Below, in pieces: positions 1 to 64,000 of a stretch of DNA of 64,000 nt. This DNA comes from Minisyncoccia bacterium. GTDB taxonomy: Bacteria > Patescibacteriota > Minisyncoccia > Phycocordibacterales > Phycocordibacteraceae. Positions within the stretch are counted from its first letter, which is position 1; each line of letters starts with the position of its first letter. Location of the stretch: assembly GCA_038212075.1 (NCBI GenBank), contig JBBQUV010000004.1, forward strand, positions 12,317 to 76,316, given 5' to 3'. The notes beneath the pieces are model-generated. The model saw nothing but the letters and a program-made list of their open reading frames with translations, made no database searches and had not been told where the DNA came from. A program made the translations under genes and the position numbers.

Positions 1-2081
1 AAAAACTCGGCGCTGAATTTGTCGCAGTGCGTTCAAGCGCAACTGCCGAGGACGGTGCGGCGGCGGCATGGGCAGGGCAACTTGATACGTACCTCAACAC
101 TACAGATGCGACCCTGCTTGAAAACGTACAACGTTGTTGGGCATCGCTATTCACACCGCGCGCGATCTTCTATCGTTTTGAAAAAGGACTTCACTCCACA
201 CACATTTCGGTCGCCGTTGTGATTCAAAAAATGGTTAACAGCGATGCCGCTGGTATCGCGTTTTCTGTGCACCCGGTTACCGAAGACTATAACCAGCTGA
301 TTATTGAAGCTGGGTTTGGGCTGGGTGAAGCCGTGGTGTCGGGGCAAGTAACGCCGGATTCCTATGTCATCACGAAAGTGCCACGAGAAATAATGGATAA
401 GAATATTTCCGAACAAACGCGCGCGATATATCGAAAAGAGGGAGGGGGAAATGAATGGCGCAACATCCCGACTGAAAAAGCATCGCTACAGGTACTTACC
501 GACGAGCAAATACTCGCACTTACCGAAACAGTCATTGGTATTGAAAAGCATTACGGCTTTCCTGTCGACACTGAGTGGGCAATGGAAAAAGGTGAAATGT
601 ACATCACTCAAAGCCGTCCTATTACGACACTCACCAATAATAACCAAGCAAGCGAATTACATTTTAATTCTCCAGCATTGCAGGGGTTTAATCCTACGGA
701 TTACGAGTACGACGGGCTTTGGAAGAATGATCTTTTCCCAACGTGTTTCTGGCAGGATTGTTGGGTGCCAGATGTCGTTACAGATATAAAGCTCGATATG
801 CAGGGGGCAGGAGTGATGAATTTGAAGGGAGGTCATTTCCTAATCAATAAAGCGGCTCGAGCAAACGTGGACGCACAAATCAAACAGATTATCGACGAAC
901 GGAACGGTGCGTTTTTCAAAAACCTTGTCAGTGTGTCGGACAATATATTCTCTTGGGCAGTTGAGAAAGGAGAAGAAATAAAAACAAAGCCACCCACGCT
1001 CGATGCTTTCCGAGATTTTGTAGCTACCGCAAAGAAAGTAAATTTTCTTTGGCTTATTGGTGCGTCCTATATCCAGTGGCCTGTAGAGGAACGACTGCAA
1101 GAAGCGATTATCGAAGATAAGATTCCAGCCGAACATGCTCTGGATGTTGTGCCCAAGGTTGATACGCCACTTATTCGGTATCAAGAGGGCTTGACCTCGC
1201 TTGCGAAGGAGGTAGAAGGAAAGTCATTTGCAGAGATCAAGAATGATCCAACCCTATACGAAAAACTTGAGACACATGCAAAAGCCTATTCGTGGATAGA
1301 GATTTTCAATTTTATTGGAGAACCGCTAACTCCCGAACGACTGTACGAACAGCTTGCGCATATCGATACAACAAAATCTTTGCACGCGTATGTTCCGTCC
1401 TCACCGCTTTCTTCGAAACTCCAGTTTGTCGCAGAGTGCATGCAAGCAGTGGGGTATGTAAAGCAAGCCGGAGCAGAATACTTCTCTATCTTTTCTGAAA
1501 AAACTATACCGTTTCTGCAAAAAGTCGCTGGTGAAATTGGGCTAACCTATCGAGAGCTTATGTGTCTTTTGGTTGATGAAGTTGACCAGGCGCTCGAAGG
1601 AAAAATCACTACTGAGGAATTGAAAAAAAGAGCCAACAAGCGCCTTGAGACAGTAGATTGGGTGGTCATCGGCGGCGCAGACGGCAAAATGATATTTGCT
1701 GATGATCCGGCCGACATTAATCTTCTTGTGGAAAAGATGGTTCCTCGCATCGGAGCAGGCACGCAGGAACTTGTGGGACAGATTGGCAACCGAGGTTCGT
1801 TCACTGGCCCAGCTCGGATCATTATGAATACGTATGACTTCAATAAATTACAGCCCGGTGACGTGCTGGTGACGACCATGACGACACCGGACTTTATCGT
1901 ACTTATGCAAAAGTCGGGAGCAATAGTTACCGACATAGGTGGGCTTTTATGTCATGCGGCAATTGTTTCGCGTGAGCTTGGAAAGCCATGTGTCATAGGT
2001 ACGAAATTTGCAACGCAATTGTTTAAGGACGGAGACATGGTGGAGGTGGACGGAGACAAAGGAGTAGTGCGGAAGATATAG
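1..2081 (+). CDS. PEP synthase / rifampicin-phosphotransferase-like protein: PPDK_N-type ATP-grasp nucleotide-binding region, helical linker, then C-terminal PEP-utilizing-enzyme mobile (swivel phosphohistidine) domain. 5' end lies outside the window; there is no C-terminal PEP/pyruvate TIM-barrel.
   Basis: The reading frame is open from nt 1 (KLGAEFVAVRSSATAEDGAAAAWAGQLDTY...). The PPDK_N-like motifs AGIAFSVHPVT and EAGFGLGEAVVSGQVTPDSY are present. The C-terminus reads VLVTTMTTPDFIVLMQKSGAIVTDIGGLLCHAAIVSRELGKPCVIGTKFA, which is the conserved swivel-domain His motif. Confidence 0.85.
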   Translation, partial: KLGAEFVAVRSSATAEDGAAAAWAGQLDTYLNTTDATLLENVQRCWASLFTPRAIFYRFEKGLHSTHISVAVVIQKMVNSDAAGIAFSVHPVTEDYNQLIIEAGFGLGEAVVSGQVTPDSYVITKVPREIMDKNISEQTRAIYRKEGGGNEWRNIPTEKASLQVLTDEQILALTETVIGIEKHYGFPVDTEWAMEKGEMYITQSRPITTLTNNNQASELHFNSPALQGFNPTDYEYDGLWKNDLFPTCFWQDCWVPDVVTDIKLDMQGAGVMNLKGGHFLINKAARANVDAQIKQIIDERNGAFFKNLVSVSDNIFSWAVEKGEEIKTKPPTLDAFRDFVATAKKVNFLWLIGASYIQWPVEERLQEAIIEDKIPAEHALDVVPKVDTPLIRYQEGLTSLAKEVEGKSFAEIKNDPTLYEKLETHAKAYSWIEIFNFIGEPLTPERLYEQLAHIDTTKSLHAYVPSSPLSSKLQFVAECMQAVGYVKQAGAEYFSIFSEKTIPFLQKVAGEIGLTYRELMCLLVDEVDQALEGKITTEELKKRANKRLETVDWVVIGGADGKMIFADDPADINLLVEKMVPRIGAGTQELVGQIGNRGSFTGPARIIMNTYDFNKLQPGDVLVTTMTTPDFIVLMQKSGAIVTDIGGLLCHAAIVSRELGKPCVIGTKFATQLFKDGDMVEVDGDKGVVRKI

Positions 2082-2084
2082 GGT

Positions 2085-3107
2085 ATGAGTGAGAAAAGAA
2101 TTATCTTTACCAAACCCTACGAGAGAGATTTTACGCTCGCGATAGAGGAGTATTGGGCGCGCGGATTTCTTGACGTCCTTCTGCCGCGCCTTGGCCTCAC
2201 GTCACCGTTTGAAATATTTGAAATCTTCTACGTCACCGAGGAGAACATGCAGATATGGGAAAATGAAGCAGCTATTCAATGGATACAGGACGAATTGCTT
2301 GCGCGAGTGAACGCCAACCATGCATTTCTTGATCCATATATAGCAGAATACATGGCGCTCCTTGCGCCACTTGAAACATTTTGGCACCAAGGAGCCACGA
2401 ATAACCTCTCCAAAATCAAAGAGTACAGCGAACTAATTCGAGTCGCCGCACCGCTTTTTTCGATGTGGTACTACCCGTGCATCGACGATCGGATTCCGGA
2501 GGATGTACTTATCCGACTGAAGGAGATTCGAAGGACCGATGAATTCTTCGCGAGCAACGATACTTTCATCAAGGACTGCATAGAGAAGCTCGGGGCGGAG
2601 CCGCGGCTCGGGAATCTCGTATATGCCGATGAATTTCCCAACATACCGAGTATGCAGGTACTGAAGATGCGTGCGGCAGGTGTCGTCGGCATCGACGGAA
2701 GACAGCAATTGGTAATGACACTTGAAGCGTATGCAAAGCAGCATCCGGAATATGAATTCGTCGGGTTGTTCGACAAGGTACCAGAGGTAAACGAAGTGAA
2801 AGGGCAGGTCGCGCAGAAGGGCATGGCGACTGGCACGGTGCGTATTGTGAAGAACAAGCGACAAATGCTCGACGTAAAAGATGGAGACATTTTGGTATCG
2901 CCGATGACCACACCTGACTTTCTCTCTGCGATGAAAAAAGCAGCAGCATTTGTTACTGATGAAGGTGGCATCATGTGTCATGCCGCTATCGTCGCTCGAG
3001 AAATGAAAAAGCCCTGCGTTATTGGAACTAAATTCGCAACACAAATCTTCAAGGACGGTGACCTGATAGAAGTAGATGCCGAACAGGGTATTATTAGGAA
3101 ACTATGA
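2085..3107 (+). CDS. PEP-utilizer swivel-domain paralog: helical domain plus C-terminal phosphohistidine mobile domain, with no ATP-grasp.
   Basis: C-terminus GDILVSPMTTPDFLSAMKKAAAFVTDEGGIMCHAAIVAREMKKPCVIGTKFATQIFKDGDLIEVD is near-identical in pattern to the gene 1 C-terminus. It starts 4 nt after the gene 1 stop. Confidence 0.8.
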   Translation: MSEKRIIFTKPYERDFTLAIEEYWARGFLDVLLPRLGLTSPFEIFEIFYVTEENMQIWENEAAIQWIQDELLARVNANHAFLDPYIAEYMALLAPLETFWHQGATNNLSKIKEYSELIRVAAPLFSMWYYPCIDDRIPEDVLIRLKEIRRTDEFFASNDTFIKDCIEKLGAEPRLGNLVYADEFPNIPSMQVLKMRAAGVVGIDGRQQLVMTLEAYAKQHPEYEFVGLFDKVPEVNEVKGQVAQKGMATGTVRIVKNKRQMLDVKDGDILVSPMTTPDFLSAMKKAAAFVTDEGGIMCHAAIVAREMKKPCVIGTKFATQIFKDGDLIEVDAEQGIIRKL

Positions 3108-3424
3108 TTATAAAAGGTATGGCAGCAAGCCAGGGCATCGCAGAAGGCTCAGTCAAGATCGTGATTGGCTCAAACGATATCAGTAAGTTCAAAGAAGGCG
3201 ATATTCTTGTCGCGGAGGTGACAGAGCCTTCAATGGTGCTCATGATGACTATGGCTGCTGCCATCGTTACCGATAAGGGCGGCATGACGACTCATGCAGC
3301 CATCGTTTCGCGCGAACTCGGCGTGCCGTGCGTCGTCGGAACCAGGGAGGCAACGACCACACTCAAGGACGGCATGCGGGTGCGTGTCGACGGTTCCGCC
3401 GGGACGGTCGAGATGCTCGATTGA
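3104..3424 (+). CDS. Stand-alone PEP-utilizing-enzyme mobile (swivel phosphohistidine) domain protein, 106 aa.
   Basis: MIIKGMAASQGIAEGSVKIV...GDILVAEVTEPSMVLMMTMAAAIVTDKGGMTTHAAIVSRELGVPCVVGTREATTTLKDG covers the swivel domain only. It overlaps the upstream stop by 4 nt (ATGA coupling). Confidence 0.8.
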   Translation: MIIKGMAASQGIAEGSVKIVIGSNDISKFKEGDILVAEVTEPSMVLMMTMAAAIVTDKGGMTTHAAIVSRELGVPCVVGTREATTTLKDGMRVRVDGSAGTVEMLD

Positions 3425-3425
3425 T

Positions 3426-4502
3426 ATGACTCCTTCCTGGATAGACGAGTATGCTCGCTCCGTCCACCAAGCGTATGTAGGAATGGTGCCATCGCGATGG
3501 TCTTCGCTTGACGGATTGAAAGCGTATCAGTCGCAGCAAGGAGCTTCCTTCATTTTTCTCGAGCGTCTGCGCATAAAGCATACGGAACTCGGTACGAAGC
3601 CGGAAGTACTTTTCAAACTTTTCAGTACTGCATCCACGCTCCGTGCCACTTTTTTGTTCCTCGCTTGGGAATACGCGAAGATATCAGATAAAAATGAGTA
3701 TCGTGTGCTCGCCCGAAACATATTCGATTGGCTCGATGGCATCCTTTCCGCGGGAATGCTCGAAGACAAATGGGTTCTTGCCAAGAATCTTATTCATACA
3801 TCCGAGGAAGTCGCAGGTACCCTTACCGATACTCCGTGGATAGAAGAAAACCTGCAGGCCGTGAAGGACGCGGGGAAGATGTATGTAAGCGCCGCGTCAA
3901 TAGGATTCGCCCTTTACCGCGACTTCTTTCCACAAGAAGCGCATGAAGCATACGGCCCTTATGACGCGAGCGAGCGTTTTGGTCCGGATACAACTCTTGT
4001 CGTAAAGCATTTCCCGAAATTGAAACCAGTCGAGCTCTGGCCCGAGGTGAAAAATTTTCCATACGAAGAAGTAACTATCTACCAGATATTGAAAGGAGTG
4101 CACTTCCGATGCGAACTTATCGGAATGCATTCTTTGTATGACGGTCCGTCTGTGCCGAACACAGCGGCCATAGCGGTAAAAGTAGACGGGCGCTTTCTGC
4201 CAGAAGATGAGATCGCGAAGGTTGCTATGGATATTGCGAAGCACGCAACCGAGTACTCGCATCTCTATGAGAAACTTACACTTCATGAAGCGAAGCTCAA
4301 ATTTGTCGAGTGGGAAACGTATCAGTTCAACCGGCTCTTCGAAGCCGCCGGCATGGACTGGCGTCCGACAGATGGGCTCCTCGCGCCTGTGATGGCCAAC
4401 GATATTCCTATGGGCATCTCCATCGATTCCTGGCCAGTATATGAGGAGTTCGTATCGAGTAAGGAGTACGAAGTGTTCTGGCTCCAAGACCTCTATAAAT
4501 AA
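3426..4502 (+). CDS. Hypothetical protein of the same array, without a swivel domain. Its ATG is 2 nt after the stop of the stand-alone swivel-domain gene.
   Basis: ORF with ATG at 3426 (MTPSWIDEYARSVHQAY...) immediately after the TGA at 3422-3424. There is no recognisable catalytic motif. Its position and translational coupling suggest it is the partner of the 106-aa swivel protein. Confidence 0.55.
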   Translation: MTPSWIDEYARSVHQAYVGMVPSRWSSLDGLKAYQSQQGASFIFLERLRIKHTELGTKPEVLFKLFSTASTLRATFLFLAWEYAKISDKNEYRVLARNIFDWLDGILSAGMLEDKWVLAKNLIHTSEEVAGTLTDTPWIEENLQAVKDAGKMYVSAASIGFALYRDFFPQEAHEAYGPYDASERFGPDTTLVVKHFPKLKPVELWPEVKNFPYEEVTIYQILKGVHFRCELIGMHSLYDGPSVPNTAAIAVKVDGRFLPEDEIAKVAMDIAKHATEYSHLYEKLTLHEAKLKFVEWETYQFNRLFEAAGMDWRPTDGLLAPVMANDIPMGISIDSWPVYEEFVSSKEYEVFWLQDLYK

Positions 4503-4515
4503 TAAGACGACATAC

Positions 4516-6171
4516 ATGAAGCCTTATGTAGCACTCGGAGTTCGCAATAGGACGCTGATGGAGGGGTATGGTCTTCTTGATTCCTATAAGCGACAGATAC
4601 CGGGTACGAAATGTCAGATAGAGAAGGCGCTCGACGTCGGAGAAGGGTACGCGGTGCGCCTCTGTCACAATGTTGAGGACAGGGCTCGTATTAGAAAGAT
4701 AATGGAAGAAGAGGTCCGTGCTGGCATATATACGCAAGAATTCTTCGACGCTATAGATACGACTTATAAAGATATAGTCAAAGATTTGAAATTCTTCGAG
4801 GAAGTCGATTTTAGTTCCATTAGTTCCGACGAAGTCCTCGCGTATTTCGACCATTTCTATCAGCTAGTTGTTACGACGGTTCATCCGATGGTTCTCGGAA
4901 TTTACGCTTCCGACTTGCAGGATGTGTTCGAAGCGGAACTCAAAACAGCTCTTGGGAATGATGCAAACGATGAAGTAGTGCTCAGTCATACTGCACTTCT
5001 TCTTACCCCTACTCGTCTTATAACCGTCCAGAAGGAAGAACAGCGGCTCTTTGAGATACAGGATCGTTTTGAGCACGAATATCCCTCAGGAACGGACGAG
5101 CAGTACGAAATCTGGAGTAAGCAACCCGATGCAGCTGTATTATTCGATACTCTTGTCACAAATCTCGGTTGGTTCCATATGGAATACCTTGGCGAGCCGC
5201 GTACCGCCGAGGAATATCAAAAGCAGATCGGAGAGCGCATCGCTGATCTCCGGAAGGCGGGGATCGAATGGACAACCCAGCAATCTCCGAAAGCACGTCT
5301 TGAAGAGCTGACGGGCGAACAGAAAGCATTTTTCGCTCGCCACTCTGATACCGCTCTACTGCAAGCGCTTGTCTTTACGATGCAGGAATATCTCATCGTC
5401 CTTGATTTCTCTAAAGCCGATCTCATTGAGGGATTGTATTATTCGAGACCCCTTCTTGCTGAGCTCGGCAAGCGCGTCGGACTCGATTCGTGGATAGACG
5501 TTCGTTACCTTACGCTGGAAGAATTGCGCGCATTCATACACGAGAAAAGGATAGTGAATAAAGACTACATCCGGGAGCGCAAGGAATACTGGACTGCGCT
5601 ACTTGAGGACGGTGTCATCAGTCTCACGTACGGTAGAGAAGCGCGTGAACTTACTGATCGGATTCTCGAGAAAGATGAGGTTACTGATACAAAAGAGTTC
5701 AAAGGGCTTTCCGCATATCCCGGAGTTGTCCGGGGAATTGCGTGTGTAGTAACTTCAGCTAAGGATCGCGACAAATTTAAACAGGGACAGATACTCGTGA
5801 CCGTAGATACGACAACGGAGCTTACATCTATTATCAAAAAATCCGCCGCCATCGTCGCGGACCAGGGAGGTTTGCTTTCCCATACCGCCATCGTTTCCCG
5901 CGAGTTCAAGATTCCGTGCATCGTCAGAACGAAGATAGGTACGAAGCTTGTGAAGGATGGGGATGAGATCGAAGTAGATGCTGGTAAGGGCATTGTCCGG
6001 ATCCTTAACCAGAGAGAAAAGATTCTGCTATGCTTGCTGTATAACCAAAACTATTTATGGAACAAGGCTTCAGGCATACATACGCGGAAGGGAACGAGAA
6101 GGCTCCGAAGGCATTTCATCTTCGAATGCATATCTTCCGACATGGGAAGAAGGACGGCCCTCATGACGTGA
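4516..6171 (+). CDS. PEP-utilizer swivel-domain paralog: helical linker region plus C-terminal phosphohistidine domain, no ATP-grasp.
   Basis: C-terminus GQILVTVDTTTELTSIIKKSAAIVADQGGLLSHTAIVSREFKIPCIVRTKIGTKLVKDGDEIEVD. The upstream linker (LTLEELRAFIHEKRIVNKDYIRERKEY...TKEFKGLSAYPGVVRGIACVV) aligns with the corresponding region of gene 1. The motif LGWFHMEYLGEPRTAEEY is shared with genes 1, 7 and 8. Confidence 0.75.
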   Translation: MKPYVALGVRNRTLMEGYGLLDSYKRQIPGTKCQIEKALDVGEGYAVRLCHNVEDRARIRKIMEEEVRAGIYTQEFFDAIDTTYKDIVKDLKFFEEVDFSSISSDEVLAYFDHFYQLVVTTVHPMVLGIYASDLQDVFEAELKTALGNDANDEVVLSHTALLLTPTRLITVQKEEQRLFEIQDRFEHEYPSGTDEQYEIWSKQPDAAVLFDTLVTNLGWFHMEYLGEPRTAEEYQKQIGERIADLRKAGIEWTTQQSPKARLEELTGEQKAFFARHSDTALLQALVFTMQEYLIVLDFSKADLIEGLYYSRPLLAELGKRVGLDSWIDVRYLTLEELRAFIHEKRIVNKDYIRERKEYWTALLEDGVISLTYGREARELTDRILEKDEVTDTKEFKGLSAYPGVVRGIACVVTSAKDRDKFKQGQILVTVDTTTELTSIIKKSAAIVADQGGLLSHTAIVSREFKIPCIVRTKIGTKLVKDGDEIEVDAGKGIVRILNQREKILLCLLYNQNYLWNKASGIHTRKGTRRLRRHFIFECISSDMGRRTALMT

Positions 6172-6950
6172 CCCCCGAAGTGGATATGGTAATGGCCCTG
6201 AAATCGGAAGGCAGGATGCAAGCCCATGAGAAAGGTGTCAGTTTAGGAACAACGGGCGGCGTTGCAAGTGGTAGCAGCCGAGCGCGTACCCGTGAGACCG
6301 CGATGCACGTCGCGCACGCGAATAATCCGGAAATAAAAGGTACCGAAACCTATGAAGAACTGGTTGAGAAACTGGGTAGGCCGTGGACGAATAAGGCATT
6401 CGACATGCCGTTTAGCAAGGATGACGAAGATTTTCCCATCATCCTAGAGAAATCGAATGACGGTACGCTCCTCAAATGGTGTGCTGAGCAGGCTGATAAG
6501 GCGCTTGTGGAAGGAGACGCGAGCAATACCATTTACGGTACCCAGGCGCGCGAGATAGCAAAAGTCTTAGTACGTTTCGCGGCCATAGCGTCAAAAATGG
6601 CGGACCGTGCCGAACTTATGTTTGAGCGTGGCGAAGAACCAGAAACTGAGCGTGAACAAGTGATGGGAACACATGCGGGCGTGAATGAGTCATTCGTCGC
6701 CGAAGTCGTGAAGCGTACGCTTGGCGAGGATGAACGACAGAAACTGCTGGACGCCGTCCCATCCGGTGTTATGGAAACGCAAGGGTCGGACATCAATATC
6801 GTGGCTCGCCCTGGCGGAGAAGAACCACGCATCCACCTAAGATTCGAAGGAGGAAAAGAACAGAAATATATCTTTGATCAGGATGTCCCTCTCTCAGTCA
6901 TTCGTAGCATTATCAAAGATTTTTCTCCGAGAGAAACCCCAGAAGCATGA
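6126..6950 (+). CDS. Histidine phosphatase superfamily (phosphoglycerate-mutase/SixA-like branch) protein.
   Basis: N-terminal MHIFRHGKKDGPHD (RHG catalytic motif), GVASGSSRARTRETA (the SS-x-RA-x-TA motif) and a distal QVMGTHAGVNESFV (second catalytic His). The start is chosen at the ATG just before RHG. The longer ORF from 6057 overlaps the upstream gene further. Confidence 0.6.
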   Translation: MHIFRHGKKDGPHDVTPEVDMVMALKSEGRMQAHEKGVSLGTTGGVASGSSRARTRETAMHVAHANNPEIKGTETYEELVEKLGRPWTNKAFDMPFSKDDEDFPIILEKSNDGTLLKWCAEQADKALVEGDASNTIYGTQAREIAKVLVRFAAIASKMADRAELMFERGEEPETEREQVMGTHAGVNESFVAEVVKRTLGEDERQKLLDAVPSGVMETQGSDINIVARPGGEEPRIHLRFEGGKEQKYIFDQDVPLSVIRSIIKDFSPRETPEA

Positions 6951-8527
6951 ATAAGAACCTTGAATGGTTCTGGGCGCACCGGAGGAATTCAAGCCTTCAT
7001 CATATGAGTTTTCTTATGCGTGGACTCGCAGGGAAGGGGTGGGCGCCCGCGGTTGATTTCTGGTTTGATAATCAGGCGTTTGTGGGCGTTCCTGGTAAAG
7101 GAATTTATATCTTTTACGATAAGCATCAGCTTTCGTCAGAGGGGAAATACAAGGATGTACAGGAAAGTATCGATAAAAATCCGGATTTTGTAGGAGATTT
7201 CAAGAAACGTACCGATGAATTATTCGGCGCAATATTTGCGAGCTGTAAGCAGATTGATGCCGCGGACCTGGTCGCCTTTACGGATACAGAACTCGAAGCA
7301 CTCTACGTCGAGATACTCTCGAGTTTGATGATTGCACCGATTATCTCGGTCCAGCTTTGGGGTATTGAAGCATGTTTCGATGAGAGCTATCGTATTATTC
7401 GTTTCTTGCGTTCACGGCTTGAGGAACTCCATAAGAGTCGAGATTTTGATACCTACCGCGGGTTACTATCTGTGAACACAGGCGAGACCGTTGCTTTCAC
7501 CGAGCAGAAAGATTTCTATGGCGTTGCGGCTCAGATAGCGCGCGTGCCTGAACTCGCCATTTTATTCGCTGGTGAAAATACTGCGAGTGCAAGTACTGCA
7601 TTAAAACGTTTTCCGAAAGAGGATGCGCTTTTTACCGGACATGTCTCAAAATATGAGTGGATGCATTCGGAATATGTTGGGCATGCATGGTCGCGTGAAA
7701 AATGGATAGCACTCTTTCAAAAAGCATTCCGGGAGACCTTAAGGCCAGAGGAGAAGCTTAAGGAACTGCTTGAGAATTTTGCCGAACAGAACGCGGAGCG
7801 AAATAATGCGATCGCAGAATTGTCACCACCACCGGACGTACTTCATGCCATAGATGCGCTCGGTGAATTTATTGCACAACGTGATTGGACCAAGGGATAT
7901 TTTACGAAGATACTGCTCAGTTATCACAAACTGCTGGACGAGATAGGTCGGCGTCACGGTCTCGCGCGCACAGAGCTTTTCGACTACTCATATATCGAGG
8001 TTCAGGAACTTCTTGCTTCTGGCAACAGACTTTCAAACGAAGAACTCAAAAGTCGTAAGCAAGATGGTTTCGCTGTAGTAATTACGGGAGGTGACTTCAA
8101 TCTTACGACTGGTAAGGATGCAATTGCTAGTGTCATCAACACGGAAGGATTGGCTGAGCCGTTTGAGAAATATATGAACGTCTCAGAATTCAAGGGACTT
8201 GCCGCTTCGCGCGGGCACATCACCGGGAAGGCGAGAGTACTTGAAGATGCTTCACGGATTTCGGAACTTCAACCCGGAGAGATACTGGTAACATACATGA
8301 CGACGATTGAATTTATCCCGGCTTTCCGAAAGGCCGCCGCCGTAGTGACAGACGAGGGCGGCATGTCGTGTCATGCCGCGATCATTAGTCGTGAATTCAA
8401 GCTACCTTGCGTGGTGGGAACAAAAGTTGCCACAAGAGTGGTGCAAACGGGCGATACGCTTGAGGTAGATGCGATCCACGGAATTATAAAGATACTTGAT
8501 TCGGCAACACCGTCTGACGCTGTATAA
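6947..8527 (+). CDS. PEP-utilizer swivel-domain paralog: N-terminal helical domain plus C-terminal phosphohistidine domain.
   Basis: C-terminus GEILVTYMTTIEFIPAFRKAAAVVTDEGGMSCHAAIISREFKLPCVVGTKVATRVVQTGDTLEVD. The linker LARTELFDYSYIEVQELLASGNRLSNEELKSRKQDGFAVVITGGDFNL...GHITGKARVL parallels the gene 1 linker, and WMHSEYVGHAWSREKW matches the shared motif. ATGA overlap with the upstream gene. Confidence 0.75.
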   Translation: MNKNLEWFWAHRRNSSLHHMSFLMRGLAGKGWAPAVDFWFDNQAFVGVPGKGIYIFYDKHQLSSEGKYKDVQESIDKNPDFVGDFKKRTDELFGAIFASCKQIDAADLVAFTDTELEALYVEILSSLMIAPIISVQLWGIEACFDESYRIIRFLRSRLEELHKSRDFDTYRGLLSVNTGETVAFTEQKDFYGVAAQIARVPELAILFAGENTASASTALKRFPKEDALFTGHVSKYEWMHSEYVGHAWSREKWIALFQKAFRETLRPEEKLKELLENFAEQNAERNNAIAELSPPPDVLHAIDALGEFIAQRDWTKGYFTKILLSYHKLLDEIGRRHGLARTELFDYSYIEVQELLASGNRLSNEELKSRKQDGFAVVITGGDFNLTTGKDAIASVINTEGLAEPFEKYMNVSEFKGLAASRGHITGKARVLEDASRISELQPGEILVTYMTTIEFIPAFRKAAAVVTDEGGMSCHAAIISREFKLPCVVGTKVATRVVQTGDTLEVDAIHGIIKILDSATPSDAV

Positions 8528-8534
8528 TTTTTGC

Positions 8535-9959
8535 ATGAATAAAACCGATATTTTAGAGAAGAAATGGATTAACTATGGACGGTGGACACAGCCGACCATT
8601 TCAGGCGCCTTTTGGACACACTGGGATGAAGCAGAGTGCGCGCGTGAAGTAAGTCAGGACTCTCCGCTCCCGGCGATCGTATTCCTCGACGGGTACCATC
8701 TTACTCCTCTGGATGAAGACCATGCAGTGAAGACTTATTTTAATAAACGATACAGCGAAGGAACGCTTGGAGAATTTCTTGAGAAATTTGAGACATCATC
8801 AAAGAAAAGCGAAGCGCGGATCCTTGCGATTCTTGGCAATACGATGCTTTCTAATGCTGAATACGCACGAGAGCTTTTTGCTGCCTTTCTCGAGGTTGTT
8901 GGCGCGTGGTCATTCCTTTTCCGGTTCTCCACGTCACTTGAAGAAATCGCACGCGAACAAGGACTAGCTGTAAGTGACGACGATATCTTGCGGCATATGC
9001 GTCCCTATACCCGCGTTACGTTGCTCGAGCAGCAGACCATTGAACTTAAAGAATTCGCGCGGGCATTGCGTGCGCAATACCCAGCTATTCCAGTAACAGA
9101 ACTCACTAAACATGTAATGGATGACGCGTCGACGCCCCTTCTCGCTAAAATTCATGATCATGTTCAGGAATTTTCCTGGTTTGGCACACATCACTGGGAA
9201 GGAGAGCCCTACACGCTCGAAAAATGCCTTTCTGATATTCAAGACATACTGAATAAGGGAGGGGATGTGGAAGAGGGATCAGTTGCCGTATCGTCGAGCG
9301 AAGGCGATCAGACCATATGGAAACTTCTCGCAGCTTTTGCATATTGGCGCACCCACTGCGCAGAAGTGAGTGACAAAGCGGCATACCTTTCGCGTGAACG
9401 ACTTACGGATGTGGCAAAGAAATGGAGTATTACCTACGAGGAGCTTACTTGGCTTTCAAGTGGAGAGATTATAAAAGCGCTTGATATAAGTGAGGACTCT
9501 ATTGAGCTCCCCACAAACTTTGCTGAACGAAAAGCTGGATATGGGGCATGGGTTGATAACGGTGTTGAGCATATTGTTGTTGGTGCAGAACTCGCCACAC
9601 TCATTGATGCGGCTGTTCCAAAAGTTGATACTTCCGTGTCTGAGATTAAAGGAACTGTCGCAAGCAAGGGTGGCGTAATTACCGGTATCGCACGCATCAT
9701 TATGGGGCCAAGTGAATTTGCCAGTTTTGTCGCGGGAGATATTTTGGTCGCAAACGAAACCACACCAGACTTCGTTCCGCTTATGAAAAATGCCGCGGCA
9801 ATTGTGACTGATACGGGCGGCATTACTTCTCACGCGGCAATTGTTTCTCGTGAGCTTAAGAAGCCCTGTGTTATAGGCACCAAAATCGCAACGAAAGTAT
9901 TCAAAAATGGCGATATGGTTGAAGTGGATGCAATTAACGGAATTGTCCGAAAGATATAA
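8535..9959 (+). CDS. PEP-utilizer swivel-domain paralog: N-terminal helical domain plus C-terminal phosphohistidine domain.
   Basis: C-terminus GDILVANETTPDFVPLMKNAAAIVTDTGGITSHAAIVSRELKKPCVIGTKIATKVFKNGDMVEVD. The linker LTYEELTWLSSGEIIKALDISEDSIELPTNFAERKAGYGAWVDNGVEHIVVGAE...GVITGIARII and the motif FSWFGTHHWEGEPYT match the others. Confidence 0.75.
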   Translation: MNKTDILEKKWINYGRWTQPTISGAFWTHWDEAECAREVSQDSPLPAIVFLDGYHLTPLDEDHAVKTYFNKRYSEGTLGEFLEKFETSSKKSEARILAILGNTMLSNAEYARELFAAFLEVVGAWSFLFRFSTSLEEIAREQGLAVSDDDILRHMRPYTRVTLLEQQTIELKEFARALRAQYPAIPVTELTKHVMDDASTPLLAKIHDHVQEFSWFGTHHWEGEPYTLEKCLSDIQDILNKGGDVEEGSVAVSSSEGDQTIWKLLAAFAYWRTHCAEVSDKAAYLSRERLTDVAKKWSITYEELTWLSSGEIIKALDISEDSIELPTNFAERKAGYGAWVDNGVEHIVVGAELATLIDAAVPKVDTSVSEIKGTVASKGGVITGIARIIMGPSEFASFVAGDILVANETTPDFVPLMKNAAAIVTDTGGITSHAAIVSRELKKPCVIGTKIATKVFKNGDMVEVDAINGIVRKI

Positions 9960-9961
9960 AA

Positions 9962-10012
9962 AAGAGCGCATGGAAGGGATCGAAGTAAATCGATATTCCA
10001 TGCGCTCAGTCC
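9962..10012. terminator. Bidirectional hairpin between the end of the swivel-domain array (+) and the convergent small gene (-).
   Basis: gagcgcatgg (9964-9973) pairs with ccatgcgctc (10001-10010) as a perfect 10-bp stem. A small internal palindrome atcga/tcgat lies in the loop. Confidence 0.5.
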
Positions 10013-10030
10013 ATGCCGCGGGCAGAAGCT

Positions 10031-10360
10031 TCAGTGGGGCGGTTCGTAGTAGAACCGCAAGCCGTGCGTGTTGGTGTTGAGACACGCGATCAACTGATCG
10101 CGCGGCGGCTCCTGCGCCATGCCGAGTCCACACAAGGCCGAAATTTCGTCCTTGTACTTTTCGGCCGTGATCAGGTCGTATTGTGTGGACCACTTGTACC
10201 GCAGGACACCGCCATCCGGAAGGATGGTGGAATCCCCGACTGGCGTCACACAGCACGGCGCTGGATATGTTCCTGCAAGCGCGTGTGCGATCGGAAGCGT
10301 GAAAACGCCAACGATAGCAATTGCGTACAGGAAACGGGAAGTGTCGGTCAAGGAACGCAT
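10031..10360 (-). CDS. Small secreted or exported hypothetical protein (109 aa) with an N-terminal signal-peptide-like hydrophobic segment.
   Basis: MRSLTDTSRFLYAIAIVGVFTLPIAHALAGTY... The Shine-Dalgarno TAGGAGGG lies 7 nt before the ATG on the minus strand. A consensus promoter lies upstream. Confidence 0.6.
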   Translation of the reverse strand: MRSLTDTSRFLYAIAIVGVFTLPIAHALAGTYPAPCCVTPVGDSTILPDGGVLRYKWSTQYDLITAEKYKDEISALCGLGMAQEPPRDQLIACLNTNTHGLRFYYEPPH

Positions 10361-10389
10361 GGGTAAATACCCTCCTAAGGTGAATATAT

Positions 10390-10418
10390 ATAATATACTA
10401 AAAACACACTTTTGTCAA
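10390..10418 (-). promoter_or_regulatory. Near-consensus sigma70-type promoter for the small secreted-protein gene.
   Basis: On the minus strand: TTGACA (10418-10413), a 17-nt spacer, then TATTAT (10395-10390), followed by AGGAGGG and ATG. Confidence 0.5.
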
Positions 10419-10438
10419 TGTAGGCTAAAATCAACCTA

Positions 10439-11137
10439 ATGTACCACGCGTATTTTTTTGCGGGAGAAAGGGAAGAGGGGGTGGCGGCCGCGCTCGCCTT
10501 TGGCGAGCGCGCGTTGGGACTCAGTTCTACCGGAAACCCTGACGTGCTTATTGAACGCCACGGGCTTTTTACCGTGGATGACGCACGTCGTATTTCGGTG
10601 AAAGCAGAGCTTTCACCGCTCGTTGGAGATAAAAAACTCTATATCATTGCGGCGAATCGTCTTTTTCATGAAGCGCAGAACGCGATGCTGAAGTTATTTG
10701 AAGAACCGCCAGCAGAAACCACGCTCGTGCTGGTGATTCCGTCAGAAGGGAATTTACTGTATACACTTCGCTCGCGTCTCCAACCACTTCCGGTGAGCAC
10801 ACAAGTGCAGGCTATTGATCCACTTTCGCAGGAGTTTATAGGCGGTAGCACAACGGTTCGTGAAAAGGTTGTAGCAAACATTCTTGATGAAGCGAAATCA
10901 GATGATGATGAAAAGAAGCAGGAAGCACGAGCCAAGGCGCTACGGCTTGCGGAAGGTCTCACTCGAGCGGGATATGGCGCGTGGCGTACGATAAAAGAAG
11001 ACAGTGCTGAAGCCGGTACACTCCGTTCATTTTTATATGATCTGGATCGATTGGTGCCAGTACTGCATGACCGAGCGGCACCGCTCAAACCAATTTTGGA
11101 GCATCTTCTTCTCACTGCACCGAAAAAATTATCGTAA
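10439..11137 (+). CDS. holB: DNA polymerase III delta-prime (HolB)-like clamp-loader subunit, short and apparently P-loop-less.
   Basis: HAYFFAG at the N-terminus, and QNAMLKLFEEPPAETTLVLV...LLYTLRSRLQPL matches the clamp-loader AANALLKTLEEPP / TxxSRC sensor region. No GxxGxGK Walker A is seen. Confidence 0.6.
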   Translation: MYHAYFFAGEREEGVAAALAFGERALGLSSTGNPDVLIERHGLFTVDDARRISVKAELSPLVGDKKLYIIAANRLFHEAQNAMLKLFEEPPAETTLVLVIPSEGNLLYTLRSRLQPLPVSTQVQAIDPLSQEFIGGSTTVREKVVANILDEAKSDDDEKKQEARAKALRLAEGLTRAGYGAWRTIKEDSAEAGTLRSFLYDLDRLVPVLHDRAAPLKPILEHLLLTAPKKLS

Positions 11138-11154
11138 TTTGCTATACTGCGCTT

Positions 11155-11706
11155 ATGGCATACGACTTTTCTAAACTCAAAACCCAAGTCAAAGAAACCG
11201 AAGAATGGCTCCAGCGTGAACTTTCCGGCGTGCGCACTGGTCGGGCGTCTCCTGCACTTCTTGACTTGGTGAAGCCAGAAGCATACGGCGTGCGCACTCC
11301 CATGACTCAGCTTGGCTCTGTTTCTATTGAAGATGCTCGAACGCTCCGTATTATTCCGTGGGATAAGGAAGTAACAAAAAATATTGAAAAGGCGATTACG
11401 GAAGCCGATCTTGGCGTGTCGGTTGCAACCGATGATATGGGATTACGTGTCCTTTTTCCAGAACTTACTGCCGACCGTCGTGTACTGCTTACCAAGCTCG
11501 CAAACGAAAAGCATGAACATGCAAAGGTAACCTTGCGTGGGCATCGTACCGACGCCCTTCACGATTTGGAAGCAAAAGAAAAAGAGGGAGGTATGGGCAA
11601 GGACGAACTTGATCGATTGAAAAAAGAAGTACAAAAAATGATTGATGAGGCGACAGCGGTGCTTGAAGCGCTCGCCAAAAAGAAAGGGGAGGAAATTGCC
11701 GCTTAA
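11155..11706 (+). CDS. frr: Ribosome recycling factor.
   Basis: LSGVRTGRASPALLDLVKPEAYGVRTPMTQLGSVSIEDARTLRIIPWDK...RRVLLTKLANEKHEHAKVTLRGHRTDAL is the RRF signature over its full length (183 aa). Confidence 0.9.
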   Translation: MAYDFSKLKTQVKETEEWLQRELSGVRTGRASPALLDLVKPEAYGVRTPMTQLGSVSIEDARTLRIIPWDKEVTKNIEKAITEADLGVSVATDDMGLRVLFPELTADRRVLLTKLANEKHEHAKVTLRGHRTDALHDLEAKEKEGGMGKDELDRLKKEVQKMIDEATAVLEALAKKKGEEIAA

Positions 11707-11712
11707 TCTACT

Positions 11713-12810
11713 ATGGAAGTCATTCTGCTCATCCTCGTTCTTATCGTGCTTATACTCGTGCACGAGTTTGGGCATTTTATCGCCGCGAAACTTTCCGGTA
11801 TGCGTGTGGATGAATTTGGTATCGGGTATCCGCCACGCGCACTCGTGTTGTTTAAAAAGGGAGAGACCGAATATACCCTTAATTGGCTCCCCTTTGGGGG
11901 GTTTGTGAAAATCTATGGCGAAGACTCGGATGCTGTTACCACTGATGGTCGTGCGTTTACGGACAAAAACCGATTTTTGCAAGCTATCGTGCTCCTTGCC
12001 GGCATTACGATGAATCTTGTTTTTGCGTGGATTCTTATTTCCGGCAGTCTTGCCGCAGGCACGACGCGCGCACTTGATGACAATGAAATTGCGTTTGCAA
12101 AAGATGCGGTCATTACCGTGTCCGATGTGCTTCCGGGTTCTCCGGCAAGCGATGCAGGAATAATCATAGGCGACTCCATCACTAAAGTGATTGTGGGAAA
12201 TGACATGCTCACGATCACCGACCCTAAGGCGTTTACGGAGCTTGTGGCAAAAGACACCAAAGGTACACCTATCACCCTTGATATGCAGAGAGACGGCAAA
12301 GAAATTTTGCTTTCCGTAGTTCCACAAAAAAATGTGATTGCTTCTGCACCAGACCGCCTTGCGCTTGGAGTAGGGCTTGCGGTGGTGGGCACGGTCCCTG
12401 TCTCTCTCTACCGTGCTCCTATTCTTGGTGCGCAGTATACGTGGGAAATTGTGAAAGCAACGGCAGTCGGGCTTGTACACTTTTTTGGAAGCATCGTCAC
12501 TTTTTCTGCAAACCTTTCGCAAGTGTCAGGACCCATAGGTATTGCAGGCGCAGTAGGCACTGCATCAAAAGCAGGACTTTCAGCACTTGTCTCTCTTACG
12601 GCGATTATTTCTATAAATCTTGCACTTATTAACCTTGTGCCGGTTCCGGCGCTTGATGGCGGTCGGTTGCTGTTTGTGATTATTGAAAGCATTACGCGAC
12701 GCCGTATTCCCCCAACGGTTGCCACTATGGCAAACACCGTAGGGTTTGGTCTACTTATTCTCCTCATGCTTGTGGTGACGGCGCACGATGTTTGGAAGTT
12801 GTTTGTGTAA
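11713..12810 (+). CDS. rseP: Site-2 protease (RseP-like) zinc metalloprotease with PDZ domain.
   Basis: HEFGH zinc motif in the first TM helix (LVHEFGHFIAAKLSGMRVDEFGIGYPP), a central PDZ-like segment, and a C-terminal NLVPVPALDGGR motif. Confidence 0.85.
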   Translation: MEVILLILVLIVLILVHEFGHFIAAKLSGMRVDEFGIGYPPRALVLFKKGETEYTLNWLPFGGFVKIYGEDSDAVTTDGRAFTDKNRFLQAIVLLAGITMNLVFAWILISGSLAAGTTRALDDNEIAFAKDAVITVSDVLPGSPASDAGIIIGDSITKVIVGNDMLTITDPKAFTELVAKDTKGTPITLDMQRDGKEILLSVVPQKNVIASAPDRLALGVGLAVVGTVPVSLYRAPILGAQYTWEIVKATAVGLVHFFGSIVTFSANLSQVSGPIGIAGAVGTASKAGLSALVSLTAIISINLALINLVPVPALDGGRLLFVIIESITRRRIPPTVATMANTVGFGLLILLMLVVTAHDVWKLFV

Positions 12811-12820
12811 CAGAAAAGGA

Positions 12821-12860
12821 AAGAGCGGGCGCTGGGGTGCGTCCGCTCTCTTCGTTCCTT
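12821..12860. terminator. Bidirectional rho-independent terminator between rseP (+) and the convergent secreted-protein gene (-).
   Basis: gagcgggcgc (12823-12832), loop tggggt, gcgtccgctc (12839-12848), then tcttcgttcctt. Confidence 0.55.
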
Positions 12861-12871
12861 AGGGCATGTCG

Positions 12872-13291
12872 TTACTGTGATGCGACGACGAATCGTGTTG
12901 GAGGAACAATGACGTACGCGTACCCGTCCTTCGAATGAATTTCAGCGACGATAGGACTTCCTGTCCCGCCGATTTGAATCATTCGACCAGTGAGCCACAC
13001 CGCGAGATTTGCATTCTTTACGAATGCGCACGCGGTGCCGCTGGGTAGAGAAACGCCCGTCGACGAAATGGCTGTGCCTTTTGTCGCGATAGTCCCGGCA
13101 TCAGCGATTGCCATCTCGTTGTCTTCCTCGTTTGTGCACACAGTCACTTTGTTGAGCGTCAGAAGGTGATCGGCCAGGTCGTGTCGTGTTTGAAGCGACG
13201 CGGTGGTCAACTGACCTGCCTCGGCATTGGCGGTGAAAAAGAGCAGCAGTGAGCCCATTACCACAACGCCTATTTTTACCAAACTTTTCAT
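12872..13291 (-). CDS. Hypothetical secreted protein (139 aa) with signal peptide.
   Basis: MKSLVKIGVVVMGSLLLFFTANAEAGQL... is a cleavable-signal-like N-terminus. It is convergent with rseP and separated from it by a hairpin. Confidence 0.5.
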   Translation of the reverse strand: MKSLVKIGVVVMGSLLLFFTANAEAGQLTTASLQTRHDLADHLLTLNKVTVCTNEEDNEMAIADAGTIATKGTAISSTGVSLPSGTACAFVKNANLAVWLTGRMIQIGGTGSPIVAEIHSKDGYAYVIVPPTRFVVASQ

Positions 13292-13440
13292 GGCGTCGTT
13301 CTCCCTGTCCTACCCAGTCATTGGGCAGGTATCACCTTGGTATACTCCCGCCACGGCCGAAATCAATGGGGGTGGGTGCATAACTTCAGGAGAAAGCCAC
13401 TTTTGCGCTTTAGGCATATCCTTCCTATAATCAAGCGACT

Positions 13441-14679
13441 ATGCGCCAGTCCCAGCTATTTACCAAAACCCGTCGCGACGCACCGTCTGACGAAGCGGCT
13501 AAAAACGCCCAGCTTCTTATTCGCGCTGGATTTGTGCATAAAGAAATGGCGGGAGTGTATTCCTATTTGCCGCTCGGGAATCGTGTGCTTACCAACATTG
13601 AGAAAGTGATCCGTGAAGAGATGGACGCAATCGGTGGACAAGAAATCCGCATGGCGACACTGCACCCATCTGAAAATTGGAAGAAGACCGGCGGATGGGA
13701 TGGGGTTGACGTGCTGTTTAAAATTCAGAGCCGCACCGAAAAAGAATACGCGCTCGGACAAAGCGAAGAAGAAATCGTGACACCTGTCGTGCAGGAGTAT
13801 GCGCTTTCATACAAAGACCTTCCTGTTGCGGTGTATCAAATTGGACAGAAGTATCGCGATGAATTGCGCGCAAAGTCTGGTGTGATGCGCGGTCGCGAGT
13901 TTGGCATGAAAGATATGTATAGCTTCCACGAGACGCAGGAAGACTTTGACCGTTTCTATGAAATCGTAAAAGCGTCCTATATAAAGGCGTTTGCTCGTTG
14001 CGGACTCGATGTGAAGGTAACCGAGGCCTCAGGTGGTGCGTTTTCTGAAAAACTGTCCTATGAGTTTATGGCGCTTACTGACGCGGGTGAAGACGATATT
14101 TTGTATTGCAATGCCTGTACGCACTGTGCAAACGTAGAAGTGGCAAAATCTGCTGAAGGTGACACGTGTCCAAAATGTGAAAAAGGAACACTCACCAAGG
14201 CGCGCGCGGCAGAAGTAGGGAACGTGTTTGATCTTGGCACGAAGTATCCGAAGGCTTTCGGGTTTATGTACAAAGACAAAGAAGGGAATGATCAAACGCC
14301 GATTATGGGTTGCTATGGATTTGGCACGAGCCGACTGGTAGGAACCATCGTTGAAACCTTTGCTGACGACAGGGGCATGGTGTGGCCAGAAGAAGTAGCA
14401 CCGTTCAAAATACATTTGGTATCGCTCGGGCAGAAAGGAGACGACGTTTCTCAGGCGGCAGACGCCCTGTATGCAGAAATGAAACAGCGCGGCATGAGTG
14501 TGTTGTATGACGACCGTGACGCACGCGCAGGAGAAAAATTTGCCGACTCCGACCTTATTGGAATTGCGACACGTGTGGTGGTGGGTAAGCAGGGGATTGC
14601 TGACGGCACTTTTGAAGTGGTGAATCGCAAAACAGGAGAAGTGACGAAAAAATCACGCGAAGACGTGCTTACGCAGTAG
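13441..14679 (+). CDS. proS: Prolyl-tRNA synthetase, short bacterial-type form lacking the INS editing domain. A Cys4 zinc-ribbon-like insertion is present.
   Basis: MRQSQLFTKTRRDAPSDEAAKNAQLLIRAGFV is the ProRS N-terminus. Class II motifs RGREFGMKDMYSFH and GCYGFGTSRLVG are present. It is 412 aa instead of about 570. Insert: CNACTHCANVEVAKSAEGDTCPKCEKG. Confidence 0.88.
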   Translation: MRQSQLFTKTRRDAPSDEAAKNAQLLIRAGFVHKEMAGVYSYLPLGNRVLTNIEKVIREEMDAIGGQEIRMATLHPSENWKKTGGWDGVDVLFKIQSRTEKEYALGQSEEEIVTPVVQEYALSYKDLPVAVYQIGQKYRDELRAKSGVMRGREFGMKDMYSFHETQEDFDRFYEIVKASYIKAFARCGLDVKVTEASGGAFSEKLSYEFMALTDAGEDDILYCNACTHCANVEVAKSAEGDTCPKCEKGTLTKARAAEVGNVFDLGTKYPKAFGFMYKDKEGNDQTPIMGCYGFGTSRLVGTIVETFADDRGMVWPEEVAPFKIHLVSLGQKGDDVSQAADALYAEMKQRGMSVLYDDRDARAGEKFADSDLIGIATRVVVGKQGIADGTFEVVNRKTGEVTKKSREDVLTQ

Positions 14680-14681
14680 GT

Positions 14682-15737
14682 ATGATGAAGCGATTTTCAA
14701 AAAACTCGCTCTTCTCAAGCGATATTGGTGTTGACCTCGGTACCGCAAATACACTCGTGTACGTGCGTGGGCGCGGCATTGTGTTGAATGAACCGTCAGT
14801 AGTAGCCATAAATGACAAAACGGGACAGGTGGTGGCCGTAGGACGAGAAGCAAAAACCATGCTCGGGAAAACGCCACCGCATATCCGCGCGGTGCGTCCT
14901 CTTTCCCACGGGGTTATTTCTGATTTTGAAATTACTCAGGAACTTCTTGCCTACCTTATTAACAAAGCGCAGGGCGGACGATCCAAGCTATTTGGACCGC
15001 GTGTGGTGGTGGGTGTGCCAACGGGAGTAACAAATGTTGAAAGCCGTGCCGTGCGCGATGCGGCAATGACCGCAGGCGCGCGCGAAGTATTCATTATTGA
15101 TGAACCAGTTGCGGGCGCTATCGGTTCCAAACTTCCGATCAATGAAGCGCTTGGCACCATGGTGCTTGATATTGGTGGCGGCACTACGGACATTGCCGTA
15201 CTCGCGCTTGGCGGCACCGTAGCGTCTAAAAGTTCACACATCGCGGGTGACCGATTTAACGACAATATTATTGATTTTGTACGTAGTGAATTTCAACTTG
15301 CTATCGGGGAGCGTACCGCAGAGGACATAAAAATTTCCATTGGCGCAGTAACGCCGCTTAAAGAACCGCTTTCACGCGCTGTGCGTGGCAGAGACCTTGC
15401 GACAGGGCTTCCGCGCGAAATTATTCTTACCGACACGCACGTGCGCGAAGCACTCGAGCTTTCGCTTGAAGCACTTATGGAGGCGATGAAAGAAGTGATT
15501 GAAAAAACGCCACCAGAACTTCTTTCGGACGTACTTGAGCGCGGCGTAGTCATTTTCGGCGGCGGAGCACTGCTTCGTGGTCTTCCGCAAATGCTTTCCA
15601 AAATGCTCGGTGTGCCGGTGCACACTGCGCCCGACCCACTTACGGCAGTGGTGCGCGGTACGGGCATTGTGACTGAGGATCCGGGACCATGGGCAAGTCT
15701 ATTTATCGATGAAGAGGATGTCCTTCGCGAGGCGTAA
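14682..15737 (+). CDS. mreB: Rod-shape-determining actin homologue MreB.
   Basis: DIGVDLGTANTLVYVRGRGIVLNEPSVVAI, VIDEPVAGAIG and DIGGGTTDIAVL are actin-fold MreB motifs. Confidence 0.92.
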   Translation: MMKRFSKNSLFSSDIGVDLGTANTLVYVRGRGIVLNEPSVVAINDKTGQVVAVGREAKTMLGKTPPHIRAVRPLSHGVISDFEITQELLAYLINKAQGGRSKLFGPRVVVGVPTGVTNVESRAVRDAAMTAGAREVFIIDEPVAGAIGSKLPINEALGTMVLDIGGGTTDIAVLALGGTVASKSSHIAGDRFNDNIIDFVRSEFQLAIGERTAEDIKISIGAVTPLKEPLSRAVRGRDLATGLPREIILTDTHVREALELSLEALMEAMKEVIEKTPPELLSDVLERGVVIFGGGALLRGLPQMLSKMLGVPVHTAPDPLTAVVRGTGIVTEDPGPWASLFIDEEDVLREA

Positions 15738-16488
15738 CGCACTGTTTCCGCGTGGCTTCCGTGGCGTGTCTGCCACGGTGGTCGTTGTTGTGGTACTTGC
15801 GGTGGCACTTCGGGTGTTTGCGCCGAATCTCTTGGTGACGATTGCGACGCCACTGTGGCGTGCGTCTGTGGCAGTTTCGGGGGCGATATATGGTGCGCGC
15901 GCCTCGTTTGCAAATCCTATTGAACTTCAACACACCCTTGATGCCGTGCGTGCAGAAAACACGACGCTTGGCGAAGAAAACGCAACGCTCAAAGCACAGC
16001 TTGCCGACGTCACTGCTCTTCTAGGCTCCAGAAGCGCGTCGGTGCCCGGAATTCTTGCGGCAGTGCTCGCGCGTCCGCCCCTTTCTCCGTATGATTCGCT
16101 TCTTATTGATGCCGGACAAACCGCCGGTGTGCAATCCGGTGCGTTTGTAGAAGGGCCGGGCGGTGTACCCCTTGGAAAAGTTGACGTGACGACGGCGCAA
16201 ACCGCGCGCGTCACGCTGTTTTCTTCAGCGGGGATAAAAACAGAAGTGCTCATTGGAGAGCACCGCGTGCCAGTGGATTTGGTTGGTAGTGGCGCCGGCA
16301 CGTTTTCAGCAACAGCACCGAAAGATTCCGGTATCTTAGTTGGCGACGTGGTGTATTCAGCAAAGAGCGCACTTATGGGCGCCGTGGTGCGTATTGATGA
16401 AAACGCTTCAAGCCCAACCGCAACACTTTTTGTTCAAGCGTCGGTGAACCCGTTTTCGCTTTCGTGGGTAGCTGTTTCCCGTCTATGA
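15709..16488 (+). CDS. mreC: Rod-shape-determining protein MreC.
   Basis: N-terminal TM segment, coiled-coil LQHTLDAVRAENTTLGEENATLKAQLADV, then a beta-rich C-terminus. It sits directly after mreB and overlaps it. The exact start (15709 or 15718) is uncertain. Confidence 0.72.
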   Translation: MKRMSFARRNALFPRGFRGVSATVVVVVVLAVALRVFAPNLLVTIATPLWRASVAVSGAIYGARASFANPIELQHTLDAVRAENTTLGEENATLKAQLADVTALLGSRSASVPGILAAVLARPPLSPYDSLLIDAGQTAGVQSGAFVEGPGGVPLGKVDVTTAQTARVTLFSSAGIKTEVLIGEHRVPVDLVGSGAGTFSATAPKDSGILVGDVVYSAKSALMGAVVRIDENASSPTATLFVQASVNPFSLSWVAVSRL

Positions 16489-16742
16489 TACGCATTCTCT
16501 TTTTTGCGGTAGCGTTTTTCTCGCTTTTTGCCTTTCCATGGCACTACGCCGCAATCCTTGCGGTTATCCTTTCATTATTTGTGCCACTACTCGTGCTTGC
16601 TTTTGGTATTCTTACCGACGTACTTTATTACACGCCGGGTGCGCTCCCTATAGGCACGCTGTTTGGACTCATTTGTTTTGGTATTGCCTTTTTTGCGAGC
16701 CGATTCATTCGTAGCCGGGTATACGACTTTTTGCCCGAATAA
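16485..16742 (+). CDS. mreD: MreD-like small polytopic membrane protein.
   Basis: An 85-92 aa hydrophobic protein in the mreD position between mreC and mrdA. Start uncertain (16464 or 16485). Confidence 0.5.
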   Translation: MIRILFFAVAFFSLFAFPWHYAAILAVILSLFVPLLVLAFGILTDVLYYTPGALPIGTLFGLICFGIAFFASRFIRSRVYDFLPE

Positions 16743-16779
16743 TTCGCCACAGGCGGGCAGGTAGGATAAAATCCTTTAC

Positions 16780-18459
16780 ATGTTTCGTGTCTTTTGGCGA
16801 AAGCGATATCACGATCCGGAGATTGCTCCAGATGAAATTTTTCTTGATGCCACGAACCTCCCGGATTTTGATCGCAATCAGCTTGAAGGGCGACTTGAGC
16901 GCCCTATAGCATCAAGTACCTACCGCATTCTTGGTACAGGGCTTACTTGTATGGTTCTCGTGCTTATCGCACAGGCGTGGCATCTTGAAGTCGCGCAAGG
17001 TGCAAGCTATGCGGCAAAAAGCGAACGAAATATTTTGCGTCCTGAAACGATTTTCGCAGAACGGGGCGCTATTACCGATAGAAACGGTACCGTGCTTGTC
17101 TCAAATGGAAAAACAGACACGGGATTTAATAGTCGCGTATATCCGTCGGACGCATTTTCTTCACTCCTTGGCTACGTATCGTATCCAAAAAAAGATTCTT
17201 CCGGCCATTACTACGACACCGAGATTACCGGACTTGCGGGCGTTGAAAAAACATACGATACCCAGCTTTCGGGACAGAACGGTTCGGTGCTCGTTGAAGA
17301 AGATTCGCAAGGACGCACCATTTCAGAGGGAAGTAGTATTGCACCCACGGACGGAGCAACACTCACTCTTTCTATTGATTCACGGGTACAGCTTGCGTTC
17401 TATCATGCAATTAAAAAGCTTGCGGAGCAGGTGCCGTTTTCAGGGGGCACTGGTATTTTGATGGATGTGAATACGGGGGAAGTTAACGCGCTCGTTACGT
17501 ATCCTGAATATGACCCCAATGTGCTTTCTTCGGGCACGCCTGCAGATACCATTGCATCCTATGCCACCAGTTCCCGTAAGCCGTATCTAAATAGAGCAAT
17601 ACAAGGGCTCTACGCCCCTGGGTCTATTGTGAAGCCGCCAGAGGCCGCAGGCGCCCTTACCGACCACACCATCACCCCAGACACTGTTATTGTCTCTACT
17701 GGCTCTCTATCGCTTCCAAACCCCTACGACCCGGCACACCCTTCGGTGTTCCCTGACTGGAAGGCGCATGGGCCGCTCAATTTGCGTCAAGCCATCGCAT
17801 GGTCGTCCGACGTCTATTTCTATGAAGTGGGTGGTGGGTACGGGAATCAAAAAGGTCTTGGTATTGAGCGTTTGGCATACTGGTTTCGCACCTTTGGATT
17901 TACGAGCGCAACAGGCATTCCACTTTCCGGAGAGAAAACAGGTTTTGTACCGACACCTGCTTGGAAACAAGCAACCTATGGCGACCCTTGGCGTATTGGG
18001 GATACCTACCACACGGCTATTGGACAGTATTCTATGCAGGTCACCCCAATTGAAGTTGCGCGTGCATATGCGGCAATTGCAAACGGTGGCAAGCTCATCA
18101 CCCCCGTGCTTTTAAAGGGACAGCCAACGAGTGGTGAGTCTATTGCGATTTCTCCGGACACTCTTCAAGTAGTGCGCGAAGGAATGCGGCTCGGTTCGCA
18201 AATAGGAAACTCGCGCGCGCTTGTGCCACTTGAATCGTTTGTGCGTACCGGTGCAAAAACAGGAACGGCACAAACGGGTTTACATAATGAATTCAACAAT
18301 CTCTGGGTCGCTGGATTCTTTCCGTACGAGCATCCAAAGTATGTGTTTGTTGTGGTAATGGATCACGGTTCTTCGGCAAACGAAGCAGGCGGTATTCACG
18401 TGATGAAAGAAGTGCTCCAAGAAATGCACGATACTGCACCTGATTATTTTGCTGAGTAG
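16780..18459 (+). CDS. mrdA: Penicillin-binding protein 2 (elongasome transpeptidase).
   Basis: N-terminal TM anchor, SxxK motif in YAPGSIVKP, SxN region and the KTGTAQ motif. It sits downstream of mreBCD. Confidence 0.85.
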   Translation: MFRVFWRKRYHDPEIAPDEIFLDATNLPDFDRNQLEGRLERPIASSTYRILGTGLTCMVLVLIAQAWHLEVAQGASYAAKSERNILRPETIFAERGAITDRNGTVLVSNGKTDTGFNSRVYPSDAFSSLLGYVSYPKKDSSGHYYDTEITGLAGVEKTYDTQLSGQNGSVLVEEDSQGRTISEGSSIAPTDGATLTLSIDSRVQLAFYHAIKKLAEQVPFSGGTGILMDVNTGEVNALVTYPEYDPNVLSSGTPADTIASYATSSRKPYLNRAIQGLYAPGSIVKPPEAAGALTDHTITPDTVIVSTGSLSLPNPYDPAHPSVFPDWKAHGPLNLRQAIAWSSDVYFYEVGGGYGNQKGLGIERLAYWFRTFGFTSATGIPLSGEKTGFVPTPAWKQATYGDPWRIGDTYHTAIGQYSMQVTPIEVARAYAAIANGGKLITPVLLKGQPTSGESIAISPDTLQVVREGMRLGSQIGNSRALVPLESFVRTGAKTGTAQTGLHNEFNNLWVAGFFPYEHPKYVFVVVMDHGSSANEAGGIHVMKEVLQEMHDTAPDYFAE

Positions 18460-18465
18460 GGGAGC

Positions 18466-18493
18466 TTGCGTTTCATAATCTGCCACGTACAAT
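18466..18493 (+). promoter_or_regulatory. Candidate sigma70 promoter for greA.
   Basis: TTGCGT (18466-18471), a 16-nt spacer, then TACAAT (18488-18493), about 22 nt before the greA ATG. Confidence 0.3.
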
Positions 18494-18515
18494 ACGCGCA
18501 CCATAACCATTTATC

Positions 18516-18989
18516 ATGACTGACTCGCAGGACACTGTTGTTTCCCAGGAAAAATTTGATGAGATTTCACGCGAATTAGAACATTTAAAAACCGTTCGTC
18601 GTACGGAGATTGCAAAGAACCTTGAATACGCACGTTCACTCGGTGACCTTTCCGAAAATGCGGAATATCAGGAGGCTCGTGAACTCCAGACCGCAACGGA
18701 AGAACGTATTCGCAAACTTGAAGATTTGGTGAAGCACGCAAAAATTCAAACCGACCATAAGAAAAAAGATGTTGTCGGGTTTGGTTCAAAAGTGGTGATT
18801 AAAAAATCAGGCGCAAGTGAATCCCACGAGTACACTATTGTGGGAAGCGAGGAAGCAGACATGCGCGAGCACAAACTCTCCCACGTGTCGCCACTCGGCG
18901 CCGCACTCATGGCAAAAAAGAAAGGGGAGGTGTTTACCTTTGAGACACCGAACGGAAAGCAGACTTACAGCGTTGAAAAAGTTTCGTAA
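18516..18989 (+). CDS. greA: Transcription elongation factor GreA.
   Basis: N-terminal coiled coil (EKFDEISRELEHLKTVRRTEIAKNLEYARSLGDLSENAEYQEARE) and a C-terminal FKBP-like domain. Length 157 aa. Confidence 0.9.
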   Translation: MTDSQDTVVSQEKFDEISRELEHLKTVRRTEIAKNLEYARSLGDLSENAEYQEARELQTATEERIRKLEDLVKHAKIQTDHKKKDVVGFGSKVVIKKSGASESHEYTIVGSEEADMREHKLSHVSPLGAALMAKKKGEVFTFETPNGKQTYSVEKVS

Positions 18990-19010
18990 GGAACGAGAAA
19001 ACAGGACATA

Positions 19011-19045
19011 ACATCAGCAGGCGCCCAAAAGGCGCCTGCTGATGT
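19011..19045 (+). terminator. Strong hairpin terminator after greA.
   Basis: acatcagcaggcgcc, loop caaaa, ggcgcctgctgatgt. A perfect 15-bp stem. Confidence 0.6.
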
Positions 19046-19062
19046 TATGGTAGGATGCCTCT

Positions 19063-20631
19063 ATGTTTTGGGCAGACCGCGTTGCTAAAGAGATTCAAGA
19101 TACCCGCGCACAAAGCGGGAAGAAACTGATTATCCGCGACGAAAAAACTCTCTCCGGTCGTGTGCATATTGGTGCTATGCGTGGTGTTGCTATTCATGGC
19201 ATTGTGAACGAAATCCTTACCGAATACGGCGTAGAAAACGAATACCTCTACGAACTTAATGACTTTGATCCCTTTGATACGGTGCCGGGTTATTTAGATC
19301 AAGAGACATTTAAAGAACATTTGGGTAAACCATTGTATGCAGTGCCGTCACCAGAAGCAGGATATGAAAACTACGCTGAATACTTTGGCGCTGAATTTGT
19401 AGCGGTGCACAAAAAAGCAGGGTTTATGCCGGCCTACTACCGCACCTATGCCGATCTCTACAAGGCGGGAAAGATGAACGATCTTATTCGTACGGCTCTT
19501 GAACGCGCCGCTGACATCCGCAGGATTTTAAAAGATGTTTCCGGTTCTGTAAAAGATGAGTCGTGGCTTCCTGTTTCGGTTGTGTGTGAGGAGTGCGGAA
19601 AAATGATGACCACGCGTGCGTTTGATTTTGATGGAGAAACCGTTGGCTATGCCTGCGATAAAAACCCCGATGGTGCCGTATCGTGCGGGCACACGGGACG
19701 ACTTGCTCCATGGGATGGTGCCGCAAAACTTTTTTGGAAGGCAGACTGGGCGGCAAAATGGGTGGCAAAGAAAGTAGATGTTGAAGGCGCGGGTAAAGAC
19801 CACTCCACCAAGGGTGGTGCTCGCGACGTGAGCAATCATATTGCACGGGAACTATTTGGATTTGCTTCACCGTTTGATATTCCCTACGAATTTTTCCTTG
19901 TTGGTGGTGCAAAAATGTCTTCGAGTAAAGGAAGGGGAACATCGGCAAAAGATATGGCGGAACTGTTTCCGTCGCAGATTCTGCGTCTTATTTTGATTGG
20001 TAAAGACATCAATCAGCAAATAAATGTGGATCCTTCCGGAGATTCTGTTCCTCGTATGTACGATTGGTACGATGATCTTGCCGAACAGGTACGAAATGGT
20101 GTTGAAGACGACTATGCGCGGCTATTCACGCTTGCCCAGCTTCCCGACGCTCGAGCAAATGTGACTGCGCCATGGATGATGCGATTCCGTGAAGTGGCAT
20201 TCATTGTGCAAATGCCACATCTTGATTTGACGCAGGAAGCGAAACGCGCAAAGGGAAGTGAACTTTCTCCGGAAGAAACGCGCGCGCTTGGTGAACGAGC
20301 AGAATATGCAAAATTCTGGCTTGCTACCTATGCACCGGAAGAATTTAAATACGTGCTTCAGGAAACGTTTCCAGTGGTTACGTTGTCAGACGTACAAAAG
20401 AACGCACTCTCTCTTTTGTATACGTTTATGAACGAAGCGCCACGTACGGGCGAAGAGGTGCATGCAAAATTGCACGAACTTAAAACCGTAGCCCCAATTG
20501 CACCAAAGGAATTATTTACTGCGCTCTACGGTATTTTCCTGAATCGTGAATCCGGACCAAAGGCAGGATGGTTTTTGTCGGTGCTTCCACGTGACTTTGT
20601 GCTCGCGCGCTTGAAAGAAGCTATAGGATAA
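19063..20631 (+). CDS. lysK: Lysyl-tRNA synthetase, class I (archaeal-type LysK).
   Basis: Class I HIGH-type motif in SGRVHIGAMRGVAIHG and KMSKS-type motif KMSSSKG. It has the Rossmann-fold class I architecture, not the class II LysS anticodon-binding OB fold. Confidence 0.82.
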   Translation: MFWADRVAKEIQDTRAQSGKKLIIRDEKTLSGRVHIGAMRGVAIHGIVNEILTEYGVENEYLYELNDFDPFDTVPGYLDQETFKEHLGKPLYAVPSPEAGYENYAEYFGAEFVAVHKKAGFMPAYYRTYADLYKAGKMNDLIRTALERAADIRRILKDVSGSVKDESWLPVSVVCEECGKMMTTRAFDFDGETVGYACDKNPDGAVSCGHTGRLAPWDGAAKLFWKADWAAKWVAKKVDVEGAGKDHSTKGGARDVSNHIARELFGFASPFDIPYEFFLVGGAKMSSSKGRGTSAKDMAELFPSQILRLILIGKDINQQINVDPSGDSVPRMYDWYDDLAEQVRNGVEDDYARLFTLAQLPDARANVTAPWMMRFREVAFIVQMPHLDLTQEAKRAKGSELSPEETRALGERAEYAKFWLATYAPEEFKYVLQETFPVVTLSDVQKNALSLLYTFMNEAPRTGEEVHAKLHELKTVAPIAPKELFTALYGIFLNRESGPKAGWFLSVLPRDFVLARLKEAIG

Positions 20632-20635
20632 AAGA

Positions 20636-20665
20636 AAAGAGCGGCCTTGTAGGTCGCTCTTTGTC
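20636..20665. terminator. Bidirectional hairpin terminator between lysK (+) and the convergent minus-strand ORF.
   Basis: gagcggcc (20639-20646), loop ttgta, ggtcgctc (20652-20659). It is flanked by an A-run upstream and ttt downstream. A nearly identical hairpin recurs at about 21100. Confidence 0.5.
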
Positions 20666-20688
20666 GATTGCGCCAACGCAATCGGTGG

Positions 20689-20979
20689 TTAGTCATCTCG
20701 CGTGAGCCAAAGTCGAGTATGGTGCCCTAGGGCGGCATCGTACTGCGGATTTGTGTGATAGACGCCTGCCATCGTGAGTGCTGGCGTCGTATTCGATTCA
20801 TTGGCTGTAGAGCCGTTCGTCGTCTCAGGTGTGTTACTTTCCTGATTCCTGTCTTCAATGTGCATAGCTACCTCGCATTGTGTTGACTGCTTTATAGAGG
20901 ATCTAAAAAGCCAAATCCCCGTACCGTTTCCGGTCGGGGACTTGCGCGAGGTCTCTTTCTTTTTTTTAGAACGAGACAT
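20689..20979 (-). CDS. Low-complexity hypothetical ORF (about 96 aa, MSRSKKKKETSRK...). Coding status uncertain.
   Basis: ORF on the minus strand. Its ATG lies inside copy 1 of the 94-nt repeat. The sequence is S/T/N-rich with no recognisable family. Confidence 0.3.
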   Translation of the reverse strand: MSRSKKKKETSRKSPTGNGTGIWLFRSSIKQSTQCEVAMHIEDRNQESNTPETTNGSTANESNTTPALTMAGVYHTNPQYDAALGHHTRLWLTRDD

Positions 20980-21066
20980 CAAGCAAAACCCCGACCTTTC
21001 GTAGAAGGACGAGGTGAGAACGCACGATAATTGCTTGATGAACCATACCTACGAATCTATCAGTTC
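20973..21066 (-). repeat. Copy 1 of a ~94-nt structured repeat (leader-like element) containing an 11-bp inverted repeat.
   Basis: Aligns with 21733-21826 at roughly 75% identity. Internal inverted repeat catcaagcaa (20977-20986) / ttgcttgatg (21031-21040). Inner hairpin CCUU-N6-AAGG in the minus-strand RNA. Confidence 0.6.
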
Positions 21067-21096
21067 AAAAAGTATCGTCAATCTATGGTGTGTGGA

Positions 21097-21131
21097 TGTA
21101 AAAAAGAGCGGCCTTGCGGGTCGCTCTTTTC
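21097..21131 (-). terminator. Hairpin terminator of the 21151-21609 minus-strand gene.
   Basis: agagcggcc ttgcgg gtcgctct followed, on the minus strand, by a T-run. A near-duplicate of the 20636-20665 hairpin. Confidence 0.5.
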
Positions 21132-21150
21132 ACTCTGTAAGGTTTTCACC

Positions 21151-21609
21151 TTATATGCACGCTGGATTTCGCCGTGCCCGTTGCTCAAAACCAGCGGGTA
21201 TGTCCCGACCGATTCGTGCATAGTGGGTACGCTCTAGTTCCTCCTGTAGTTCTTGTTCAGTGTGAGGAAAGACAGCAACACAGTACTGTGCCATACCTGT
21301 CCACTGCGGTTGCTGGAACATTCCTTCCTGAATTTCTTCAGGGGTGAGTTCGTAAAGAACAGAGCCTTCCGAAGCCGCATGATTGGGAACGCGATGTGCG
21401 GCGAAGAGGGCAATGCGGATACGAGTCCCTTCTTTTTCCAGCGTGGTTGGATGGATGTAGGGTTCGGTCATCGTCGCATCATCGATGAGTAACCGTTCGG
21501 TGCTACAACCGATAGTCACCAGAAAACGGCGAGCACGTTCTCCGATGTGGTCACCTTCGTACGCCACATATCGGATACGGCGCTCGTCTTTTGTCGCTAC
21601 GGGTGTCAT
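21151..21609 (-). CDS. Hypothetical protein (about 152 aa).
   Basis: The best start is the ATG at 21609 (MTPVATKDERRIRYVAYEGDHIGERARRFL...), preceded by GAGAGGT. The ORF-track version uses an upstream TTG. No family recognised. Confidence 0.45.
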   Translation of the reverse strand: MTPVATKDERRIRYVAYEGDHIGERARRFLVTIGCSTERLLIDDATMTEPYIHPTTLEKEGTRIRIALFAAHRVPNHAASEGSVLYELTPEEIQEGMFQQPQWTGMAQYCVAVFPHTEQELQEELERTHYARIGRDIPAGFEQRARRNPACI

Positions 21610-21663
21610 TTCTACCTCTCGTTGCTTGAGTGTTGGAAAGATCATTCCTGCCCCTAAAAGCAA

Positions 21664-21712
21664 GCGAGCCTCCGGACCTTTCGGTCGGAGGCTCGCTTCA
21701 TGTTTCTTTCTT
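21664..21712 (-). promoter_or_regulatory. Perfect 11-bp hairpin plus U-rich tract in the 5' leader between repeat copy 2 and the 21151-21609 ORF. Attenuator or terminator-like.
   Basis: gcgagcctccg (21664-21674), loop gacctttcggt, cggaggctcgc (21686-21696). On the minus-strand RNA it is followed by UUGCUUUUAGGGGCAGGA, then the ORF start region. Confidence 0.4.
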
Positions 21713-21732
21713 ATGCCCGCACTGGCTGGAGA

Positions 21733-21826
21733 GAGACATCAAGCGAAACGCCGACCTTCGTCAGAAGGCCGAGCCAATACGTAAACCACGTTGCTTGATG
21801 AACCATGGGTGAATCGTACCAGTTCC
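21733..21826 (-). repeat. Copy 2 of the ~94-nt structured repeat.
   Basis: Aligns to 20973-21066. Inverted repeat catcaagcg (21737-21745) / ttgcttgatg (21791-21800). Inner hairpin CCUUC-UGAC-GAAGG in the minus-strand RNA. Confidence 0.6.
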
Positions 21827-21968
21827 CCTCAGTCTGTCAAAGTCCAAACTTGTGTGGATAACCATTGGGGAAGTGGGGTAAAGTGTCATATACTTGTGTA
21901 TTAGTGGGAGGAAGTGGGAAACACAGGTATGTCCTGCGTTTCCCGGGTTCTCCTCAAAAAATCTTTTT

Positions 21969-22403
21969 ATGTTTATCGGCGAATATCGTCACACCTTTGA
22001 TCCTAAAAATCGTATTTCGCTACCAGCGAAATTTCGCAAGGAGCTTGGTCGGACGGTCGTCGTGACCCGCGGTTTTGATACGTGTCTTTTTGTGTATCCA
22101 AAAAAAGCATGGGAAAAACAAGCGGCAAAAATTGCCGCATATTCAACCGGTAACGCCGCTGGCCGCGGTATTGCGCGCCTTATGCTTGCCGGCGCAAGTG
22201 AAGCAGAAGTAGACAGTGCCGGACGTATCCTCGTTCCGGACTATTTGAAGAAATTTGCATCACTCAATGTGAAAACAGTTGTGGCTGGTGTAAACGACCG
22301 TGTGGAAGTGTGGGAAGAAGGTGCGTGGGATACGTACACCAAAACTATTGAGCGTGATGCTGACCGGTTTGCTGAAAAACTGGGTGACGCAGGCGCCTTC
22401 TAA
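21969..22403 (+). CDS. mraZ: Transcriptional regulator MraZ.
   Basis: MFIGEYRHTFDPKNRISLPAKFRKELG, plus a second half with ...DSAGRILVPDYLKKFASL (duplicated MraZ/SpoVT-AbrB-type halves). First gene of the dcw-like cluster. The ORF-track start at 21894 is an upstream in-frame extension. Confidence 0.85.
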   Translation: MFIGEYRHTFDPKNRISLPAKFRKELGRTVVVTRGFDTCLFVYPKKAWEKQAAKIAAYSTGNAAGRGIARLMLAGASEAEVDSAGRILVPDYLKKFASLNVKTVVAGVNDRVEVWEEGAWDTYTKTIERDADRFAEKLGDAGAF

Positions 22404-22406
22404 TAT

Positions 22407-23357
22407 ATGAAGTCCGGACACACAAGCGTGCTCTATGAAGAATCACTGAAAGCACTTTGCGTGCGCCCACAAGACGTAGTGCTTGATGCTACGGTGGGCG
22501 GCGCAGGACATTTTCGCGGATTGCTGTCGTCGCTTTCAAATGACGGCGTGCTCATTGGTATTGATGAAGACGCCAACGCGATTGAACGTGCGCGCGAAGT
22601 GGTGGCAGAAGACCGCCGCTCTGATAGGCCAGTGGTGCATTTGATGGAAGATAATTTTAGAAATATTGGCCACGTGCTTGAGCGCCTTGGCATTAGCCAT
22701 ATTGATAAGGCACTTTTTGATTTGGGGTGGAGCGGTTTCCAGTTGTCTGATGGCAAGGGTTTTTCATTTCAAGCCGACGAACCGCTTCTTATGACGTATG
22801 GCAATCCGGAAGTGCATGGTTCAGCGGCAGAGCTCGTGAATACCATGCCAGAAGAAGAGCTAGCAAAACTGATTTTCATTTACGGTGAAGAACGATTCGC
22901 CCGACATATTGCAAAAGCAATTTGTCGCGCACGCAGTACGGCTCGTATTCTTTCAACACAAGATTTGGTGGCGGCTATAAACGCAGGCGTGCCAGCGTGG
23001 TATCGCACCCGTCGCACGCATCCTGCAACAAAAACGTTTCAGGCGCTTCGTATTGCCGTGAATGACGAACTTGGTGCGCTTGAAGAAGGACTTCGTGGCG
23101 CTATACAGCACCTTGGTGCGGGTGGGCGCATCGCGGTTATCACCTTTCATTCTATTGAAGACAGAATAGTGAAATCTATTTTCCGCGATGCTGTCGCGGA
23201 AGGTACGGGTTCTGTGGTGAATAAAAAAGTAATTACCCCTTCCTACGAGGAATTGAAACTGAATCCGCGCGCACGCAGTGCAAAACTGCGCATCTTTGAA
23301 TCAAACGAACGAGATGAACCTGTTTCTGCACTTCCTCACGAACTGATGTATGCATAA
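22407..23357 (+). CDS. rsmH: 16S rRNA (cytosine1402-N4)-methyltransferase RsmH (MraW).
   Basis: HTSVLYEESLKAL...LDATVGGAGHFRGLLS is the SAM-binding region. Length 316 aa. Directly downstream of mraZ. Confidence 0.9.
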   Translation: MKSGHTSVLYEESLKALCVRPQDVVLDATVGGAGHFRGLLSSLSNDGVLIGIDEDANAIERAREVVAEDRRSDRPVVHLMEDNFRNIGHVLERLGISHIDKALFDLGWSGFQLSDGKGFSFQADEPLLMTYGNPEVHGSAAELVNTMPEEELAKLIFIYGEERFARHIAKAICRARSTARILSTQDLVAAINAGVPAWYRTRRTHPATKTFQALRIAVNDELGALEEGLRGAIQHLGAGGRIAVITFHSIEDRIVKSIFRDAVAEGTGSVVNKKVITPSYEELKLNPRARSAKLRIFESNERDEPVSALPHELMYA

Positions 23358-23631
23358 CCCCTTTCTTATCTATTTGAAAAGTGCGTTTGGCATTCTTGTG
23401 GTTTCCTACCTTTTGCTTGTCGTGGGCACCATCTATCTTGCAAGCTATCAGACAGAGCTTTCTGCCAAGATACGCAATACTGAGGGCACTATTGGCCAGC
23501 TTGAGGCTCGCTACTACACCGCTATTGCCGCTCTTGATGCGACCAATCCCGGGATTCTTGGGTTTAGCGCACCAAGCACCAAATTCTATGCCCGTGCCGC
23601 TCAGGCACCGGTACTTACGCGAGCAAACTAA
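23350..23631 (+). CDS. ftsL: FtsL-like small bitopic cell-division protein.
   Basis: 93 aa with one TM helix followed by a coiled coil (SAKIRNTEGTIGQLEARYYTAIAALD), located between rsmH and ftsI. Confidence 0.5.
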   Translation: MHNPFLIYLKSAFGILVVSYLLLVVGTIYLASYQTELSAKIRNTEGTIGQLEARYYTAIAALDATNPGILGFSAPSTKFYARAAQAPVLTRAN

Positions 23632-23634
23632 CAC

Positions 23635-25365
23635 ATGCGGCACGTTTTCCGTTCTCGTATCCGCCTCATCTTTATCGTCATTGTTTTGCTGATTGCGCTT
23701 CTTGCGGTGCGACTCTATTACCTGCAGGTTATGAAAAGTGCCGACTACGCGCTCCAAGCACAACACCAATACGTCAACACGAGCCAGCAACTCTATGATC
23801 GTGGTGCAATATATTTTACTCGCAAAGACGGAACGCTTATTTCCGCAGGAACGCTCGCAACCGGATTTTTAGTTGCTATTAATCCGGAAAAAATTGGCGA
23901 TCCTGAAACGGCCTACGGGATATTGAGTGAGCATCTCACCCTTGCTCACGACGCTTTCATACAGCATGCAGAAAAACAAAATGATCCATACGAAGTAATT
24001 GCTGACCATGTTCCGGAAGAACAAGGCAATGCGCTCCAAGCACAGCATATTTCCGGTGTATCAGTGATTCGCGAACGATGGCGACTCTATCCGGCCGGCG
24101 AAAGTGCCGCACAGAGTGTTGGATTTGTTGCGTACAACGATGACAACAGTATCGCTGGCAGGTTTGGTCTTGAGCGATATTACGAAAGTACACTGGCGCG
24201 CGACGGGAACGGTCTTTTTGGAAATTTCTTTGCACAACTCTTTGCGGACATTGGAAATAGCTTGGTTGACGTTCGTGCGGCACGCGAAGGCGACGTGATT
24301 ACCTCTATTGAACCGGTGGTGCAAGAAAAACTTGATGAAACGCTTTCGGCAATAAACGCGAAATATCACAGCCAAGAAACCGGTGGGATTATTATGGATC
24401 CGAAAACTGGCGCCATCGTTGCGCTCCAAACCGTGCCAACGTTTGACCCTAATGACTTTAGTCAAACGAATCCCGCCTATTTTGCAAACCATCTTGTTGA
24501 ACGACGCTACGAGTTCGGTTCTATTATGAAGTCACTCACGGTTGCTTCCGGTCTTGACGCTGGCGTTATCACGCCAACAAGCACCTATAACGACACGGGC
24601 TGTATCGTTGTTGATACAAAACGCATTTGTAACCACGATCTTATTCCACACGGCACGACCTCTGTTCAGCAACTTATTTCACAGTCGCTAAACGTGGGTG
24701 CTTCGTGGATTGCCACCCGCCTTGGTCACGATCGCATGAAAAAGTATTTTACGAGTCTTGGCATGGACACAGAAACGGGTGTTGACCTACCAAGTGAAAT
24801 TAAAGGAACACTCGCAAATCTCACCACGCGCGATGTGGATTACGATACTGCATCGTTTGGGCAGGGTATTGCGCTTACGCCGGTGGAAATGATTCGCGCG
24901 CTCGGTGCGCTCGCCAATGACGGCTCCATCGTGACACCACACCTTGCAACCGGTATCCGTCTTTCTTCCGGCATTACTCGCACTCTTTCATGGGGCGAAC
25001 CGGAGCGGGTGTTTACATCGCAAAGCGTCGTAGGAACGACAAACATTCTGGTAACCGCAATTGATACCGCATTGCTATCCGGAAAGGCAAAGACACCGGA
25101 AATGAGTGTGGCGGCAAAAACCGGCACGGCACAAATTGCGTCACCGCTTGGTGGGTACTACCCAGACCGTTATTTCCACTCGTTTTTCGGCTATTTTCCA
25201 GCGCACGACCCGAAATTCATCATCCTTTTATATACACGCGAACCACAGAATGTGCAGTATGCCTCGGAGACCCTTACTGGTTCCTTTGTTGACCTTGTGC
25301 ACTTTTTGACCAATTATTACTCAATTCCCCCTGACAGGGCCACCTACCATGATACAAACAACTAA
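23635..25365 (+). CDS. ftsI: Peptidoglycan D,D-transpeptidase FtsI (PBP3-type class B PBP).
   Basis: N-terminal TM helix, dimerisation domain, SxxK in GSIMKSLT, and the KTGTAQ motif. In the dcw position. Confidence 0.85.
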   Translation: MRHVFRSRIRLIFIVIVLLIALLAVRLYYLQVMKSADYALQAQHQYVNTSQQLYDRGAIYFTRKDGTLISAGTLATGFLVAINPEKIGDPETAYGILSEHLTLAHDAFIQHAEKQNDPYEVIADHVPEEQGNALQAQHISGVSVIRERWRLYPAGESAAQSVGFVAYNDDNSIAGRFGLERYYESTLARDGNGLFGNFFAQLFADIGNSLVDVRAAREGDVITSIEPVVQEKLDETLSAINAKYHSQETGGIIMDPKTGAIVALQTVPTFDPNDFSQTNPAYFANHLVERRYEFGSIMKSLTVASGLDAGVITPTSTYNDTGCIVVDTKRICNHDLIPHGTTSVQQLISQSLNVGASWIATRLGHDRMKKYFTSLGMDTETGVDLPSEIKGTLANLTTRDVDYDTASFGQGIALTPVEMIRALGALANDGSIVTPHLATGIRLSSGITRTLSWGEPERVFTSQSVVGTTNILVTAIDTALLSGKAKTPEMSVAAKTGTAQIASPLGGYYPDRYFHSFFGYFPAHDPKFIILLYTREPQNVQYASETLTGSFVDLVHFLTNYYSIPPDRATYHDTNN

Positions 25366-26644
25366 ACGTACTCTGAAGGCTCCTGTCGCCGCTCTCCTTG
25401 CCATGCTTGCACATTTTATTGTGCGTAAATATAAACCAACTATTGTGATGGTGACGGGAAGCGTAGGGAAGACATCAACCAAGGATGCGCTTAAGGCCGC
25501 ACTTTCCGAACGATCATTTGTACGTGCAAGTGAAAAAAGCTATAACAGCGAGGTTGGCGTACCGCTCACCATCATTGGCTCTAAAAATCCGTGGACTAAT
25601 CCGTTCTCATGGCTGCGTGTTTTTAAAGAAGCGCTCGCTCTTCTTATCCTTCCAAACCACTATCCTAAAATACTGATTCTTGAAGTGGGCGCTGATCGTC
25701 CCGGTGACCTTGCAAAAATTCTCCATATCGCGCTTCCTCATGCAGTGGTGGTAACGCGTCTTCCTGAAGTGCCGGTGCACGTCGAGGCATACGCTACGCC
25801 AGAGGCTGTGCGTGAAGAAGAATTTGTACCTGCGTATGGGCTTGCGCCAGCGGCACCGCTTGTAGTGAATGCGGAAGACGAATATGCACTTGCGTACGCA
25901 CAACGTCTTCCTGTTGCCATTTCTACATTTGGATTTAAAAAAGGGGCAACGGTAGAGATTTCTCATCCTGAACTTTGGATGGAAGACGGAAACATTGTAG
26001 GAATGCAGGGAACGGTGACCGTTGGTGGGGCGCACGAAACACTGCAAGTACGAGGTGCGCTCGGTCGCACTCAGCTTCTTGCCCCAGCCGCGGCTTTGGC
26101 AACCGCTATTGCACTTGGTTTTTCACTTTCTGAGGCTCTTACCGGTCTTTCTTCATACACACCACCTGCGGGACGTTCTCGTATACTTGCCGGGAAAGAG
26201 GGAAGCATATTGATAGACGATTCATACAATGCTTCGCCCGCGGCGGTTGAAGAAGCACTGCACGCACTGTGTGGCATAAAGGCAAAGCGCCGTATTGCGG
26301 TACTTGGCGACATGCTTGAACTTGGGCGGTATTCGGTACAAGAACACGAACGAGTGGGAACCCTTTCAGCACAGTGTGCCGACGTTCTGGTAACTGTGGG
26401 CATACGCGCTCGAGCTGTTGCGGAAGCGGCACAGAATGCCGGTATGAAAGAAGACGCCGTCCATGTGTGTGAGAATGCTCACACTGCAGGAACGCTCCTC
26501 ACTGAGCTTGTTCATGAGGGTGATATCGTTCTGGTGAAAGGGTCACAGTCGGTGCGCACCGAACGTATTGTAGAGATGCTCTTACGTAATCCAGAAGATA
26601 AGGTAAAACTGGTGCGTCAGGAGCACGAATGGCGCCACCGCTAA
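25349..26644 (+). CDS. murF: Mur ligase family protein, MurF-like (UDP-MurNAc-peptide D-Ala-D-Ala ligase). MurE cannot be excluded.
   Basis: ATP-binding P-loop VTGSVGKTSTKDAL, the Mur ligase central domain, and C-terminal DSYNASP / GDMLELG-type motifs. Follows ftsI. Confidence 0.7.
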   Translation: MIQTTKRTLKAPVAALLAMLAHFIVRKYKPTIVMVTGSVGKTSTKDALKAALSERSFVRASEKSYNSEVGVPLTIIGSKNPWTNPFSWLRVFKEALALLILPNHYPKILILEVGADRPGDLAKILHIALPHAVVVTRLPEVPVHVEAYATPEAVREEEFVPAYGLAPAAPLVVNAEDEYALAYAQRLPVAISTFGFKKGATVEISHPELWMEDGNIVGMQGTVTVGGAHETLQVRGALGRTQLLAPAAALATAIALGFSLSEALTGLSSYTPPAGRSRILAGKEGSILIDDSYNASPAAVEEALHALCGIKAKRRIAVLGDMLELGRYSVQEHERVGTLSAQCADVLVTVGIRARAVAEAAQNAGMKEDAVHVCENAHTAGTLLTELVHEGDIVLVKGSQSVRTERIVEMLLRNPEDKVKLVRQEHEWRHR

Positions 26645-26653
26645 AGCGTTTCT

Positions 26654-27046
26654 TTAGGTTGCTTCGCCTTCTTTTTCAAACGCAAGACACACAGAGTTGA
26701 TGCAGTAGCGTTTTCCACCAGCATTTTTTGGCCCGTCATCAAACACGTGACCAAGGTGGCTGTCGCAGTGTTTACAGAATACCTCGGTACGGTGCATGCC
26801 GTGTGAGTCGTCAGGACGGGTGCCAACATTTTCTGCTACGGCAGGGTCGGTAAACGACGGCCAGCCAGTTCCCGAATCAAACTTTTGCGCAGAAGTGAAG
26901 AGCGTGTTCCCGCACACCTTACAGCGATACATGCCGGATTCGTGATTATCAACATATTCACCAGAAAACGCGGCTTCCGTACCTTTTTCACGCAGTACGG
27001 CATATTCTTCAGGTGTTAATTTTTGCTTCAGTTGTTCTTCATTCAT
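26654..27046 (-). CDS. msrB: Peptide-methionine (R)-S-oxide reductase MsrB.
   Basis: GWPSF, CxxC zinc sites (CKVCGNTLF...CKHCDSHLGHVFDDGP) and RTEV are the SelR/MsrB signature. Confidence 0.9.
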   Translation of the reverse strand: MNEEQLKQKLTPEEYAVLREKGTEAAFSGEYVDNHESGMYRCKVCGNTLFTSAQKFDSGTGWPSFTDPAVAENVGTRPDDSHGMHRTEVFCKHCDSHLGHVFDDGPKNAGGKRYCINSVCLAFEKEGEAT

Positions 27047-27119
27047 AGTGATTGGCGGTATAAAATCTACAATACCACACCTGTTTGCAGTCTCATTTTA
27101 ATCGGGATAGGATAGGGCA

Positions 27120-27599
27120 ATGAAAACCTCTACGCTCTCGGCGACGACACTTTTATTGTCGTTTCTCGGGATTGCTGACGCGTGGTACCTCACGCAAAGC
27201 GCTTACTCCGGAGCATCACTTACCTGTGATATCGCAGGGCTTGATGGCTGTAATATTGTTGCCCAAAGTGTCTATTCCCACCTGTTTGGGTTTCCGCTTG
27301 CGCTCTATGGTGTCTTCTTCTATGCCTTTATTTTCGTCCTTTCAGCGGCGACACTCGGAATCCCCGAAGTATCACGTCGATTGGTGCGTCTCGGACTTTT
27401 CCTTTTTGGTCTCATAGGATGTGTTGCTTCTATACTTTTTGTAGCAATTCAATTGCTGCTTATAAAAGCAATTTGTGTGTATTGTTTTGGATCAGCATTT
27501 CTATCAATTCTTATTTTTTGTGCAGTGGTAGTGATTTGGAAACGAGAACGAAACCGTGTGTTTATGGTATCGCCAGACGTGCCATTTGTGGTATCGTAA
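27120..27599 (+). CDS. Vitamin K epoxide reductase (VKOR) family membrane thiol oxidoreductase.
   Basis: Four TM helices, the conserved S-x-Y-x3-FG-x-P-x-A-x-YG segment (SVYSHLFGFPLALYG), a loop Cys pair (LTCDIAGLDGC) and the CVYC active-site CxxC in the last helix. Confidence 0.7.
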   Translation: MKTSTLSATTLLLSFLGIADAWYLTQSAYSGASLTCDIAGLDGCNIVAQSVYSHLFGFPLALYGVFFYAFIFVLSAATLGIPEVSRRLVRLGLFLFGLIGCVASILFVAIQLLLIKAICVYCFGSAFLSILIFCAVVVIWKRERNRVFMVSPDVPFVVS

Positions 27600-27603
27600 T
27601 CCT

Positions 27604-28755
27604 ATGATGCGAGCCGCACTCTACGCTCTCGCCCTTCTCGCGCTTCCGGTTGGGCTGTATGCCGCAACGGTAGAATCCTCGCGGACGCTTATTGTTTCTG
27701 AAATTCCTCAAGGAAACGCGTATCTTGCAGGCGCTGAGCTTACGGTTACTACGCCTATTACCGGTGATCTTTCAGCCGCAGGAGGTTCGGTGGTAGTGTC
27801 GGCACCCGTGGTAGGAGATGTGTTTATTACCGGAGGCACGATTGATTTACGAAAGCCCATTTCCGGTGATGCTCGTGTTGGTGGTGGAAAAATTCTCATT
27901 GAAGACACGGTCGGCGGCGATTTAGTGGCAGTTGGTGGCTCAGTTACTATGCTCTCCACGCCGTCATTTGTATGGGCCGCCGCTGGAACGATAAATCTAG
28001 AGCATGGTTCTAAGGGTCCGGTCACTCTTTTTGCTGGCACCGCATTTCTTTCTGGTGAATTTACGGGAGACGTTACCATCACCGCTTCTGACCGGATTAC
28101 ACTTGAAAAAGGTACGGTTATTCACGGAAAGCTTTTGTATGATGCGCCCGAGCAATTACAAGTGCCTGACGGCGTTGTCGTGGATGGGGGAGTAACCTAT
28201 ACCGGCACGTCATATTTGCCGACAACGGCACAAGCGCAAACCTTTGCTATTGCCGGCGCTGGTGTCTTTTTTCTTGTGCGTATTCTTGCCGCAGTTATCG
28301 GCGCCGGCTTGTTTGCTGGGCTTTTCCCACGGTTTGCACAGGCGGTGGCTGATCGTGCTCTCTCGTTTTCAGTAAAACGTTTCATTTTACTTACCCTGCT
28401 TGGTTTTGGTGCTCTCGTGGCGACACCCGTACTTATTTTGCTTCTTCTTGTATCTTTTGCCGGCGCCGGCATCGCGTTTGTGCTTATTGCCGCCTACATG
28501 CTTCTCATTCTTCTTGCCTACTTTTATGCCGCAGTTATTGCCGGCGCCGCACTTGCTCGCCACATCGTAAAGCGCGAGACGTTCTTTTGGCGCGACGCCG
28601 TCTTCGGTATGCTAGCTCTCTCTGTTGTTTCTTTGATTCCTGTTATCGGATGGTTTGTTTTCATCATTTTGCTTGCCGCCGCCGCTGGCACCATGCTTTC
28701 TTTGTTCTATCGTTTTGCCTATCCGAGAGACACTGACGTACTTGAAATAGAATAA
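27604..28755 (+). CDS. Membrane protein with signal peptide, a bactofilin-like beta-helix repeat domain (GD/GG repeats) and a C-terminal polytopic segment.
   Basis: Repeated motifs ITGDLSAAGGSVVV / VVGDVFITGGTIDL / ISGDARVGGGKILI / VGGDLVAVGGSVTM, followed by about five hydrophobic helices. Confidence 0.5.
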   Translation: MMRAALYALALLALPVGLYAATVESSRTLIVSEIPQGNAYLAGAELTVTTPITGDLSAAGGSVVVSAPVVGDVFITGGTIDLRKPISGDARVGGGKILIEDTVGGDLVAVGGSVTMLSTPSFVWAAAGTINLEHGSKGPVTLFAGTAFLSGEFTGDVTITASDRITLEKGTVIHGKLLYDAPEQLQVPDGVVVDGGVTYTGTSYLPTTAQAQTFAIAGAGVFFLVRILAAVIGAGLFAGLFPRFAQAVADRALSFSVKRFILLTLLGFGALVATPVLILLLLVSFAGAGIAFVLIAAYMLLILLAYFYAAVIAGAALARHIVKRETFFWRDAVFGMLALSVVSLIPVIGWFVFIILLAAAAGTMLSLFYRFAYPRDTDVLEIE

Positions 28756-28756
28756 T

Positions 28757-29230
28757 ATGGCACTTCCTCAGGTTGGCGCACCTGCGCCTGTATTTACGCT
28801 TCACGATCAAGATGGTGTGGAGCACAGTCTTACGGATTACCGCGGAAAGTGGTTGCTCATATATTTTTACCCGCGCGATAACACCGCCGGCTGTGCTACT
28901 GAAGCTAGTGGCATGCGAGACGAGTTTCAGCATTTTGAAAAGATTGGCGCCACGGTTCTTGGTGTCTCAACCGACTCCGTGAAAAGTCATAAAAAGTTTG
29001 CCGATGCCTATAGACTCCCGTTCACGCTTCTTTCGGACGAGCGTAAAGAGATGGTGAATGCATACGGCGTGTGGAGTGAAAAGAAATTTATGGGTCGTGT
29101 GTATTTAGGCACGGTTCGTACTTCGTTTTTGGTGAATCCGGAAGGAACTATTGTAAAAATATACGAAAAGGTAAAACCAAAGATTCATGCCGGTGAAGTT
29201 ATTGCTGACTTACAGCATCTTGTGAAATAA
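28757..29230 (+). CDS. bcp: Peroxiredoxin Bcp (thiol peroxidase, AhpC/TSA family).
   Basis: APAPVFTLHDQDGVEHSLTDYRGKWLLIYFYPRDNTAGCATEA contains the peroxidatic Cys in the Bcp context. Confidence 0.88.
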   Translation: MALPQVGAPAPVFTLHDQDGVEHSLTDYRGKWLLIYFYPRDNTAGCATEASGMRDEFQHFEKIGATVLGVSTDSVKSHKKFADAYRLPFTLLSDERKEMVNAYGVWSEKKFMGRVYLGTVRTSFLVNPEGTIVKIYEKVKPKIHAGEVIADLQHLVK

Positions 29231-29273
29231 CACTAAGCGCGGTAGCGTACGAGCGAACCAAAGGGGGTCGCCT

Positions 29274-29648
29274 ATGCGCCGTATAGAAATCGCCGCTGAA
29301 GCGTTTCTTCACCTCGCCATACAGGAAGGGAAGAAACGTGGCAACGAAATTGCTTTTCTCAAACGACTAACCCACGCTCTTTCAAGTTATGAACTCAAAG
29401 GAAAAAGCTTTCTAAAGCGACACAAAAAAGGTCAGGCGGCGAAGTTTCTGCTTGATAGCATCTTTCCGCTTCTTGAAGCCATGACTTCTGAGGTGTGGAT
29501 GAGGAAGATGGTACTGCATTCGTTTGCCGAAAAAGTGTTCGGCGTCTACATAACCAAGATTGATTCACGGGTTATGGACGATGAGGACGAATTCAGTCTT
29601 GCTCCTCTTGGGGGCAGACTCATACGAAAGGCCGTTTCATCACAATGA
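29274..29648 (+). CDS. Hypothetical protein (124 aa).
   Basis: ORF with no recognisable motif. Overlaps the downstream nth-like start by 4 nt. Confidence 0.35.
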   Translation: MRRIEIAAEAFLHLAIQEGKKRGNEIAFLKRLTHALSSYELKGKSFLKRHKKGQAAKFLLDSIFPLLEAMTSEVWMRKMVLHSFAEKVFGVYITKIDSRVMDDEDEFSLAPLGGRLIRKAVSSQ

Positions 29649-30346
29649 TGGAACGGCCTTTGTGGTATCCTGCCGCAATGGCTACCGCACGGTTTATAGA
29701 GCGCACGGCGCGCGCAAGGAAACTCGTGGCGTATTTGAAAAAGACATATCCAGCGCCCAAAAGCGAACTTGTTGCGGATACGCCGATGCAGTTTGTTGCG
29801 TCGGTGATGCTTTCGGCACAGTGTACTGATAAAACAGTGAATCGGGTCACTATACCCCTTTGGAAGAAATATAAAACTACAAAAGATTTTGCGCGTGCAA
29901 ATCTTGCAATATTTACCAAAGAGATTTCATCCGTTACGTTTTTTCGCAATAAAGCCAAGGCAATCATTGGAACCGCAAAAGTACTAGAGAAAGAACACAA
30001 CGGGAAGGTGTCAAACACAGAAGCAGAGCTTGTGGCACTCCCCGGCATTGGATACAAGACCGCGCACGTTATTTTGGGTGAACTCTACGGAGTGTGGGAA
30101 GGTATTCCAACCGATACGCACGTGAAGCGTTTTGCAAAACGTTTTGATCTTACGGATAACGAAGATTTAAAAAAGATTTCTAAAGACTTAGAAGCGTTGG
30201 TGTCAAAAAAAGATTGGAAGTACGTAAATAACGGGCTGGTGCTCTACGGACGGTATGTGTGTCCGGCACGTCCACACGAATGTCTCGCGCATCCGCTCAC
30301 CAAACTATGGCCGCAAGCAGTAAAGCGTTGGCCAAAAGTGACCTAG
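29645..30346 (+). CDS. nth: Endonuclease III-like HhH-GPD DNA glycosylase.
   Basis: Helix-hairpin-helix ELVALPGIGYKTAHVIL with the catalytic Lys/Asp region (GIPTDTHVKRF). The C-terminal Cys cluster appears incomplete, with only CPARPHEC. Confidence 0.72.
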   Translation: MMERPLWYPAAMATARFIERTARARKLVAYLKKTYPAPKSELVADTPMQFVASVMLSAQCTDKTVNRVTIPLWKKYKTTKDFARANLAIFTKEISSVTFFRNKAKAIIGTAKVLEKEHNGKVSNTEAELVALPGIGYKTAHVILGELYGVWEGIPTDTHVKRFAKRFDLTDNEDLKKISKDLEALVSKKDWKYVNNGLVLYGRYVCPARPHECLAHPLTKLWPQAVKRWPKVT

Positions 30347-30347
30347 T

Positions 30348-30932
30348 ATGGACTGGCATCTTATCGTCGCGGTTATTTCAGCGTCTCTCTGTTTTGGTTC
30401 TGTTATTCCCTATGTTCGAGATATTTTGTACGGCACAACACGCCCCAATGCGGTTACGTGGTTTTTGTGGCTTTTTATTCAAGCCATAGCCATTGCCGCT
30501 CAAATACACGCAGGAGCATCGTGGTCGCTTGTGATGGTGATCGCCGATGGAGTAACTATTGGGATTGTATTCGTACTTTCTGTCATTGGATATGGGTATA
30601 CATCATATGACCGCACTGATCTTTTCTGCGGCCTCGTCGGTGTGCTGGCTATCGTGCTGTGGGTAGTTACCGGCAATGCACTCGTCGCACTCGTGCTTTC
30701 TGTTGTTGCCGACGGGTGCGCCGCTTTTCCGACACTCCGAAAGGCGTACAAAGATCCGTGGTCGGAAAATCCGACAGGCTGGGCATTTACCACCGTAGCC
30801 GCACTTTTGGCAATTATCTCTACCACTCGTTTTGATACTGCAAATCTACTTTTCCCTGCGTATTTGGCGGTGGTTAACGGACTCACGTTCGCGTTGGCGT
30901 TTGTGGGTAGAAAAACGCATCCTAAGCCATAG
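30348..30932 (+). CDS. Hypothetical polytopic membrane protein (about six TM helices).
   Basis: Hydrophobic profile. No family recognised. Confidence 0.45.
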   Translation: MDWHLIVAVISASLCFGSVIPYVRDILYGTTRPNAVTWFLWLFIQAIAIAAQIHAGASWSLVMVIADGVTIGIVFVLSVIGYGYTSYDRTDLFCGLVGVLAIVLWVVTGNALVALVLSVVADGCAAFPTLRKAYKDPWSENPTGWAFTTVAALLAIISTTRFDTANLLFPAYLAVVNGLTFALAFVGRKTHPKP

Positions 30933-30969
30933 GTTTCCCTCCACACTGAAACGGCGGTACCATAGGAGG

Positions 30970-31665
30970 ATGGAGAAGCAGAGACCGGTAGCGGTATTTG
31001 ATATAGACGGAACAGTGTTTCGTTCCTCGCTCACGCTTGAACTTATTGAACGACTTATTGAAAAAGGTACCTTTCCTATAGAAACCCGCGAAGCCTACGA
31101 AGACGAACGGGAGAAGTGGCTTGATAGAAAAGGCGACTATGAAGCATACGTACGTAAGGTGGTTGATATTTTCTGTAAACAAATAAAAGGAGTTCCTTTT
31201 GAAGCGGTGGCAAACGCCGCCGGAGAAGTTATTGAAGAAAAGAAAGATAGAGTGTATCGCTATACGCGTGATCTTATTATGGAATTAAAAAAGAAGGGCT
31301 ATTTTTTGCTCGCGATTTCACACTCACCAAAGTTTATTGTAGACGGATTTGGATTTGAAGCAGGGTTCGACAAGGTGTACGGCTATTTGTTTGAAACCGG
31401 TCCTTCGGGAAATTTCACGGGCAAGGTTGAAGAAGAGGCTTTAATTCAAAATAAGGCGGCGATTTTTCAGCGTGCAGTACGAAAAGAAAATCTCACACTC
31501 GAAGGTTCTGTTGGGGTGGGGGACACAGAAAGTGACATTACCCTTCTTGAGGCAATTGAGTCCCCGATTGCATTCAATCCAAACCAGAAATTGTACGATC
31601 ACGCTCAAAAAAGAAATTGGAGTATTGTCGTTGAACGAAAGGATGTCATCTACGAAATCAAATAA
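30970..31665 (+). CDS. HAD-superfamily hydrolase (HAD-IB / phosphoserine-phosphatase-like).
   Basis: VAVFDIDGTVFRSS (DxDGT motif I), a later SHSPKF region, and GVGDTESDITLLEA (motif IV GDxxxD). RBS ATAGGAGGA precedes the ATG at 30970. Confidence 0.75.
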   Translation: MEKQRPVAVFDIDGTVFRSSLTLELIERLIEKGTFPIETREAYEDEREKWLDRKGDYEAYVRKVVDIFCKQIKGVPFEAVANAAGEVIEEKKDRVYRYTRDLIMELKKKGYFLLAISHSPKFIVDGFGFEAGFDKVYGYLFETGPSGNFTGKVEEEALIQNKAAIFQRAVRKENLTLEGSVGVGDTESDITLLEAIESPIAFNPNQKLYDHAQKRNWSIVVERKDVIYEIK

Positions 31666-32470
31666 GGTAGTTACCTTTCATAAGGCGGTGTGGAGTTACT
31701 ACCGTACTCATGGACGAAACGCACTTCCTTGGAGAAAAACACGCAACCCCTATCTTATTTTAGTTTCAGAAATCATGCTCCAGCAAACGCAGGTGGAGCG
31801 AGTCGTTCCGTATTACACAAAATTTGTTACAGAATTTCCAAACGTAGAAACCCTTGCACGCGCGCCTTTGGCGCGCGTGCTTACGGTATGGCAAGGCCTT
31901 GGATACAATCGTCGCGCCAAAATGCTTCATGAAGCGGCAAAACAAATAGTAGGTGAGTATCAGGGCACATTTCCAAAACAAATTGAACAGCTTGAATCGC
32001 TTCGTGGCGTTGGACCCTACACTGCGCGCGCTGTCGCCGCCTTTGCGTATAACAACGATGTGATTTTTATTGAAACAAATATCCGCACCGTCGTGATACA
32101 CCATTTTTTCCCAAAGAAAGAAAAAGTGAGTGATGCGGACATTGAGAAGATACTTGTCCGTACTTTTCCAAAAGGAAAAGCACGAGAATGGTATTCGGCA
32201 CTTATGGATTATGGTGCATATTTGAAACGATCTGGCGTCCGGACAAACACGCGCGTAAAGGGGTATGCGAAACAATCAACCTTCAAAGGCTCAGTTCGTG
32301 AAGCGCGCGGCGCAATACTTCGCGCACTCCATAAAAAACCTCAAACCATTACATCTCTTCTATCGCTTCTGGGGGAGGAACGTGTGATTCAAATGCAAAT
32401 GGCGACACAGCGTTTATTGCAGGAAGGATTGCTTCAAAGGTCTCGAGGGCTTTACCATCTTCCGGAGTAA
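31643..32470 (+). CDS. HhH-GPD base-excision glycosylase, MutY/Nth-like, without an obvious FeS Cys cluster or NUDIX-like C-terminal domain.
   Basis: ALPWRKTRNPYLILVSEIMLQQTQVERVVPYYTKF...LARAPLARVLTVWQGLGYNRRAKMLHEAAK is the MutY-type N-terminal signature. HhH LESLRGVGPYTARAV. Confidence 0.68.
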   Translation: MSSTKSNKVVTFHKAVWSYYRTHGRNALPWRKTRNPYLILVSEIMLQQTQVERVVPYYTKFVTEFPNVETLARAPLARVLTVWQGLGYNRRAKMLHEAAKQIVGEYQGTFPKQIEQLESLRGVGPYTARAVAAFAYNNDVIFIETNIRTVVIHHFFPKKEKVSDADIEKILVRTFPKGKAREWYSALMDYGAYLKRSGVRTNTRVKGYAKQSTFKGSVREARGAILRALHKKPQTITSLLSLLGEERVIQMQMATQRLLQEGLLQRSRGLYHLPE

Positions 32471-33623
32471 TTTCTTTAAGTCCAATGGTTACTGCAACGC
32501 CGCAGAACAGAATAGCGCCGCCCGTGATAATGAAGAGCCAGAAATATCCACCCGTCGCAAGCAAAATACTGCCAATGAGTGGTGCAAAAAGTGCCGCAAG
32601 CGGGCGCATCATACGGAAAAGGCTTACGGTGTCGGTGTCAGACTCTGAAACACGACGGAAAAAGTGGCCTTCAGTCATTGATTCAACCAGCGCCGCGCCA
32701 ACACGGGTCGCAATCAATACGGCAACGACAACAAAAATGAGTGAATTTGACGTAAGTAATCCCACAACGGCAAATGATGCTCCGGTAATAATAAATCCAG
32801 CGACAAGAAGTGCCTTATCACCAAGCCAACGATCTGCCGCGACGCCTGCAGGGTATTCAAGAAGCACAAAAGGAAGCAGCATTGCGGCAAACATCCATCC
32901 AAGTGATGACCAAGGAATATGGAGTGCGTTATGCAAATAGAGCGGGATAAAGAGCGGTGCTAAGTGGTAGAAAAATTGAAGAATCGCGTTTGCAAAAATG
33001 ATGGAATACAAATCACGGCTTTTTTGGATGCACACCCATGTTTTATGAAAGTTTGACGGACGCGGTGGTTTGCCTTCAGGAAATTTTTGAATGGTAAAAA
33101 GCACGATGAATGGTAGAAGCGAAAGTGCGGCGGCAAAAAAGACGCGATAGTACGCGTCAGTGGAATCAAGCAGAAACCCGACCGTAAGGGGTGCAAGAAT
33201 AAGTGCGGCGTTGCCGGCCGTAAGAAATGCGGTGCGCACACGTCCGGTCATAGATTCTTCGCTATGGGCAACTGTCGCTTCAAGCAAAATATCCAGACCG
33301 TAGGCAATAAGGGGGGATATGGCACAGGCAAGTGCCGCAAAGATAATGGCAAGTACGGGGAGCGGGTTCACCGCAAGAAGAACAAGAACAATAGCTTCCG
33401 CAATGCCAAAGAAAAGGGCAAGACGTCGTGGGCCATAGCGGGCAACAAGACGGGATACGGAAGGGAAGATGCTGAGCGTGGCGAGTGCGCCGGCAGAAAT
33501 AACAAGTCCTGTTTCTTCCGCCGGCATAAATGTGGTCAGATACGGTGCCAGAATGAAAATAATGAGGTAGAAATGGGCGACTGAAAAAAAGTTTCCAAAA
33601 GCCAATAAACCACGGGGACGCAT
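32349..33623 (-). CDS. Major facilitator superfamily transporter.
   Basis: Twelve predicted TM helices with MFS-like loop motifs (RYGPRRLALFF, DRWLGDKALLVAG). The 3' end overlaps the convergent glycosylase gene by about 120 nt. Confidence 0.72.
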   Translation of the reverse strand: MRPRGLLAFGNFFSVAHFYLIIFILAPYLTTFMPAEETGLVISAGALATLSIFPSVSRLVARYGPRRLALFFGIAEAIVLVLLAVNPLPVLAIIFAALACAISPLIAYGLDILLEATVAHSEESMTGRVRTAFLTAGNAALILAPLTVGFLLDSTDAYYRVFFAAALSLLPFIVLFTIQKFPEGKPPRPSNFHKTWVCIQKSRDLYSIIFANAILQFFYHLAPLFIPLYLHNALHIPWSSLGWMFAAMLLPFVLLEYPAGVAADRWLGDKALLVAGFIITGASFAVVGLLTSNSLIFVVVAVLIATRVGAALVESMTEGHFFRRVSESDTDTVSLFRMMRPLAALFAPLIGSILLATGGYFWLFIITGGAILFCGVAVTIGLKEITPEDGKALETFEAILPAINAVSPFAFESHVPPPEAIEEM

Positions 33624-33642
33624 GATGTACGAATTGTAACAT

Positions 33643-33750
33643 CAGAACTCGTTTTCAAAATCTGCTCCCGCAGGAACGCAACCGCCAAAGACTAAACTCC
33701 GGTCTCTCTTTGGCGGTTGCGTGCCAAGCGGATTTTTAAAACGAGTTCTG
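33643..33750. repeat. 108-nt nested inverted-repeat element: a 23-bp outer arm pair enclosing a perfect 15-bp inner hairpin. Candidate structured RNA or MITE-like element.
   Basis: Outer arms cagaactcgttttcaaaatctgc (33643-33665) and gcggatttttaaaacgagttctg (33728-33750), with 21/23 complementary. Inner arms cgcaaccgccaaaga (33677-33691) and tctttggcggttgcg (33707-33721). Confidence 0.55.
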
Positions 33751-33761
33751 GATAAAACGAA

Positions 33762-33809
33762 AGCCGCCCGATTGGAAACGGACGACTTCGTCAGTTTCCG
33801 CCGTGGCGG
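33762..33809 (-). terminator. Rho-independent terminator of the 33810-34175 minus-strand gene.
   Basis: Nested hairpins agccgcc...ggcggct and gacga-ct-tcgtc, followed on the minus-strand RNA by UUUCGUUUUAUCC. Confidence 0.5.
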
Positions 33810-34175
33810 CTAAAGGTCTTCGGGGGCAACATAGTCAGTGAAGACGAACTCAACGCCGAAACCAAACCGCTTCAGGCGCTGTTTGAAATCTTCCTTCCTT
33901 GTGGAAAGAAAGTGTTCGCCTCCAAGGACACGGAAGAACGGATCGCGCTCTCCCTTCAGATTGCGCACGTCGTCAGCAGTTGTCGTGATGACCACGTGTT
34001 TGGCATACGGGGCGTCGTTAAAGACTTCCGCCAGCTCTGTACGAATGAGCACCATCGCCTTCTCGAGCACCTCGACATCTTTGACGAGGCCAGTATGGAA
34101 TGGTGACGTGGAGACACTGACGTAGGCTTCTGCCGCTTGTGCGTCAGTCATTCCATGCACTTCAATGTTGGGCAT
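33810..34175 (-). CDS. Hypothetical protein. Possible tautomerase-superfamily-like fold (N-terminal Met-Pro).
   Basis: Starts MPNIEVHGM... with the RBS AAGGAGGTG 6 nt upstream of the ATG at 34175. The MP-x-I-x-V N-terminus is reminiscent of 4-OT/MIF tautomerases, but the similarity is weak. Confidence 0.4.
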   Translation of the reverse strand: MPNIEVHGMTDAQAAEAYVSVSTSPFHTGLVKDVEVLEKAMVLIRTELAEVFNDAPYAKHVVITTTADDVRNLKGERDPFFRVLGGEHFLSTRKEDFKQRLKRFGFGVEFVFTDYVAPEDL

Positions 34176-34235
34176 TTCTGCCACCTCCTTGGTAAGAACA
34201 AAGCGTGATTGTTACACATATGTATATAGTAGTCA

Positions 34236-34270
34236 AAAACACCGCCGCCCGTACGGGCGGCGGTGTTTTT
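34236..34270. terminator. Bidirectional terminator downstream of RNase J (-).
   Basis: aaaaacaccgccgcccg, loop tac, gggcggcggtgttttt. A perfect 12-bp GC-rich stem flanked by A5 and T5. Confidence 0.65.
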
Positions 34271-34284
34271 GCACGTCAGCGTTA

Positions 34285-36222
34285 TTACACCCCAATAAGC
34301 ACGGGAATAACCATTGGTGCTTTGTTGGTCCGAGTGAAGAGGAATCCTGCAAGGGTGTCGGAAAGCGTATTTTTCACGTAATCCAAGTCCACCGGATTCA
34401 TTCCTTGCGTCGTATCTTCCACTGTCTTTTTAATCAAAAGGCGTGCTTGATTCAACATGTCCTGTGATTCGCGAAGATACACGAATCCGCGAGAAATGAT
34501 GTCTGGAGATTTACGCAATTTGCCAGTCTTCAAGTTCACTGTCGCAATAACCACGAACATACCGTCCTTGGCGAGCATTTGACGGTCACGAATGACCACT
34601 TCCTGTATATCGCCGATAGAGAAGCCATCCACGACAAGCGGAGCCGAGGGCACTTTGTCTTTGTGAATTTCAAGACGTTCACCATCGATGATATCAATCA
34701 CTGTTCCGTTATCCGGAATAATGATTTGTTCGCGTGGACGACCGGCTTGCTCCACTGCCTTTGCGTGACAGGCGAGCATTGAGTAGTAGCCGTATGCGGG
34801 CATGAAGAATTTTGCGCCGACGGTTTTGTTAATCCACACGAGTTCACCCGTGTTTCCGTGTCCTGTTGAGTGCACGTCGGACGAACGGTAGTGAATAAGA
34901 GTGGCGCCGTTACGGTACAAATTGTCTTTCAGCTTTTGCACAGCAAGTTCGTTGCCTGGAATAACCGAGGAAGAAAGCACCACGGTGTCGCGGTTAGTAA
35001 GCTGAATAGATTTGTGTTGTTTCGTTGCAATACGCATAAGTGCGGCGAATTCTTCACCTTGGGCACCTGTTGCAAGAATAACAATCTTGTCCGGCGGATA
35101 ATCGCCGACTTCCTGTGACGGAATAAGTGTTCCTTTTTCAAGTTTCAAGAGTCCCGTTTTTTGCGCAATTTCAAGGTTGTTTTTGATAGAGCGGCCTTCG
35201 GTCACCACTTTCTTTCCAAGCTTTTCGGAAATTTGAATGATGCGAATCATACGTTCAAACTGTGAAGCGAAGGTGCCAATGATGAGGCGTCCTGGGACTG
35301 CTTTCACAATGTCTTCCAGTGTTTGGTGCACGCGGCTTTCAGGAATAGAAAATCCATCTTTTTCCGCGTTTGTAGAGTCGCCAATGAAAAGAAGATTATT
35401 TTCCTTTCCGAGCGCTCCCCACTTATCTTTTTCGTGCTGAGCAGGATCACCATTTTCATGATCAAGCTTCAAGTCTCCGGTGAAGATAACGTTTCCGTAC
35501 GGAGTTTCAATCGCCACACCCATAGAGTCTGGAATGGAGTGGGTGACGGGGAAGAATTTTACTTTGCAGGAACCGATAGTAACCGTGTTGCCAACGTCAA
35601 CAACGACGAGTTCCGGTTTCGGCATATCCGGGTATTCTTCTTGGCGCTTCTGAATCATAATCGCCGTAAGATTTTGCGTGTAGATTGGCGGATTGCCGAA
35701 TCGATTCATCAAAAACGGAATACCGCCGATGTGGTCGAGGTGACCGTGGGTAATAATTACGCCGCGAACACGACTCGCATTGCGTTCAAGATATTTGGTG
35801 TTCGGAAGAATGTAGTCTACACCCGGTGAAGCGTCTTCAGAAACAAATTGGAATCCGGCATCGACGACAAAGATATCGTTACCGACTTCAACGGCGCACA
35901 TGTTTCGTCCGACTTCCTCAACGCCTCCCAAGGGGACGATGCGAACGACGTTTGGTGCAACAGGTGCAGGAATATATTCCGCTGTTTGTTTTTGTGTTGG
36001 GGGGCCTGGACGGCGAAGCATTCTGCGAATTTCGCGCGATTTGCCGCCGGGGCGTCCGCCACTACGGCGAGGGCCGCCACGGTTGAATCCGCCGCCATCT
36101 CGCTCGGGTGGTCGTCCTTGTCCGCCATCTCGCGGGGTAAATGGGCGAGGGTGAGCCGAATGCCCGTCTGGAGATCGGTGTGGTTGGTGGGGTGCCGGTG
36201 CCGGCGCTGGTGCTGGTGACAT
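34285..36222 (-). CDS. rnj: Ribonuclease J (metallo-beta-lactamase/beta-CASP family) with a roughly 95-aa N-terminal Pro/Arg/Gly-rich low-complexity extension.
   Basis: HxHxDH motif ITHGHLDHIGG, beta-CASP motifs, and a C-terminal domain. The N-terminus reads MSPAPAPAPAPHQPHRSPDGHSAHPRPFTPRDGGQGRPPERDGGGFNRGGPRRSGGRPGGKS. Confidence 0.9.
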   Translation of the reverse strand: MSPAPAPAPAPHQPHRSPDGHSAHPRPFTPRDGGQGRPPERDGGGFNRGGPRRSGGRPGGKSREIRRMLRRPGPPTQKQTAEYIPAPVAPNVVRIVPLGGVEEVGRNMCAVEVGNDIFVVDAGFQFVSEDASPGVDYILPNTKYLERNASRVRGVIITHGHLDHIGGIPFLMNRFGNPPIYTQNLTAIMIQKRQEEYPDMPKPELVVVDVGNTVTIGSCKVKFFPVTHSIPDSMGVAIETPYGNVIFTGDLKLDHENGDPAQHEKDKWGALGKENNLLFIGDSTNAEKDGFSIPESRVHQTLEDIVKAVPGRLIIGTFASQFERMIRIIQISEKLGKKVVTEGRSIKNNLEIAQKTGLLKLEKGTLIPSQEVGDYPPDKIVILATGAQGEEFAALMRIATKQHKSIQLTNRDTVVLSSSVIPGNELAVQKLKDNLYRNGATLIHYRSSDVHSTGHGNTGELVWINKTVGAKFFMPAYGYYSMLACHAKAVEQAGRPREQIIIPDNGTVIDIIDGERLEIHKDKVPSAPLVVDGFSIGDIQEVVIRDRQMLAKDGMFVVIATVNLKTGKLRKSPDIISRGFVYLRESQDMLNQARLLIKKTVEDTTQGMNPVDLDYVKNTLSDTLAGFLFTRTNKAPMVIPVLIGV

Positions 36223-36313
36223 AGATATGTAGATAATTTATTTTAATTTTTGTCTGAGTTTTTGATTGTGCTCAGTTGGGAATTCGGAACCATTCCGAAC
36301 TTTCAACTACTCA

Positions 36314-38035
36314 CTATCGAGTTTTTAAAAATGGCCACACATGCTCTGTACGCAAATACCACACTGCCGCTGTCGCAAAGCGATCAGACGGTGCGGTGAT
36401 TTGTGGAAGCATGAGCCCACTAAGCTCCGGTGGCACGGTGTACAAGAAATCCGGTGCGTATACGAATGCGGCAGGGTAATCGGCGGAAACAAGTTCATTT
36501 ATTTTAGCAACATCTGCGCTTACTGCACTTGGGTTGGTCTCCACACGACTTTTTTCAAGAAGCGTGTCCACGTCTTTATTTGCGTAGAGCGCGATGTTGA
36601 GGCCGGGATCATTTCGTTCTGCGGAATCCCAGAAAGCATATAGGTCACGGTCACGGCCTATGACCATTCCAAAAAGGAGCGCATCGTACTTACGAGGACG
36701 AATCACGTTTTGGGCAAGGTCACCCGCTTCATATAGTTCAATGGATACAGGAACCCCGAGTGCTTCCCAGTCTTCCTTCACCGCCGTTGCTACTGCTTTC
36801 AACTCCGGAACGTTGGATGTGCGCAGAGTAATGGAAAGGGTGAGTGTTGATTTTGGCAGTTCCCATGCGCGCGTCGTACTGTTGTACACCCACCCTGCAC
36901 TTTCAAGTGTTTTTGTAGCGTCCGCAATTCGTGTCGCGGAATTTGGAATGGGAAGGTTCGGAACATCGCTTCCGGGTGGCACGGGCCCAATAAGGGGGTT
37001 TGCAAATCCACCAAGCACATCGTTCACGATGCTGTCGCGATTGAGTGCAAGCGAAAGCGCTTTGCGTACTTCAAGCCGCGCGAATGCAGGGTTTTGGTTC
37101 GGATTGAAGAATACGCCAAAAACGCGAGAGTACGGAGCGGTGTGAGCGCCCGTTCCTGGAATGCCGTACGCGCTCTGCACTTGACCGTTTTTCAAAGCGT
37201 CAGTGAGTTCTTGGTTGTCTGACAAGAAGACGAAGCGAATACCGTCTAAGTAGGGGCGACCAAGGACATAGCTTTTATTTGCGGCAAGATTGTACTCACT
37301 AATAATGCCACTTTTGTCTCTGGAAACGGACGATACTGTAAAGGGTCCTGCGCCAACGGGTTCGGTGTTGAGTATTGAGAATGGAAACTCTTCGTCAGCA
37401 ACACCTTTCCATAAATGAGCCGGCAAAATACCAAGTGTCGTATTTCCCACAAACGGGGCATAGGTTTTTGAGAGCGTAAACTCCACGGTGCGTGTATCAA
37501 GCGCGCGCGCCGCAATTCCTGTCCAGTTCGCGTATTCCGGTGATTTTAGTGCCGGGTCTTGCGCTTTCTGAATGGTGAAGACAACATCATCAGCAGTTAC
37601 CGCGCTTCCGTCTGAAAAGACAGCATCTTTTCGCAAAATAAACGTATAGGTTTTTCCATCAGGAGAAACGGTATAGCTTTCTGCAAGTTTTGGCACCAAG
37701 TTGCCGTTGCCGTCTTCACCCAGAAGTCCGGCATACGTAAGCGCCACAAGGTCGCGGTCAGAATCCGACAATGCAAGCAAGGGGTTCACAAACCGTGGCG
37801 AGCCCACAACACCTTCGGTGAGTGTTCCTCCATAGCCGGGTTCCGTCACAAGCAAGCGCTGTTCAAGCGCGTATAGACTGAGCAGACTTCCGAGTACGAC
37901 AAGCACACCAAGTGCGCCGGCAATAACCCTATCGCCAAGAGAAAGGGAATATACGTACGCGGACAAGCGTTCAATCTGCGGAATTGTCCGCGTTTGCTTC
38001 AACCGCTCTGTGAGAGGTGCGTTTTCGTTTTGCAT
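36314..38035 (-). CDS. ABC transporter substrate-binding protein, family 5 (oligopeptide/dipeptide/nickel type), membrane-anchored by an N-terminal TM helix.
   Basis: SBP_bac_5-type motifs LTYAGLLGEDGNGNLVPKLAESYTVSPDGKTYTFILRKDAVFSDGSAVTADDVVFT. N-terminal hydrophobic anchor. No cognate permease or ATPase genes are adjacent in the window. Confidence 0.78.
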   Translation of the reverse strand: MQNENAPLTERLKQTRTIPQIERLSAYVYSLSLGDRVIAGALGVLVVLGSLLSLYALEQRLLVTEPGYGGTLTEGVVGSPRFVNPLLALSDSDRDLVALTYAGLLGEDGNGNLVPKLAESYTVSPDGKTYTFILRKDAVFSDGSAVTADDVVFTIQKAQDPALKSPEYANWTGIAARALDTRTVEFTLSKTYAPFVGNTTLGILPAHLWKGVADEEFPFSILNTEPVGAGPFTVSSVSRDKSGIISEYNLAANKSYVLGRPYLDGIRFVFLSDNQELTDALKNGQVQSAYGIPGTGAHTAPYSRVFGVFFNPNQNPAFARLEVRKALSLALNRDSIVNDVLGGFANPLIGPVPPGSDVPNLPIPNSATRIADATKTLESAGWVYNSTTRAWELPKSTLTLSITLRTSNVPELKAVATAVKEDWEALGVPVSIELYEAGDLAQNVIRPRKYDALLFGMVIGRDRDLYAFWDSAERNDPGLNIALYANKDVDTLLEKSRVETNPSAVSADVAKINELVSADYPAAFVYAPDFLYTVPPELSGLMLPQITAPSDRFATAAVWYLRTEHVWPFLKTR

Positions 38036-38069
38036 GCGATTCGCGCAGGACGACTCCGTCCGCTACGAT

Positions 38070-38300
38070 TTAGATGAGGAAACCGGCGATTGCTGCTGCC
38101 ACGAAAAGGAGCGCAACGACAATAGTCGCGTTGAAAAAGAATTTTTCAGCGCCGCGCCGCTTGTAGAACGTGGAAGAGAAGTTGTCACCCCCAAAAGCCC
38201 CTCCAAGGCCTGCCCCTCGTTGCTGGAGGACAATGCCGATGATGAGGAGAAGGGAGAGCGCAATCTCTATGTAGGGCAATGTTGCCGTAAATGCCTGCAT
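38070..38300 (-). CDS. secG: Preprotein translocase subunit SecG.
   Basis: LLLIIGIVLQQRGAGLGGAFGGDNFSSTFYKRRGAEKFFFNATIVVALLFV is the SecG signature. The ORF extends in-frame to 38432, but an internal ATG at about 38300 or 38321 is more likely the start. Confidence 0.7.
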   Translation of the reverse strand: MQAFTATLPYIEIALSLLLIIGIVLQQRGAGLGGAFGGDNFSSTFYKRRGAEKFFFNATIVVALLFVAAAIAGFLI

Positions 38301-38368
38301 CTGTGGTACGAACCTTACCATAACCGGGTGGGGGCGGGCAAATGCGGGTGGGGAAAACGCTCTGCCCG

Positions 38369-38404
38369 CTCCGCTTGTATATAAATAATTCGGCGCGGCA
38401 GGTG
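38369..38404 (-). terminator. Hairpin terminator after the 38429-38791 minus-strand ORF.
   Basis: ttcggcgcggcagg / cctgctcgcgccgaa stem (14 bp with a 1-nt bulge), followed on the minus strand by a U-rich tract. Confidence 0.45.
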
Positions 38405-38428
38405 GTGTTCCTGCTCGCGCCGAAGTTC

Positions 38429-38791
38429 TCAATTTTTCTGTGGTCGTGAACCTACCTCCATCGCCTTCAGAGCGAAATCAACAGCGTCGTCACCCCATAT
38501 AGGTTTCAACATGTTAATGCCACCTCTCCAGCTAACAGCCAGTAAGTCTTCGGCGCTTCCCTTGATGAGCTGTTTGTTGTCTTCAAAGGCGCCGCGCAAG
38601 AACGCTTGAATGGCGTCGGAACTAGTGGCCATTCGTTCGGCGTACTGTTTGCGTTGCCGCTCCAAGAAATCCGCGTCATTTGCCGCAATTTCAAGAAGGG
38701 TACCCCAAAGAAATTCGAGGCCTTTTCGTGCGTTTTCGCACCGCAGTTCGAAAGGAAGACCTTCCGCTGCATACGATTTTATTTCCGTCAC
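38429..38791 (-). CDS. Hypothetical protein (120 aa), probable GTG start.
   Basis: ORF with GGAG 8 nt upstream of a GTG start. No family recognised. Confidence 0.35.
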   Translation of the reverse strand: MTEIKSYAAEGLPFELRCENARKGLEFLWGTLLEIAANDADFLERQRKQYAERMATSSDAIQAFLRGAFEDNKQLIKGSAEDLLAVSWRGGINMLKPIWGDDAVDFALKAMEVGSRPQKN

Positions 38792-38919
38792 CTAACTACT
38801 CCATGTTCAAGTTCATGATTATTTTAAATAAAATCTCATATAAGTCAAGTCGTGTTGCGTACCGTCGCCCGTTTCTCTATACTTCACACACTCGTTTTAT
38901 TAGGGTAACGCTTCAACAT

Positions 38920-39228
38920 ATGGCAAAAACTGAAATGCTTGGAATTACACCGCTCGCAGACCGTGTCGTGGTGCAACCAATGGTCAAAGAAGAAAAGTCG
39001 GTGTCGGGCATTATCATTCCGGATACGGTAAATAAGGAGAAGCCGGCAAAAGGTACGGTGGTTGCCGTAGGTCCGGGGCGTTATACCGATGAAGGGAAGC
39101 GCATTCCTATGGACGTGAAGGTTGGTGACAAGGTTTATTTCAAAAAGCCGTGGGACGAACCTATCAAGATTAATGACATTGAATACTATATCCTTTCCGA
39201 ATCGGAAATCACGCTCACTTTTAAATAA
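38920..39228 (+). CDS. groES: Co-chaperonin GroES.
   Basis: MAKTEMLGITPLADRVVVQPMVKEEKSVSGIIIPDTVNKEKPAKGTVVAVGPGRYTDEGKRIPMDVKVGDKVYFKK is the Cpn10 signature. The ORF-track start at 38680 is an upstream in-frame extension. Confidence 0.9.
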   Translation: MAKTEMLGITPLADRVVVQPMVKEEKSVSGIIIPDTVNKEKPAKGTVVAVGPGRYTDEGKRIPMDVKVGDKVYFKKPWDEPIKINDIEYYILSESEITLTFK

Positions 39229-40887
<1,659 letters not shown>

Positions 40888-40907
40888 AACGTTACAACAA
40901 AAACAAA

Positions 40908-40942
40908 CAAAACCGCTCCGGTAAACCGGAGCGGTTTTGTTA
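40908..40942 (+). terminator. Rho-independent terminator after groEL.
   Basis: aaaaccgctccgg, loop taaa, ccggagcggtttt, then gtt. Confidence 0.65.
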
Positions 40943-41049
40943 TGCACACTGTTTTTTATTTTGAAACTATAAACTAACTGTGGTGATACTATGCGAACAT
41001 ATGAAAAAATCTCTGCTTCTGGTAGCAGGGGGAATGATATACGGTTTCT

Positions 41050-42264
41050 ATGACAACCGACGCAGTACAGCGCGAGCTTAAGCGTGGTAGCCAACTCTCG
41101 GTTATCGCACTTGTCGGAGCGCTCATAGAAAAAGCGAGTAAAGTTTGTTCATCCGACATTCACCTTGAGCCAACATTGCATGGCCTCGTTGCGCGCTTGC
41201 GTGTTGATGGCGTCCTGCATGACGCGTACGTTTTTCCCAAAGAAATACGTTCGGAAATTATCTCCCGTATTAAAGTGCTCTCGAGGTTACGTACAGACGA
41301 ACACCAAATGACCCAAGACGGGCGTTTTCGATACGACTTGCGAGACAGTTCGTTTGTAGACGTGCGCATATCTATTGCGCCTACCTATCATGGAGAAAAC
41401 GCCGTACTCCGTCTTCTTTCTAACACCGCAGAAAATTACACACTTGGCGCGCTTGGCTTTAGTGTAGAGGATACTGAAAAAATCACGAATGCCATACGAA
41501 AACCAAACGGGATGATTCTTTCCACGGGGCCAACCGGTTCCGGAAAAACAACCACCATGTACACGCTCATCCGAATGCTCAATTCTCGAGATGTTTCCGT
41601 GGTTACCATTGAAGATCCTATTGAATATGCGGTGGAGGGCATTGAACAAATTCAAGTGAATCCGCACGCTGGACTTACCTTTGCGAACGGACTGCGCACC
41701 ATTCTTCGGCAAGATCCAAACATAATTATGGTGGGTGAAATTCGCGATGCAGAAACGGCAAGCATTGCGGTCAATACCGCGCTTACCGGACATCTTCTCT
41801 TGTCTACGCTTCATACTAACGATGCCGCAACAACACTCCCACGCCTTCTCGATATGCACGTGGAAGCATTTTTGGTTGCGTCCACTATTCGCATTGCCAT
41901 CGGTCAACGGTTGGTGCGTAAAATTTGTGGTGCCTGCCGTGAAGAAGCGCCCATTACTGCAAAAGTAGCGAAATATCTTTCAGCGTCCTCACTTCGCAGT
42001 AAGGTGCGAGCGAACAATATCTTTTTCAAAGGAAAAGGATGCGATGGGTGTAATCACACTGGATATAGCGGTCGTATATGTTTGAACGAAGTAATGGAAA
42101 CGAATGCAGATATCCAGCAAGCTATTTTAAATCGAGCGCCTGCAGCAGAATTAAAAAAGATTGCGATAAAAAATGGAATGACACCAATGCTTGAAGATGG
42201 TTTCCAAAAAGCGCGCACGGGCGTGACCACTCTCGAAGAGGTGCTGCGCGTAGTGAATGATTAG
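41050..42264 (+). CDS. pilB: Type IV pilus / T2SS assembly ATPase (GspE/PilB family), compact form.
   Basis: Walker A GPTGSGKTT, Asp/His boxes, and the tetracysteine motif CGACREE...GKGCDGCNHTGYSGR characteristic of GspE/PilB rather than PilT. Confidence 0.8.
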   Translation: MTTDAVQRELKRGSQLSVIALVGALIEKASKVCSSDIHLEPTLHGLVARLRVDGVLHDAYVFPKEIRSEIISRIKVLSRLRTDEHQMTQDGRFRYDLRDSSFVDVRISIAPTYHGENAVLRLLSNTAENYTLGALGFSVEDTEKITNAIRKPNGMILSTGPTGSGKTTTMYTLIRMLNSRDVSVVTIEDPIEYAVEGIEQIQVNPHAGLTFANGLRTILRQDPNIIMVGEIRDAETASIAVNTALTGHLLLSTLHTNDAATTLPRLLDMHVEAFLVASTIRIAIGQRLVRKICGACREEAPITAKVAKYLSASSLRSKVRANNIFFKGKGCDGCNHTGYSGRICLNEVMETNADIQQAILNRAPAAELKKIAIKNGMTPMLEDGFQKARTGVTTLEEVLRVVND

Positions 42265-42266
42265 CT

Positions 42267-43454
42267 ATGGTAAAGAAACACACTTCGGTGCTTGGACGAT
42301 TGCGCAAGCGCGCGTCCACTCATGGTAAAAAAGTAATCGCTTCGCGAGCGAGCGTTTTTATACGTGCCATCTACGTACGATATGTGGCATATTCGCTCAC
42401 TCGTACACCTCGTCTGTCTATCACCGAACAAACTTTTTTTGTAAAACGGCTCGCCTTCCTCATTACTGCCGGTATTCCTATTTTGGAAAGTCTGCACATG
42501 CTTCGCGAACAATCACGTTCGCGTATGTATGTTCGCGTGATGGATGCAATCATTGATGATGTTGCCAACGGACAAACTCTTTCAAAAAGTCTTTCAAAAT
42601 TTCCGGAAATGTTCGGTGAGTTCGGCGTGAACATCATTATGGTGGGGGAGGCGAGTGGTAGTTTAAGTAAAAATCTTGAATATCTTGCAAATGAACTCAA
42701 TAAAAAAGAAGCACTTCGCCGCAAACTGCTTGGCGCGCTTGCGTATCCTGCACTGATTACAGCCACGACACTCGGCATCACCGCGTTCTTGATGATCTAC
42801 CTGTTTCCAAAAATTATGCCGGTGTTCACTTCGCTCAACATGAAGCTACCGCTTTCAACACGTATCGTTATTGGCGCAAGCAATGTTCTTCGAAACCACG
42901 GGCTTATGTTGTTCGTCCTTATCACCGCTCTCGTGATTGCTTTTTTCGTGACGTATCACCGTGATCGTATTTTTCGCGAACACGTTGATCGCCGTATGCT
43001 AGGGGTGCCCGTGCTCGGTAAGCTCATTCGCTATTACAGTCTTGCCCATTTTACTCGCACGCTCGGATTACTTATAAAAAGTGGCGTAACGTTTCCAAAT
43101 GCGCTAGCGATTGTTGCCACCACGAGCGGTAATACTGTGTATGAAAAACACGCGCGAGAGCTTGAAGAAAGGGTGATACGCGGCGAAGCCATCTCGCCGT
43201 ACTGTGCGATACACCGTAATGCATTTCCAGATAGTATGGCGCAGATGCTGGCGGTGGGGGAGCGTACAGGAAATCTCTCCAACACGCTTGTATATCTGTC
43301 CGAGTTTTATGAAAAAGAAATGGATGATCTTACCAAGAATATCTCCACTCTTATTGAACCTGGGCTGATGATTTGTATGGGACTTCTGATTGGGTTCATT
43401 GCTATCTCTATAATTACTCCTATCTATGGCATTACACAAAATCTTCATCCATAA
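42267..43454 (+). CDS. pilC: Type IV pilus inner-membrane platform protein (GspF/PilC family).
   Basis: Two repeated GspF domains with the IIMVGEASGSL and MLAVGERTGNL motifs, plus three TM segments. Confidence 0.8.
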   Translation: MVKKHTSVLGRLRKRASTHGKKVIASRASVFIRAIYVRYVAYSLTRTPRLSITEQTFFVKRLAFLITAGIPILESLHMLREQSRSRMYVRVMDAIIDDVANGQTLSKSLSKFPEMFGEFGVNIIMVGEASGSLSKNLEYLANELNKKEALRRKLLGALAYPALITATTLGITAFLMIYLFPKIMPVFTSLNMKLPLSTRIVIGASNVLRNHGLMLFVLITALVIAFFVTYHRDRIFREHVDRRMLGVPVLGKLIRYYSLAHFTRTLGLLIKSGVTFPNALAIVATTSGNTVYEKHARELEERVIRGEAISPYCAIHRNAFPDSMAQMLAVGERTGNLSNTLVYLSEFYEKEMDDLTKNISTLIEPGLMICMGLLIGFIAISIITPIYGITQNLHP

Positions 43455-43962
43455 GCGTAAACCTTCATCGCGAGGATTCACGCTTATGGAAATACTCGTG
43501 GTGCTTGTCGTCGTCGGTACCATCGCTAGCTTTTCTTTATTTGTGGACATACGAAATTATCACAGTGACGCGTTTCGTGCTGAACGCACGACGCTTATTA
43601 CTCTACTTCAAACCGCGCGTGCAAACGCACTCAATAACGTAGGTGAAATGCCGCATGGTGTTGCTATTTTCCCGAACGATCACCCAAACAGTTACGTGCT
43701 TTTTGACGGTGCCGATTATGCAACAAGTAATAATTCAACACACCAGATCATCGATGCGGGTTACCACGTGGTGTTTGATGTCGATTCTCCTACGCAAATT
43801 ATTTTTTGTCAGTTAAGCGGCGACATCGTTACCAGTATTCAAGAAAGTACACGCTGTGATGATGCGGTGAATAGGTATGATGGGAAGATAGTTCTTATAG
43901 ATACGGAGAGAGGGCTACCATTTGATATCACACTCAATCATGAAGGCGGTATTAGTTGGTAA
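43426..43962 (+). CDS. Type IV prepilin / pseudopilin (class III signal peptide).
   Basis: Leader MALHKIFIHKRKPSSRG, then FTLMEILVVLVVVGTIASF (the G|FTLxE prepilin peptidase site plus a hydrophobic helix). Confidence 0.65.
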   Translation: MALHKIFIHKRKPSSRGFTLMEILVVLVVVGTIASFSLFVDIRNYHSDAFRAERTTLITLLQTARANALNNVGEMPHGVAIFPNDHPNSYVLFDGADYATSNNSTHQIIDAGYHVVFDVDSPTQIIFCQLSGDIVTSIQESTRCDDAVNRYDGKIVLIDTERGLPFDITLNHEGGISW

Positions 43963-45478
43963 GCACCGAGGGTTTAGTACTCTTGAAATAATGATCGCCC
44001 TTGCGGTGATAGCTATTGTGCTGGCCGGTGTGATTTTGGCAGATTTTGGTGTCCAATACTGGACGGTGACAGCTCAAACCAGCAACGAGGCACTCTACAA
44101 AGGCAAAGTGCAACTTGAAAAAATTCGCTCTGCATCGGTGCATGATTTCTATTCTGCCGTTTCAACTCCGTCTACCAAAGATACCGATACGGCATGCGGT
44201 AGTGGTGGCCTCTGCTACTACATACAAAACACCGTCGCCGATATTTCCCCGTGTTCAAAGTATGTGGAAAGTACCATCTCATGGCAGGTGCCACGCTACC
44301 CAACATCAACCACCTATCTGCCGTCGTATCTTTCAAGTGCCAAAGAAGCTGTTTCTCTTGGTGGAGATTGCGGTCTCAATTATCCGTTTGGCGCGTGGTC
44401 AAGTCCTATCGAAATGAGTAATGGGAACCTTGCCGCTCCACCAACCGGTATTGATGTGGTGAACGGTGTTGCGTATGTTACTGAAAGCACAAGCCCCTAT
44501 TTTGAAGTCACGTCTGTAAGTGCCCCGGGAAGCACCTCGGCACTCGCACCGCCAAGAGATCCAGCATCCTTTAATGCGCTAGACGTGGCTCGCGATTTAG
44601 CAACGGGGCGGTTGTATGCGTATGTCGCCGCAAATAATACGCAATTTCGGGTGATTGATGTCACTAATCCAAAAAGCCCCCTCCAGATAGCAAGTAGTGT
44701 GCTATCTGGAGTAGCAACAAGCACATCGCAAGGGCAGGGATGGCGCATTGTCTACTACGATCGCAAGGTATATCTCACCACTCGGTACAATAGTGGGCTA
44801 CCGGAACTGCATATTTTTGATGTTGGCTACCCTATACGTCCTTTTGAAGTTGGATACGACACCGTAGCAAAAAGACTGGGTATCTCACTTGGCACGTCGG
44901 TGTACGATATGGCGATTCGTGATCAGTATTCAGCCGTCGATAAAAAAATACACCGCTTTTTATTTCTCGCTACAACACTCACTACTGGTGAGCTGAAGGT
45001 GCTTGATGTAAGCGATCCAAAAAAAGTAAACCCAACACCGATTGCCACGTGTGATTTACGTGGAAACTATCAAGCAACTGCCATTACTGTGTTAGGTAAT
45101 ACGCTCTACCTTGGTCGGGATACACCAAGCGGAACGCCAGACCTTCTTGCGTTTGACGCTACTGATCCACTTTCGCCATCGTTCTGTACACCACTTGGCC
45201 AAACGGAAGTAGAGACAGGTTTTTTGGACTACAGTCGCCATGTCGTAGGTATTCGTGCAAGTGGGCCATACCTTTATATAGCCACTACCAACACTACCCG
45301 TGCGCATGGGCAAGTGCAGGTGCGCAGTGTACTTCCGTCCAGTCTTTCACTTCTTGGCACCTTTGCCGTCCCTCTGCTTACGGACAACGCCTTAGACTTT
45401 GATGGCGGTGCCAATATGCTCTATATACCGAGCGGCACGTCTTCAGGAAAACTACAGTCCATCACCAGCTCACCATGA
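43940..45478 (+). CDS. Large minor pilin / pseudopilin (about 512 aa) with an N-terminal prepilin signal and a C-terminal LVIVD-type beta-propeller-like repeat domain. Candidate pilus-tip adhesin.
   Basis: KHRG|FSTLEIMIALAVIAIV prepilin motif. Repeated units such as RLYAYVAANNTQFRVIDVTNPKSP, LKVLDVSDPKKVNPTP and LLAFDATDPLSPSF. Confidence 0.6.
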   Translation: MKAVLVGKHRGFSTLEIMIALAVIAIVLAGVILADFGVQYWTVTAQTSNEALYKGKVQLEKIRSASVHDFYSAVSTPSTKDTDTACGSGGLCYYIQNTVADISPCSKYVESTISWQVPRYPTSTTYLPSYLSSAKEAVSLGGDCGLNYPFGAWSSPIEMSNGNLAAPPTGIDVVNGVAYVTESTSPYFEVTSVSAPGSTSALAPPRDPASFNALDVARDLATGRLYAYVAANNTQFRVIDVTNPKSPLQIASSVLSGVATSTSQGQGWRIVYYDRKVYLTTRYNSGLPELHIFDVGYPIRPFEVGYDTVAKRLGISLGTSVYDMAIRDQYSAVDKKIHRFLFLATTLTTGELKVLDVSDPKKVNPTPIATCDLRGNYQATAITVLGNTLYLGRDTPSGTPDLLAFDATDPLSPSFCTPLGQTEVETGFLDYSRHVVGIRASGPYLYIATTNTTRAHGQVQVRSVLPSSLSLLGTFAVPLLTDNALDFDGGANMLYIPSGTSSGKLQSITSSP

Positions 45479-45948
45479 AAGCAGACCCACACAAAGGATT
45501 TACGCTTCTGGAAGTTGTCATATATATAGGACTTTTCGCTATAGTAATGGGTGGTGCCATTACGGCGACAGTGCAATTGTTAAAAAGCGGTGAAAGAAAT
45601 GAACGATCGGCGGCAATACAAGAAGAAGGCACTTTTCTTATTCGCAAAATCAATTGGCTTGTCACGAGCTCCTCTGTAGTAAGTGCGCACGGCGGTGATT
45701 CGCTCACCATAACAAAACGTAATGGTCCGGATTTTAATTCCGCAACAGATAACCCGCTCGTACTTACGGGGCAGGACGGTGCGGTTACTGTCACTCGCGG
45801 TTCGCTACCTTCTGTAACCTTAAATTCCGATGCCTTGCCCGTAACCGACTTTGTAGCAACGGTAGATAGCTCATCAGGAAAAACAGTCGTAGATGTGCAT
45901 TTCGCCATTCAAACCATACCGTTCGTATTTACAACCTACTTACGATAG
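45475..45948 (+). CDS. Type IV prepilin / minor pilin.
   Basis: MKADPHKG|FTLLEVVIYIGLFAIVMGGAI prepilin motif. ATGA-coupled to the upstream gene. Confidence 0.65.
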   Translation: MKADPHKGFTLLEVVIYIGLFAIVMGGAITATVQLLKSGERNERSAAIQEEGTFLIRKINWLVTSSSVVSAHGGDSLTITKRNGPDFNSATDNPLVLTGQDGAVTVTRGSLPSVTLNSDALPVTDFVATVDSSSGKTVVDVHFAIQTIPFVFTTYLR

Positions 45949-46047
45949 AGGCGTTAGTCGCACAACCCTCTTTACGGTGTTATAGTCCCGCCAGAACCGA
46001 TTTTCATAAGAAAATCGGTGGTTTAACGCTCATCAAGGGAGAGTACT

Positions 46048-46890
46048 ATGGCGACGAAAAACGTCGTTCTTGAAGGAAAAACGAAACATATTCACCCACT
46101 CGATGTCTTGGTGGAAGCCAAAAACTTCGTGACCTGGGGGAATAAACACTCGGCAGAAATGTCGGGCAAGGGGGAAATGTCGACCAGAACAATGGTGGCG
46201 ATGTTTCGCTTGCTTGAGGCGAACGGCCGCCGGGCGGTTTTTCAAGGGCAAACATCGGCGACGATGTACCGCGCGCGCTTCTCGCACATGATTCTGCTTG
46301 AAGTCGTCGTGCGGTTCCGCAATGAAGAATTAGGTTCGCTCCACAAGCGCCGTCCCGATTTGCCACTTGGACTTTTGCCGAAACCGCTCGTCGAGTTCTA
46401 TCTGAAGTCGAGCGGTGAAGAGTTCGGCGGCGTGAAGTTGCCGGGCGATGACCCGCTCATCACTTCATGGAACGACGAAGGCGTCTTCGTTCATCCGGCG
46501 GGCAAGTCGGTGGAAGGCGATGGCCTGTTCGTTCCTTTTGCGGCGGAAGGATGGTCGTCTGCTCTTTCGGATCTGTTCAGTCTTTTGGCGCGTGAAGCGC
46601 TGATTGACGCGACGATCGTCCGCAAGGGCTGGCTGGCTGTTAAGTGGGATATGGGAGATGTGAAGCTCGAATACGGCTTCGTCATTTCCCATAATAATGG
46701 CGACGCTATTGCGACGCTCTACCTCGCTGAAGCGCCGAGCAATGACGAGTGGCGCATTCGCGACCCGAAAGGCATAGAGCGGAGCAAGCAGAACATCCGC
46801 AACGGTAAACCGGTGAAGGATGCTATCGAGGATTACTTCCTCGTCGCTCGCGCGGCGGAGATGATTCGCTTTAGCAAAGTACACAAATAG
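46048..46890 (+). CDS. SAICAR-synthetase (PurC)-like fold protein with compositionally atypical (higher-GC) sequence.
   Basis: VVLEGKTKHIHPLD (the PurC-like GKTK N-terminus) and HMILLEVVVRFRNEELGSLHKRR (resembling PurC's EVVVRGY..GS motif). GC is about 55-60% versus 43-48% in neighbouring genes. RBS AAGGGAGAG. Confidence 0.45.
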   Translation: MATKNVVLEGKTKHIHPLDVLVEAKNFVTWGNKHSAEMSGKGEMSTRTMVAMFRLLEANGRRAVFQGQTSATMYRARFSHMILLEVVVRFRNEELGSLHKRRPDLPLGLLPKPLVEFYLKSSGEEFGGVKLPGDDPLITSWNDEGVFVHPAGKSVEGDGLFVPFAAEGWSSALSDLFSLLAREALIDATIVRKGWLAVKWDMGDVKLEYGFVISHNNGDAIATLYLAEAPSNDEWRIRDPKGIERSKQNIRNGKPVKDAIEDYFLVARAAEMIRFSKVHK

Positions 46891-46914
46891 TCGCGAAGGC
46901 AACACGAAGAACTG

Positions 46915-46948
46915 AAGACGGCTGCGCAAGCAACCGTCTTCTTTTTAT
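46915..46948 (+). terminator. Rho-independent terminator after the SAICAR-synthase-like gene.
   Basis: gaagacgg (46915-46922), loop, ccgtcttc (46934-46941), then ttttt. Confidence 0.6.
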
Positions 46949-46998
46949 CCCGAGCTGAAAGAAAGACGGTAGTAACTGTATCGTATACTAAAGAGGTA

Positions 46999-49764
46999 AT
47001 GGAGGGAGCATTTGAGGCACCAGCACAACCCTTGCAGAGCCCTGAAGAGGAGCTCGCGTATTTGCGTGCGCAGGTGCAGGCAAAAGAAAAACAGCTTGCG
47101 GCGCTTCAGCAAGAACAACCGCGAGAAGCGATTGTAGAGGAACGCATTTTGCACCATCACCAAGCGGCACCACAAACCGTGCTCGCGCCACAGTACGAAC
47201 TGCCACAAACCGAAGCGCATGCGCTCGCGCTTAATCTTGACCCAGAAGCCGACGACGAAACCATGAGCGAACTTCGTGGGATTATGGAAGAAAAGGGCAT
47301 TAAAAACGCGCTTACTGTTCTTGAAAAATTAAACAGCCCGCACTTGGAGGACGATTTTCATCGGTTTCTTGCCCAATACATTCTTTCTGGAATGCCGGCG
47401 CGCGGGCTTGAAGAAAAGAAACCAGAATGGAAGGCACTTCATATGACGCTCTACGAAATTGCGCTTCCAGAACCGTCTGCGGAAGACGAACAAAATAATC
47501 GCGTCAAGCCGCTCAAAGAGCTTATTTCTGCGATGGAGCAGTTTTATTCAGGAATGCTTTCGGTAGAACACGCCGACCCAAACGAACCATCATATTTTTC
47601 AATGGAGCTTGCGGTGCCTGCAAACCATGCACAACTTTTCTTTTATGTGGGCGTACCAAACCATAAAAAAGACCTCTTTGAGAAACAAATACTTTCCATA
47701 TTTCCAAACGCACGCATCATACCGCAATCAAACGACTACAACATTTTTGTGCCTGATGGCTCAGCGTGCGGGTCGGTGGCTTCGCTTGCCACGTGGCCTG
47801 CACTCCCTCTAAAAGACTACGAAAACTTTGACTACGACCCATTGAATAGTGTGCTCAACGCATTTGCAAAAATAGAAGCAGAAGGAGAAGGTGCGGCGCT
47901 CCAAATTATTATTGAACCAGCAGGAGAGCAATACCACGAGCATTATAGAAAAATCCTCCAAGGGCTTCGCAAGGGAGAGAACCGACTGCGCGCACTTTCA
48001 ACACCAGCTGGCTTGCTCGGAGAGACTGCGCGAGAATTTGGCAGTTTCTTGTTTGGCGCCACCAAAGAAAAGAAAGAAGAATACGAAAATAAAATTCGTA
48101 GTTCCGATATAAACAAATTGGATATAGAGCAAGTGGAGCGCAAAATCGCTACGCCAATCGTGAACACCACTATTCGCATGATTGTCTCATCGTCCGACGC
48201 ACACCGCGCGCAGGCGGGGCTTATAGATCTTGAATCGTCATTCAATCAATTTACAAACACGGTAGGGAACCAGCTTACGTTTAATCGCCCAACTGCATCG
48301 CGTGCAAAGAGTGTTTTCCACGACTTCTCCTACCGGCTCCCATCTTCCACGAAGATGCCCCTTTCTTTGAAGGAAATCACGACCATGTATCACTTCCCAC
48401 CAAAGGGAATAGAATCGACGCCACAATTGAGCCAGTCGCGCTTCACGGCCGCGGCCGCGCCACTTGGTATTCCCCAAGCGGGCACGCTTCTTGGTACCAA
48501 TTCATTCCGTGGAAAGACATCCAACGTATGTCTTGAGCTTGAAGACCGTTTGCGCCACCTCTACATCATTGGACAAACCGGTACTGGTAAAACAGTGTTT
48601 ATGAAAAATCTTGCCATTCAAGATATTCTTGCAGGCAATGGCGTGTGCTTCATTGATCCGCACGGTAACGACATTTTGGATATTCTTGCCGCCATTCCAC
48701 CCGAACGCTATGAAGACGTCATTTATTTTGACCCAGCAGACATCAAACGTCCGTTCGGACTTAATCTTTTGGAATACGATGCCGCGCATCCGGAGCAAAA
48801 AACATTCATCGTGAACGAACTACTCGCCATTTTCCGTCGTTTGTACGGCGATGTTCCTGAGTCTATGGGTCCCGCGTTTGAACAGTACTTCAGAAACGCA
48901 ACGCTTCTCGTGATGGAAGACCCCGCTTCGGGTTCCACTCTGCTCGATGTCGCACGGGTGCTTTCAAACAAACCATTCCGTGATTTGAAGCTCAGCAAGA
49001 GTACCAATCCGGTCATCAATCAATTCTGGCGTGAAATTGCCACACAGGCTGGTGGGGAAGCCTCGCTTGAAAATATCGTGCCCTACATCACCAACAAATT
49101 TGACGACTTCACGGCAAACGATTTTATGCGCCCGATTGTCGGTCAGCAAGAATCGTCCTTTAACTTCCGTGAAGTCATAGATACGAAAAAGATATTGCTC
49201 GTGAATCTTTCAAAGGGTCGCCTTGGTGAACGAAACGCAAACCTGCTAGGGCTTATCTTGGTGGGCAAGCTCTTTATGGCGGCATTGTCGCGTGCCGACG
49301 CCCCCGGTACGCAATTCCCACCATTCTTCTTGTATATCGACGAATTCCAGAACATCACCACCGATTCTATTCCTGGTATTTTGTCGGAAGCCCGCAAATA
49401 CAAGCTTTCCCTCAATATCGCGCACCAATTCCTTGCGCAAGTTGACGAAAAAATTCGCGATGCGGTGTTTGGCAACGTTGGCTCCATGGCAGTATTCCGC
49501 GTCGGGCAGGAAGATGGAGAATTCTTTGAAAAACAATTTGCACCAACCTTTACCGCACTGGATTTTGTGAACATTGAAAACTACAACGCATATATCAAGA
49601 TTCTTGCAAAAGGTGTGCCGCAGAAACCATTTAATATAAAAACACCGGCACCGTTTGCGGGAAATCCAAATCAAATAGATGACCTGCGTGAACTATCATT
49701 CCTTACCTATGGGCGCGACCGTCAACAGGTAGAGAGTATGATTCACGCTCGCTATCTGTCATAA
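46999..49764 (+). CDS. VirD4/TraG/TraD-like type IV coupling-protein-family ATPase (FtsK/HerA clade) with a long N-terminal coiled-coil/acidic region and no obvious TM anchor.
   Basis: Walker A YIIGQTGTGKTVFMKN. Walker B / DEFQN box FFLYIDEFQNITTDSIPGILSEARKYKLSLNIAHQFLAQV (TraG-D_C-like). Downstream FRVGQEDGEFF. 921 aa. Confidence 0.6.
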   Translation: MEGAFEAPAQPLQSPEEELAYLRAQVQAKEKQLAALQQEQPREAIVEERILHHHQAAPQTVLAPQYELPQTEAHALALNLDPEADDETMSELRGIMEEKGIKNALTVLEKLNSPHLEDDFHRFLAQYILSGMPARGLEEKKPEWKALHMTLYEIALPEPSAEDEQNNRVKPLKELISAMEQFYSGMLSVEHADPNEPSYFSMELAVPANHAQLFFYVGVPNHKKDLFEKQILSIFPNARIIPQSNDYNIFVPDGSACGSVASLATWPALPLKDYENFDYDPLNSVLNAFAKIEAEGEGAALQIIIEPAGEQYHEHYRKILQGLRKGENRLRALSTPAGLLGETAREFGSFLFGATKEKKEEYENKIRSSDINKLDIEQVERKIATPIVNTTIRMIVSSSDAHRAQAGLIDLESSFNQFTNTVGNQLTFNRPTASRAKSVFHDFSYRLPSSTKMPLSLKEITTMYHFPPKGIESTPQLSQSRFTAAAAPLGIPQAGTLLGTNSFRGKTSNVCLELEDRLRHLYIIGQTGTGKTVFMKNLAIQDILAGNGVCFIDPHGNDILDILAAIPPERYEDVIYFDPADIKRPFGLNLLEYDAAHPEQKTFIVNELLAIFRRLYGDVPESMGPAFEQYFRNATLLVMEDPASGSTLLDVARVLSNKPFRDLKLSKSTNPVINQFWREIATQAGGEASLENIVPYITNKFDDFTANDFMRPIVGQQESSFNFREVIDTKKILLVNLSKGRLGERNANLLGLILVGKLFMAALSRADAPGTQFPPFFLYIDEFQNITTDSIPGILSEARKYKLSLNIAHQFLAQVDEKIRDAVFGNVGSMAVFRVGQEDGEFFEKQFAPTFTALDFVNIENYNAYIKILAKGVPQKPFNIKTPAPFAGNPNQIDDLRELSFLTYGRDRQQVESMIHARYLS

Positions 49765-49771
49765 TGTATAT

Positions 49772-52750
49772 ATGAAAATCGGTGGCTTTAACATTCCTCC
49801 AAGAAAACCAAAAGACGATAAAGAACCGGAAGATCTTCGCGGTAATAGAGACTCACTTCCGGAGCTTGGTGGCATGTCGCCCGCTGATTTTAGGAATCAA
49901 CCACTGCCCGCACCCCAAGAAGCAAATATTTCTCCTGCAGATTTTCGTAGAGAAAGAGACGGTGGTGAGGCACCACCTATTCGCCCAGAAGACAAGCTTG
50001 GCGCCGGCGCAAGCGCTGAAGAAGTTAAGGTCGCCGTTGCTGACATTCTTGCGGAAGAAAAACCATCAGCAGATACTCGTTCTGAAAACCAAAAACGCTC
50101 AGAGCGCGGGGAATCCTACTCTGCAGACTGGGCAGGCTCGGGTAAAAGTCCTGCTGAAGTAATTGCCTTGAAGCAACGTCTTGAATCGCTCGTGGGTGCG
50201 GTGCAAGCAAAAACAAAAAAATGGAAAGAAGACTCTGAGGCCAAAAGTAAGGCAAAGAAAGAGGCAAAAACAAAGAAAGCAAGTGATAAGGCTACTGCCA
50301 AAACACAAAAAGTCGATGCTAAAGAGTCGGCAAAGAAAGAAAAGACCGACAGGAAATCTGCAAAAGAAAGTGTTAATGCTGAAAAAAAGGAAAAAATAAA
50401 ACAAGAACGTATTGAAGCGGTAGACGGCAAGCCGGGCGTGAAAGAAGCAAAACGTAGCGAACTTGCTGACAAGGCAGGCGCAAAGCTTGAGCGAGAGAAT
50501 ATGATAAGTGCAGAAAAAGAATATTTTGCAGAATACAAAACATTTATCACGAAAAATGGCGTTACTAAGCGTCTTTTCAAGAACGTTTTTAATACCAAGG
50601 ATGCCGACCTGCTTGCGAAATTTAAAAACAACTACGACGACGCTCGTGCGCTCTACACTAAACGTCTGCGTCAAACAGTGACTGATCGCGTGGATGAAAA
50701 ATTTGGCATCACTGAATACGACGAAAATAATAACCCTCTCGGAGAGGAGAAGGTTCTGGAGAAGCGAAACAGGATGATTGAGAAATACATGGCGGTTCAG
50801 CGCTTCAACGACGTCATTACTCGTGCGGCAGAAGGACGTACTGAAGCACGAAAGGAAGCGCTGAATGAGCGCGGCAAAGGAACGCTTCGCAAAATGGGAG
50901 ACAAAATCGGCGAATGGAACCGAAACTTGGAAAAGAAATATGGCAAAAGAAATGCCCGCATCATTCGCCTTCTTGGAAGCACTGCCGCGGCATCTGCGCT
51001 CTTTTCACTTAGCGGTGGCGTTGGAGTGCTTGGGTATGCGGCCGGTAAGGTGACGCGTGGGCTCATTAGTATGACCGCCGGTTCAACGGTGGGTGGTATC
51101 GCTGGTCTTGGTTACACCCATACGATAGGAAAATTGATGGAGTATCAGTTGGCACGCACTCGTCGCAGTCAAGGCTCCGGCGCAAATCAAATTCAAAAAG
51201 AGGAACGTGCCCATCGTATCGGAAATAAAAAAGCGATTGAAAAACAACGAATGGTGGTTGAACTTCTTACGGGCGTTGGCCTGTCGTACGAAACCGCAAC
51301 GCATCTTGCTACGGTCGACATAATGCAACACACTGCCGCTTCGGTGAACCACGGTGGTTCAGTACAGTGGGGTGATCATCACAAACCATCAACGATTTCT
51401 TCTAGTCACTCAGCAGGTTCAGAATCCGCTCCAGTGCAATCACATGAATCAAACGGCAGTAACGCCGATTCATCCACGGCGGATACAAACACCGCACCAA
51501 GCGATACGGTTTCTGGCGGAGGCACGCCACCTGCTGACGCTGGAACGGGTGGGGAAACAAGTACCACAGCCCCAAGCCCAGATGATTTTAAATCCATACC
51601 AGAAGGTTCAGATGCTGTAGGAACAGATGGGGCCGCACCTCCGTCTATAGAAAATGCATTGAATTTGCATACTGAAGTGCACGCAGGACAGGGCGCAAAC
51701 CAAGTGTGGGGCGATTTCAAAGAACAGTTGCGAGATAGTGGTGTGCTCAACGATCCAAACACTTCGCCTGAAGCACGCGCCGCAATTCAACACATTCTTG
51801 ATTCAAAACCGGGAGCTCTTTCATCCGAATACGGTTTTGCAACAGAAAACGCGAGCGCGGTGATTCACACAGGGGATTCCATTGATGTCGCGCAAAACGG
51901 GGATATTGTGTTCACTCCACATCATGGTGAAGGAATTGTGCTTGCACACACCGATGCCGACGGCACGGTGCATCCGGCAGACCATTCCGACCTTACAATG
52001 AAGCCAAATCACCCGGTGATTTCTGAGAAACACACTCCACAGCACACCGTTCACCACACACCACACACGACGTCTGTCGATAGTCCGGAAAGTTTGGCCC
52101 AAGTGAAGGCAATCTACGAGTGGGAACACGCTCACCCAGGCGAACCTATTCCACAGAACCTCTACCTTCACACAGACGTCTCTCCACCAGCTCCAGAAAA
52201 TGTTCCAACGCAATCACCGGAAGTTTCTCCAACTCATTCTGATGTCGCGCCACTTCCGCCAACGCATACTGAATTACCTCCACCAGCACCACAAGCAGAT
52301 CTTCTTTCCCGTATTGAATCAGCTCAATCTCCAGAGTCTGTGCGTAGTATTCTTGATGCTGAAATACACGCCCACGGCGTAACGCCTGCATTGATGGCAG
52401 ATCTTATAAAAGAAGCTCCACACATGCCAGCAAACCCGCACCTTGCTTCATATATTGATATTGACTCGAGCGGAACATTGCCCGGCCCAGCTGTATTTCT
52501 GGGTCACGATGGACAGCTAACGGTGTATGGTGCTGCAGATGCCGGTAGTACGTACGAAGCACAACTTAAATTAGCGCACAGCTTTGCCGGAACGTCTGGT
52601 CAACCGGTCAACGTGCTTTTTGCGGATCATTCGCCTGGCCACGTGAAAGTGTATCCGGATGGACACGTAGAAGGGGTTACTAAAGGATTCTTTAGCTCAT
52701 ATCAGCCGCCGGAACCTCTTCAAAAATCAGTATATGTATTTCAACGCTAA
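49772..52750 (+). CDS. Very large (992 aa) low-complexity protein: Lys/Glu-rich charged region, a central Gly-rich hydrophobic segment, then a Ser/Thr/Pro/His-rich disordered region and a C-terminal globular part.
   Basis: Region 1 AKKEAKTKKASDKATAKTQKVDAKESAKKEK. Region 2 LLGSTAAASALFSLSGGVGVLGYAAGKVTRGLISMTAGSTVGGIAGLGY. Region 3 SSSHSAGSESAPVQSHESNGSNADSSTADTNTAPSDTVSGGGTPPADAGTGG and PTHTELPPPAPQ. Confidence 0.5.
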   Translation: MKIGGFNIPPRKPKDDKEPEDLRGNRDSLPELGGMSPADFRNQPLPAPQEANISPADFRRERDGGEAPPIRPEDKLGAGASAEEVKVAVADILAEEKPSADTRSENQKRSERGESYSADWAGSGKSPAEVIALKQRLESLVGAVQAKTKKWKEDSEAKSKAKKEAKTKKASDKATAKTQKVDAKESAKKEKTDRKSAKESVNAEKKEKIKQERIEAVDGKPGVKEAKRSELADKAGAKLERENMISAEKEYFAEYKTFITKNGVTKRLFKNVFNTKDADLLAKFKNNYDDARALYTKRLRQTVTDRVDEKFGITEYDENNNPLGEEKVLEKRNRMIEKYMAVQRFNDVITRAAEGRTEARKEALNERGKGTLRKMGDKIGEWNRNLEKKYGKRNARIIRLLGSTAAASALFSLSGGVGVLGYAAGKVTRGLISMTAGSTVGGIAGLGYTHTIGKLMEYQLARTRRSQGSGANQIQKEERAHRIGNKKAIEKQRMVVELLTGVGLSYETATHLATVDIMQHTAASVNHGGSVQWGDHHKPSTISSSHSAGSESAPVQSHESNGSNADSSTADTNTAPSDTVSGGGTPPADAGTGGETSTTAPSPDDFKSIPEGSDAVGTDGAAPPSIENALNLHTEVHAGQGANQVWGDFKEQLRDSGVLNDPNTSPEARAAIQHILDSKPGALSSEYGFATENASAVIHTGDSIDVAQNGDIVFTPHHGEGIVLAHTDADGTVHPADHSDLTMKPNHPVISEKHTPQHTVHHTPHTTSVDSPESLAQVKAIYEWEHAHPGEPIPQNLYLHTDVSPPAPENVPTQSPEVSPTHSDVAPLPPTHTELPPPAPQADLLSRIESAQSPESVRSILDAEIHAHGVTPALMADLIKEAPHMPANPHLASYIDIDSSGTLPGPAVFLGHDGQLTVYGAADAGSTYEAQLKLAHSFAGTSGQPVNVLFADHSPGHVKVYPDGHVEGVTKGFFSSYQPPEPLQKSVYVFQR

Positions 52751-52760
52751 TTAATTTGTT

Positions 52761-53057
52761 ATGACTGAGACAAAACAAAATGAAATAATTGCCGCTCTCG
52801 GGCTTGAGTTTATGTCTGCTGAAGAACAGGAAGCCACACTTCTAAAACTTGGAGAACTTATAGCACAAGGCACACAGGTGCGTTTGGTAGAGCGAATGGA
52901 CGATGCGACAAGAGACGCCTTTAGCAAACTTCTTTCGAGCAATGCTTCGGAAGAGGAAGTCCATGCCTTTATAAGCGAACATGTGTCCACAGAAGATGAG
53001 GCGGTAAAGGAGACTATTGACGAACTTGCGGATGATATACTTGCCGTAACCAAATAA
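52761..53057 (+). CDS. Small acidic hypothetical protein (98 aa).
   Basis: ORF with a D/E-rich composition. No family recognised. Confidence 0.35.
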   Translation: MTETKQNEIIAALGLEFMSAEEQEATLLKLGELIAQGTQVRLVERMDDATRDAFSKLLSSNASEEEVHAFISEHVSTEDEAVKETIDELADDILAVTK

Positions 53058-53068
53058 TAATAAGACAT

Positions 53069-53578
53069 ATGAACGTTACCGGTACCGGAGTCGCCATTGG
53101 CACAGCAGTTGTAGTCGCGCTCGCGTTTCTCTTTTTTGGGCCATCAATCCTTAGACCATTTTCAGCACAACCAACGACACAACCTATGACCGATCAAACA
53201 GCAACCGCAGATGCCGCACAACCAGCAGAGCAGGCTCCAGATCCAACAACACTTCAGGTGAATGATACTAAGGTGGGCACAGGTGCAATAGCGGCGGCAG
53301 GCGACACCATCACGGTGAATTATGTTGGTGCCCTTACTGACGGCACGGTGTTTGACGCTTCAGAAAAGCACGGCCAACCATTCAGCTTTACTCTCGGTGC
53401 GGGACAAGTTATTCAGGGCTGGGATCAGGGTATTGTGGGTATGAAAGAGGGAGGCGAGCGCATTTTGGTGATTCCAGCTTCAATGGGATACGGCGCTCAC
53501 GCCACAGGACCAATTCCTGCAAACTCAGCACTTATTTTCAAAGTTGATCTTGTGAAGGTTCAAAAGGGGAGTAAGTAG
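53069..53578 (+). CDS. FKBP-type peptidyl-prolyl cis-trans isomerase with an N-terminal membrane anchor.
   Basis: FKBP_C signature: TVNYVGALTDGTVFDASEKHGQPFSFTLGAGQVIQGWDQGIVGMKEGGERILVIPASMGYG...IPANSALIFKVDL. Confidence 0.85.
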   Translation: MNVTGTGVAIGTAVVVALAFLFFGPSILRPFSAQPTTQPMTDQTATADAAQPAEQAPDPTTLQVNDTKVGTGAIAAAGDTITVNYVGALTDGTVFDASEKHGQPFSFTLGAGQVIQGWDQGIVGMKEGGERILVIPASMGYGAHATGPIPANSALIFKVDLVKVQKGSK

Positions 53579-53581
53579 TAT

Positions 53582-53620
53582 AAAAAAGAGCGCGCATCTT
53601 GTTAGGATGCGCGCTCAAAG
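53582..53620. terminator. Bidirectional terminator between the FKBP gene (+) and the convergent lipoprotein gene (-).
   Basis: aaaaaa, gagcgcgcatc (53588-53598), loop ttgttag, gatgcgcgctc (53606-53616). Confidence 0.6.
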
Positions 53621-53643
53621 ACGACGGCTGCGGCTGTTGGCGA

Positions 53644-54174
53644 TTAATGCCGAAGTTCGGCATCCACCTTGGCCTGGATCTCGTCCCAGTGTTCCGTGCG
53701 ACCGGTGTACGCCACCAGGCCCATATATTCCTCCTGCATCTTCGGATCGCGACCGAAGCCATACATCAGGGCTTCGACGGAGGCCCGGAACAGCACCACG
53801 TTATACGTCAGTGCAGTGCCGAGGCCAGAGCCCCCCACTTCGCCGCCGACAATTTCCATCGACTGCTTGAGCGGGTTGCCCGTCACGCCGGCGAGGAAAT
53901 AGCCAGCGGTGGTTCCCGCCAACGTGGCCGCTGTATTGATGACACCCATGTAGGTGGCCTCATCCCGGCCGGGGTTGGCGTAGTCCGCCATTGCTATGGC
54001 GCGCACAAAGTCTTTGTGCACGCATTCGTTGTTGGGATGCGGCAGGCCGCGGCAGGCCGAGACAACCTCGGTCCAAGCAAAGCCCATGTTGTCCTGCGTT
54101 GGAACGTTGTGTGCACAGGCCGAAAGGGCGACTGCGACTGCGAGGACTGCTCCCCGCTTCAGATTATTGGACAT
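53644..54174 (-). CDS. Putative lipoprotein (176 aa) in a markedly higher-GC segment.
   Basis: Signal peptide plus lipobox VAVALSAC. Gly-rich segment GYFLAGVTGNPLKQSMEIVGGEVGGSGLG. Sampled windows are 58-63% GC. Confidence 0.55.
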   Translation of the reverse strand: MSNNLKRGAVLAVAVALSACAHNVPTQDNMGFAWTEVVSACRGLPHPNNECVHKDFVRAIAMADYANPGRDEATYMGVINTAATLAGTTAGYFLAGVTGNPLKQSMEIVGGEVGGSGLGTALTYNVVLFRASVEALMYGFGRDPKMQEEYMGLVAYTGRTEHWDEIQAKVDAELRH

Positions 54175-54271
54175 GAGAACAATCCCTATAATTGCGGCTC
54201 GTGCGCTGACTTTTCAGCACACATAACCAAGAACTTTGAGTTCGAGAGTATTATATACCTCTATATACTAC

Positions 54272-54300
54272 TTGTCAAGGGGTCTAAAAGCCCGTAGATA
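54272..54300 (+). promoter_or_regulatory. Candidate promoter for tgt.
   Basis: TTGTCA (54272-54277), a 17-nt spacer, then TAGATA (54295-54300), about 36 nt upstream of the tgt ATG. Confidence 0.3.
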
Positions 54301-54336
54301 CTTGCTCAAATGGGGTGTGGCAGATAGGGTGAAGAA

Positions 54337-55557
54337 GTGAATCCACTCTCATTTTCTATAGAAAAGCGCGCGGCAAAAAGCGCCGCACGTGCAGGCGTGC
54401 TTACTACACCGCATGGAGTGATTAAAACCCCGGCATTTGTACCGGTGGGAACGAAAGCAAATGTGAAAGGTGTACTTCCGCGCGACCTCACCGCACTTGG
54501 TGCGCAAGTGGTGCTTGCCAATACCTATCACTTATATCTTCAACCCGGCGAACAAATAGTAAAGACAGCGGGAGGGCTTGGAACTTTTATGGGCTGGAAT
54601 GGTCCCACCATGACTGACTCGGGCGGCTTCCAAGTATTTTCACTCGGTGCGGCTTTTGGAAAAACCATTTCAAAGTTTGTTAAAAGTGACGCTCCCACTG
54701 AAGAAGCGGTTGCGGTGTACGACGAAGATGTGGCAAGTCAGCATGGACAGCTTGCGATTGTGGACGATGAAGGTGTTTCCTTTACCTCGCACTTGGACGG
54801 TTCGCTTCATCGTTTCACTCCAGAACGTTCAGTAGAAATTCAGCACGCTCTTGGTGCCGACATGTTTTTTGCGTTTGATGAATGCACTTCTCCGACAGCG
54901 CCCTACGAGTACCAGCGCGAAGCGATGGAGCGCACGCATCGATGGGCAGAACGTTCTCTTAAGGCGCATCGGCAAAATATTGACGCACATAAACAACAGG
55001 CGATTTTTGGCATTGTGCAGGGAGGCAGACACGAAGATTTACGAAAAGAATCAGCGCGCGAAATCGCGTCTTTGGGCTTTGACGGCATCGGCATCGGCGG
55101 TTCGTTTAGTAAAGAAGATATGCGTGGCGCGCTTCAGGCGGCGGTACATGAACTTCCGGAAGAACTGCCAAAACATTTTCTTGGTATTGGGGAACCGGGA
55201 GATGTGCTTGAGGGTATTGCAAATGGTATGGATCTTTTTGATTGCGTAGCCGCAACACGTATTGGCCGACACGGCTCTATTTACACCAAGCGCGGCATCA
55301 TTCACCTTACCGGTGAACGATTCAAAAACGATTTCACTCCGCTTGATCCAGAAACCATCATTGCCGGAACAGAAACGTTTACGCGTGCTTATGTCGCACA
55401 TCTTATTCGCGCAAAAGAAATGACGGGCTCTATCATTTGTTCTATGCACAATATTGGCTTCATTGTGAAATTGGTGGACGACGCCCGCGAAGCCATACTA
55501 AACGGCACGTTTGAAACGTTCAGAGAAGACTTTGTGCGAAGCTACTATTCAAAATAA
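54337..55557 (+). CDS. tgt: Queuine tRNA-ribosyltransferase.
   Basis: TPHGVIKTPAFVPVGTKANVKGV, LANTYHLYLQPG, MTDSGGFQVFSL and the zinc-site region (the four zinc ligands were not individually located). Length 406 aa. Confidence 0.9.
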   Translation: MNPLSFSIEKRAAKSAARAGVLTTPHGVIKTPAFVPVGTKANVKGVLPRDLTALGAQVVLANTYHLYLQPGEQIVKTAGGLGTFMGWNGPTMTDSGGFQVFSLGAAFGKTISKFVKSDAPTEEAVAVYDEDVASQHGQLAIVDDEGVSFTSHLDGSLHRFTPERSVEIQHALGADMFFAFDECTSPTAPYEYQREAMERTHRWAERSLKAHRQNIDAHKQQAIFGIVQGGRHEDLRKESAREIASLGFDGIGIGGSFSKEDMRGALQAAVHELPEELPKHFLGIGEPGDVLEGIANGMDLFDCVAATRIGRHGSIYTKRGIIHLTGERFKNDFTPLDPETIIAGTETFTRAYVAHLIRAKEMTGSIICSMHNIGFIVKLVDDAREAILNGTFETFREDFVRSYYSK

Positions 55558-55562
55558 TTATT

Positions 55563-55596
55563 TATGGCCGGCTCCTTGCGGATGCCGGCCATAAAA
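55563..55596. terminator. Bidirectional hairpin between tgt (+) and the convergent high-GC gene (-).
   Basis: tatggccggc tccttgcgga tgccggccata with a 10-bp stem, and an A-run after it. Confidence 0.55.
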
Positions 55597-55608
55597 GAAC
55601 AGGTGGTT

Positions 55609-56007
55609 TCAGTTCGCCATCGATTCTGCACGATCCATCATGGCGATGATCGGGCGTTGGTCGTTCAGCTTCGGGTCTACGAAACAGCTCAGGACACGCC
55701 GCACATCGACGAACACAAGGTGTGCGTAGCCGCCGAGACGGGCGAGCTGATCCTGGGGAAAACGGTTGGACCGTGTTCCTTCAGAGAGCATCTCAATCTC
55801 GTCGCTGAGGTCGTGCTTCACCAGTGTCCCTTTCGGAACAATGCTGGTGCGGAACGACAGCGTGGCGAGCGGTCGGTTGTTCGGTCCCACGAGGAACCGT
55901 CTCGTTCCCGACACGATTCTGTCGAGACCGTCCACATGCGCGGCCATCAGACCGAGCAGAAACAAATTTTTGTGAGCCACAAGTGGCTCAAGAACTGCCG
56001 CGTCCAT
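55609..56007 (-). CDS. Hypothetical protein (about 132 aa) in a higher-GC segment.
   Basis: RBS AAGGAGGAACCA before the ATG at 56007 (MDAAVLEPLVAHKNLFLLGLMAAHVDG...). GC is about 57%. No family recognised. Confidence 0.45.
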   Translation of the reverse strand: MDAAVLEPLVAHKNLFLLGLMAAHVDGLDRIVSGTRRFLVGPNNRPLATLSFRTSIVPKGTLVKHDLSDEIEMLSEGTRSNRFPQDQLARLGGYAHLVFVDVRRVLSCFVDPKLNDQRPIIAMMDRAESMAN

Positions 56008-56085
56008 TGGTTCCTCCTTGTTGCGGTTAAATAGAACCATACAATAAAAATACGAAAATGACAAATATGGTAGAGTGCATAACTA

Positions 56086-58155
56086 ATGGCGAGCAATTTC
56101 AAGCTCCATACGCCGTTTCCGCCAGCTGGCGATCAGCCAAAGGCTATCGAGTCCTTAAATAAAGGCCTCGATAGAGGAATGAGGCACCAAACACTTCTTG
56201 GAGTTACGGGCTCTGGTAAAACCTTTACCTGCGCGAATGTGATCGCTCACTTTGATAAGCCAACACTCGTAATGGCGCACAACAAAACGCTTGCGGCACA
56301 GCTTGCGCAGGAATACAAAGAATTTTTTCCAGAAAATGCGGTGCATTACTTCGTTTCCTACTACGACTACTATCAGCCGGAAGCATACATTGCGCATTCT
56401 GATACGTACATTGAAAAAGAAGCGATGATTAATGCGGAAATTGATCGCTTGCGGCACGCGGCTACTCAAGCGCTCCTTACTCGCAAGGACGTGATTATTG
56501 TTGCGTCGGTCTCTGCTATTTATGGGCTTGGTTCGCCAGCAGAATACGAAAAAGTGCACGTGCGTTTGGTCGTGGGCGAAGAATCAGAGGGCGGCCGTGC
56601 GGGCCTCATTCGAAAATTTATTCGGATCTTCTTTGAACGCACGCCCGCTGACCTTGAGCCCGGAAAAATTCGTGCAGTGGGGAATGCGGTGGAGTTTATG
56701 CCCGTGAACGAACGTTCTATTTACCGTGTGCGTTTTGACGGAGACACCATTATGGGAATTGAAGTGCTTGACCCTGTTTCTCGCGCAAAGACCGGAGAAG
56801 TGAAAAGTGTATTTGTGTTTCCGGCAAAGCACTTTGTTGCAGGTGAAGAAGAACGCGCACGGGCGATTGAAGACATCAAGCTTGAACTTGAGGAACAGCT
56901 TGCAAAACTGAAGCGCGAAGAAAAACCGCTTGAAGCAGAACGCTTGAAGCGTCGCACTCTTCACGATCTCGCCCTTATTCGTGAGATGGGATACACAAGT
57001 GGCATTGAAAACTACTCACGCCACTTTGATGGTCGCACGGCAGGGGAACCGCCCCACACACTGCTTTCCTATTTTCCACATAAAAAAGATGGTTCTCCGG
57101 ACTTTCTGACCGTGATTGATGAATCGCACGTCACCGTATCGCAAATTGGTGGCATGTATGCCGGCGACCGTTCACGTAAAGATGTGCTTGTGGAGCACGG
57201 CTTTCGTTTGCCATCGGCGCGTGATAACCGCCCACTTATGTTTGAAGAATTTGAAAAACGAGTGGGTCAGGTGCTCTACACAAGCGCAACGCCCGGAAAC
57301 TACGAACGGGAACATTCTGTTTCGCCCGATGGTCAAATTGTTGAACAAATCATTCGTCCTACAGGATTGATTGATCCGGAGTTGGTCATTCGTCCAGTTA
57401 CTGAGGAAGGGAAGTTCCGCGGACAAGTTGCCGATTTTATAGACGAAGCGGCAATCGTGATTGCTCGTGGTGGTAGAGCACTTGCGACAACACTCACTAA
57501 ACAAATGGCGGAAGATCTTTCTTCATTTCTTCGAGAAAAGAAAATGAAGGCGGAGTATTTGCATTCCGATATAAAAACCATTGATCGTATTGAAATTCTT
57601 ACGGCGTTTCGTAGGGGTGAGTTTGATATTCTTGTGGGGGTGAACTTGCTTCGCGAAGGACTCGATCTTCCGGAAGTGGAGCTAGTGGGTATTTTGGATG
57701 CCGACAAAGAAGGGTTTTTGCGTTCGGAAACATCGCTTATCCAAACCATTGGGCGCGCGGCGCGCAACGTGCTTGGGCGGGTGATTTTGTATGCTGATGT
57801 TATGACGGGTTCTCTCAATCGTGCAATTAGTGAAACGAACCGACGTCGTACGGTACAACTTGCCTATAACAAAAAGCATGGCATCACACCTATTTCTATT
57901 AAAAAAGAAATTCGCGACATCGCCGAGTCTATGCGCAGTGAGCACGACAAAACCGTGGATTCCATGCTCGCGCTCGACTCCAAGCTCTTTAAAGAAGACC
58001 CTGAGTCATTCTTGGCGCGTAAGCGTGAAGAAATGGAGCAGGCAGTGGAAGAACTTGATTTTGAAACGGCGGCCGTGATTCGTGACGAGATCTATAAATT
58101 GGAAGGCAAGAAAACAAAAGAAAAGGGTCGACCACGTTCTCGTCGGGGTAGGTGA
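56086..58155 (+). CDS. uvrB: Excinuclease ABC subunit B.
   Basis: LLGVTGSGKTFTCANVIA Walker A, helicase motifs, and the C-terminal UVR domain (AVEELDFETAAVIRDEIYKLEG). Confidence 0.95.
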   Translation: MASNFKLHTPFPPAGDQPKAIESLNKGLDRGMRHQTLLGVTGSGKTFTCANVIAHFDKPTLVMAHNKTLAAQLAQEYKEFFPENAVHYFVSYYDYYQPEAYIAHSDTYIEKEAMINAEIDRLRHAATQALLTRKDVIIVASVSAIYGLGSPAEYEKVHVRLVVGEESEGGRAGLIRKFIRIFFERTPADLEPGKIRAVGNAVEFMPVNERSIYRVRFDGDTIMGIEVLDPVSRAKTGEVKSVFVFPAKHFVAGEEERARAIEDIKLELEEQLAKLKREEKPLEAERLKRRTLHDLALIREMGYTSGIENYSRHFDGRTAGEPPHTLLSYFPHKKDGSPDFLTVIDESHVTVSQIGGMYAGDRSRKDVLVEHGFRLPSARDNRPLMFEEFEKRVGQVLYTSATPGNYEREHSVSPDGQIVEQIIRPTGLIDPELVIRPVTEEGKFRGQVADFIDEAAIVIARGGRALATTLTKQMAEDLSSFLREKKMKAEYLHSDIKTIDRIEILTAFRRGEFDILVGVNLLREGLDLPEVELVGILDADKEGFLRSETSLIQTIGRAARNVLGRVILYADVMTGSLNRAISETNRRRTVQLAYNKKHGITPISIKKEIRDIAESMRSEHDKTVDSMLALDSKLFKEDPESFLARKREEMEQAVEELDFETAAVIRDEIYKLEGKKTKEKGRPRSRRGR

Positions 58156-58205
58156 CGTATTTAAAAAATGAGGTAGAGTAACTTCCGGCCTGAAAGGAGG
58201 GCGTT

Positions 58206-58775
58206 ATGCGACCAAGTACAGAAATCCGTCTTCCTAGGACGGGTGAACTGATATCACGGGAAAAGCTTGCGGCTGTTCTCATCGATATGCAACCTGCGTT
58301 CGTGTATCGGTTAGAGCCTAACGAACGGAAGAAGCTCATTGCAGGACAACTGCAGGTAATCAAGGATTGCGCCTTGTACGACATTCCTTTGATTGTCATC
58401 GAACTACGCCGCTGGTGGAAGTTTGGGTGGACTATTCGAGCACTACGGCGAGCCAGTAAAAAAGTTCCTCGGGTGATGACGTTGCGAAAACGGCACAACA
58501 ACGCTTTCAATGAAACTGTTCTTCTGCAGCAATTAGAAGCATTCGACGTTCGTCACCTCGTGGTGATGGGCCTTAACATGTCTGTTTGCGTGAAAGAAAC
58601 GTGCCAGACCGCTCGCGAAGAGTATGGTTTCGGCATTATTACCGCAGACAATCTTATCTCGTGTATTTCTCCGCCAGCGCGCGAAGTACATCGATCTTGG
58701 TATGACGTCTGGGGACGCGTCTACACCAGAATGCCACCTCTTACAGAACTTCTTGAAAACCCTTACCCCCAATAA
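58206..58775 (+). CDS. Isochorismatase-family cysteine hydrolase.
   Basis: AAVLIDMQPAFV (the D of the catalytic triad), VVMGLNMSVCVKETCQTA (catalytic Cys region) and a Lys in between. Confidence 0.72.
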   Translation: MRPSTEIRLPRTGELISREKLAAVLIDMQPAFVYRLEPNERKKLIAGQLQVIKDCALYDIPLIVIELRRWWKFGWTIRALRRASKKVPRVMTLRKRHNNAFNETVLLQQLEAFDVRHLVVMGLNMSVCVKETCQTAREEYGFGIITADNLISCISPPAREVHRSWYDVWGRVYTRMPPLTELLENPYPQ

Positions 58776-58802
58776 GGGTTTTCACTTTTAATATCAATCG
58801 TG

Positions 58803-59897
58803 ATGATTTGCTATCATTCACGCATGCCTCTTTGGCTTATTTATAGTATCGCGTATGTGTTGCTTGCTGGTGGTATTGGTGCGGGCGCATATTTCTTTGT
58901 ACAAATTGTATTGCCACCGATTCATGCAGGAAATGAATTATTTTTCATTGCGGGTTCAGAAGTGGTTACGCTCAGTGTTGCGCTCACGGTGTTCATCGGT
59001 ATTCTTTTTTTTGTTCTTGCTCGAGTGACGGCGAGCCCAACACGAAAACTCACTAGAGCAGTAGATGCCTTTGCCGACCGTGGTGAACATCTTGCTGTAG
59101 TGATTCCTTCTTTTGCGCCACTTGAAATAAAACAGTTGATCGTTTCTTTTATTAATCTTCTACGTGGTGTCGAAGAATCACAAAAACACGAAGCTGATGT
59201 GGCACATGTTCGTTCCGATTTTATTTCAACCGCCGCACACCAATTGCGTACTCCGCTTACCGGTATTCGCTGGGCGCTTGAGGCACTGCAAACGAGTGAA
59301 CTGACAGAAGAACAGCGCGCGCTTATAAAAAACGCGAGCGACAAAAGCAAAGATTTAGTACAAATTGTTAAAACTCTTCTTGATATTTCAGCAATTGAAT
59401 CAGGAAAGCATCAATACACGTTTGCGCCTGTCGACATCATGCAGGTGGTAGAAGAAATTGCGGCTGATTTTAAACCGCTCGCGGCGGAACGAGAAATTAC
59501 CCTTGCGTGCGAGCACACTGATGGCTTACCGCTGGTGCGTGCCGATCGCGAACGTATTAAGTGGATTTTGAATAACTTGGTAGAAAATGCAATTCGGTAC
59601 ACACCGTCTCCGGGCTCGGTACGGCTTGCCGTGAACGCAAGCCGGGATACGCTTCGAGTGCTTATTCGCGATACTGGTATTGGTATACCTACAAACGACC
59701 GTGGCAATATTTTTGAGCGATTCTATCGAGGGAAAAATGCGGCCGCAAAAGAAAATGAAGGTAATGGGCTCGGACTCTACATTGCCCGCACTATTGCAAA
59801 CGACCACGGTGGCGACTTAAACTTTAGCGCAAATGAATCGGGGCCAGGCACTACCTTCACCCTGTCTTTACCTATCCATGGCCCTTCGGGCGCATAG
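58803..59897 (+). CDS. Sensor histidine kinase (HisKA + HATPase_c) with two N-terminal TM helices.
   Basis: H-box VRSDFISTAAHQLRTPLTGI, N-box LNNLVENAIRYT, G-boxes IRDTGIGIP and GNGLGLYIARTI. The start could be the GTG at 58800 or an ATG at 58803/58824. Confidence 0.8.
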   Translation: MICYHSRMPLWLIYSIAYVLLAGGIGAGAYFFVQIVLPPIHAGNELFFIAGSEVVTLSVALTVFIGILFFVLARVTASPTRKLTRAVDAFADRGEHLAVVIPSFAPLEIKQLIVSFINLLRGVEESQKHEADVAHVRSDFISTAAHQLRTPLTGIRWALEALQTSELTEEQRALIKNASDKSKDLVQIVKTLLDISAIESGKHQYTFAPVDIMQVVEEIAADFKPLAAEREITLACEHTDGLPLVRADRERIKWILNNLVENAIRYTPSPGSVRLAVNASRDTLRVLIRDTGIGIPTNDRGNIFERFYRGKNAAAKENEGNGLGLYIARTIANDHGGDLNFSANESGPGTTFTLSLPIHGPSGA

Positions 59898-59946
59898 CTG
59901 TATATAAGGACTGTTATCAAGTCTTTCCTTGCGGTACACTCTTGCT

Positions 59947-60327
59947 ATGGCTGATGCAAAATTCATGTTGGTGGTTGAAGACGACCCGGTGCTTAAAAAT
60001 TTGTTGGGACATACCTTTGCAGGGAAATACCAAACACTCTACGCTTCGGACGGTACCGAAGCACTCTCTTTTTTTGAGCAATACAAACCAGCAATGGTGT
60101 TGCTTGATTTGATGCTCCCGGGCGGAATGAATGGATTCACTATTTTAGAAAAAATCCGCGCTCGCACCGATGACTTGAAAAACACACCCATTATCGTTGT
60201 TTCCAATCTTGGGCAAGAAAGTGATAAAGAAAAAGCAAAAACACTTGGCGCAAACGACTACATGGTAAAGGCAGAAGTGTCGGTTGAGGAAATTGTACAA
60301 AAAATAGAGCAAATTTTGGCTACCTAG
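59947..60327 (+). CDS. Stand-alone response-regulator receiver domain (CheY-like).
   Basis: [10 protein letters not shown] (acidic pocket), [12 protein letters not shown] (phospho-acceptor Asp) and [27 protein letters not shown] (T/K region). No output domain. Confidence 0.75.
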
Positions 60328-60381
60328 AGCGTTCTGCTATACTCGTACACGTACCTGTCCCACCACGGGCAGGAACTATCT

Positions 60382-63015
60382 ATGAGCACTGGAAAATCAA
60401 AATCTGAACACCACGCACGCGGCGCCGACTGGCTCCGCGTGAAGGGTGCGCGTACCCACAACCTAAAGAACATCAGCGTGGATATGCCGCGCGGCGCTAT
60501 GACGGTTATCACCGGACTTTCTGGTTCTGGTAAATCATCGCTTGCTTTTGATACTATTTTCGCCGAAGGTCAGCGCCGTTATGTGGAATCTCTTTCTGCC
60601 TACGCGCGACAATTTTTGAATCAAATGGCAAAACCGGACGTGGACGAAATCACTGGATTGTCGCCTGCCATTTCTATAGATCAAAAAAGCCGTTCCAACA
60701 ACCCGCGCTCCACGGTCGCAACGATTACGGAGATTTATGACTATCTGCGCGTGCTCTATGCGCGTGCAGGCCAGCCGTATTGTGTGAATCACGATGTGCC
60801 TATTGTGAAGCTTTCAAAAGAAGAAATGATAAAGCTCGTGATGACCCGCATGAATGCGCGCGGCGAAGGTGAAGACAGCAAAGTTATGGGTGTGGCGGTG
60901 GACAAGCGCGCCATCACTATTTATGCGCCAGTGGTAGTGGGACGAAAAGGCGAGTACTACCAAATGCTCTATGACCTTCTTGGGAAGGGATATGAAAAGG
61001 TGGTGGTGGATGGGAAAACCCATTCGCTTCGCGAAAAGATTGAACTGGATCGCAACAAACGTCACGACATTGATGCCCTTGTAGATTCTATTTTTATATC
61101 GGAGTTTACTCGTAACGCATCTGCGGCGCGTGAACGCCTCTCGGAAGCCTTGGAGCTTGCGCTTAAAGAAGCGGACGGTCTCGTGAAGATTAAACACATT
61201 GATGGCACGCTTGAAACACTTTCGTCCAAATTCATTTGTCCTGAAGACGGCGCGTCATTTCCTGAAGTAGAGCCGCGTCTTTTTTCTTTCAATAGTCCCT
61301 ACGGTGCTTGCCCAGCTTGTAACGGTCTTGGTACGGAGTCGCTTTTTTCTGAAGAAATTTGTCCTGTCTGTAATGGTGCGCGTTTGCGCCCTGAAGCACT
61401 GCGCGTATATGTAAAAGGAAAGGATAAGGGGCTTGGAAAAAATATTGTTGAAGTGACCTCTCTTTCCATTAAGGATGCAAAGGCGTTTATGGATTCCATT
61501 CAGCTTTCGGAATTAAAGGAAGAAATCGCGGCGCCGATTGTGCGCGAAATTGATAGTCGTCTTCAGTTTATGTTGAACGTCGGGCTTGATTACCTCACCC
61601 TGAATCGCACGGCCGCCACGCTTTCTGGTGGTGAAGCTCAGCGTATCCGCCTTGCGTCTCAGCTTGGTACCGGTCTTGTGGGTGCCCTCTACGTGCTCGA
61701 TGAACCAACCATTGGACTTCACCAGCGCGACAATGATCGGCTCATTAAAACACTGGTTTCTTTGAAGGAGCTTGGAAACACTATTATTGTGGTGGAGCAC
61801 GATGAAGACACGATTTATTCGTCGGACTATCTTATTGATATTGGACCCGGCGCAGGAACGCATGGTGGGAAAGTGGTAGCGTCCGGATGGCTTGATGATT
61901 TGCTTACGGCAAAGAAAAACGAAAGCGGTTCGCTCACTCTTTCCTATTTGCGCGAAGAAACGGAAATTCCCGTACCGGAAGAACGTCGTACTTCAGAAAA
62001 AGGCGCTATTAAAGTGCGTGGTGCAACGCTTCATAACCTAAAAAATCAAAACATAGACGTACCACTTGGGAAATTGGTGGGCATCACTGGCGTATCGGGT
62101 TCGGGCAAGTCCACTTTTATGTATGACATTCTGCACAAGAACGTCGCGGCTCGTTTCTCTCGCCGCGAAACCAAACCGGTGCACTGTGCATCTATTACAG
62201 GCACTGAATATTTGGGACGCGTGGTAATGATTGATCAGTCGCCGATTGGGCGCACGCCACGCAGTAATCCTGCGACCTATACGGGTGCATTTACGCACAT
62301 TCGCGATCTCTTTTCGTCTGCCGCTGAAGCCCGCGCGCGCGGATGGCGTCCGGGGCGGTTCTCTTTTAACGTTCCGGGTGGTCGGTGTGAAGCGTGTCAG
62401 GGCAACGGAATGATTGCTGTTGAGATGCACTTTTTGCCGACCGTGTATGTAACCTGCGATGTGTGCAACGGAACGCGCTTTATGAAAGAAACGCTTGAAA
62501 TTACCTATCGCGGTAAAAATATTTTTGAAGTTCTCCAAATGACGATTGAAGAAGCGCGAAAGTTTTTTGAAGACATTCCTGCAATTTCTGATCGCCTTGA
62601 AACGCTTGCCTCAACAGGACTCGATTACCTTACCCTTGGACAGTCGGCAACTACGCTTTCTGGTGGGGAAGCTCAGCGTGTGAAAATCGCGAGCGAATTT
62701 TATCGCCCCGTTACCATGAAGACGTTGTATCTTTTGGACGAACCAACGGTAGGACTTCACTATGAAGACGTAAAGAAGCTTTTGGAAATTTTGCAGGAAC
62801 TCGTACGACGCGGAAATACGGTGGTCGTGATTGAACACAATTTGGACGTTATTAAATCTGCCGATTATCTTATCGACTTTGGTCCCGAGGGCGGACTTGG
62901 TGGCGGAAAAGTAATTGCAAAAGGCACGCCGGAAGAAGTTGCAGATACAAAAGGTTCACACACCGGTGAATATCTTGCAAAAGCACTTAAGCGTCGCGTA
63001 AAAAAGACAAAATAA
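60382..63015 (+). CDS. uvrA: Excinuclease ABC subunit A.
   Basis: Two ABC ATPase modules ([15 protein letters not shown] and [15 protein letters not shown]), LSGGEAQR signature motifs, and zinc-finger Cys pairs ([14 protein letters not shown]). Confidence 0.95.
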
Positions 63016-63078
63016 GGGGTGTTGATAACTCGTTCCTGAGAGGTGCTAGTATTAATTCTTTAGAGGCTCTCTATACGG

Positions 63079-63294
63079 GTGAACCATATGTCAGCAGCTC
63101 TCAAGCCTGAGCCGCAACCGGTAATTATCGTGTCTCGCGAATCGCTTATCGATTTAGAAACGATGGAGCGTGCGTATAAGCAGTATCACGGTAGTCCGCA
63201 GGATACGAAAGAGTCGGCACTCAAGTACTACGAAGAATATCGTAGAACCGGAGAGTTACCTTTTTTCGCAAAACGCGTGCTCGGCATATTGTAG
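63079..63294 (+). CDS. Small hypothetical protein (71 aa).
   Basis: ORF between uvrA and uvrC. No motif recognised. Confidence 0.3.
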   Translation: MNHMSAALKPEPQPVIIVSRESLIDLETMERAYKQYHGSPQDTKESALKYYEEYRRTGELPFFAKRVLGIL

Positions 63295-63369
63295 AACGGG
63301 TTCGTCTCACGACGGACCCGGCTCTATTTCAAGATTGCTTGCGTGAGTGTTGACGCGTAGGATTGTTAT

Positions 63370-64000
63370 ATGGAACGCACAGATTTACAGAAATTTGATT
63401 TGCCGGATGTGCCCGGAGTGTATTTATTTACCGAAGGTAAGGGGCGGGCGAAAAAAGTGCTTTATGTAGGGAAGGCAACATCACTTCGTGACCGCGTGCG
63501 CTCCTATTTTGATAATGATTTGATTGCCACACGCGGACCGCGCGTGGTGGACATGGTGACCCGTTCAACGGGGTTACGGTACGAAACCACACCAACCGTA
63601 CTTGAAGCCTTGGTACGTGAAGCGGCAATGATTCGTGAGTATGACCCGCCAGCAAATGCCATGGGCAAAGATGATAAATCATTTTTGTACGCAGTGATTA
63701 CCGACGAAACCATTCCGCGAGTGCTCGCATTTCGCGGCACTGATATTGATGACGACACTAAACGCGTCGTGCCGGGAAATATTCCACTCAAAGAGTCATA
63801 CGGTCCGTTTCCGTCAGGCTACCAGCTACGAGAAGGGCTCCGTCTCATTCGTCGCATCTTTCCTTTTTACGATACCGATAGGCCACTTACGATTAATACT
63901 GAAACAGGCAGGGTAATGCGCGAGGGAAATAAACACCATCAGGCAAAAGTGGAGTTTGGTCGCCAAATTGGGCAGTACCCACGTGAATTTAAACGTAAAG
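63370..64000 (+). CDS. uvrC: Excinuclease ABC subunit C, N-terminal part (GIY-YIG domain). Continues beyond the window.
   Basis: MERTDLQKFDLPDVPGVYLFTEGKGRAKKVLYVGKATSLRDRVRSYF is the GIY-YIG motif. The frame is open to the window end. Confidence 0.85.
   Translation, partial: MERTDLQKFDLPDVPGVYLFTEGKGRAKKVLYVGKATSLRDRVRSYFDNDLIATRGPRVVDMVTRSTGLRYETTPTVLEALVREAAMIREYDPPANAMGKDDKSFLYAVITDETIPRVLAFRGTDIDDDTKRVVPGNIPLKESYGPFPSGYQLREGLRLIRRIFPFYDTDRPLTINTETGRVMREGNKHHQAKVEFGRQIGQYPREFKRK

Follow-up and report, generated by a model that had tools for sequence, protein, structure and literature searches.

A tandem array of histidine-swivel proteins with a single ATP-grasp domain in a Patescibacteria bacterium as a putative split, multiplexed dikinase

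Results

Organization of the array

One end of the window, a 64,000-nucleotide stretch of DNA from a Patescibacteria bacterium with a tiny genome, carries at positions 1-9959 eight close-set genes (g1-g8), six of which encode a PEP-utilizers swivel domain and only one of which encodes an ATP-grasp. We read this array as a split His-swivel dikinase that is multiplexed and akin to rifampin phosphotransferase (RPH) or the two-component small-molecule dikinases, an interpretation to which we give a probability of roughly 0.6. A split and diversified RPH-like system had been proposed in a first-pass annotation of this DNA, and the proposal is supported by the predicted fold of g7, the alignment of catalytic residues, the presence of no more than one ATP-grasp per array, and natural fusions of the modules. 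The two-component enzymes HpeHI, CreHI, and PpsAB, in which an ATP-grasp subunit and a subunit containing the RD and swivel domains form only a transient complex (PMC12167813), offer a precedent for action in trans and were counted in favor of this reading. The genes are as follows.

g1: 1..2081, + strand, start before position 1; ATP-grasp, RD-like helical domain and C-terminal swivel, RPH-like (PPDK_N, E 4e-68; PEP-utilizers, E 6e-25)
g2: 2085..3107, + strand; short N-domain (G2N) and swivel (PEP-utilizers, E 1e-26)
g3: 3104..3424, + strand; bare 106-aa swivel (PEP-utilizers, E 3e-28)
g4: 3426..4502, + strand; 358-aa alpha+beta domain of no known family
g5: 4513..6171, + strand; RD-like domain and swivel (PEP-utilizers, E 8e-21; RD superfamily)
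g6: 6057..6950, + strand; histidine-phosphatase-superfamily enzyme (His_Phos_1, E 4e-5)
g7: 6947..8527, + strand; RD-like domain and swivel (PEP-utilizers; RPH-like model)
g8: 8535..9959, + strand; RD-like domain and swivel (PEP-utilizers, E 8e-26; RD superfamily)

From g1 to g8 the genes are separated, in order, by 3 nt, an ATGA overlap, 1 nt, 10 nt, a 115-nt overlap, an ATGA overlap, and 7 nt, bearing out the tight, co-directional arrangement noted in the first-pass annotation. The PF00391 swivel was matched in g1, g2, g3, g5, g7, and g8 with E values from 8e-21 to 3e-28, and all six retain the catalytic histidine within a GGxx[CST]H[AT]AI motif. The six motifs quoted earlier (CHAAIVSRE, CHAAIVARE, THAAIVSRE, SHTAIVSRE, CHAAIISRE, and SHAAIVSRE) are exact and lie inside the PEP-utilizers domain; the histidine codons are at nt 1953-1955 (g1), 2979-2981 (g2), 3293-3295 (g3), 5881-5883 (g5), 8372-8374 (g7), and 9831-9833 (g8). 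Among the eight genes PPDK_N was matched by g1 only. A hidden ATP-grasp in the N-terminal regions would have made the other genes ordinary full-length paralogs; the N-domains of g2, g5, g7, and g8, as well as g4, aligned to an ATP-grasp profile with hhalign probabilities below 1%, and the g7 model is helical and resembles the RD of RPH. In agreement with the first-pass annotation, none of the eight proteins matched the PEP/pyruvate TIM barrel (PEP-utilizers_C, PF02896). A domain search found no output or DNA-binding domains in the eight genes, and PADLOC returned no matches.

We also considered whether these genes are pseudogenes, or fragments that frameshifts have cut from a smaller set of longer PEP-synthase-like genes. 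The g5 protein ends in an unusual C-terminal extension of ~55 aa (about nt 6010-6171) that overlaps g6, and a swivel orthologous to g5 in locus L001, 86% identical, ends right after GIVRKLNP with no such extension. The short length of g3, 106 aa, would also fit this possibility. However, every gene has separate orthologs of the same length in other genomes, including g2, g4, g6, g7, and g8, 262 of the 263 related swivels keep the histidine, the pairing of a bare swivel with g4 is conserved, and the g7 and g4 models have pLDDT values of 89.7 and 95.8. These observations contradict an origin by artefact or decay, which we consider highly improbable.

The ATP-grasp gene and the RD superfamily

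The g1 reading frame is open to the window edge and its N-terminus is therefore cut off; the PPDK_N match covers profile positions 105-318, clipped by the window start, so that the completeness of the ATP-grasp is a matter of the sequence beyond the window. The portion present is 64-71% identical to the ATP-grasps of other loci. The PDB sequence matches of g1 are PEP synthase and RPH-Lm, and with the RPH, PigC, and PpsA models it scores well below the curated cut-off in each case. Against the rifamycin-inactivating phosphotransferase models NF041857 and NF000283, g1 gave 290 bits where the cut-off is 999 and 215 where it is 1700.

Searches with the N-domains of g5, g7, and g8 and with the middle region of g1 converged on the same ~220 ORFs, which constitute one superfamily. 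This RD superfamily is homologous, in sequence and in fold, to the rifampin-binding domain of RPH, and the array proteins thus resemble the substrate subunits of PpsAB, CreHI, and HpeHI. The homology of the helical region to g1 claimed in the first-pass annotation therefore stands for g5, g7, and g8; between g8 and g1 the identity is 37% across 278 aa. It stands only in part for g2, which contains a distinct, shorter domain. That domain, G2N, is ~235 aa long and constitutes a family of its own, with 16-18 ORFs among the loci examined; its relation to the start of the g1 middle domain (hhalign 96%) is confined to the first ~120 residues. G2N is fused behind g1-like genes in three loci (L008, L036, and L052). 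The W-x-E-Y-x-G-E-P motif described as shared with g1 proved to be loose, with the tryptophan kept in 156 of 187 RD domains and the tyrosine in 113.

The best-conserved ortholog group of the array is that of g7, with ~90 full-length members at 35-69% identity in Patescibacteria and DPANN. The AF2 model of g7 (helical in its N-domain) has as its best Foldseek matches the RPH-Lm structures 5fbs, 5hv1, and 5fbt, with E ~1e-13 and TM scores of 0.5-0.59, and aligns with the RPH-Lm RD and swivel over ~570 columns. The g7-family profile aligns with RPH-Lm residues 512-867 with an E value of 7e-32. Within the family R312-D313..K316 is invariant and aligns to R666-E667..K670 of RPH, an enzyme whose second phosphotransfer step requires R666 and E667 (PMC4844700). 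Among the RD proteins of the array, only g7 appears to have the full RPH-type R-[DE]-x-x-K. Domains this divergent are difficult to align with certainty; the aligned positions read L-D..K in g5, R-T..A in g8, and K-Q..A in g1. Each residue of the motif is kept in about half to two thirds of the 187 RD domains. Full-length orthologs of g5 adjoin those of g7 in the DPANN loci L014 and L018, and an ortholog of g8 in L008, 55% identical, directly follows a g6-like gene.

The g3 and g4 proteins and the histidine phosphatase

The g3 protein is a bare swivel and g4 has no swivel, as the first-pass annotation stated. The g4 sequence had no match in Pfam, NCBIfam, or the PDB sequences. Its model is confident (pLDDT 95.8), no solved structural relative of the predicted domain was found, and g4 has 86 separate orthologs of the same length. 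A short swivel-only gene lies directly upstream of the g4 homologs in three other loci (L083, L084, and L085), and elsewhere the g4 domain occurs in fusions of the forms SW-G4, G4-AG, and SW-AG-G4. Judged from these sequences, g3 and g4 form a split unit with g3 as the carrier half, and g4 is a candidate third, acceptor-substrate domain of a dikinase.

The assignment of g6 as a histidine phosphatase was upheld. The His_Phos_1 match is weak, just above the cut-off, and the homologs of g6 carry PF00300. The RHG motif is at aa 28-30 (nt 6138), and of the catalytic residues R28, H29, and H206 are present in 15 of 15 family members and R77 in 14. Genes of the g6 type were encountered 15 times within swivel arrays. 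The enzyme would either act as a phosphatase or mutase on a phosphorylated product or reset the phosphohistidine of a swivel. SixA is also a member of the His_Phos_1 family, and a regulatory phosphorelay could be envisioned in which the swivels are carriers or sensors that control proteins or transcription and g6 resets the phosphohistidine in the manner of SixA. Elsewhere, an HTH_17/MerR DNA-binding domain is fused to an RD-swivel protein (in L002, 11572-13227, and in P0103), and a TrmB regulator is near the L002 gene. The eight genes themselves, however, have no output or DNA-binding domains, g7 retains the residues with which RPH binds the substrate phosphate, and the closest characterized relatives are all small-molecule kinases or ligases. 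We therefore find a regulatory role quite unlikely.

Arrays and fusions in other genomes

Defining an array as at least three swivel modules in one gene run, we found 33 arrays in 29 of 83 sources surveyed, with a total of 158 swivel modules and 12 ATP-grasp genes. The layout recurs across ultra-small bacteria (Patescibacteria) and archaea (DPANN) and reaches 9-12 modules. No array contained two ATP-grasps, and 21 of the 33 had none in the same gene run; for these the donor could be the product of a gene outside the run, or something other than an ATP-grasp. ATP-grasp ORFs that stand alone, ~315-340 aa long, were found repeatedly at array edges. In L052 a single ORF of 3376 aa encodes seven swivel modules together with one ATP-grasp, the linkers between them being in frame; since these swivels are mutually only 50-66% identical, the protein is not an artefact of collapsed repeats. 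Smaller fusions of ATP-grasp and swivels are present in L023, L036, L008, and L045, and the natural fusions span 2-7 swivels per ATP-grasp.

These data also bear on whether the modules need g1 at all. They could be independent phosphotransferases that shuttle phosphate from small phosphorylated donors to acceptors or are charged by an enzyme encoded elsewhere, clustered through common descent and not through a shared ATP site. HpeH alone transfers phosphate from 4-phosphoacetophenone to acetovanillone (PMC12167813), most arrays lack an ATP-grasp in the run, and the g6-g7 pairs of L001 and L002 have no PPDK_N within 10 kb. The natural fusions, on the other hand, unite one ATP-grasp with several modules in one polypeptide, stand-alone ATP-grasp genes recur beside the arrays, and the arrays are devoid of any PEP-binding domain. 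We consider independence of g1 unlikely.

Across all loci the swivels are ~52% identical, compared with 10-25% for the RD domains, a pattern that suggests a conserved carrier and a variable acceptor. Clustering divides the 187 RD domains into 95 groups, and 11 of the twelve largest have one member per locus; from these sequence comparisons the array modules appear to be old paralogs. At matched RD identity, the identity between two swivels of one locus exceeds that between swivels of different loci by only 2-3 points, which gives little sign of co-adaptation of the swivels to a shared partner.

A special case of the split dikinase, differing in substrates alone, would be a battery of resistance kinases in which every module inactivates its own antibiotic or toxin out of those that a cell encounters in epibiotic life. 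That RPH is the closest solved structure and that the acceptor domains are so diverse would fit this proposal. Yet the ortholog groups are old and kept across phyla and domains, g7 being present at one copy per locus, which is more what one would expect of housekeeping substrates than of an arms race. Every RPH-model score is also far below its cut-off and PADLOC identified nothing, making a resistance battery improbable.

Discussion

Proposed mechanism

In the split dikinase that we favor, the ATP-grasp of g1 would bind ATP and load a phosphoryl derived from the beta-phosphate onto a swivel histidine, releasing AMP and Pi. It would charge its own swivel and, in trans, those of g2, g3, g5, g7, and g8, each of which would pass the phosphoryl to a substrate in its own acceptor domain: the RD-like domains of g1, g5, g7, and g8, the shorter G2N of g2, and, for the bare swivel g3, g4 as a protein of its own. 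One ATP site would in this way phosphorylate up to six different putative substrates, probably small molecules. With an RD and swivel of its own, g1 could also act purely in cis.

In ultra-small symbionts, bacterial and archaeal alike, these uncharacterized modules take up conserved runs of several genes in genomes that are very small. From the span of the arrays we roughly estimate that they could occupy some 1-2% of a genome of ~1 Mb. Should a single ATP-grasp serve many acceptors, the arrangement would be an economical, modular form of kinase chemistry and a candidate explanation for the handling of scavenged metabolites and possibly for missing kinases. We suggest only tentatively that Patescibacteria and DPANN share, partly by inter-domain transfer, a modular dikinase platform with one ATP site and many acceptor modules, one or more of them with an acceptor fold that lacks precedent (g4), together with seven-swivel megaproteins. 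Such a platform could generally phosphorylate or trap many host-derived metabolites, and it might replace conventional kinases missing from reduced genomes. The g4 domain and the 3376-aa megaprotein offer concrete structural and enzymatic targets for the study of swivel-domain phosphotransfer.

Comparison with known systems

Genes of this kind are named phosphoenolpyruvate synthase/pyruvate phosphate dikinase in databases. The array shares the ATP-grasp with PpsA and PPDK, a likeness that does not extend to PTS enzyme I, and shares with all three a swivel bearing GGxx[CST]HAAI. The TIM barrel of PpsA, PPDK, and enzyme I is absent from the array genes, all scores against the PpsA and PPDK models are below the cut-off, and no HPr or EII of a PTS was found. 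The view of the first-pass annotation that this is not a PTS, PEP synthase, or PPDK is thus sustained, with equivalog scores far below curated cut-offs, and the database labels are misleading for metabolic reconstruction, where they can wrongly imply gluconeogenic capacity.

Like g1, the prodigiosin ligases PigC, RedH, and HapC are single chains built of the three domains, and they gave partial NCBIfam matches, but the scores are far below the cut-off (about 250 bits vs 1300) and the array has no prodiginine gene context. RPH (5FBS/5FBT/5FBU, 5HV1; PMC4844700) has the same domain order as g1, with the ATP-grasp followed by the helical substrate domain and the C-terminal swivel, and its RD and swivel are superposed by the g7 model. 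The RD sequence identity in that structural alignment is only ~17%, the full R-E..K motif of RPH is not kept at the (uncertainly) aligned positions of g1, g5, and g8, and nothing points to rifamycin as a substrate of the array. In the equivalog comparison g1 reaches less than a third of the cut-off (290 bits vs 999).

The first-pass annotation could place the array in no described system. This is only partly the case, as the split two-component small-molecule dikinases PpsAB, CreHI, and HpeHI have been described and are the closest kind (PMC12167813). We found no literature description of one ATP-grasp with many acceptor modules, and this one-to-many layout, the spread in Patescibacteria and DPANN, and the g4 domain are, as far as we could find, the apparently undescribed part. 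In the two-component enzymes the substrate subunit has an RPH-like domain and a C-terminal His swivel with no ATP-grasp, like g5, g7, and g8; g2 has only a shorter, partly related domain in place of the RPH-type substrate domain. The ATP-grasp is supplied separately and the mechanism proceeds through a phosphohistidine swivel, features to which we liken the array on the basis of sequence and models. The stand-alone ATP-grasp genes of related loci resemble HpeI or PpsB, whereas the ATP-grasp of the present array sits in a full single-chain enzyme, g1. HpeHI, CreHI, and PpsAB pair one substrate subunit with one ATP-grasp, while here a single ATP-grasp accompanies six swivels, or 5-6 acceptor modules, and in relatives a gene run can hold as many as 9 swivel modules. 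Finally, those enzymes act on phenolics in aromatic-degrading Proteobacteria and Actinobacteria, and the hosts of the arrays are Patescibacteria and DPANN.

Eight genes with one ATP-grasp

Window positions 1-9959 hold eight tightly packed genes (g1-g8, numbered 5' to 3'), all on the + strand, whose junctions are, in order, 3 nt, an ATGA overlap, 1 nt, 10 nt, a 115-nt overlap, an ATGA overlap and 7 nt. The best-supported reading, to which we give a probability of about 60%, is that the array is a multiplexed form of the two-component small-molecule dikinase scheme. The ATP-grasp (AG) of g1 would charge its own swivel (SW), the PEP-utilizers mobile domain with the phospho-acceptor His, and would charge the swivels of g2, g3, g5, g7 and g8 in trans. 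Each swivel would then pass the phosphate on within the acceptor domain that belongs to it, which for g3 is g4. We infer this charging in trans, its stoichiometry and the substrates; g1 could be purely cis-acting, a point against multiplexing.

Genes of the array and their Pfam matches (window coordinates)
g1: <1..2081, + strand; PPDK_N (ATP-grasp) and PEP-utilizers swivel; ORF open at window start, N-terminus missing
g2: 2085-3107, + strand; PEP-utilizers swivel
g3: 3104-3424, + strand; PEP-utilizers swivel
g4: 3426-4502, + strand; no Pfam match
g5: 4513-6171, + strand; PEP-utilizers swivel
g6: 6057-6950, + strand; weak His_Phos_1 match
g7: 6947-8527, + strand; PEP-utilizers swivel
g8: 8535-9959, + strand; PEP-utilizers swivel

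The first-pass annotation had placed an ATP-grasp in the first gene only and had seen no PEP/pyruvate TIM barrel. The Pfam search bears out both points, with PPDK_N in g1 alone and the barrel absent from all eight genes, and the six swivel His motifs that the annotation quoted were each located and are exact. The usual database labels for these genes, PEP synthase or PPDK, are wrong because the TIM barrel is missing; scores against the curated NCBIfam models PpsA, PPDK, RPH, PigC/RedH and EI were all far under cut-off. Every gene has same-length orthologues, which shows the genes to be separate units and not frameshift pieces. The same orthologues contradict an explanation by artefact or pseudogenes, which retains almost no likelihood.

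The array region is core chromosome and not a mobile or defence island. Its neighbours are housekeeping genes (holB, frr, rseP, proS, mreB, PBP2 genes and class-I lysS) and the base composition of the window is even. A defence system was considered and dropped, there being no PADLOC matches. Rfam and tRNA scans found no RNA genes in the window, and promoter and terminator counts were at or under shuffle expectation. The class-I lysyl-tRNA synthetase (tRNA-synt_1f, window 19063-20631) stands in a bacterial context, which agrees with an origin of the window in Patescibacteria. Elsewhere, two adjoining large + strand ORFs, 46999-49764 (921 aa) and 49772-52750 (992 aa), have no Pfam match at E <= 1e-5.

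The acceptor domains and their likeness to RPH

In an all-against-all BLAST comparison, sequence links among g1, g5, g7 and g8 reach well upstream of the swivel. Iterated profile searches of the related loci, begun from the N-domains of g5, g7 or g8 or from the middle of g1, led to the same ~220 ORFs, and these profiles are unrelated to ATP-grasp, so that no ATP-grasp is hidden there. The annotation had extended a g1-like linker to g2, g5, g7 and g8. This stands for the last three, while g2 has a distinct, shorter N-domain (G2N) of which the first ~120 residues are like the start of the g1 middle region.

The link from g7 to the rifampin phosphotransferase RPH was reached only by profile and fold search; PDB sequence searches with the g7 N-domain alone and with g4 gave no match. 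An AlphaFold2 model of g7, made from 27 orthologues (pLDDT 89.7), found its best PDB fold matches in the RPH structures 5FBS, 5HV1, 5FBT and 5FBU (E ~1e-13, ~570 aligned columns, TM up to 0.59). The g7-family profile aligned with RPH-Lm residues 512-867 at E 7e-32, and in the profile alignment R312, D313 and K316, invariant in the g7 family, fall on RPH R666, E667 and K670. The second phosphotransfer of RPH requires R666 and E667 (PMC4844700). Given the profile convergence, the g7 fold and the RPH alignment, g5, g7 and g8 each pair a rifampin-binding-like domain (RD) with a swivel, and g1 has ATP-grasp, RD and swivel in a single full chain. The RPH motif is complete in g7 only: g5, g8 and g1 deviate at aligned positions, and among 187 related domains each motif residue is kept in just half to two thirds. 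Such degeneracy in several modules counts against the multiplexed reading.

The g3-g4 unit and g6

Close homologues of g4 number 86 (~360 aa, in Patescibacteria), its family has 494 representatives in a library of 1.84 billion proteins, and its structural model is very confident (pLDDT 95.8). D166, Y179, W205 and D311 belong to a conserved pocket of g4. A swivel-only short gene lies directly upstream of g4 homologues at the related loci L083, L084 and L085, with a stand-alone PPDK_N gene after the homologue at L083. The best 150 of the 494 representatives include 16 swivel-g4 fusions, one g4-ATP-grasp fusion (P0306) and one swivel-ATP-grasp-g4 fusion (P0341). These neighbours and fusions show g3 and g4 to be one split unit, in which g4 takes the place of a dikinase's third domain, on the acceptor side. 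Two tandem g4 domains (G4-G4) also occur in 5 of these best 150 of 494, for example P0214 and P0215.

PF00300 was found in g6 homologues. Among the family members in the related loci, R28, H29 and H206 are invariant (15/15) and R77 is kept in 14/15. The g6-like genes occur within swivel arrays, most commonly as the immediate upstream neighbour of a g7-like or g8-like gene, and g6 may act in product processing or in carrier reset. Homologues place the true start of g6 at 6057, and g5 therefore has an abnormal tail that overlaps it.

Features of the g5/g6 overlap (window coordinates)
g5 tail: 6010-6171, + strand; ~55 aa beyond the normal swivel end, 115-nt overlap with g6
g6 start region: 6057-6192, + strand; overlapped by the g5 tail

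GIVRKLNP closes the orthologous swivel in L001. In the public annotation, g6 (P0207, 252 aa) is given a start beyond the g5 stop, which leaves out the catalytic RHG motif.

Arrays and fusions in related genomes

Scanning one genome for each species gave 79 related loci; stop-to-stop ORFs were annotated by profiles. By record titles the large majority are from Patescibacteria or DPANN, with some titles naming other taxa; the few Clostridia among them carry single-chain enzymes. Full-length g7 orthologues (about 90, 35-69% identity) come from Parcubacteria/Patescibacteria and DPANN archaea. Across the loci the counts are 191 for RD-swivel proteins, 21 for bare swivels, 15 for g6-like genes and 14 for ATP-grasps that stand alone. 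There are 33 co-directional arrays of three or more swivel modules, in 29 of 83 sources; together they contain 158 swivel modules versus 12 ATP-grasp genes, never more than one ATP-grasp per array. Against multiplexing, 21 of the 33 have no ATP-grasp in the same gene run. That the modules are independent phosphotransferases, or are fed by another phosphate donor, we consider unlikely.

Locus L008 is syntenic with the window: a fused g1-like and g2-like gene is followed by g5-like, g7, g6 and g8 genes. Fusion goes furthest in a Parcubacteria MAG (L052, 695-10822), where one uninterrupted ORF of 3376 aa encodes an ATP-grasp and then seven swivel modules, of which two are of G2N type and five of RD type, in the order AG-G2N-SW-RD-SW-G2N-SW-RD-SW-RD-SW-RD-SW-RD-SW. 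Its linkers are in-frame, and its neighbours on either side are RD-swivel genes. It is not a collapsed repeat, since its swivels are mutually only 50-66% identical. Shorter uninterrupted fusion ORFs read RD-SW-AG-RD-SW-RD-SW (L023) and AG-G2N-SW-RD-SW (L036).

Judged by sequence, a conserved carrier goes with very diverse acceptor domains, identity across all loci being ~52% for swivels versus 10-25% for RD domains. Clustering at 28% identity divides the 187 RD domains into 95 groups, and 11 of the 12 largest have one member per locus, which marks the paralogues as old and distinct. That the array is a battery of resistance kinases like RPH, which would be a special case of multiplexing, fits poorly with such old, single-copy orthologue groups and is quite unlikely. 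The idea that swivels have co-adapted to a shared ATP-grasp was set aside, as the excess identity within a locus, only 2-3 points, is too weak as evidence; this small excess also counts against the multiplexed reading.

Orthologues of g7 and g5 are adjacent and convergent in two DPANN archaea, Norongarragalinales (L014, 1054-4274) and Micrarchaeota (L018, 9959-13019). The association thus spans the boundary between bacteria and archaea, which suggests transfer between domains.

At L002 (11572-13227, also P0103) a 551-aa protein begins with a DNA-binding domain of HTH_17/MerR type, to which an RD-like region and a swivel are fused. Its gene comes immediately after a g7 orthologue, and a TrmB regulator gene is found upstream, which hints at regulatory use of the same module. 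Fusions of this kind in relatives, and the family to which g6 belongs, speak for a regulatory phosphorelay, an explanation of the array that we still hold to be quite unlikely.

Comparison with known systems

The literature searched, incomplete in coverage, yielded no description of the one-to-many arrays and of how common they are in Patescibacteria/DPANN, of the megaprotein fusions or of the g4 acceptor domain. The His-swivel dikinase as a kind of enzyme is already known, as is its split two-component form. The closest characterised systems are HpeHI, CreHI and PpsAB, in which an ATP-grasp subunit and an RD-plus-swivel subunit form a transient complex, and the swivel His accepts the beta-phosphate of ATP and then hands it to a phenolic substrate (PMC12167813).

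Follow-up and report, generated by a model that had tools for sequence, protein, structure and literature searches.

A free phosphohistidine swivel and an undescribed partner protein, probable subunits of a split histidine-swivel dikinase in Patescibacteria

The window analysed here is a single stretch of DNA of 64 kb, and the genes of interest, numbered 1 to 8, lie on its forward strand. Gene 1 (positions 1–2081) runs off the start of the window and is listed from position 27, with no in-frame stop at 3–26 upstream of this listed start. Its product combines an ATP-grasp domain (PPDK_N) with a helical domain and ends in a phosphohistidine swivel; in Pfam, the PPDK_N match starts at residue 1, corresponding to position 105 of the profile (E value 3.6e-68), and the swivel (PF00391) covers residues 609–679. 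No second PPDK_N domain was found in the 64-kb window. Gene 2 (2085–3107, 340 aa) encodes a short helical domain followed by a C-terminal swivel (PF00391, residues 265–335), and its stop codon overlaps the ATG of gene 3 (ATGA, 3104–3107). The products of gene 3 (3104–3424), a bare swivel domain of 106 aa, and gene 4 (3426–4502), a member of an undescribed family, are followed by further proteins combining a helical domain and a swivel, encoded by gene 5 (4516–6171; PF00391 at residues 421–492 of 551), gene 7 (6947–8527; residues 442–512) and gene 8 (8535–9959; residues 400–469), the swivel being C-terminal in the last two. The gene 5 ORF extends about 50 aa past the end of its swivel and overlaps the start of gene 6 (6057–6950), which encodes a protein of the histidine-phosphatase superfamily with RHG and THAG motifs (PF00300, E value 4e-5, 23.8 bits for a cut-off of 21.7). 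Genes 1, 5 and 7 aligned to RPH-type NCBIfam models beyond the swivel. PADLOC gave no matches for genes 1–8, and no tRNA or Rfam matches were identified in the 64-kb window.

Gene 3 matched the PF00391 profile (PEP-utilizers mobile domain) over its entire length (residues 29–100, profile positions 1–72 of 72), with an E value of 2.9e-28 and 97.7 bits for a cut-off of 23.1, and is thus a member of this Pfam family. Its start and end coincide with those of the C-terminal swivels of genes 1, 2, 7 and 8, so gene 3 corresponds to a clean whole domain. The catalytic-histidine loop of swivels carries the motif T/SxxGGxxxH (PMC12167813). Gene 3 has a GGMTTH motif, within the sequence TDKGGMTTH ending in His64 (CAT codon at 3293–3295, forward strand), the predicted phosphorylated histidine, which aligned with the catalytic histidine of all the other swivels compared. 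The best NCBIfam matches of gene 3 were PEP synthase models (134.5 bits). The three-layer beta/beta/alpha fold of swivels was recovered in the swivel of P0085, a natural fusion of a swivel and a gene-4 domain (model pLDDT 94.6, pTM 0.83) from the same clade as gene 3, and this swivel superposed on that of RPH (5hv2) at 1.0 Å over 104 columns (Foldseek). The initial annotation had compared gene 3 with an HPr-type free phosphocarrier; this comparison holds for function only and not for the fold, since gene 3 is a PF00391 protein, with no match to the HPr family (PF00381) or any other Pfam family. The GC content rises slightly in the 3' half of gene 3 (0.56 versus about 0.47–0.50), an excess too small to argue for a foreign origin on the basis of composition.

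The TGA stop codon of gene 3 (3422–3424) is followed by a single base (T, position 3425) and the ATG of gene 4 at 3426. This TGA-T-ATG junction (3422–3428, forward strand) is suggestive of translational coupling, and at the comparable junctions of related loci the two genes overlap or lie a few bases apart. The start of gene 4 at the ATG at 3426 is confirmed by the N-terminal residues W5 and D7, which at least 90% of the homologues share; the NCBI gene model for gene 4 (P0001) starts 19 residues too late. The product is 358 aa long, the figure of 359 given previously having included the stop codon.

The gene 4 product contains no swivel and has no match in Pfam or NCBIfam. This finding, together with the full PF00391 match of gene 3, bears out the initial description: gene 3 is a free phosphohistidine swivel, and it is tightly coupled to a partner that has none. 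No consistent family emerged when the 56 members of the gene-4 family alignment were compared with Pfam at E values of up to 1, and the best E value in a sequence-profile search of the PDB was only 0.42. The AF2 model of gene 4 (pLDDT 97.3) combines a bundle of helices with an antiparallel sheet (alpha plus beta), and Foldseek found no match for it in the PDB or BFVD. Gene 4 does not correspond to a PEP-utilizers_C TIM barrel, given its secondary structure and the lack of a Pfam match, and homology to the rifampin-binding domain of RPH was revealed neither by hhalign with the RPH-like helical domains of the array nor by Foldseek. We identified 86 close homologues and about 490 clusters at 50% identity, distributed among the Patescibacteria and DPANN archaea. 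The conserved residues are R73, D114, D166, G177, P178, Y179, W205, H235, W312 and P314. We found no description in the literature of this family or of a three-part dikinase with a free swivel; a resistome survey counted rph-like genes in these bacteria and did not mention the swivel/gene-4 module. On the basis of its homologues, fusions and predicted structure, we propose gene 4 as the putative acceptor-substrate or catalytic subunit.

The adjacency of the two genes is conserved. A bare swivel ORF, with its end counted at −32 to +22 nt from the first position of the gene 4 profile, was found directly upstream in 34 of the 36 unfused gene-4 homologues with upstream sequence. The pair was present in 25 non-redundant loci after the removal of near-duplicates, an arrangement far beyond chance, with the swivel before gene 4 as a rule, and it persists down to 25–28% gene 4 identity, in Patescibacteria and DPANN-like contigs. 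The swivels associated with gene 4 formed a clade of their own, together with the swivels fused to gene-4 domains, and the pairwise identities of swivel and gene 4 tracked each other (r = 0.82, 25 non-redundant loci). For the 12 loci in which a control was available, the correlation was 0.76 for the swivel/gene-4 pair versus −0.08 for the nearest array swivel.

Fusions of an N-terminal swivel to a C-terminal gene-4 domain account for 16 of the 232 family members. They provide a positive answer to the question, raised by the initial annotation, of whether the two proteins are fused elsewhere, and they support the notion that genes 3 and 4 act as a unit. One of these fusions, P0020, looks frameshifted. 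The split state is by far the commoner one (203 stand-alone members versus 16 fused), so fission is not established as the direction of evolution. Other domain orders were found in P0179 (gene 4 and PPDK_N), P0218 (swivel, PPDK_N and gene 4) and P0228 from Nanoarchaeota (gene 4, PPDK_N and swivel). Furthermore, some relatives carry an additional domain, helX, in the combinations helX+swivel+gene 4 and helX+gene 4, so the module can exceed three parts; helX, which is N-terminal in P0119, P0121, P0122, P0133 and P0140, had no detectable relation to the helical domains of the array (best hhalign probability 20%).

In many related loci the bare swivel is directly preceded by a swivel-ending protein of about 350–500 aa, mostly of the helical-swivel type. 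A histidine-phosphatase-family gene, the best PDB match of which is the SixA-like 3f2i, often adjoins the pair in relatives, and a comparison of gene 6 with this recurrent phosphatase family (U) gave an hhalign probability of 31%. The neighbours of the minimal loci include this phosphatase family and recurrent TrmB-type regulators, the rest giving no clue to the substrate.

The ATP-grasp domain of gene 1, which is encoded two genes upstream of gene 3, has orthologues next to gene 4 in other loci: it is 58–69% identical to the stand-alone PPDK_N genes adjoining gene-4 homologues and to the PPDK_N domain of P0179, and its best NCBIfam matches are PEP synthase models. A PPDK_N gene was present in 12 of the 44 loci and absent from the examined flanks in the other 32, many of those contigs being short. 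In L004/L029, L005, L013, L026 and L042, a stand-alone PPDK_N gene directly follows gene 4, and L005, L013 and L042 are minimal operons of swivel, gene 4 and PPDK_N without any array member. It is therefore probable, as far as can be judged from these sequence comparisons, that gene 1 supplies in trans the ATP-grasp domain charging the swivels, including that of gene 3.

The initial annotation interpreted genes 3 and 4 as the product of a fission, with inverted order, of the helical-domain and swivel layout, the free swivel diffusing between the members of the array. The pair does indeed sit within an array of helical-swivel paralogues, and Pfam confirmed that a large domain precedes the C-terminal swivel in genes 1, 2, 5, 7 and 8; moreover, in L007 the helical protein encoded immediately before gene 4 ends in a gene-4-type swivel, which shows that swivels of this type can be attached to helical domains. 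However, the evidence does not support gene 4 itself as an inverted, split-off copy of its neighbours' helical domain: BLAST detected no similarity to those of genes 1, 2, 5, 7 and 8, and the profile-profile comparison that had been suggested gave hhalign probabilities of no more than 1.8% for the 17 domains compared. The RPH structures aligned through the swivel only (104–108 columns, Foldseek), and the alignments to PPDK entries had rmsd values of about 17–20 Å, so there is no superposition beyond the swivel. A role for gene 3 as a diffusible carrier is also made unlikely by the presence of a swivel in every other array member, by the separate clade of gene-3-type swivels, which co-vary with gene 4 rather than with the array, and by the array-free operons. 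We consider fission of an array member to be highly improbable.

An assembly or sequencing error, or pseudogenisation, might have split a single swivel/gene-4 gene by a frameshift or cut the swivel from gene 2. A one-base deletion at the junction (3422–3425) would join the two frames, fused relatives exist, P0020 resembles a frameshifted read-through, and the close relatives L014 (split) and P0083 (fused) differ in their junctions. However, the same split recurs with different junction sequences in the 25 non-redundant loci, which belong to many lineages, and this rules out the frameshift that the initial annotation had singled out as fatal to its proposal. In addition, the end of gene 3 coincides exactly with that of the swivels of genes 1, 2 and 8, the conserved N-terminus of gene 4 begins at its ATG, and gene 2 has a complete swivel of its own, leaving next to no likelihood of an artefact. 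A more serious possibility, although still an unlikely one, is that gene 4 is not an acceptor, but a phospho-donor domain (like the PEP-binding domain of enzyme I, or PPDK operating towards ATP synthesis) or a regulator or scaffold binding the swivel. The chemistry of PPDK and PEP synthase is reversible and the energy metabolism of Patescibacteria and DPANN is limited, both of which would be compatible with such a role, as would the frequent adjacency of a histidine-phosphatase-family gene; the SixA-like best match of this phosphatase family hints at control at the level of the phospho-histidine. However, P0218 and P0228 combine the ATP-grasp, the swivel and gene 4 alone, fitting the canonical donor-carrier-acceptor layout, and the strongly conserved polar residues R73, D114, D166, Y179 and H235 suggest a catalytic role rather than that of a scaffold.

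We therefore favour the view that genes 3 and 4 probably encode separate subunits of a histidine-swivel dikinase in split form, of the PEP synthase/PPDK/RPH mechanistic class, and that gene 3 is most likely the phosphoryl carrier dedicated to the gene-4 module. The ATP-grasp domain (PPDK_N), here the N-terminal part of gene 1 and in many relatives a separate gene adjoining gene 4, would bind ATP and phosphorylate His64 of gene 3. The charged swivel would then dock on gene 4, which, with its conserved set of R, D, D, Y and H residues, may bind a substrate and accept the phosphoryl moiety. Overall, the enzyme would convert ATP + X + H2O into AMP + Pi + X-P or catalyse the opposite conversion, and translational coupling would ensure the stoichiometric synthesis of the pair. 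Experiments on HpeHI have established that a separate ATP-grasp subunit can charge a swivel in trans (PMC12167813), and in RPH the swivel has been demonstrated to dock on the acceptor domain (PMC4844700).

The proposed enzyme shares with RPH and other small-molecule dikinases (PMC4844700) a PPDK_N ATP-grasp domain, a phosphohistidine swivel and a separate acceptor-binding domain, and swivels of the gene-4 clade superpose on that of RPH with an rmsd of 1.0–1.6 Å and 34–36% identity. However, RPH is a single polypeptide, in the order ATP-grasp, rifampin-binding domain and swivel, whereas the swivel is free here, and gene 4 is unrelated to the rifampin-binding domain by sequence and Foldseek. The split enzymes HpeHI, CreHI and phenylphosphate synthase PpsAB (PMC12167813) are closer in that a stand-alone ATP-grasp protein charges the swivel in trans, and their operons are similar. 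HpeH and PpsA of phenylphosphate synthase carry the swivel and an RPH-like substrate domain on one polypeptide, a combination that genes 3 and 4 lack; the system described here is in three pieces, with a substrate domain of a different family and often a histidine-phosphatase-family gene as a fourth piece. PEP synthase (PpsA) provides the best-matching models for gene 3 and the ATP-grasp of gene 1 and also has its swivel before the third domain, but the PEP-utilizers_C TIM barrel of PEP synthase and PPDK is lacking here and the parts are separate genes. Finally, the proposed role of gene 3 resembles that of the small phosphohistidine proteins shuttling phosphoryl groups between larger partners in the PTS enzyme I/HPr and DhaM phosphorelays, and its swivel is homologous to the N-terminal alpha/beta subdomain of enzyme I. 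It differs from the PTS in that gene 3 does not have the HPr fold, the donor would probably be ATP, via the ATP-grasp, rather than PEP, and no PTS components are present.

To our knowledge, few kinds of acceptor domain have been recognized in histidine-swivel dikinases: the PEP/pyruvate TIM barrel, the RPH-type domain and glucan-binding modules. The gene-4 family is a new one, widespread and unannotated (about 490 clusters at 50% identity); its structure was predicted with confidence, and Foldseek found no counterpart to it in the PDB. The findings also indicate that a swivel need not be part of a larger protein and can be a dedicated carrier on its own, so the phosphotransfer steps are separable and could be tested directly in vitro. 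A bolder and rather doubtful extension would be that gene 4 represents an acceptor enzyme class of new fold requiring a free swivel, that the swivel and gene 4, the shared ATP-grasp and the SixA-like phosphatase constitute a four-part histidine phosphorelay confined to the symbiotic, ultra-small lineages of Patescibacteria and DPANN, and that the arrays are hubs of one ATP-grasp serving many acceptor modules. If so, dikinase parts would form a relay resembling the PTS, possibly for trapping scavenged metabolites. The modules are concentrated in Patescibacteria and DPANN, in multi-gene arrays with phosphatases, and the metabolism of these organisms is poorly understood. Knowledge of the substrate of gene 4 could bring to light a reaction peculiar to these lineages, serving scavenging, detoxification or energy conservation.

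The window opens with eight tightly packed + strand genes, all within its first 10 kb. Gene 1, which runs off the window start and ends at 2081, encodes an ATP-grasp domain (PPDK_N) followed by a helical domain and a phosphohistidine swivel domain (PF00391); genes 2 (2085-3107), 5 (4516-6171), 7 (6947-8527) and 8 (8535-9959) each encode a helical domain followed by a swivel, and gene 6 (6057-6950) has a weak match to His_Phos_1 (histidine-phosphatase). Gene 3 (3104-3424) encodes a bare swivel of 106 aa, and gene 4 (3426-4502) a protein of 358 aa, rather than the 359 aa of the initial annotation. The gene 2 stop and the gene 3 ATG overlap (ATGA), and the gene 3 TGA is separated by one base from the gene 4 ATG. 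PF00391 matched gene 3 across the full profile (E 2.9e-28), including the GGMTTH motif with His64 (codon 3293-3295), and the boundaries of gene 3 coincide with those of the C-terminal swivels in genes 1, 2, 7 and 8. The full profile match, the lack of a PF00391 match in gene 4 and the junction sequence confirm that a bare swivel is coupled to a swivel-less partner. The gene 5 ORF extends about 50 residues past the usual swivel end (6010-6171, +) and shares 115 nt with the beginning of gene 6, whereas the other array genes end 2-14 residues past the swivel; the stop codon may have been lost, or the start of gene 6 may be wrongly placed (alternative ATG at 6126). The remaining window, typical of a reduced bacterial genome, consists of ordinary housekeeping genes (aminoacyl-tRNA synthetases, MreB, PBP2-type transpeptidases, Mur ligase and RNase J). 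Two large adjacent + strand ORFs (46999-49764, 921 aa, and 49772-52750, 992 aa) had no Pfam match at E ≤1e-5.

Genes 3 and 4 were initially read as a fission variant within the array, and the gene 4 product was to be compared with the neighbouring helical domains. The BLAST of the whole array interlinked the swivels and several helical domains and returned nothing for gene 4, and hhalign comparison of a 56-sequence gene-4 alignment with 17 helical domains from the window and related loci gave probabilities of 1.3% (pooled) and 0.1-1.8% (single domains). By these comparisons, gene 4 is no relative of the helical domains. Gene 4 also had no match in Pfam (2025 copy), NCBIfam (June 2026) or PADLOC. 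Its AlphaFold2 model (mean pLDDT 97.3, pTM 0.93) predicts a bundle of helices over about residues 1-165, followed by a C-terminal half in which helices accompany an antiparallel sheet. Foldseek searches of the PDB (best E 0.17, TM 0.12) and of viral models returned nothing significant for it. As a positive control, and as an approximation to a co-fold of genes 3 and 4, we modeled a natural swivel+gene-4 fusion (P0085; pLDDT 94.6, pTM 0.83). This model matched rifampin phosphotransferase (RPH), PPDK, enzyme I and pyruvate kinase, but the alignment with RPH was limited to 104-108 swivel columns (rmsd 1.0-1.6 Å), and the gene-4 part had no Foldseek match.

The 86 close homologues of gene 4 (about 360 aa) are all unnamed or labelled 'hypothetical', and the available names among them point to Patescibacteria lineages. 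Clustered at 50% identity, the family numbered 490 representatives in an exhaustive profile search, and 164 of these reached E ≤1e-30. The most conserved residues in 212 family members (R73, D114, D166, G177-P178-Y179, W205, H235, W312 and P314) form a set whose composition would suit a site of phosphoryl transfer. The public gene 4 model (P0001, 339 aa) begins at Met20 (window 3483), a start that omits the conserved N-terminal W-I-D-E-Y and masks the one-base gap to gene 3. One related locus (L032:15-3803) carries two swivel/gene-4 modules and then a third gene-4 copy, all on the same strand, and P0087 and P0088 are tandem fusions of two gene-4 domains; the family therefore diversifies by duplication.

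Among the 46 loci fetched, 36 unfused gene-4 homologues had upstream sequence, and in 34 of these a bare swivel ORF (72-132 aa) lies upstream, with its end between -32 and +22 nt relative to the first gene-4 profile position. The two others are the third copy within a tandem of modules and L007, in which the gene-4-type swivel ends a 480-aa helical protein. The pairing persists at 25-28% identity to the window gene 4 (L013, L014, L042-L046) and on contigs with archaeal-type neighbours. The helical protein of L007 (2162-3604) lies directly upstream of the gene-4 homologue, with no bare swivel, and this is the state that a deletion between adjacent swivel-coding segments, such as those of window genes 2 and 3, would give. 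Fused orthologues were also found. In a census of 232 gene-4 family proteins, 203 were stand-alone and 16 had an N-terminal swivel and a C-terminal gene-4 domain (one of these, P0020, looks frameshifted). The rest comprised four tandem gene-4 proteins, five with an N-terminal domain named helX (helX+gene-4 or helX+swivel+gene-4), and single cases of gene-4+PPDK_N (P0179), swivel+PPDK_N+gene-4 (P0218), gene-4+PPDK_N+swivel (P0228) and gene-4+swivel. P0228 comes from a Nanoarchaeota genome, and a member of its cluster is annotated as 'PEP/pyruvate-binding domain-containing protein'. The helX domain (about 320-350 aa) spans residues 1 to about 325 in P0119, P0122 and P0133 and 1 to about 345 in P0121 and P0140, and had no Pfam match and no detectable kinship to the array helical domains (hhalign best 20%). 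Since L014 (split, with overlapping reading frames) and P0083 (an in-frame fusion) are closely related, a single indel separates the split from the fused state, and the two interconvert over evolutionary time. The split is the majority state and gene 4 a separate family; a fission of the array architecture is not supported.

The initial structural description was correct, as was the proposal that a free carrier is coupled to a partner. When 46 swivels were placed in a neighbour-joining tree, those at the C-terminus of helical proteins, which show T-T-P-D-F, formed one main group, and the gene-4-associated swivels (bare, fused to gene 4, or that of L007), with T-E/D-P-S/T-M at this position, formed the other; four fused swivels (P0212, P0218, P0228 and P0232) fell outside both. 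When 25 non-redundant loci were compared pairwise, the identities of the bare swivels correlated with those of gene 4 (r = 0.82). In the 12 loci also holding an array gene, the correlation was 0.76 for the pair, but -0.08 for gene 4 and the nearest array swivel. From the tree grouping and these correlations, gene 3 is a dedicated partner of gene 4, and the suggestion that it diffuses as a carrier between the other array members is unsupported.

A stand-alone PPDK_N gene directly follows gene 4 in L004/L029, L005, L013, L026 and L042, opens the array in L027 and L031, and is nearby in L007, L035 and L038. The only PPDK_N of the window is the N-terminal domain of gene 1, whose 208 visible residues are 58-69% identical to these stand-alone domains and to the gene-4-fused PPDK_N of P0179; it is therefore the same component, here joined to a helical+swivel module. 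This one ATP-grasp domain would serve six swivels in the window. The arrays follow a recurring plan, in which one PPDK_N, free or fused as in gene 1, precedes several helical+swivel paralogues, and the bare swivel and gene 4 are usually at the distal end (window 1-9959, +; L002, L004/L029, L007, L026, L027, L031 and L037).

A divergent histidine-phosphatase-superfamily family (U, about 200-270 aa) adjoins the swivel/gene-4 pair in 13 loci. It lies upstream of the swivel on the same strand in L005 (8869-9555), L008/L036 (L008:8756-9562), L013 (3374-4012) and L042 (4833-5555), and is convergent, immediately downstream of the gene-4 homologue, in L006 (3557-4270), L019 (2224-2829), L024 (3142-3738), L025 (2644-3288), L027 (7116-7718), L028 (2391-3008), L030 (6697-7281) and L031 (7116-7700). 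The RH, S...R and H residues that mark the superfamily are invariant in U, and PF00300 matched 8 of 12 members (best E 7.5e-10). Its best PDB match was Alr0221 (3f2i), a SixA-like protein, followed by phosphoglycerate mutases and PhoE phosphatase. Gene 6, within the array, belongs to the same superfamily (RHG and THAG motifs; PF00300 E 4e-5) but represents a subfamily other than U (hhalign probability 31%). In L014, a low-molecular-weight phosphatase is directly upstream of the swivel. Possible targets of the adjoining phosphatase are the phosphorylated product and the phospho-histidine carrier. In four independent contexts, TrmB-family transcription regulators lay a few kb at most from a swivel/gene-4 module, either fused or split (L009:2231-3061; L011:1690-2445; L013:152-904 and 2412-3140; L014:5246-5989), which could reflect sugar-responsive control or coincidence.

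In the dikinase class, ATP is bound by the ATP-grasp domain and its beta-phosphate is taken up by the swivel histidine as AMP and Pi leave; the charged swivel then travels to another domain, at which the phosphate passes to the acceptor. By analogy, and with the support of the fusions, His64 of gene 3 would be phosphorylated by the ATP-grasp of gene 1 and would pass the phosphate on at gene 4; we infer phosphotransfer, its direction and its substrate for these three genes. The RPH swivel has been crystallised docked on the acceptor domain (PMC4844700), and in the phenolic dikinase HpeHI a separate ATP-grasp subunit charges the swivel in trans, with histidine mutation abolishing activity (PMC12167813). 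Dikinases of this mechanism were already known, and 2025 saw the characterisation of two-component versions. No description of the gene-4 family was found in the literature, and no source names gene 4. The new elements are a proposed acceptor family without a PDB match, a swivel that stands alone as a protein in a system of three or four genes, and the confinement of this system to Patescibacteria and DPANN.

Follow-up and report, generated by a model that had tools for sequence, protein, structure and literature searches.

A histidine-phosphatase-superfamily protein embedded in RPH-like kinase modules of CPR bacteria: a candidate phosphohistidine eraser

What does a protein of the histidine-phosphatase superfamily do inside an array of genes for swivel-His proteins, and on which phosphate would it act? 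This question is raised by a gene, here called HP, in the 64,000-nucleotide stretch of Minisyncoccia bacterium DNA that was analysed (the window, to which all positions refer). A preliminary description of its letters had read the product as a SixA-like phosphatase for the neighbouring proteins and had left its start codon undecided, so the reading frame is treated before the function.

The array and the reading frame of HP

The array in the window is an expanded module with one ATP-grasp, six swivel-His proteins and one HP, and its features are as follows.

27..2081, + strand: RPH-like dikinase (ATP-grasp PPDK_N, middle, swivel His), 5' end cut by the window edge; Pfam PPDK_N 3.6e-68, PEP-utilizers 6.1e-25
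2085..3107, + strand: short swivel-His protein of 340 aa, made up of a 240-aa N-domain and PEP-utilizers (Pfam 1.2e-26)
3104..3424, + strand: free-standing 106-aa swivel-His domain protein (PEP-utilizers 2.9e-28), with the motif GGMTTHAAIVSRE retained
3426..4502, + strand: 358-aa array protein with no family match (Pfam and PADLOC gave nothing)
4441..6171, + strand: swivel-His protein directly 5' of HP (PEP-utilizers 8.7e-21, residues 446-517)
6010..6171, + strand: lineage-specific read-through tail of the preceding gene, 53 codons plus stop, which produces a 115-nt overlap
6057..6950, + strand: HP, a 297-aa histidine-phosphatase-superfamily protein read from ATG 6057
6947..8527, + strand: swivel-His protein directly 3' of HP (Pfam 1.3e-22)
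8496..9959, + strand: final swivel-His protein of the array (Pfam 8.1e-26), with orthologues in loci L001, L005 and L006

The upstream ORF ends at 6171, and the overlap sizes given earlier are therefore correct (46 nt from 6126, or 115 nt from 6057). The comparison of loci indicates that this overlap is not a conserved design feature, and that the 115-nt overlap exists because the stop codon of the upstream gene was lost in this lineage. The orthologue in L006 stops after '...GTVKILN' where the window continues with '...GIVRILNQ...', the gene 5' of HP in L003 terminates just past the swivel domain, 9 nt short of the HP ATG, and the read-through tail has no conserved counterpart. In relatives, the full-length HP ORF does not overlap its neighbour. 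At the other end of the gene, the HP stop shares ATGA with the ATG of the downstream swivel gene.

Judged by its codon divergence, 6057..6950 is a real, translated gene. The earlier doubt that the frame with the RHG motif might be untranslated is contradicted by the overlapped codons, which are under purifying selection: in codons 21-38, a 71%-identical orthologue differs by 11 synonymous and three non-synonymous codon changes, and 13 of the 17 nucleotide differences fall at third positions, while the other frame is unconserved. Of the two starts, homologues and model favour ATG 6057 over 6126. A Met about 20-25 aa upstream of the RH motif is the aligned start in all full-length homologues, 97% of 137 family members have Met in the first alignment column, and M24 (codon 6126) is replaced by Leu in 90% of the family; in the predicted structure, a start at 6126 would truncate strand beta-1, which comprises residues 20-28. 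No further ATG, GTG or TTG lies in frame between 6057 and 6126.

The NCBI protein (P0001, 252 aa) begins at M46 (6192), which is 45 codons too late, and has lost the catalytic RHG; as the public call lacks this motif, the function of HP is hidden by automated annotation. This call, together with the failure to find a Shine-Dalgarno motif at any candidate start, could be taken to mean that there is no working phosphatase at all, either because translation truly begins at 6192 or because HP is an unrelated chance neighbour of the array. We regard this as highly improbable, since the RHG block is present in all full-length homologues with divergence dominated by synonymous changes, the ORF of the relatives is clear of the neighbouring gene, and the adjacency described below is not a matter of chance.

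Catalytic residues and predicted fold

On sequence and model, HP is an active-looking member of the superfamily with a complete R28/H29/R77/E101/H206 set. The residues, and an insert discussed below, map as follows.

6138..6146, + strand: R28-H29-G30, the RHG motif with the predicted phospho-accepting His (conservation among 137 representatives)
6285..6287, + strand: R77, the second catalytic Arg, in the motif GSSRARTRETA, aligned with the Arg of 'SGRALETA' in PhoE 1ebb
6339..6647, + strand: mostly helical, family-specific insert (cap, residues 95-197 or so) that separates the N-terminal core from the second-His strand
6357..6359, + strand: E101, the likely proton donor, aligned with the Glu of 'LREI' in PhoE
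6672..6674, + strand: H206, the distal catalytic His (GTHAGV), after core strand 198-205 in the model

The RHG motif (MHIFRHGKKDG) and the distal His had been described correctly from the letters; the motif given as 'SS-x-RA-x-TA' is present too, but its register was slightly off, the true reading being SGSSRARTRETA with R77 as the second Arg. The Glu of 'LREI' we take to be the proton donor of PhoE. Among the 137 representatives, which have a pairwise identity of at most 50%, R28 is kept in 99%, H29 in 100%, R77 in 99% and H206 in 96%; R28 and H29 are invariant in both alignments A3 and A5, while in A5 H206 is invariant as well and E101 is kept in at least 90%.

Membership of the histidine-phosphatase superfamily, as proposed earlier, is supported by Pfam, the profile match to PhoE, the model fold and the full catalytic set. 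The His_Phos_1 (PF00300) search matched HP at E=4e-5 (23.8 bits against a cut-off of 21.7), and the match spans just residues 25-104, or positions 2-79 of the 194 in the profile; of eight other family members scanned, five match at E<=0.01, the best with 45 bits. Searched against the PDB, the family profile found branch-1 phosphatases (PhoE 1ebb, E=6e-7), and a 6-sequence profile found nothing meaningful among PDB sequences. An NCBIfam scan of HP (E<=0.1) gave no match, including to TIGR00249 and the dPGM models.

The AlphaFold model from 22 sequences has a pLDDT of 92 and a pTM of 0.89. It supersedes a first run on 6 sequences (pLDDT 71, residues 30-78 below 50), the model of which gave weak Foldseek matches (E about 1e-2, TM 0.2-0.3). 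With the later model, the best 50 Foldseek PDB matches are all members of the superfamily, with probabilities of 0.95-1.00 and TM of 0.31-0.55, which agrees with the earlier assignment; the nearest solved structures are mostly metabolite phosphatases (GpgP, PhoE, PSP, CobC, acid phosphatases), and PGAM5 and dPGMs are also among the matches. The cap, with predicted helices 99-106, 126-134, 138-151 and 159-190 (pLDDT above 90), falls outside the His_Phos_1 match, and 84-98% of the family share its residues L115, D147 and Y160. Beyond the alpha/beta core, the model has a C-terminal beta extension.

The SixA-type assignment, in contrast, does not hold. SixA proteins have about 155-170 aa, a minimal core with no cap domain, whereas HP has 297 aa, a helical insert of about 100 aa, the C-terminal extension and no TIGR00249 match; the relative P0036 scores 20.7 bits against the TIGR00249 equivalog threshold of 74.5 bits. 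The two have branch 1 of the superfamily and the RHG nucleophile in common, but SixA 4hbz is matched by the HP family profile with no better than E=0.017, and the neighbours of HP are PEP-utilizer swivel domains and not HPt or HPr-like proteins. The phosphatases PhoE, GpgP (Rv2419c), CobC and PspA are the best sequence and fold matches (TM up to 0.55 for GpgP and PSP) and have the five catalytic residues in common with HP, but their identity to it is 10-18%, the first 80 residues alone align, and the cap and C-terminus of HP are family-specific. We know of no phosphatase of this type that is tied genomically to a dikinase.

Since dPGM-type mutases (cofactor-dependent phosphoglycerate mutases) have the same catalytic residues as HP and also turn up as fold matches, a phosphomutase or phosphotransferase should also be considered, in which a charged His29 would hand its phosphate to an acceptor or, as in these mutases, move it within the substrate instead of giving it up to water. 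Identity with dPGM, GpmA or GpmB was rejected on the absence of an NCBIfam dPGM model match. With a cap unrelated in sequence and no evident acceptor, the mutase reading as a whole seems very unlikely.

Linkage of HP to RPH-like swivel-His kinases

HP and its homologues form a family of about 300 sequence clusters that had not been curated before, and all members with a nameable source organism are CPR/Patescibacteria. We searched the literature for the family or the gene cluster and found no description. The link between HP and swivel-His proteins, which had been noticed in one array, holds throughout: a PEP-utilizers (swivel-His) gene adjoins HP in all 21 informative loci, which come from Paceibacterota, Saccharibacteria, Azambacteria and CPR metagenomes, and this adjacency is beyond chance. 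Genome contigs scanned with the close-relative HP alignment yielded no locus, and the diversity within alignments A3, A4 and A6 was too great for such a pattern scan. In Southlakia, a tractable Saccharibacterium, there is no PF00391 protein and the sole 'histidine-phosphatase-like' orphan is a 79-aa fragment, so the Tn-seq data of Southlakia are not informative for HP.

The minimal unit consists of two genes, a full-length RPH-like dikinase (ATP-grasp, substrate domain, swivel-His) followed directly by HP, and the genes flanking such modules are unrelated; neither conserved candidate substrate genes nor an enzyme converting a phosphorylated intermediate was found in them. Among four minimal modules the identity is 70-89% for HP, 67-81% for the ATP-grasp and 48-67% for the swivel, while the middle substrate-binding domains gave no BLAST alignment and reached 0-27% identity in forced alignments. 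In the arrays, gene order is shuffled between loci with HP always embedded, usually as one HP with three to seven swivel proteins that have different N-domains; L001 and L012 hold two, which are divergent paralogues inside a single array. Short SixA-like genes stand beside some arrays. HP is fused or adjacent to the amidohydrolase FGase in P0027, L012, L022 and L007, to M20 in P0149 and to a transglutaminase core in P0158; the C-terminal extensions of the longer fusions P0011, P0100, P0135 and P0153 had no match in the loci.

The neighbours in the window have the domains of an RPH-type or two-component small-molecule dikinase system. The product of 27..2081, an orthologue of which lies directly 5' of HP in L003, matches PEP synthase and Listeria RPH 5fbs (1e-64) in the PDB. 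Residues 300-518 of 6947..8527 (orthologues in L001, L003, L005 and L006) align to 654-867 of RPH 5fbs, a region made up of the swivel and part of the rifampin-binding domain, and positions 292-516 of profile A8 align to 648-867 of the same protein at 1e-21. The N-terminal part of each swivel paralogue, some 200-300 aa, has no known relative. The catalytic His is retained in all six swivel domains of the window, in the motif ...GGxxxH(A/T)AI(V/I)(S/A)RE.... Orthologues of 4441..6171 occur in L005 and L006. A fixed short swivel partner of HP was sought, and 2085..3107 has a loose orthogroup (L013, L010, L007, L014) with no strict pairing. For 3426..4502, NCBIfam was empty (run on the longer containing ORF 3294..4502), and no homologue occurs in any fetched locus. 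PADLOC matched no defence-system component among HP and seven array proteins, a tRNA scan found none, and promoter and terminator scans of 1-13500 stayed at chance level and thus do not define the operon limits.

The neighbours of HP follow the plan of RPH, namely ATP-grasp, substrate-binding domain and swivel His (PMC4844700, PMC12167813), and, as in HpeHI, which like CreHI and PpsAB is a split dikinase, the ATP-grasp can be a separate protein. Unlike RPH and HpeHI, the HP arrays combine one ATP-grasp with up to seven swivel paralogues, a free-standing swivel among them.

The phosphate on which HP would act

Since HP always stands beside RPH-like swivel-His kinases, it probably acts on the phosphate of this kinase system and removes what the neighbouring proteins carry or install. 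As to which phosphate, we tentatively propose, at somewhat less than an even chance, that the target is the shared phospho-His of the swivel domains. To hypothesize on the mechanism, the ATP-grasp would transfer the beta-phosphate of ATP to the swivel His, as happens in RPH, PEP synthase, HpeHI and PpsAB; HP would then take the phosphoryl group from the swivel phospho- (or pyrophospho-) His, the element common to all partners, onto its His29, from which it would be released as phosphate, and HP could in this way reset, edit or throttle the kinases, like SixA acting on NPr and on the phospho-His intermediate of Ndk. The conservation of HP, ATP-grasp and swivel against an unalignable substrate domain favours such a target, and both the single HP for three to seven swivel proteins with different N-domains and the catalytic His kept in all six swivel domains of the window count for a shared element.

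To our knowledge, no phospho-His phosphatase of a PEP-utilizer swivel domain has been described. The wider proposal, which we consider possible but doubtful, is that these domains have in HP their first dedicated phosphohistidine (or pyrophosphohistidine) phosphatase, and that HP is the constant eraser or editor subunit of a modular phosphorelay, driven by ATP and spread across CPR, in which one ATP-grasp writer would charge many interchangeable swivel specificity subunits, including a free-standing carrier. The superfamily offers precedent in SixA, which strips phospho-His from the phosphocarrier NPr (PMC7948535, PMC6282199) and from the catalytic phospho-His intermediate of Ndk (PMC12934123).

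Several observations count against HP as an eraser of swivel phospho-His. If a catalytic intermediate were erased by a co-translated enzyme, ATP would be wasted in a cycle unless that enzyme is regulated, and the short SixA-like genes near some arrays could serve as eraser instead. The large cap in a 297-aa protein that is not SixA-like, the predominance of metabolite phosphatases among the nearest structures, the repeated fusion or adjacency to amidohydrolase, which resembles a metabolic pathway enzyme, and the divergent paralogues within one array argue in the same direction, and they point at the same time to a small-molecule phosphatase. According to this explanation, the RPH-like modules phosphorylate hydroxyls and HP dephosphorylates the product or a later intermediate; the phosphate might serve for a time as an activating group or handle, as it does in the Hpe pathway, or kinase and phosphatase could together set the level of a phospho-metabolite, as in PFK-2/FBPase-2 and PPIP5K. 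The M20 and transglutaminase-like hydrolases beside HP, the conservation of the cap and the homology of array proteins to the rifampin-binding domain of RPH are in line with it. Split dikinase clusters are also known to encode a dedicated product phosphatase, such as HpeD with HpeHI (PMC9618137, PMC12167813), and couples of an ATP-grasp kinase with a histidine-phosphatase exist, e.g., PPIP5K (PMC11836120).

Both precedents differ from HP. HpeD, the dedicated phosphatase of the Hpe cluster (PMC9618137), is a HAD-fold enzyme whose substrate is a later intermediate, while HP has the histidine-phosphatase fold and occurs in two-gene modules as well; a HAD phosphatase of HpeD/NagD type was thus rejected for HP, the likeness being one of role only. 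PFK-2/FBPase-2 and PPIP5K/Vip1 each couple one kinase, which in PPIP5K is an ATP-grasp, to one histidine-phosphatase-fold enzyme that reverses its reaction (PMC11836120), but these are single eukaryotic polypeptides with a defined signalling metabolite, whereas the HP module has separate adjacent genes, a phospho-His swivel kinase and a variable specificity domain. Moreover, no part of the module is better conserved than HP, whereas the substrate-binding domain of the adjacent kinase is swapped between loci, one HP would have to serve up to seven different specificity domains, and direct reversal would be futile, as the two-gene modules hold no enzyme transforming a phosphorylated intermediate. 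The amidohydrolase fusions and the large cap keep the small-molecule phosphatase a live rival, albeit one that we consider rather unlikely.

The same contrast between a constant HP and variable kinase domains would suit an eraser of protein substrates, in which the middle domains aim the kinases at proteins, as in the PPDK-derived VadK, and HP is one broad eraser for many writers. Dikinase-derived protein kinases are known (PMC13400623), PGAM5, a protein phosphatase of the superfamily, is among the structural matches, and the fusion partners are peptide-bond hydrolases. However, nothing points to proteins as substrates of the kinases, what can be aligned of them corresponds to the small-molecule-binding domain of RPH, and the modules are devoid of conserved candidate substrate genes; this explanation seems to us distinctly unlikely.

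A regulator encoded beside a PEP-utilizer enzyme is already familiar in PSRP, the PEP synthase/PPDK regulatory protein (DUF299), which acts on the swivel near the catalytic His, at a Thr two residues before it. Its fold is unrelated to that of HP, and PSRP-type Thr regulation was rejected, as position -2 is unconserved in the swivel domains of the window (L, M, L, S, T, T).

Dedicated phospho-His phosphatases are few, namely SixA, PGAM5, PHPT1 and LHPP, and in the literature we found none tied to the PEP-utilizer/dikinase class. If HP does erase swivel phospho-His, it would add the dikinase class of enzymes to the signalling carriers on which such erasure occurs. The family is small, soluble and easy to assay, and the presumed partner is encoded next door, so phospho-His erasure on swivel domains is directly testable in vitro. 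It marks a conserved and unstudied system of CPR/Patescibacteria, whose reduced genomes retain arrays of RPH-like kinases. These kinases are currently tallied as rifampin-resistance genes in resistome surveys (PMC8651080), and the role of their constant phosphatase would constrain the purpose that they serve in CPR bacteria.

The kinase array and the start of the phosphatase gene

The first 10 kb of the window are a densely packed, co-directional gene array, which includes the gene of the histidine-phosphatase-superfamily protein (HP).

Genes of the array and its surroundings (window positions)
27..2081, ATP-grasp (PPDK_N), middle and swivel domains; truncated at the window edge
2085..3107, swivel protein, 340 aa
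3104..3424, free-standing 106-aa swivel domain
3426..4502, 358-aa protein without family assignment
4441..6171, swivel protein
6057..6950 (+), HP, His_Phos_1
6947..8527, swivel protein
8496..9959, swivel protein
downstream of the array, holB, frr, rseP and housekeeping genes

The placement of HP inside an array of swivel-His proteins holds, as six swivel domains surround it and the catalytic His is kept in all of them (6/6). The ATP-grasp part has its matches in PEP synthase and rifampin phosphotransferase (RPH). The segment immediately preceding the swivel aligns to the C-terminal portion of the rifampin-binding domain in Listeria RPH (5fbs 648-867, E=1e-21). The architecture is like that of RPH, with ATP-grasp, substrate-binding part and swivel His (PMC4844700), and like the split dikinases HpeHI, CreHI and PpsAB (PMC12167813), but expanded to many specificity subunits. 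PADLOC gave no match on the array.

The free-standing swivel domain (3104..3424; Pfam PEP-utilizers 2.9e-28, catalytic His present) looks like a stand-alone phosphocarrier. The 358-aa gene begins 1 nt after it, and its product has no Pfam or PADLOC match and no homologue across 30 related loci; its real start is probably 3426, since the 44-codon N-extension of the mechanical ORF (3294..4502), Arg/Ser/Cys-rich, looks like junk.

ORF 6057..6950 (+ strand) encodes 297 aa with the motifs MHIFRHGKKDG (R28-H29-G30), SGSSRARTRETA and GTHAGV (H206). The public record of this gene is mis-annotated and nameless: in the NCBI record (P0001, 252 aa) the first residue is M46 (6192), so that the RHG lies upstream of it and is missing, while the Logan version (P0170, 274 aa) begins with ATG 6126. 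Between the two starts first proposed, 6126 and 6057, the evidence favours 6057. The block LR(L/M)HI(I/F)RHGKKDGGNDVTPEVD is kept in four full-length homologues (71-49% identical), in which every first Met aligns with 6057; of 137 family members, 97% have Met in column 1 and 90% have Leu at the position of 6126. Strand beta-1 spans residues 20-28 of the AlphaFold model, so that beginning at 6126 would remove part of it, and no further start codon was found between 6057 and 6126. Shine-Dalgarno motifs are uninformative here because most window genes lack them; nearly no gene has a recognisable one (upstream of 2085, 3104, 4441, 6057, 6947, 10439, 11155, 13441 and others). Translation of the RHG-containing frame is supported, besides the conserved block, by the overlapped codons 21-38, where the window and its 71%-identical orthologue in locus L003 have 11 synonymous and 3 non-synonymous codon differences, with 13/17 nucleotide differences in the third codon position when read in the HP frame; the alternative frame is not conserved there.

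The upstream swivel ORF runs from 4441 to 6171 and so overlaps the HP gene by 46 nt if that begins at 6126 and by 115 nt if it begins at 6057, as first described. The gene preceding HP stops directly after its swivel domain in relatives (in L003, 9 nt ahead of the HP ATG). The true L006 orthologue of the window gene terminates in '...GTVKILN*', where the window version continues as '...GIVRILNQREK...', with 53 extra codons (6010..6171), across the former spacer into HP. This points to a stop-codon loss specific to the window lineage, or an assembly artefact, and not to a conserved feature. At its other end, the HP stop overlaps the next ATG (ATGA, 6947-6950), an arrangement typical of coupled translation.

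Overlaps of 4-60 nt occur between many neighbouring window genes. Two HhH-GPD base-excision glycosylase paralogues (29645..30346 and 31472..32470) lie less than 3 kb apart, and because the second overlaps a HAD-hydrolase ORF (30832..31665) by about 190 nt, one of these two starts was probably called too early. The 64-kb window has no tRNA gene.

Family membership and fold of HP

HP matches Pfam His_Phos_1 barely above the curated cut-off (E=4e-5, 23.8 bits versus 21.7), over residues 25-104 only (profile positions 2-79 of 194). An exhaustive profile search (clusters at 50% identity) returned 297 clusters at E<=1e-3 and 220 at E<=1e-10, nearly all of about 290-315 aa and matching end to end. 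In 137 clusters, R28 (99%), H29 (100%), R77 (99%), H206 (96%) and E211 (93%) are conserved, together with G52, T81, F213, G223 and G243, while an alignment of 22 sequences keeps E97 and E101 in at least 90%.

When a 60-member profile was compared with solved branch-1 enzymes, PhoE was best (1ebb/1h2e, 6e-7), followed by Rv3214, Alr0221, CobC, PSP and GpgP, with SixA 4hbz at only 0.017; R77 is aligned with the catalytic Arg of PhoE and E101 with its Glu. The AlphaFold model was poor when built from 6 sequences and reached pLDDT 92 and pTM 0.89 with 22. With the latter, the top 50 Foldseek PDB matches were all (50/50) histidine-phosphatase-superfamily structures (probability 0.95-1.00, TM 0.31-0.55, identity 9-18%), including GpgP, PSP, PGAM5, TIGAR, CobC, dPGM and acid phosphatases. 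A mutase or phosphotransferase role, for which the dPGM match would be relevant, is quite improbable. Relative to the canonical core, HP carries an insertion of about 100 aa, mostly helical (helices 99-106, 126-134, 138-151, 159-190), with the family-conserved L115, D147 and Y160, and its C-terminal region adds three strands.

HMM, motifs and predicted fold thus agree on branch 1 of the histidine-phosphatase superfamily, and the histidine-phosphatase catalytic set is intact. The preliminary description was right about the superfamily but not about the SixA type: NCBIfam gave no match for HP, SixA included, and the 4hbz score and the insert also speak against it. HP thus represents a divergent, uncurated subfamily with its catalytic residues in place. 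An assignment to dPGM was likewise rejected on the membership test.

Linkage to swivel-His dikinases

The relatives come from Paceibacterota, Saccharibacteria, Azambacteria and other Patescibacteria MAGs. With HMMs made from the swivel domains of the window itself and from the HP family, we found HP abutting a swivel gene in 21/21 non-redundant informative loci (window included), usually with an ATP-grasp gene or domain at the cluster head. Gene order is shuffled between close relatives, and HP remains within the array. HP is genomically bound to swivel-His dikinases in an obligate partnership; a truncated gene, or one placed by chance, is a very improbable reading beside this linkage and the conserved RHG block.

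Bare two-gene modules make up many loci: L017, L018, L021, L023, L026, L028 and L029 each have a full-length dikinase (650-810 aa) directly followed by HP, with a gap of 1 nt in L017 and L023. The flanks of these last two, the only ones checked, are unrelated (oxidoreductase, SHOCT and PrsW at one; IS110, LemA and DUF2207 at the other). In L013 (2119..7371) and L020 (1..4995), the array occurs in fused form, as one ORF of some 1750 aa that combines one ATP-grasp and three swivel domains and precedes the phosphatase gene by two genes.

HP is repeatedly fused to an N-formylglutamate-amidohydrolase (FGase)-type domain (P0027; L012, 4761..6737; L022, 2144..4042), and in L007 the FGase is a separate array gene (10357..11505). 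An M20 peptidase (P0149) and a transglutaminase core (P0158) are each fused to HP in a single example. The window array (1-9959) has no FGase, M20 or transglutaminase-type gene; its two unassigned genes have no Pfam match, and the ORF scan of the window extended to about 33.6 kb.

Further genes were seen in or beside the arrays. In locus L001 these are:
7702..8494, DUF6922/AbiEii toxin-antitoxin-like pair inserted within the kinase array
12966..14186, second, divergent HP paralogue, 406 aa
14284..14940 (-), short canonical His_Phos_1 gene just past the array, opposite strand; best NCBIfam match SixA, below cut-off

A 188-aa His_Phos_1 protein adjoins a Saccharibacteria array on the opposite strand (L014, 9879..10442 (-); L024, 5223..5786 (-)); its best model is SixA (41.8 bits versus a cut-off of 74.5), and it could be an alternative phospho-His phosphatase. 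Cell-envelope enzymes lie just upstream of two arrays (L007, 4620..5597, D-Ala-D-Ala ligase; L008, 759..2892, PAP2 and undecaprenyl-diphosphatase BacA), and the window array is near mreBC/PBP2/dcw genes, which may be coincidence.

What HP acts on

We infer that HP takes off a phosphoryl group carried or installed by the kinase system. Comparison of four minimal modules separates the possible targets in part.

Pairwise identity among four minimal modules
HP, 70-89%
HP cap, 65-90%
ATP-grasp domain, 67-81%
swivel domain, 48-67%
middle substrate-binding domain, no BLAST HSP; forced alignments 0-27%

HP thus tracks the constant machinery and not the specificity domain, and arrays usually have one HP for 3-7 different specificity domains, which together favour a target common to all partners. 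Such an element is the swivel phospho-His (or pyrophospho-His), from which HP would remove the phosphate; we tentatively prefer this reading, with real doubt. The superfamily offers precedent, as SixA removes the phosphate from NPr (PMC7948535, PMC6282199) and from the phospho-His that Ndk forms in catalysis (PMC12934123). Counting against it are the large cap, the closest structures (mostly metabolite phosphatases), the amidohydrolase fusions, the presence of divergent HP paralogues in the same array (L001, L012), the short genes resembling SixA next to some arrays, and the fact that an eraser without regulation would set up an ATP-wasting cycle.

The main rival is that HP is a small-molecule product phosphatase, with direct precedent in HpeD of split-dikinase clusters (PMC9618137) and in kinase/histidine-phosphatase couples such as PPIP5K (PMC11836120); we regard it as rather unlikely, yet a serious competitor. 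A general eraser for protein substrates (compare VadK, PMC13400623) is improbable. The five readings take up most of the probability, a small remainder falling to readings outside the list.

A literature search found no description of the HP family or its pairing with RPH-like kinases; RPH-like genes of CPR have so far merely been counted as putative rifampin-resistance genes (PMC8651080). The fold and predicted chemistry are familiar, and what is new is the subfamily architecture and the strict coupling to swivel-His dikinases. The function of HP is a prediction, yet the question is well defined and inexpensive to address by experiment.
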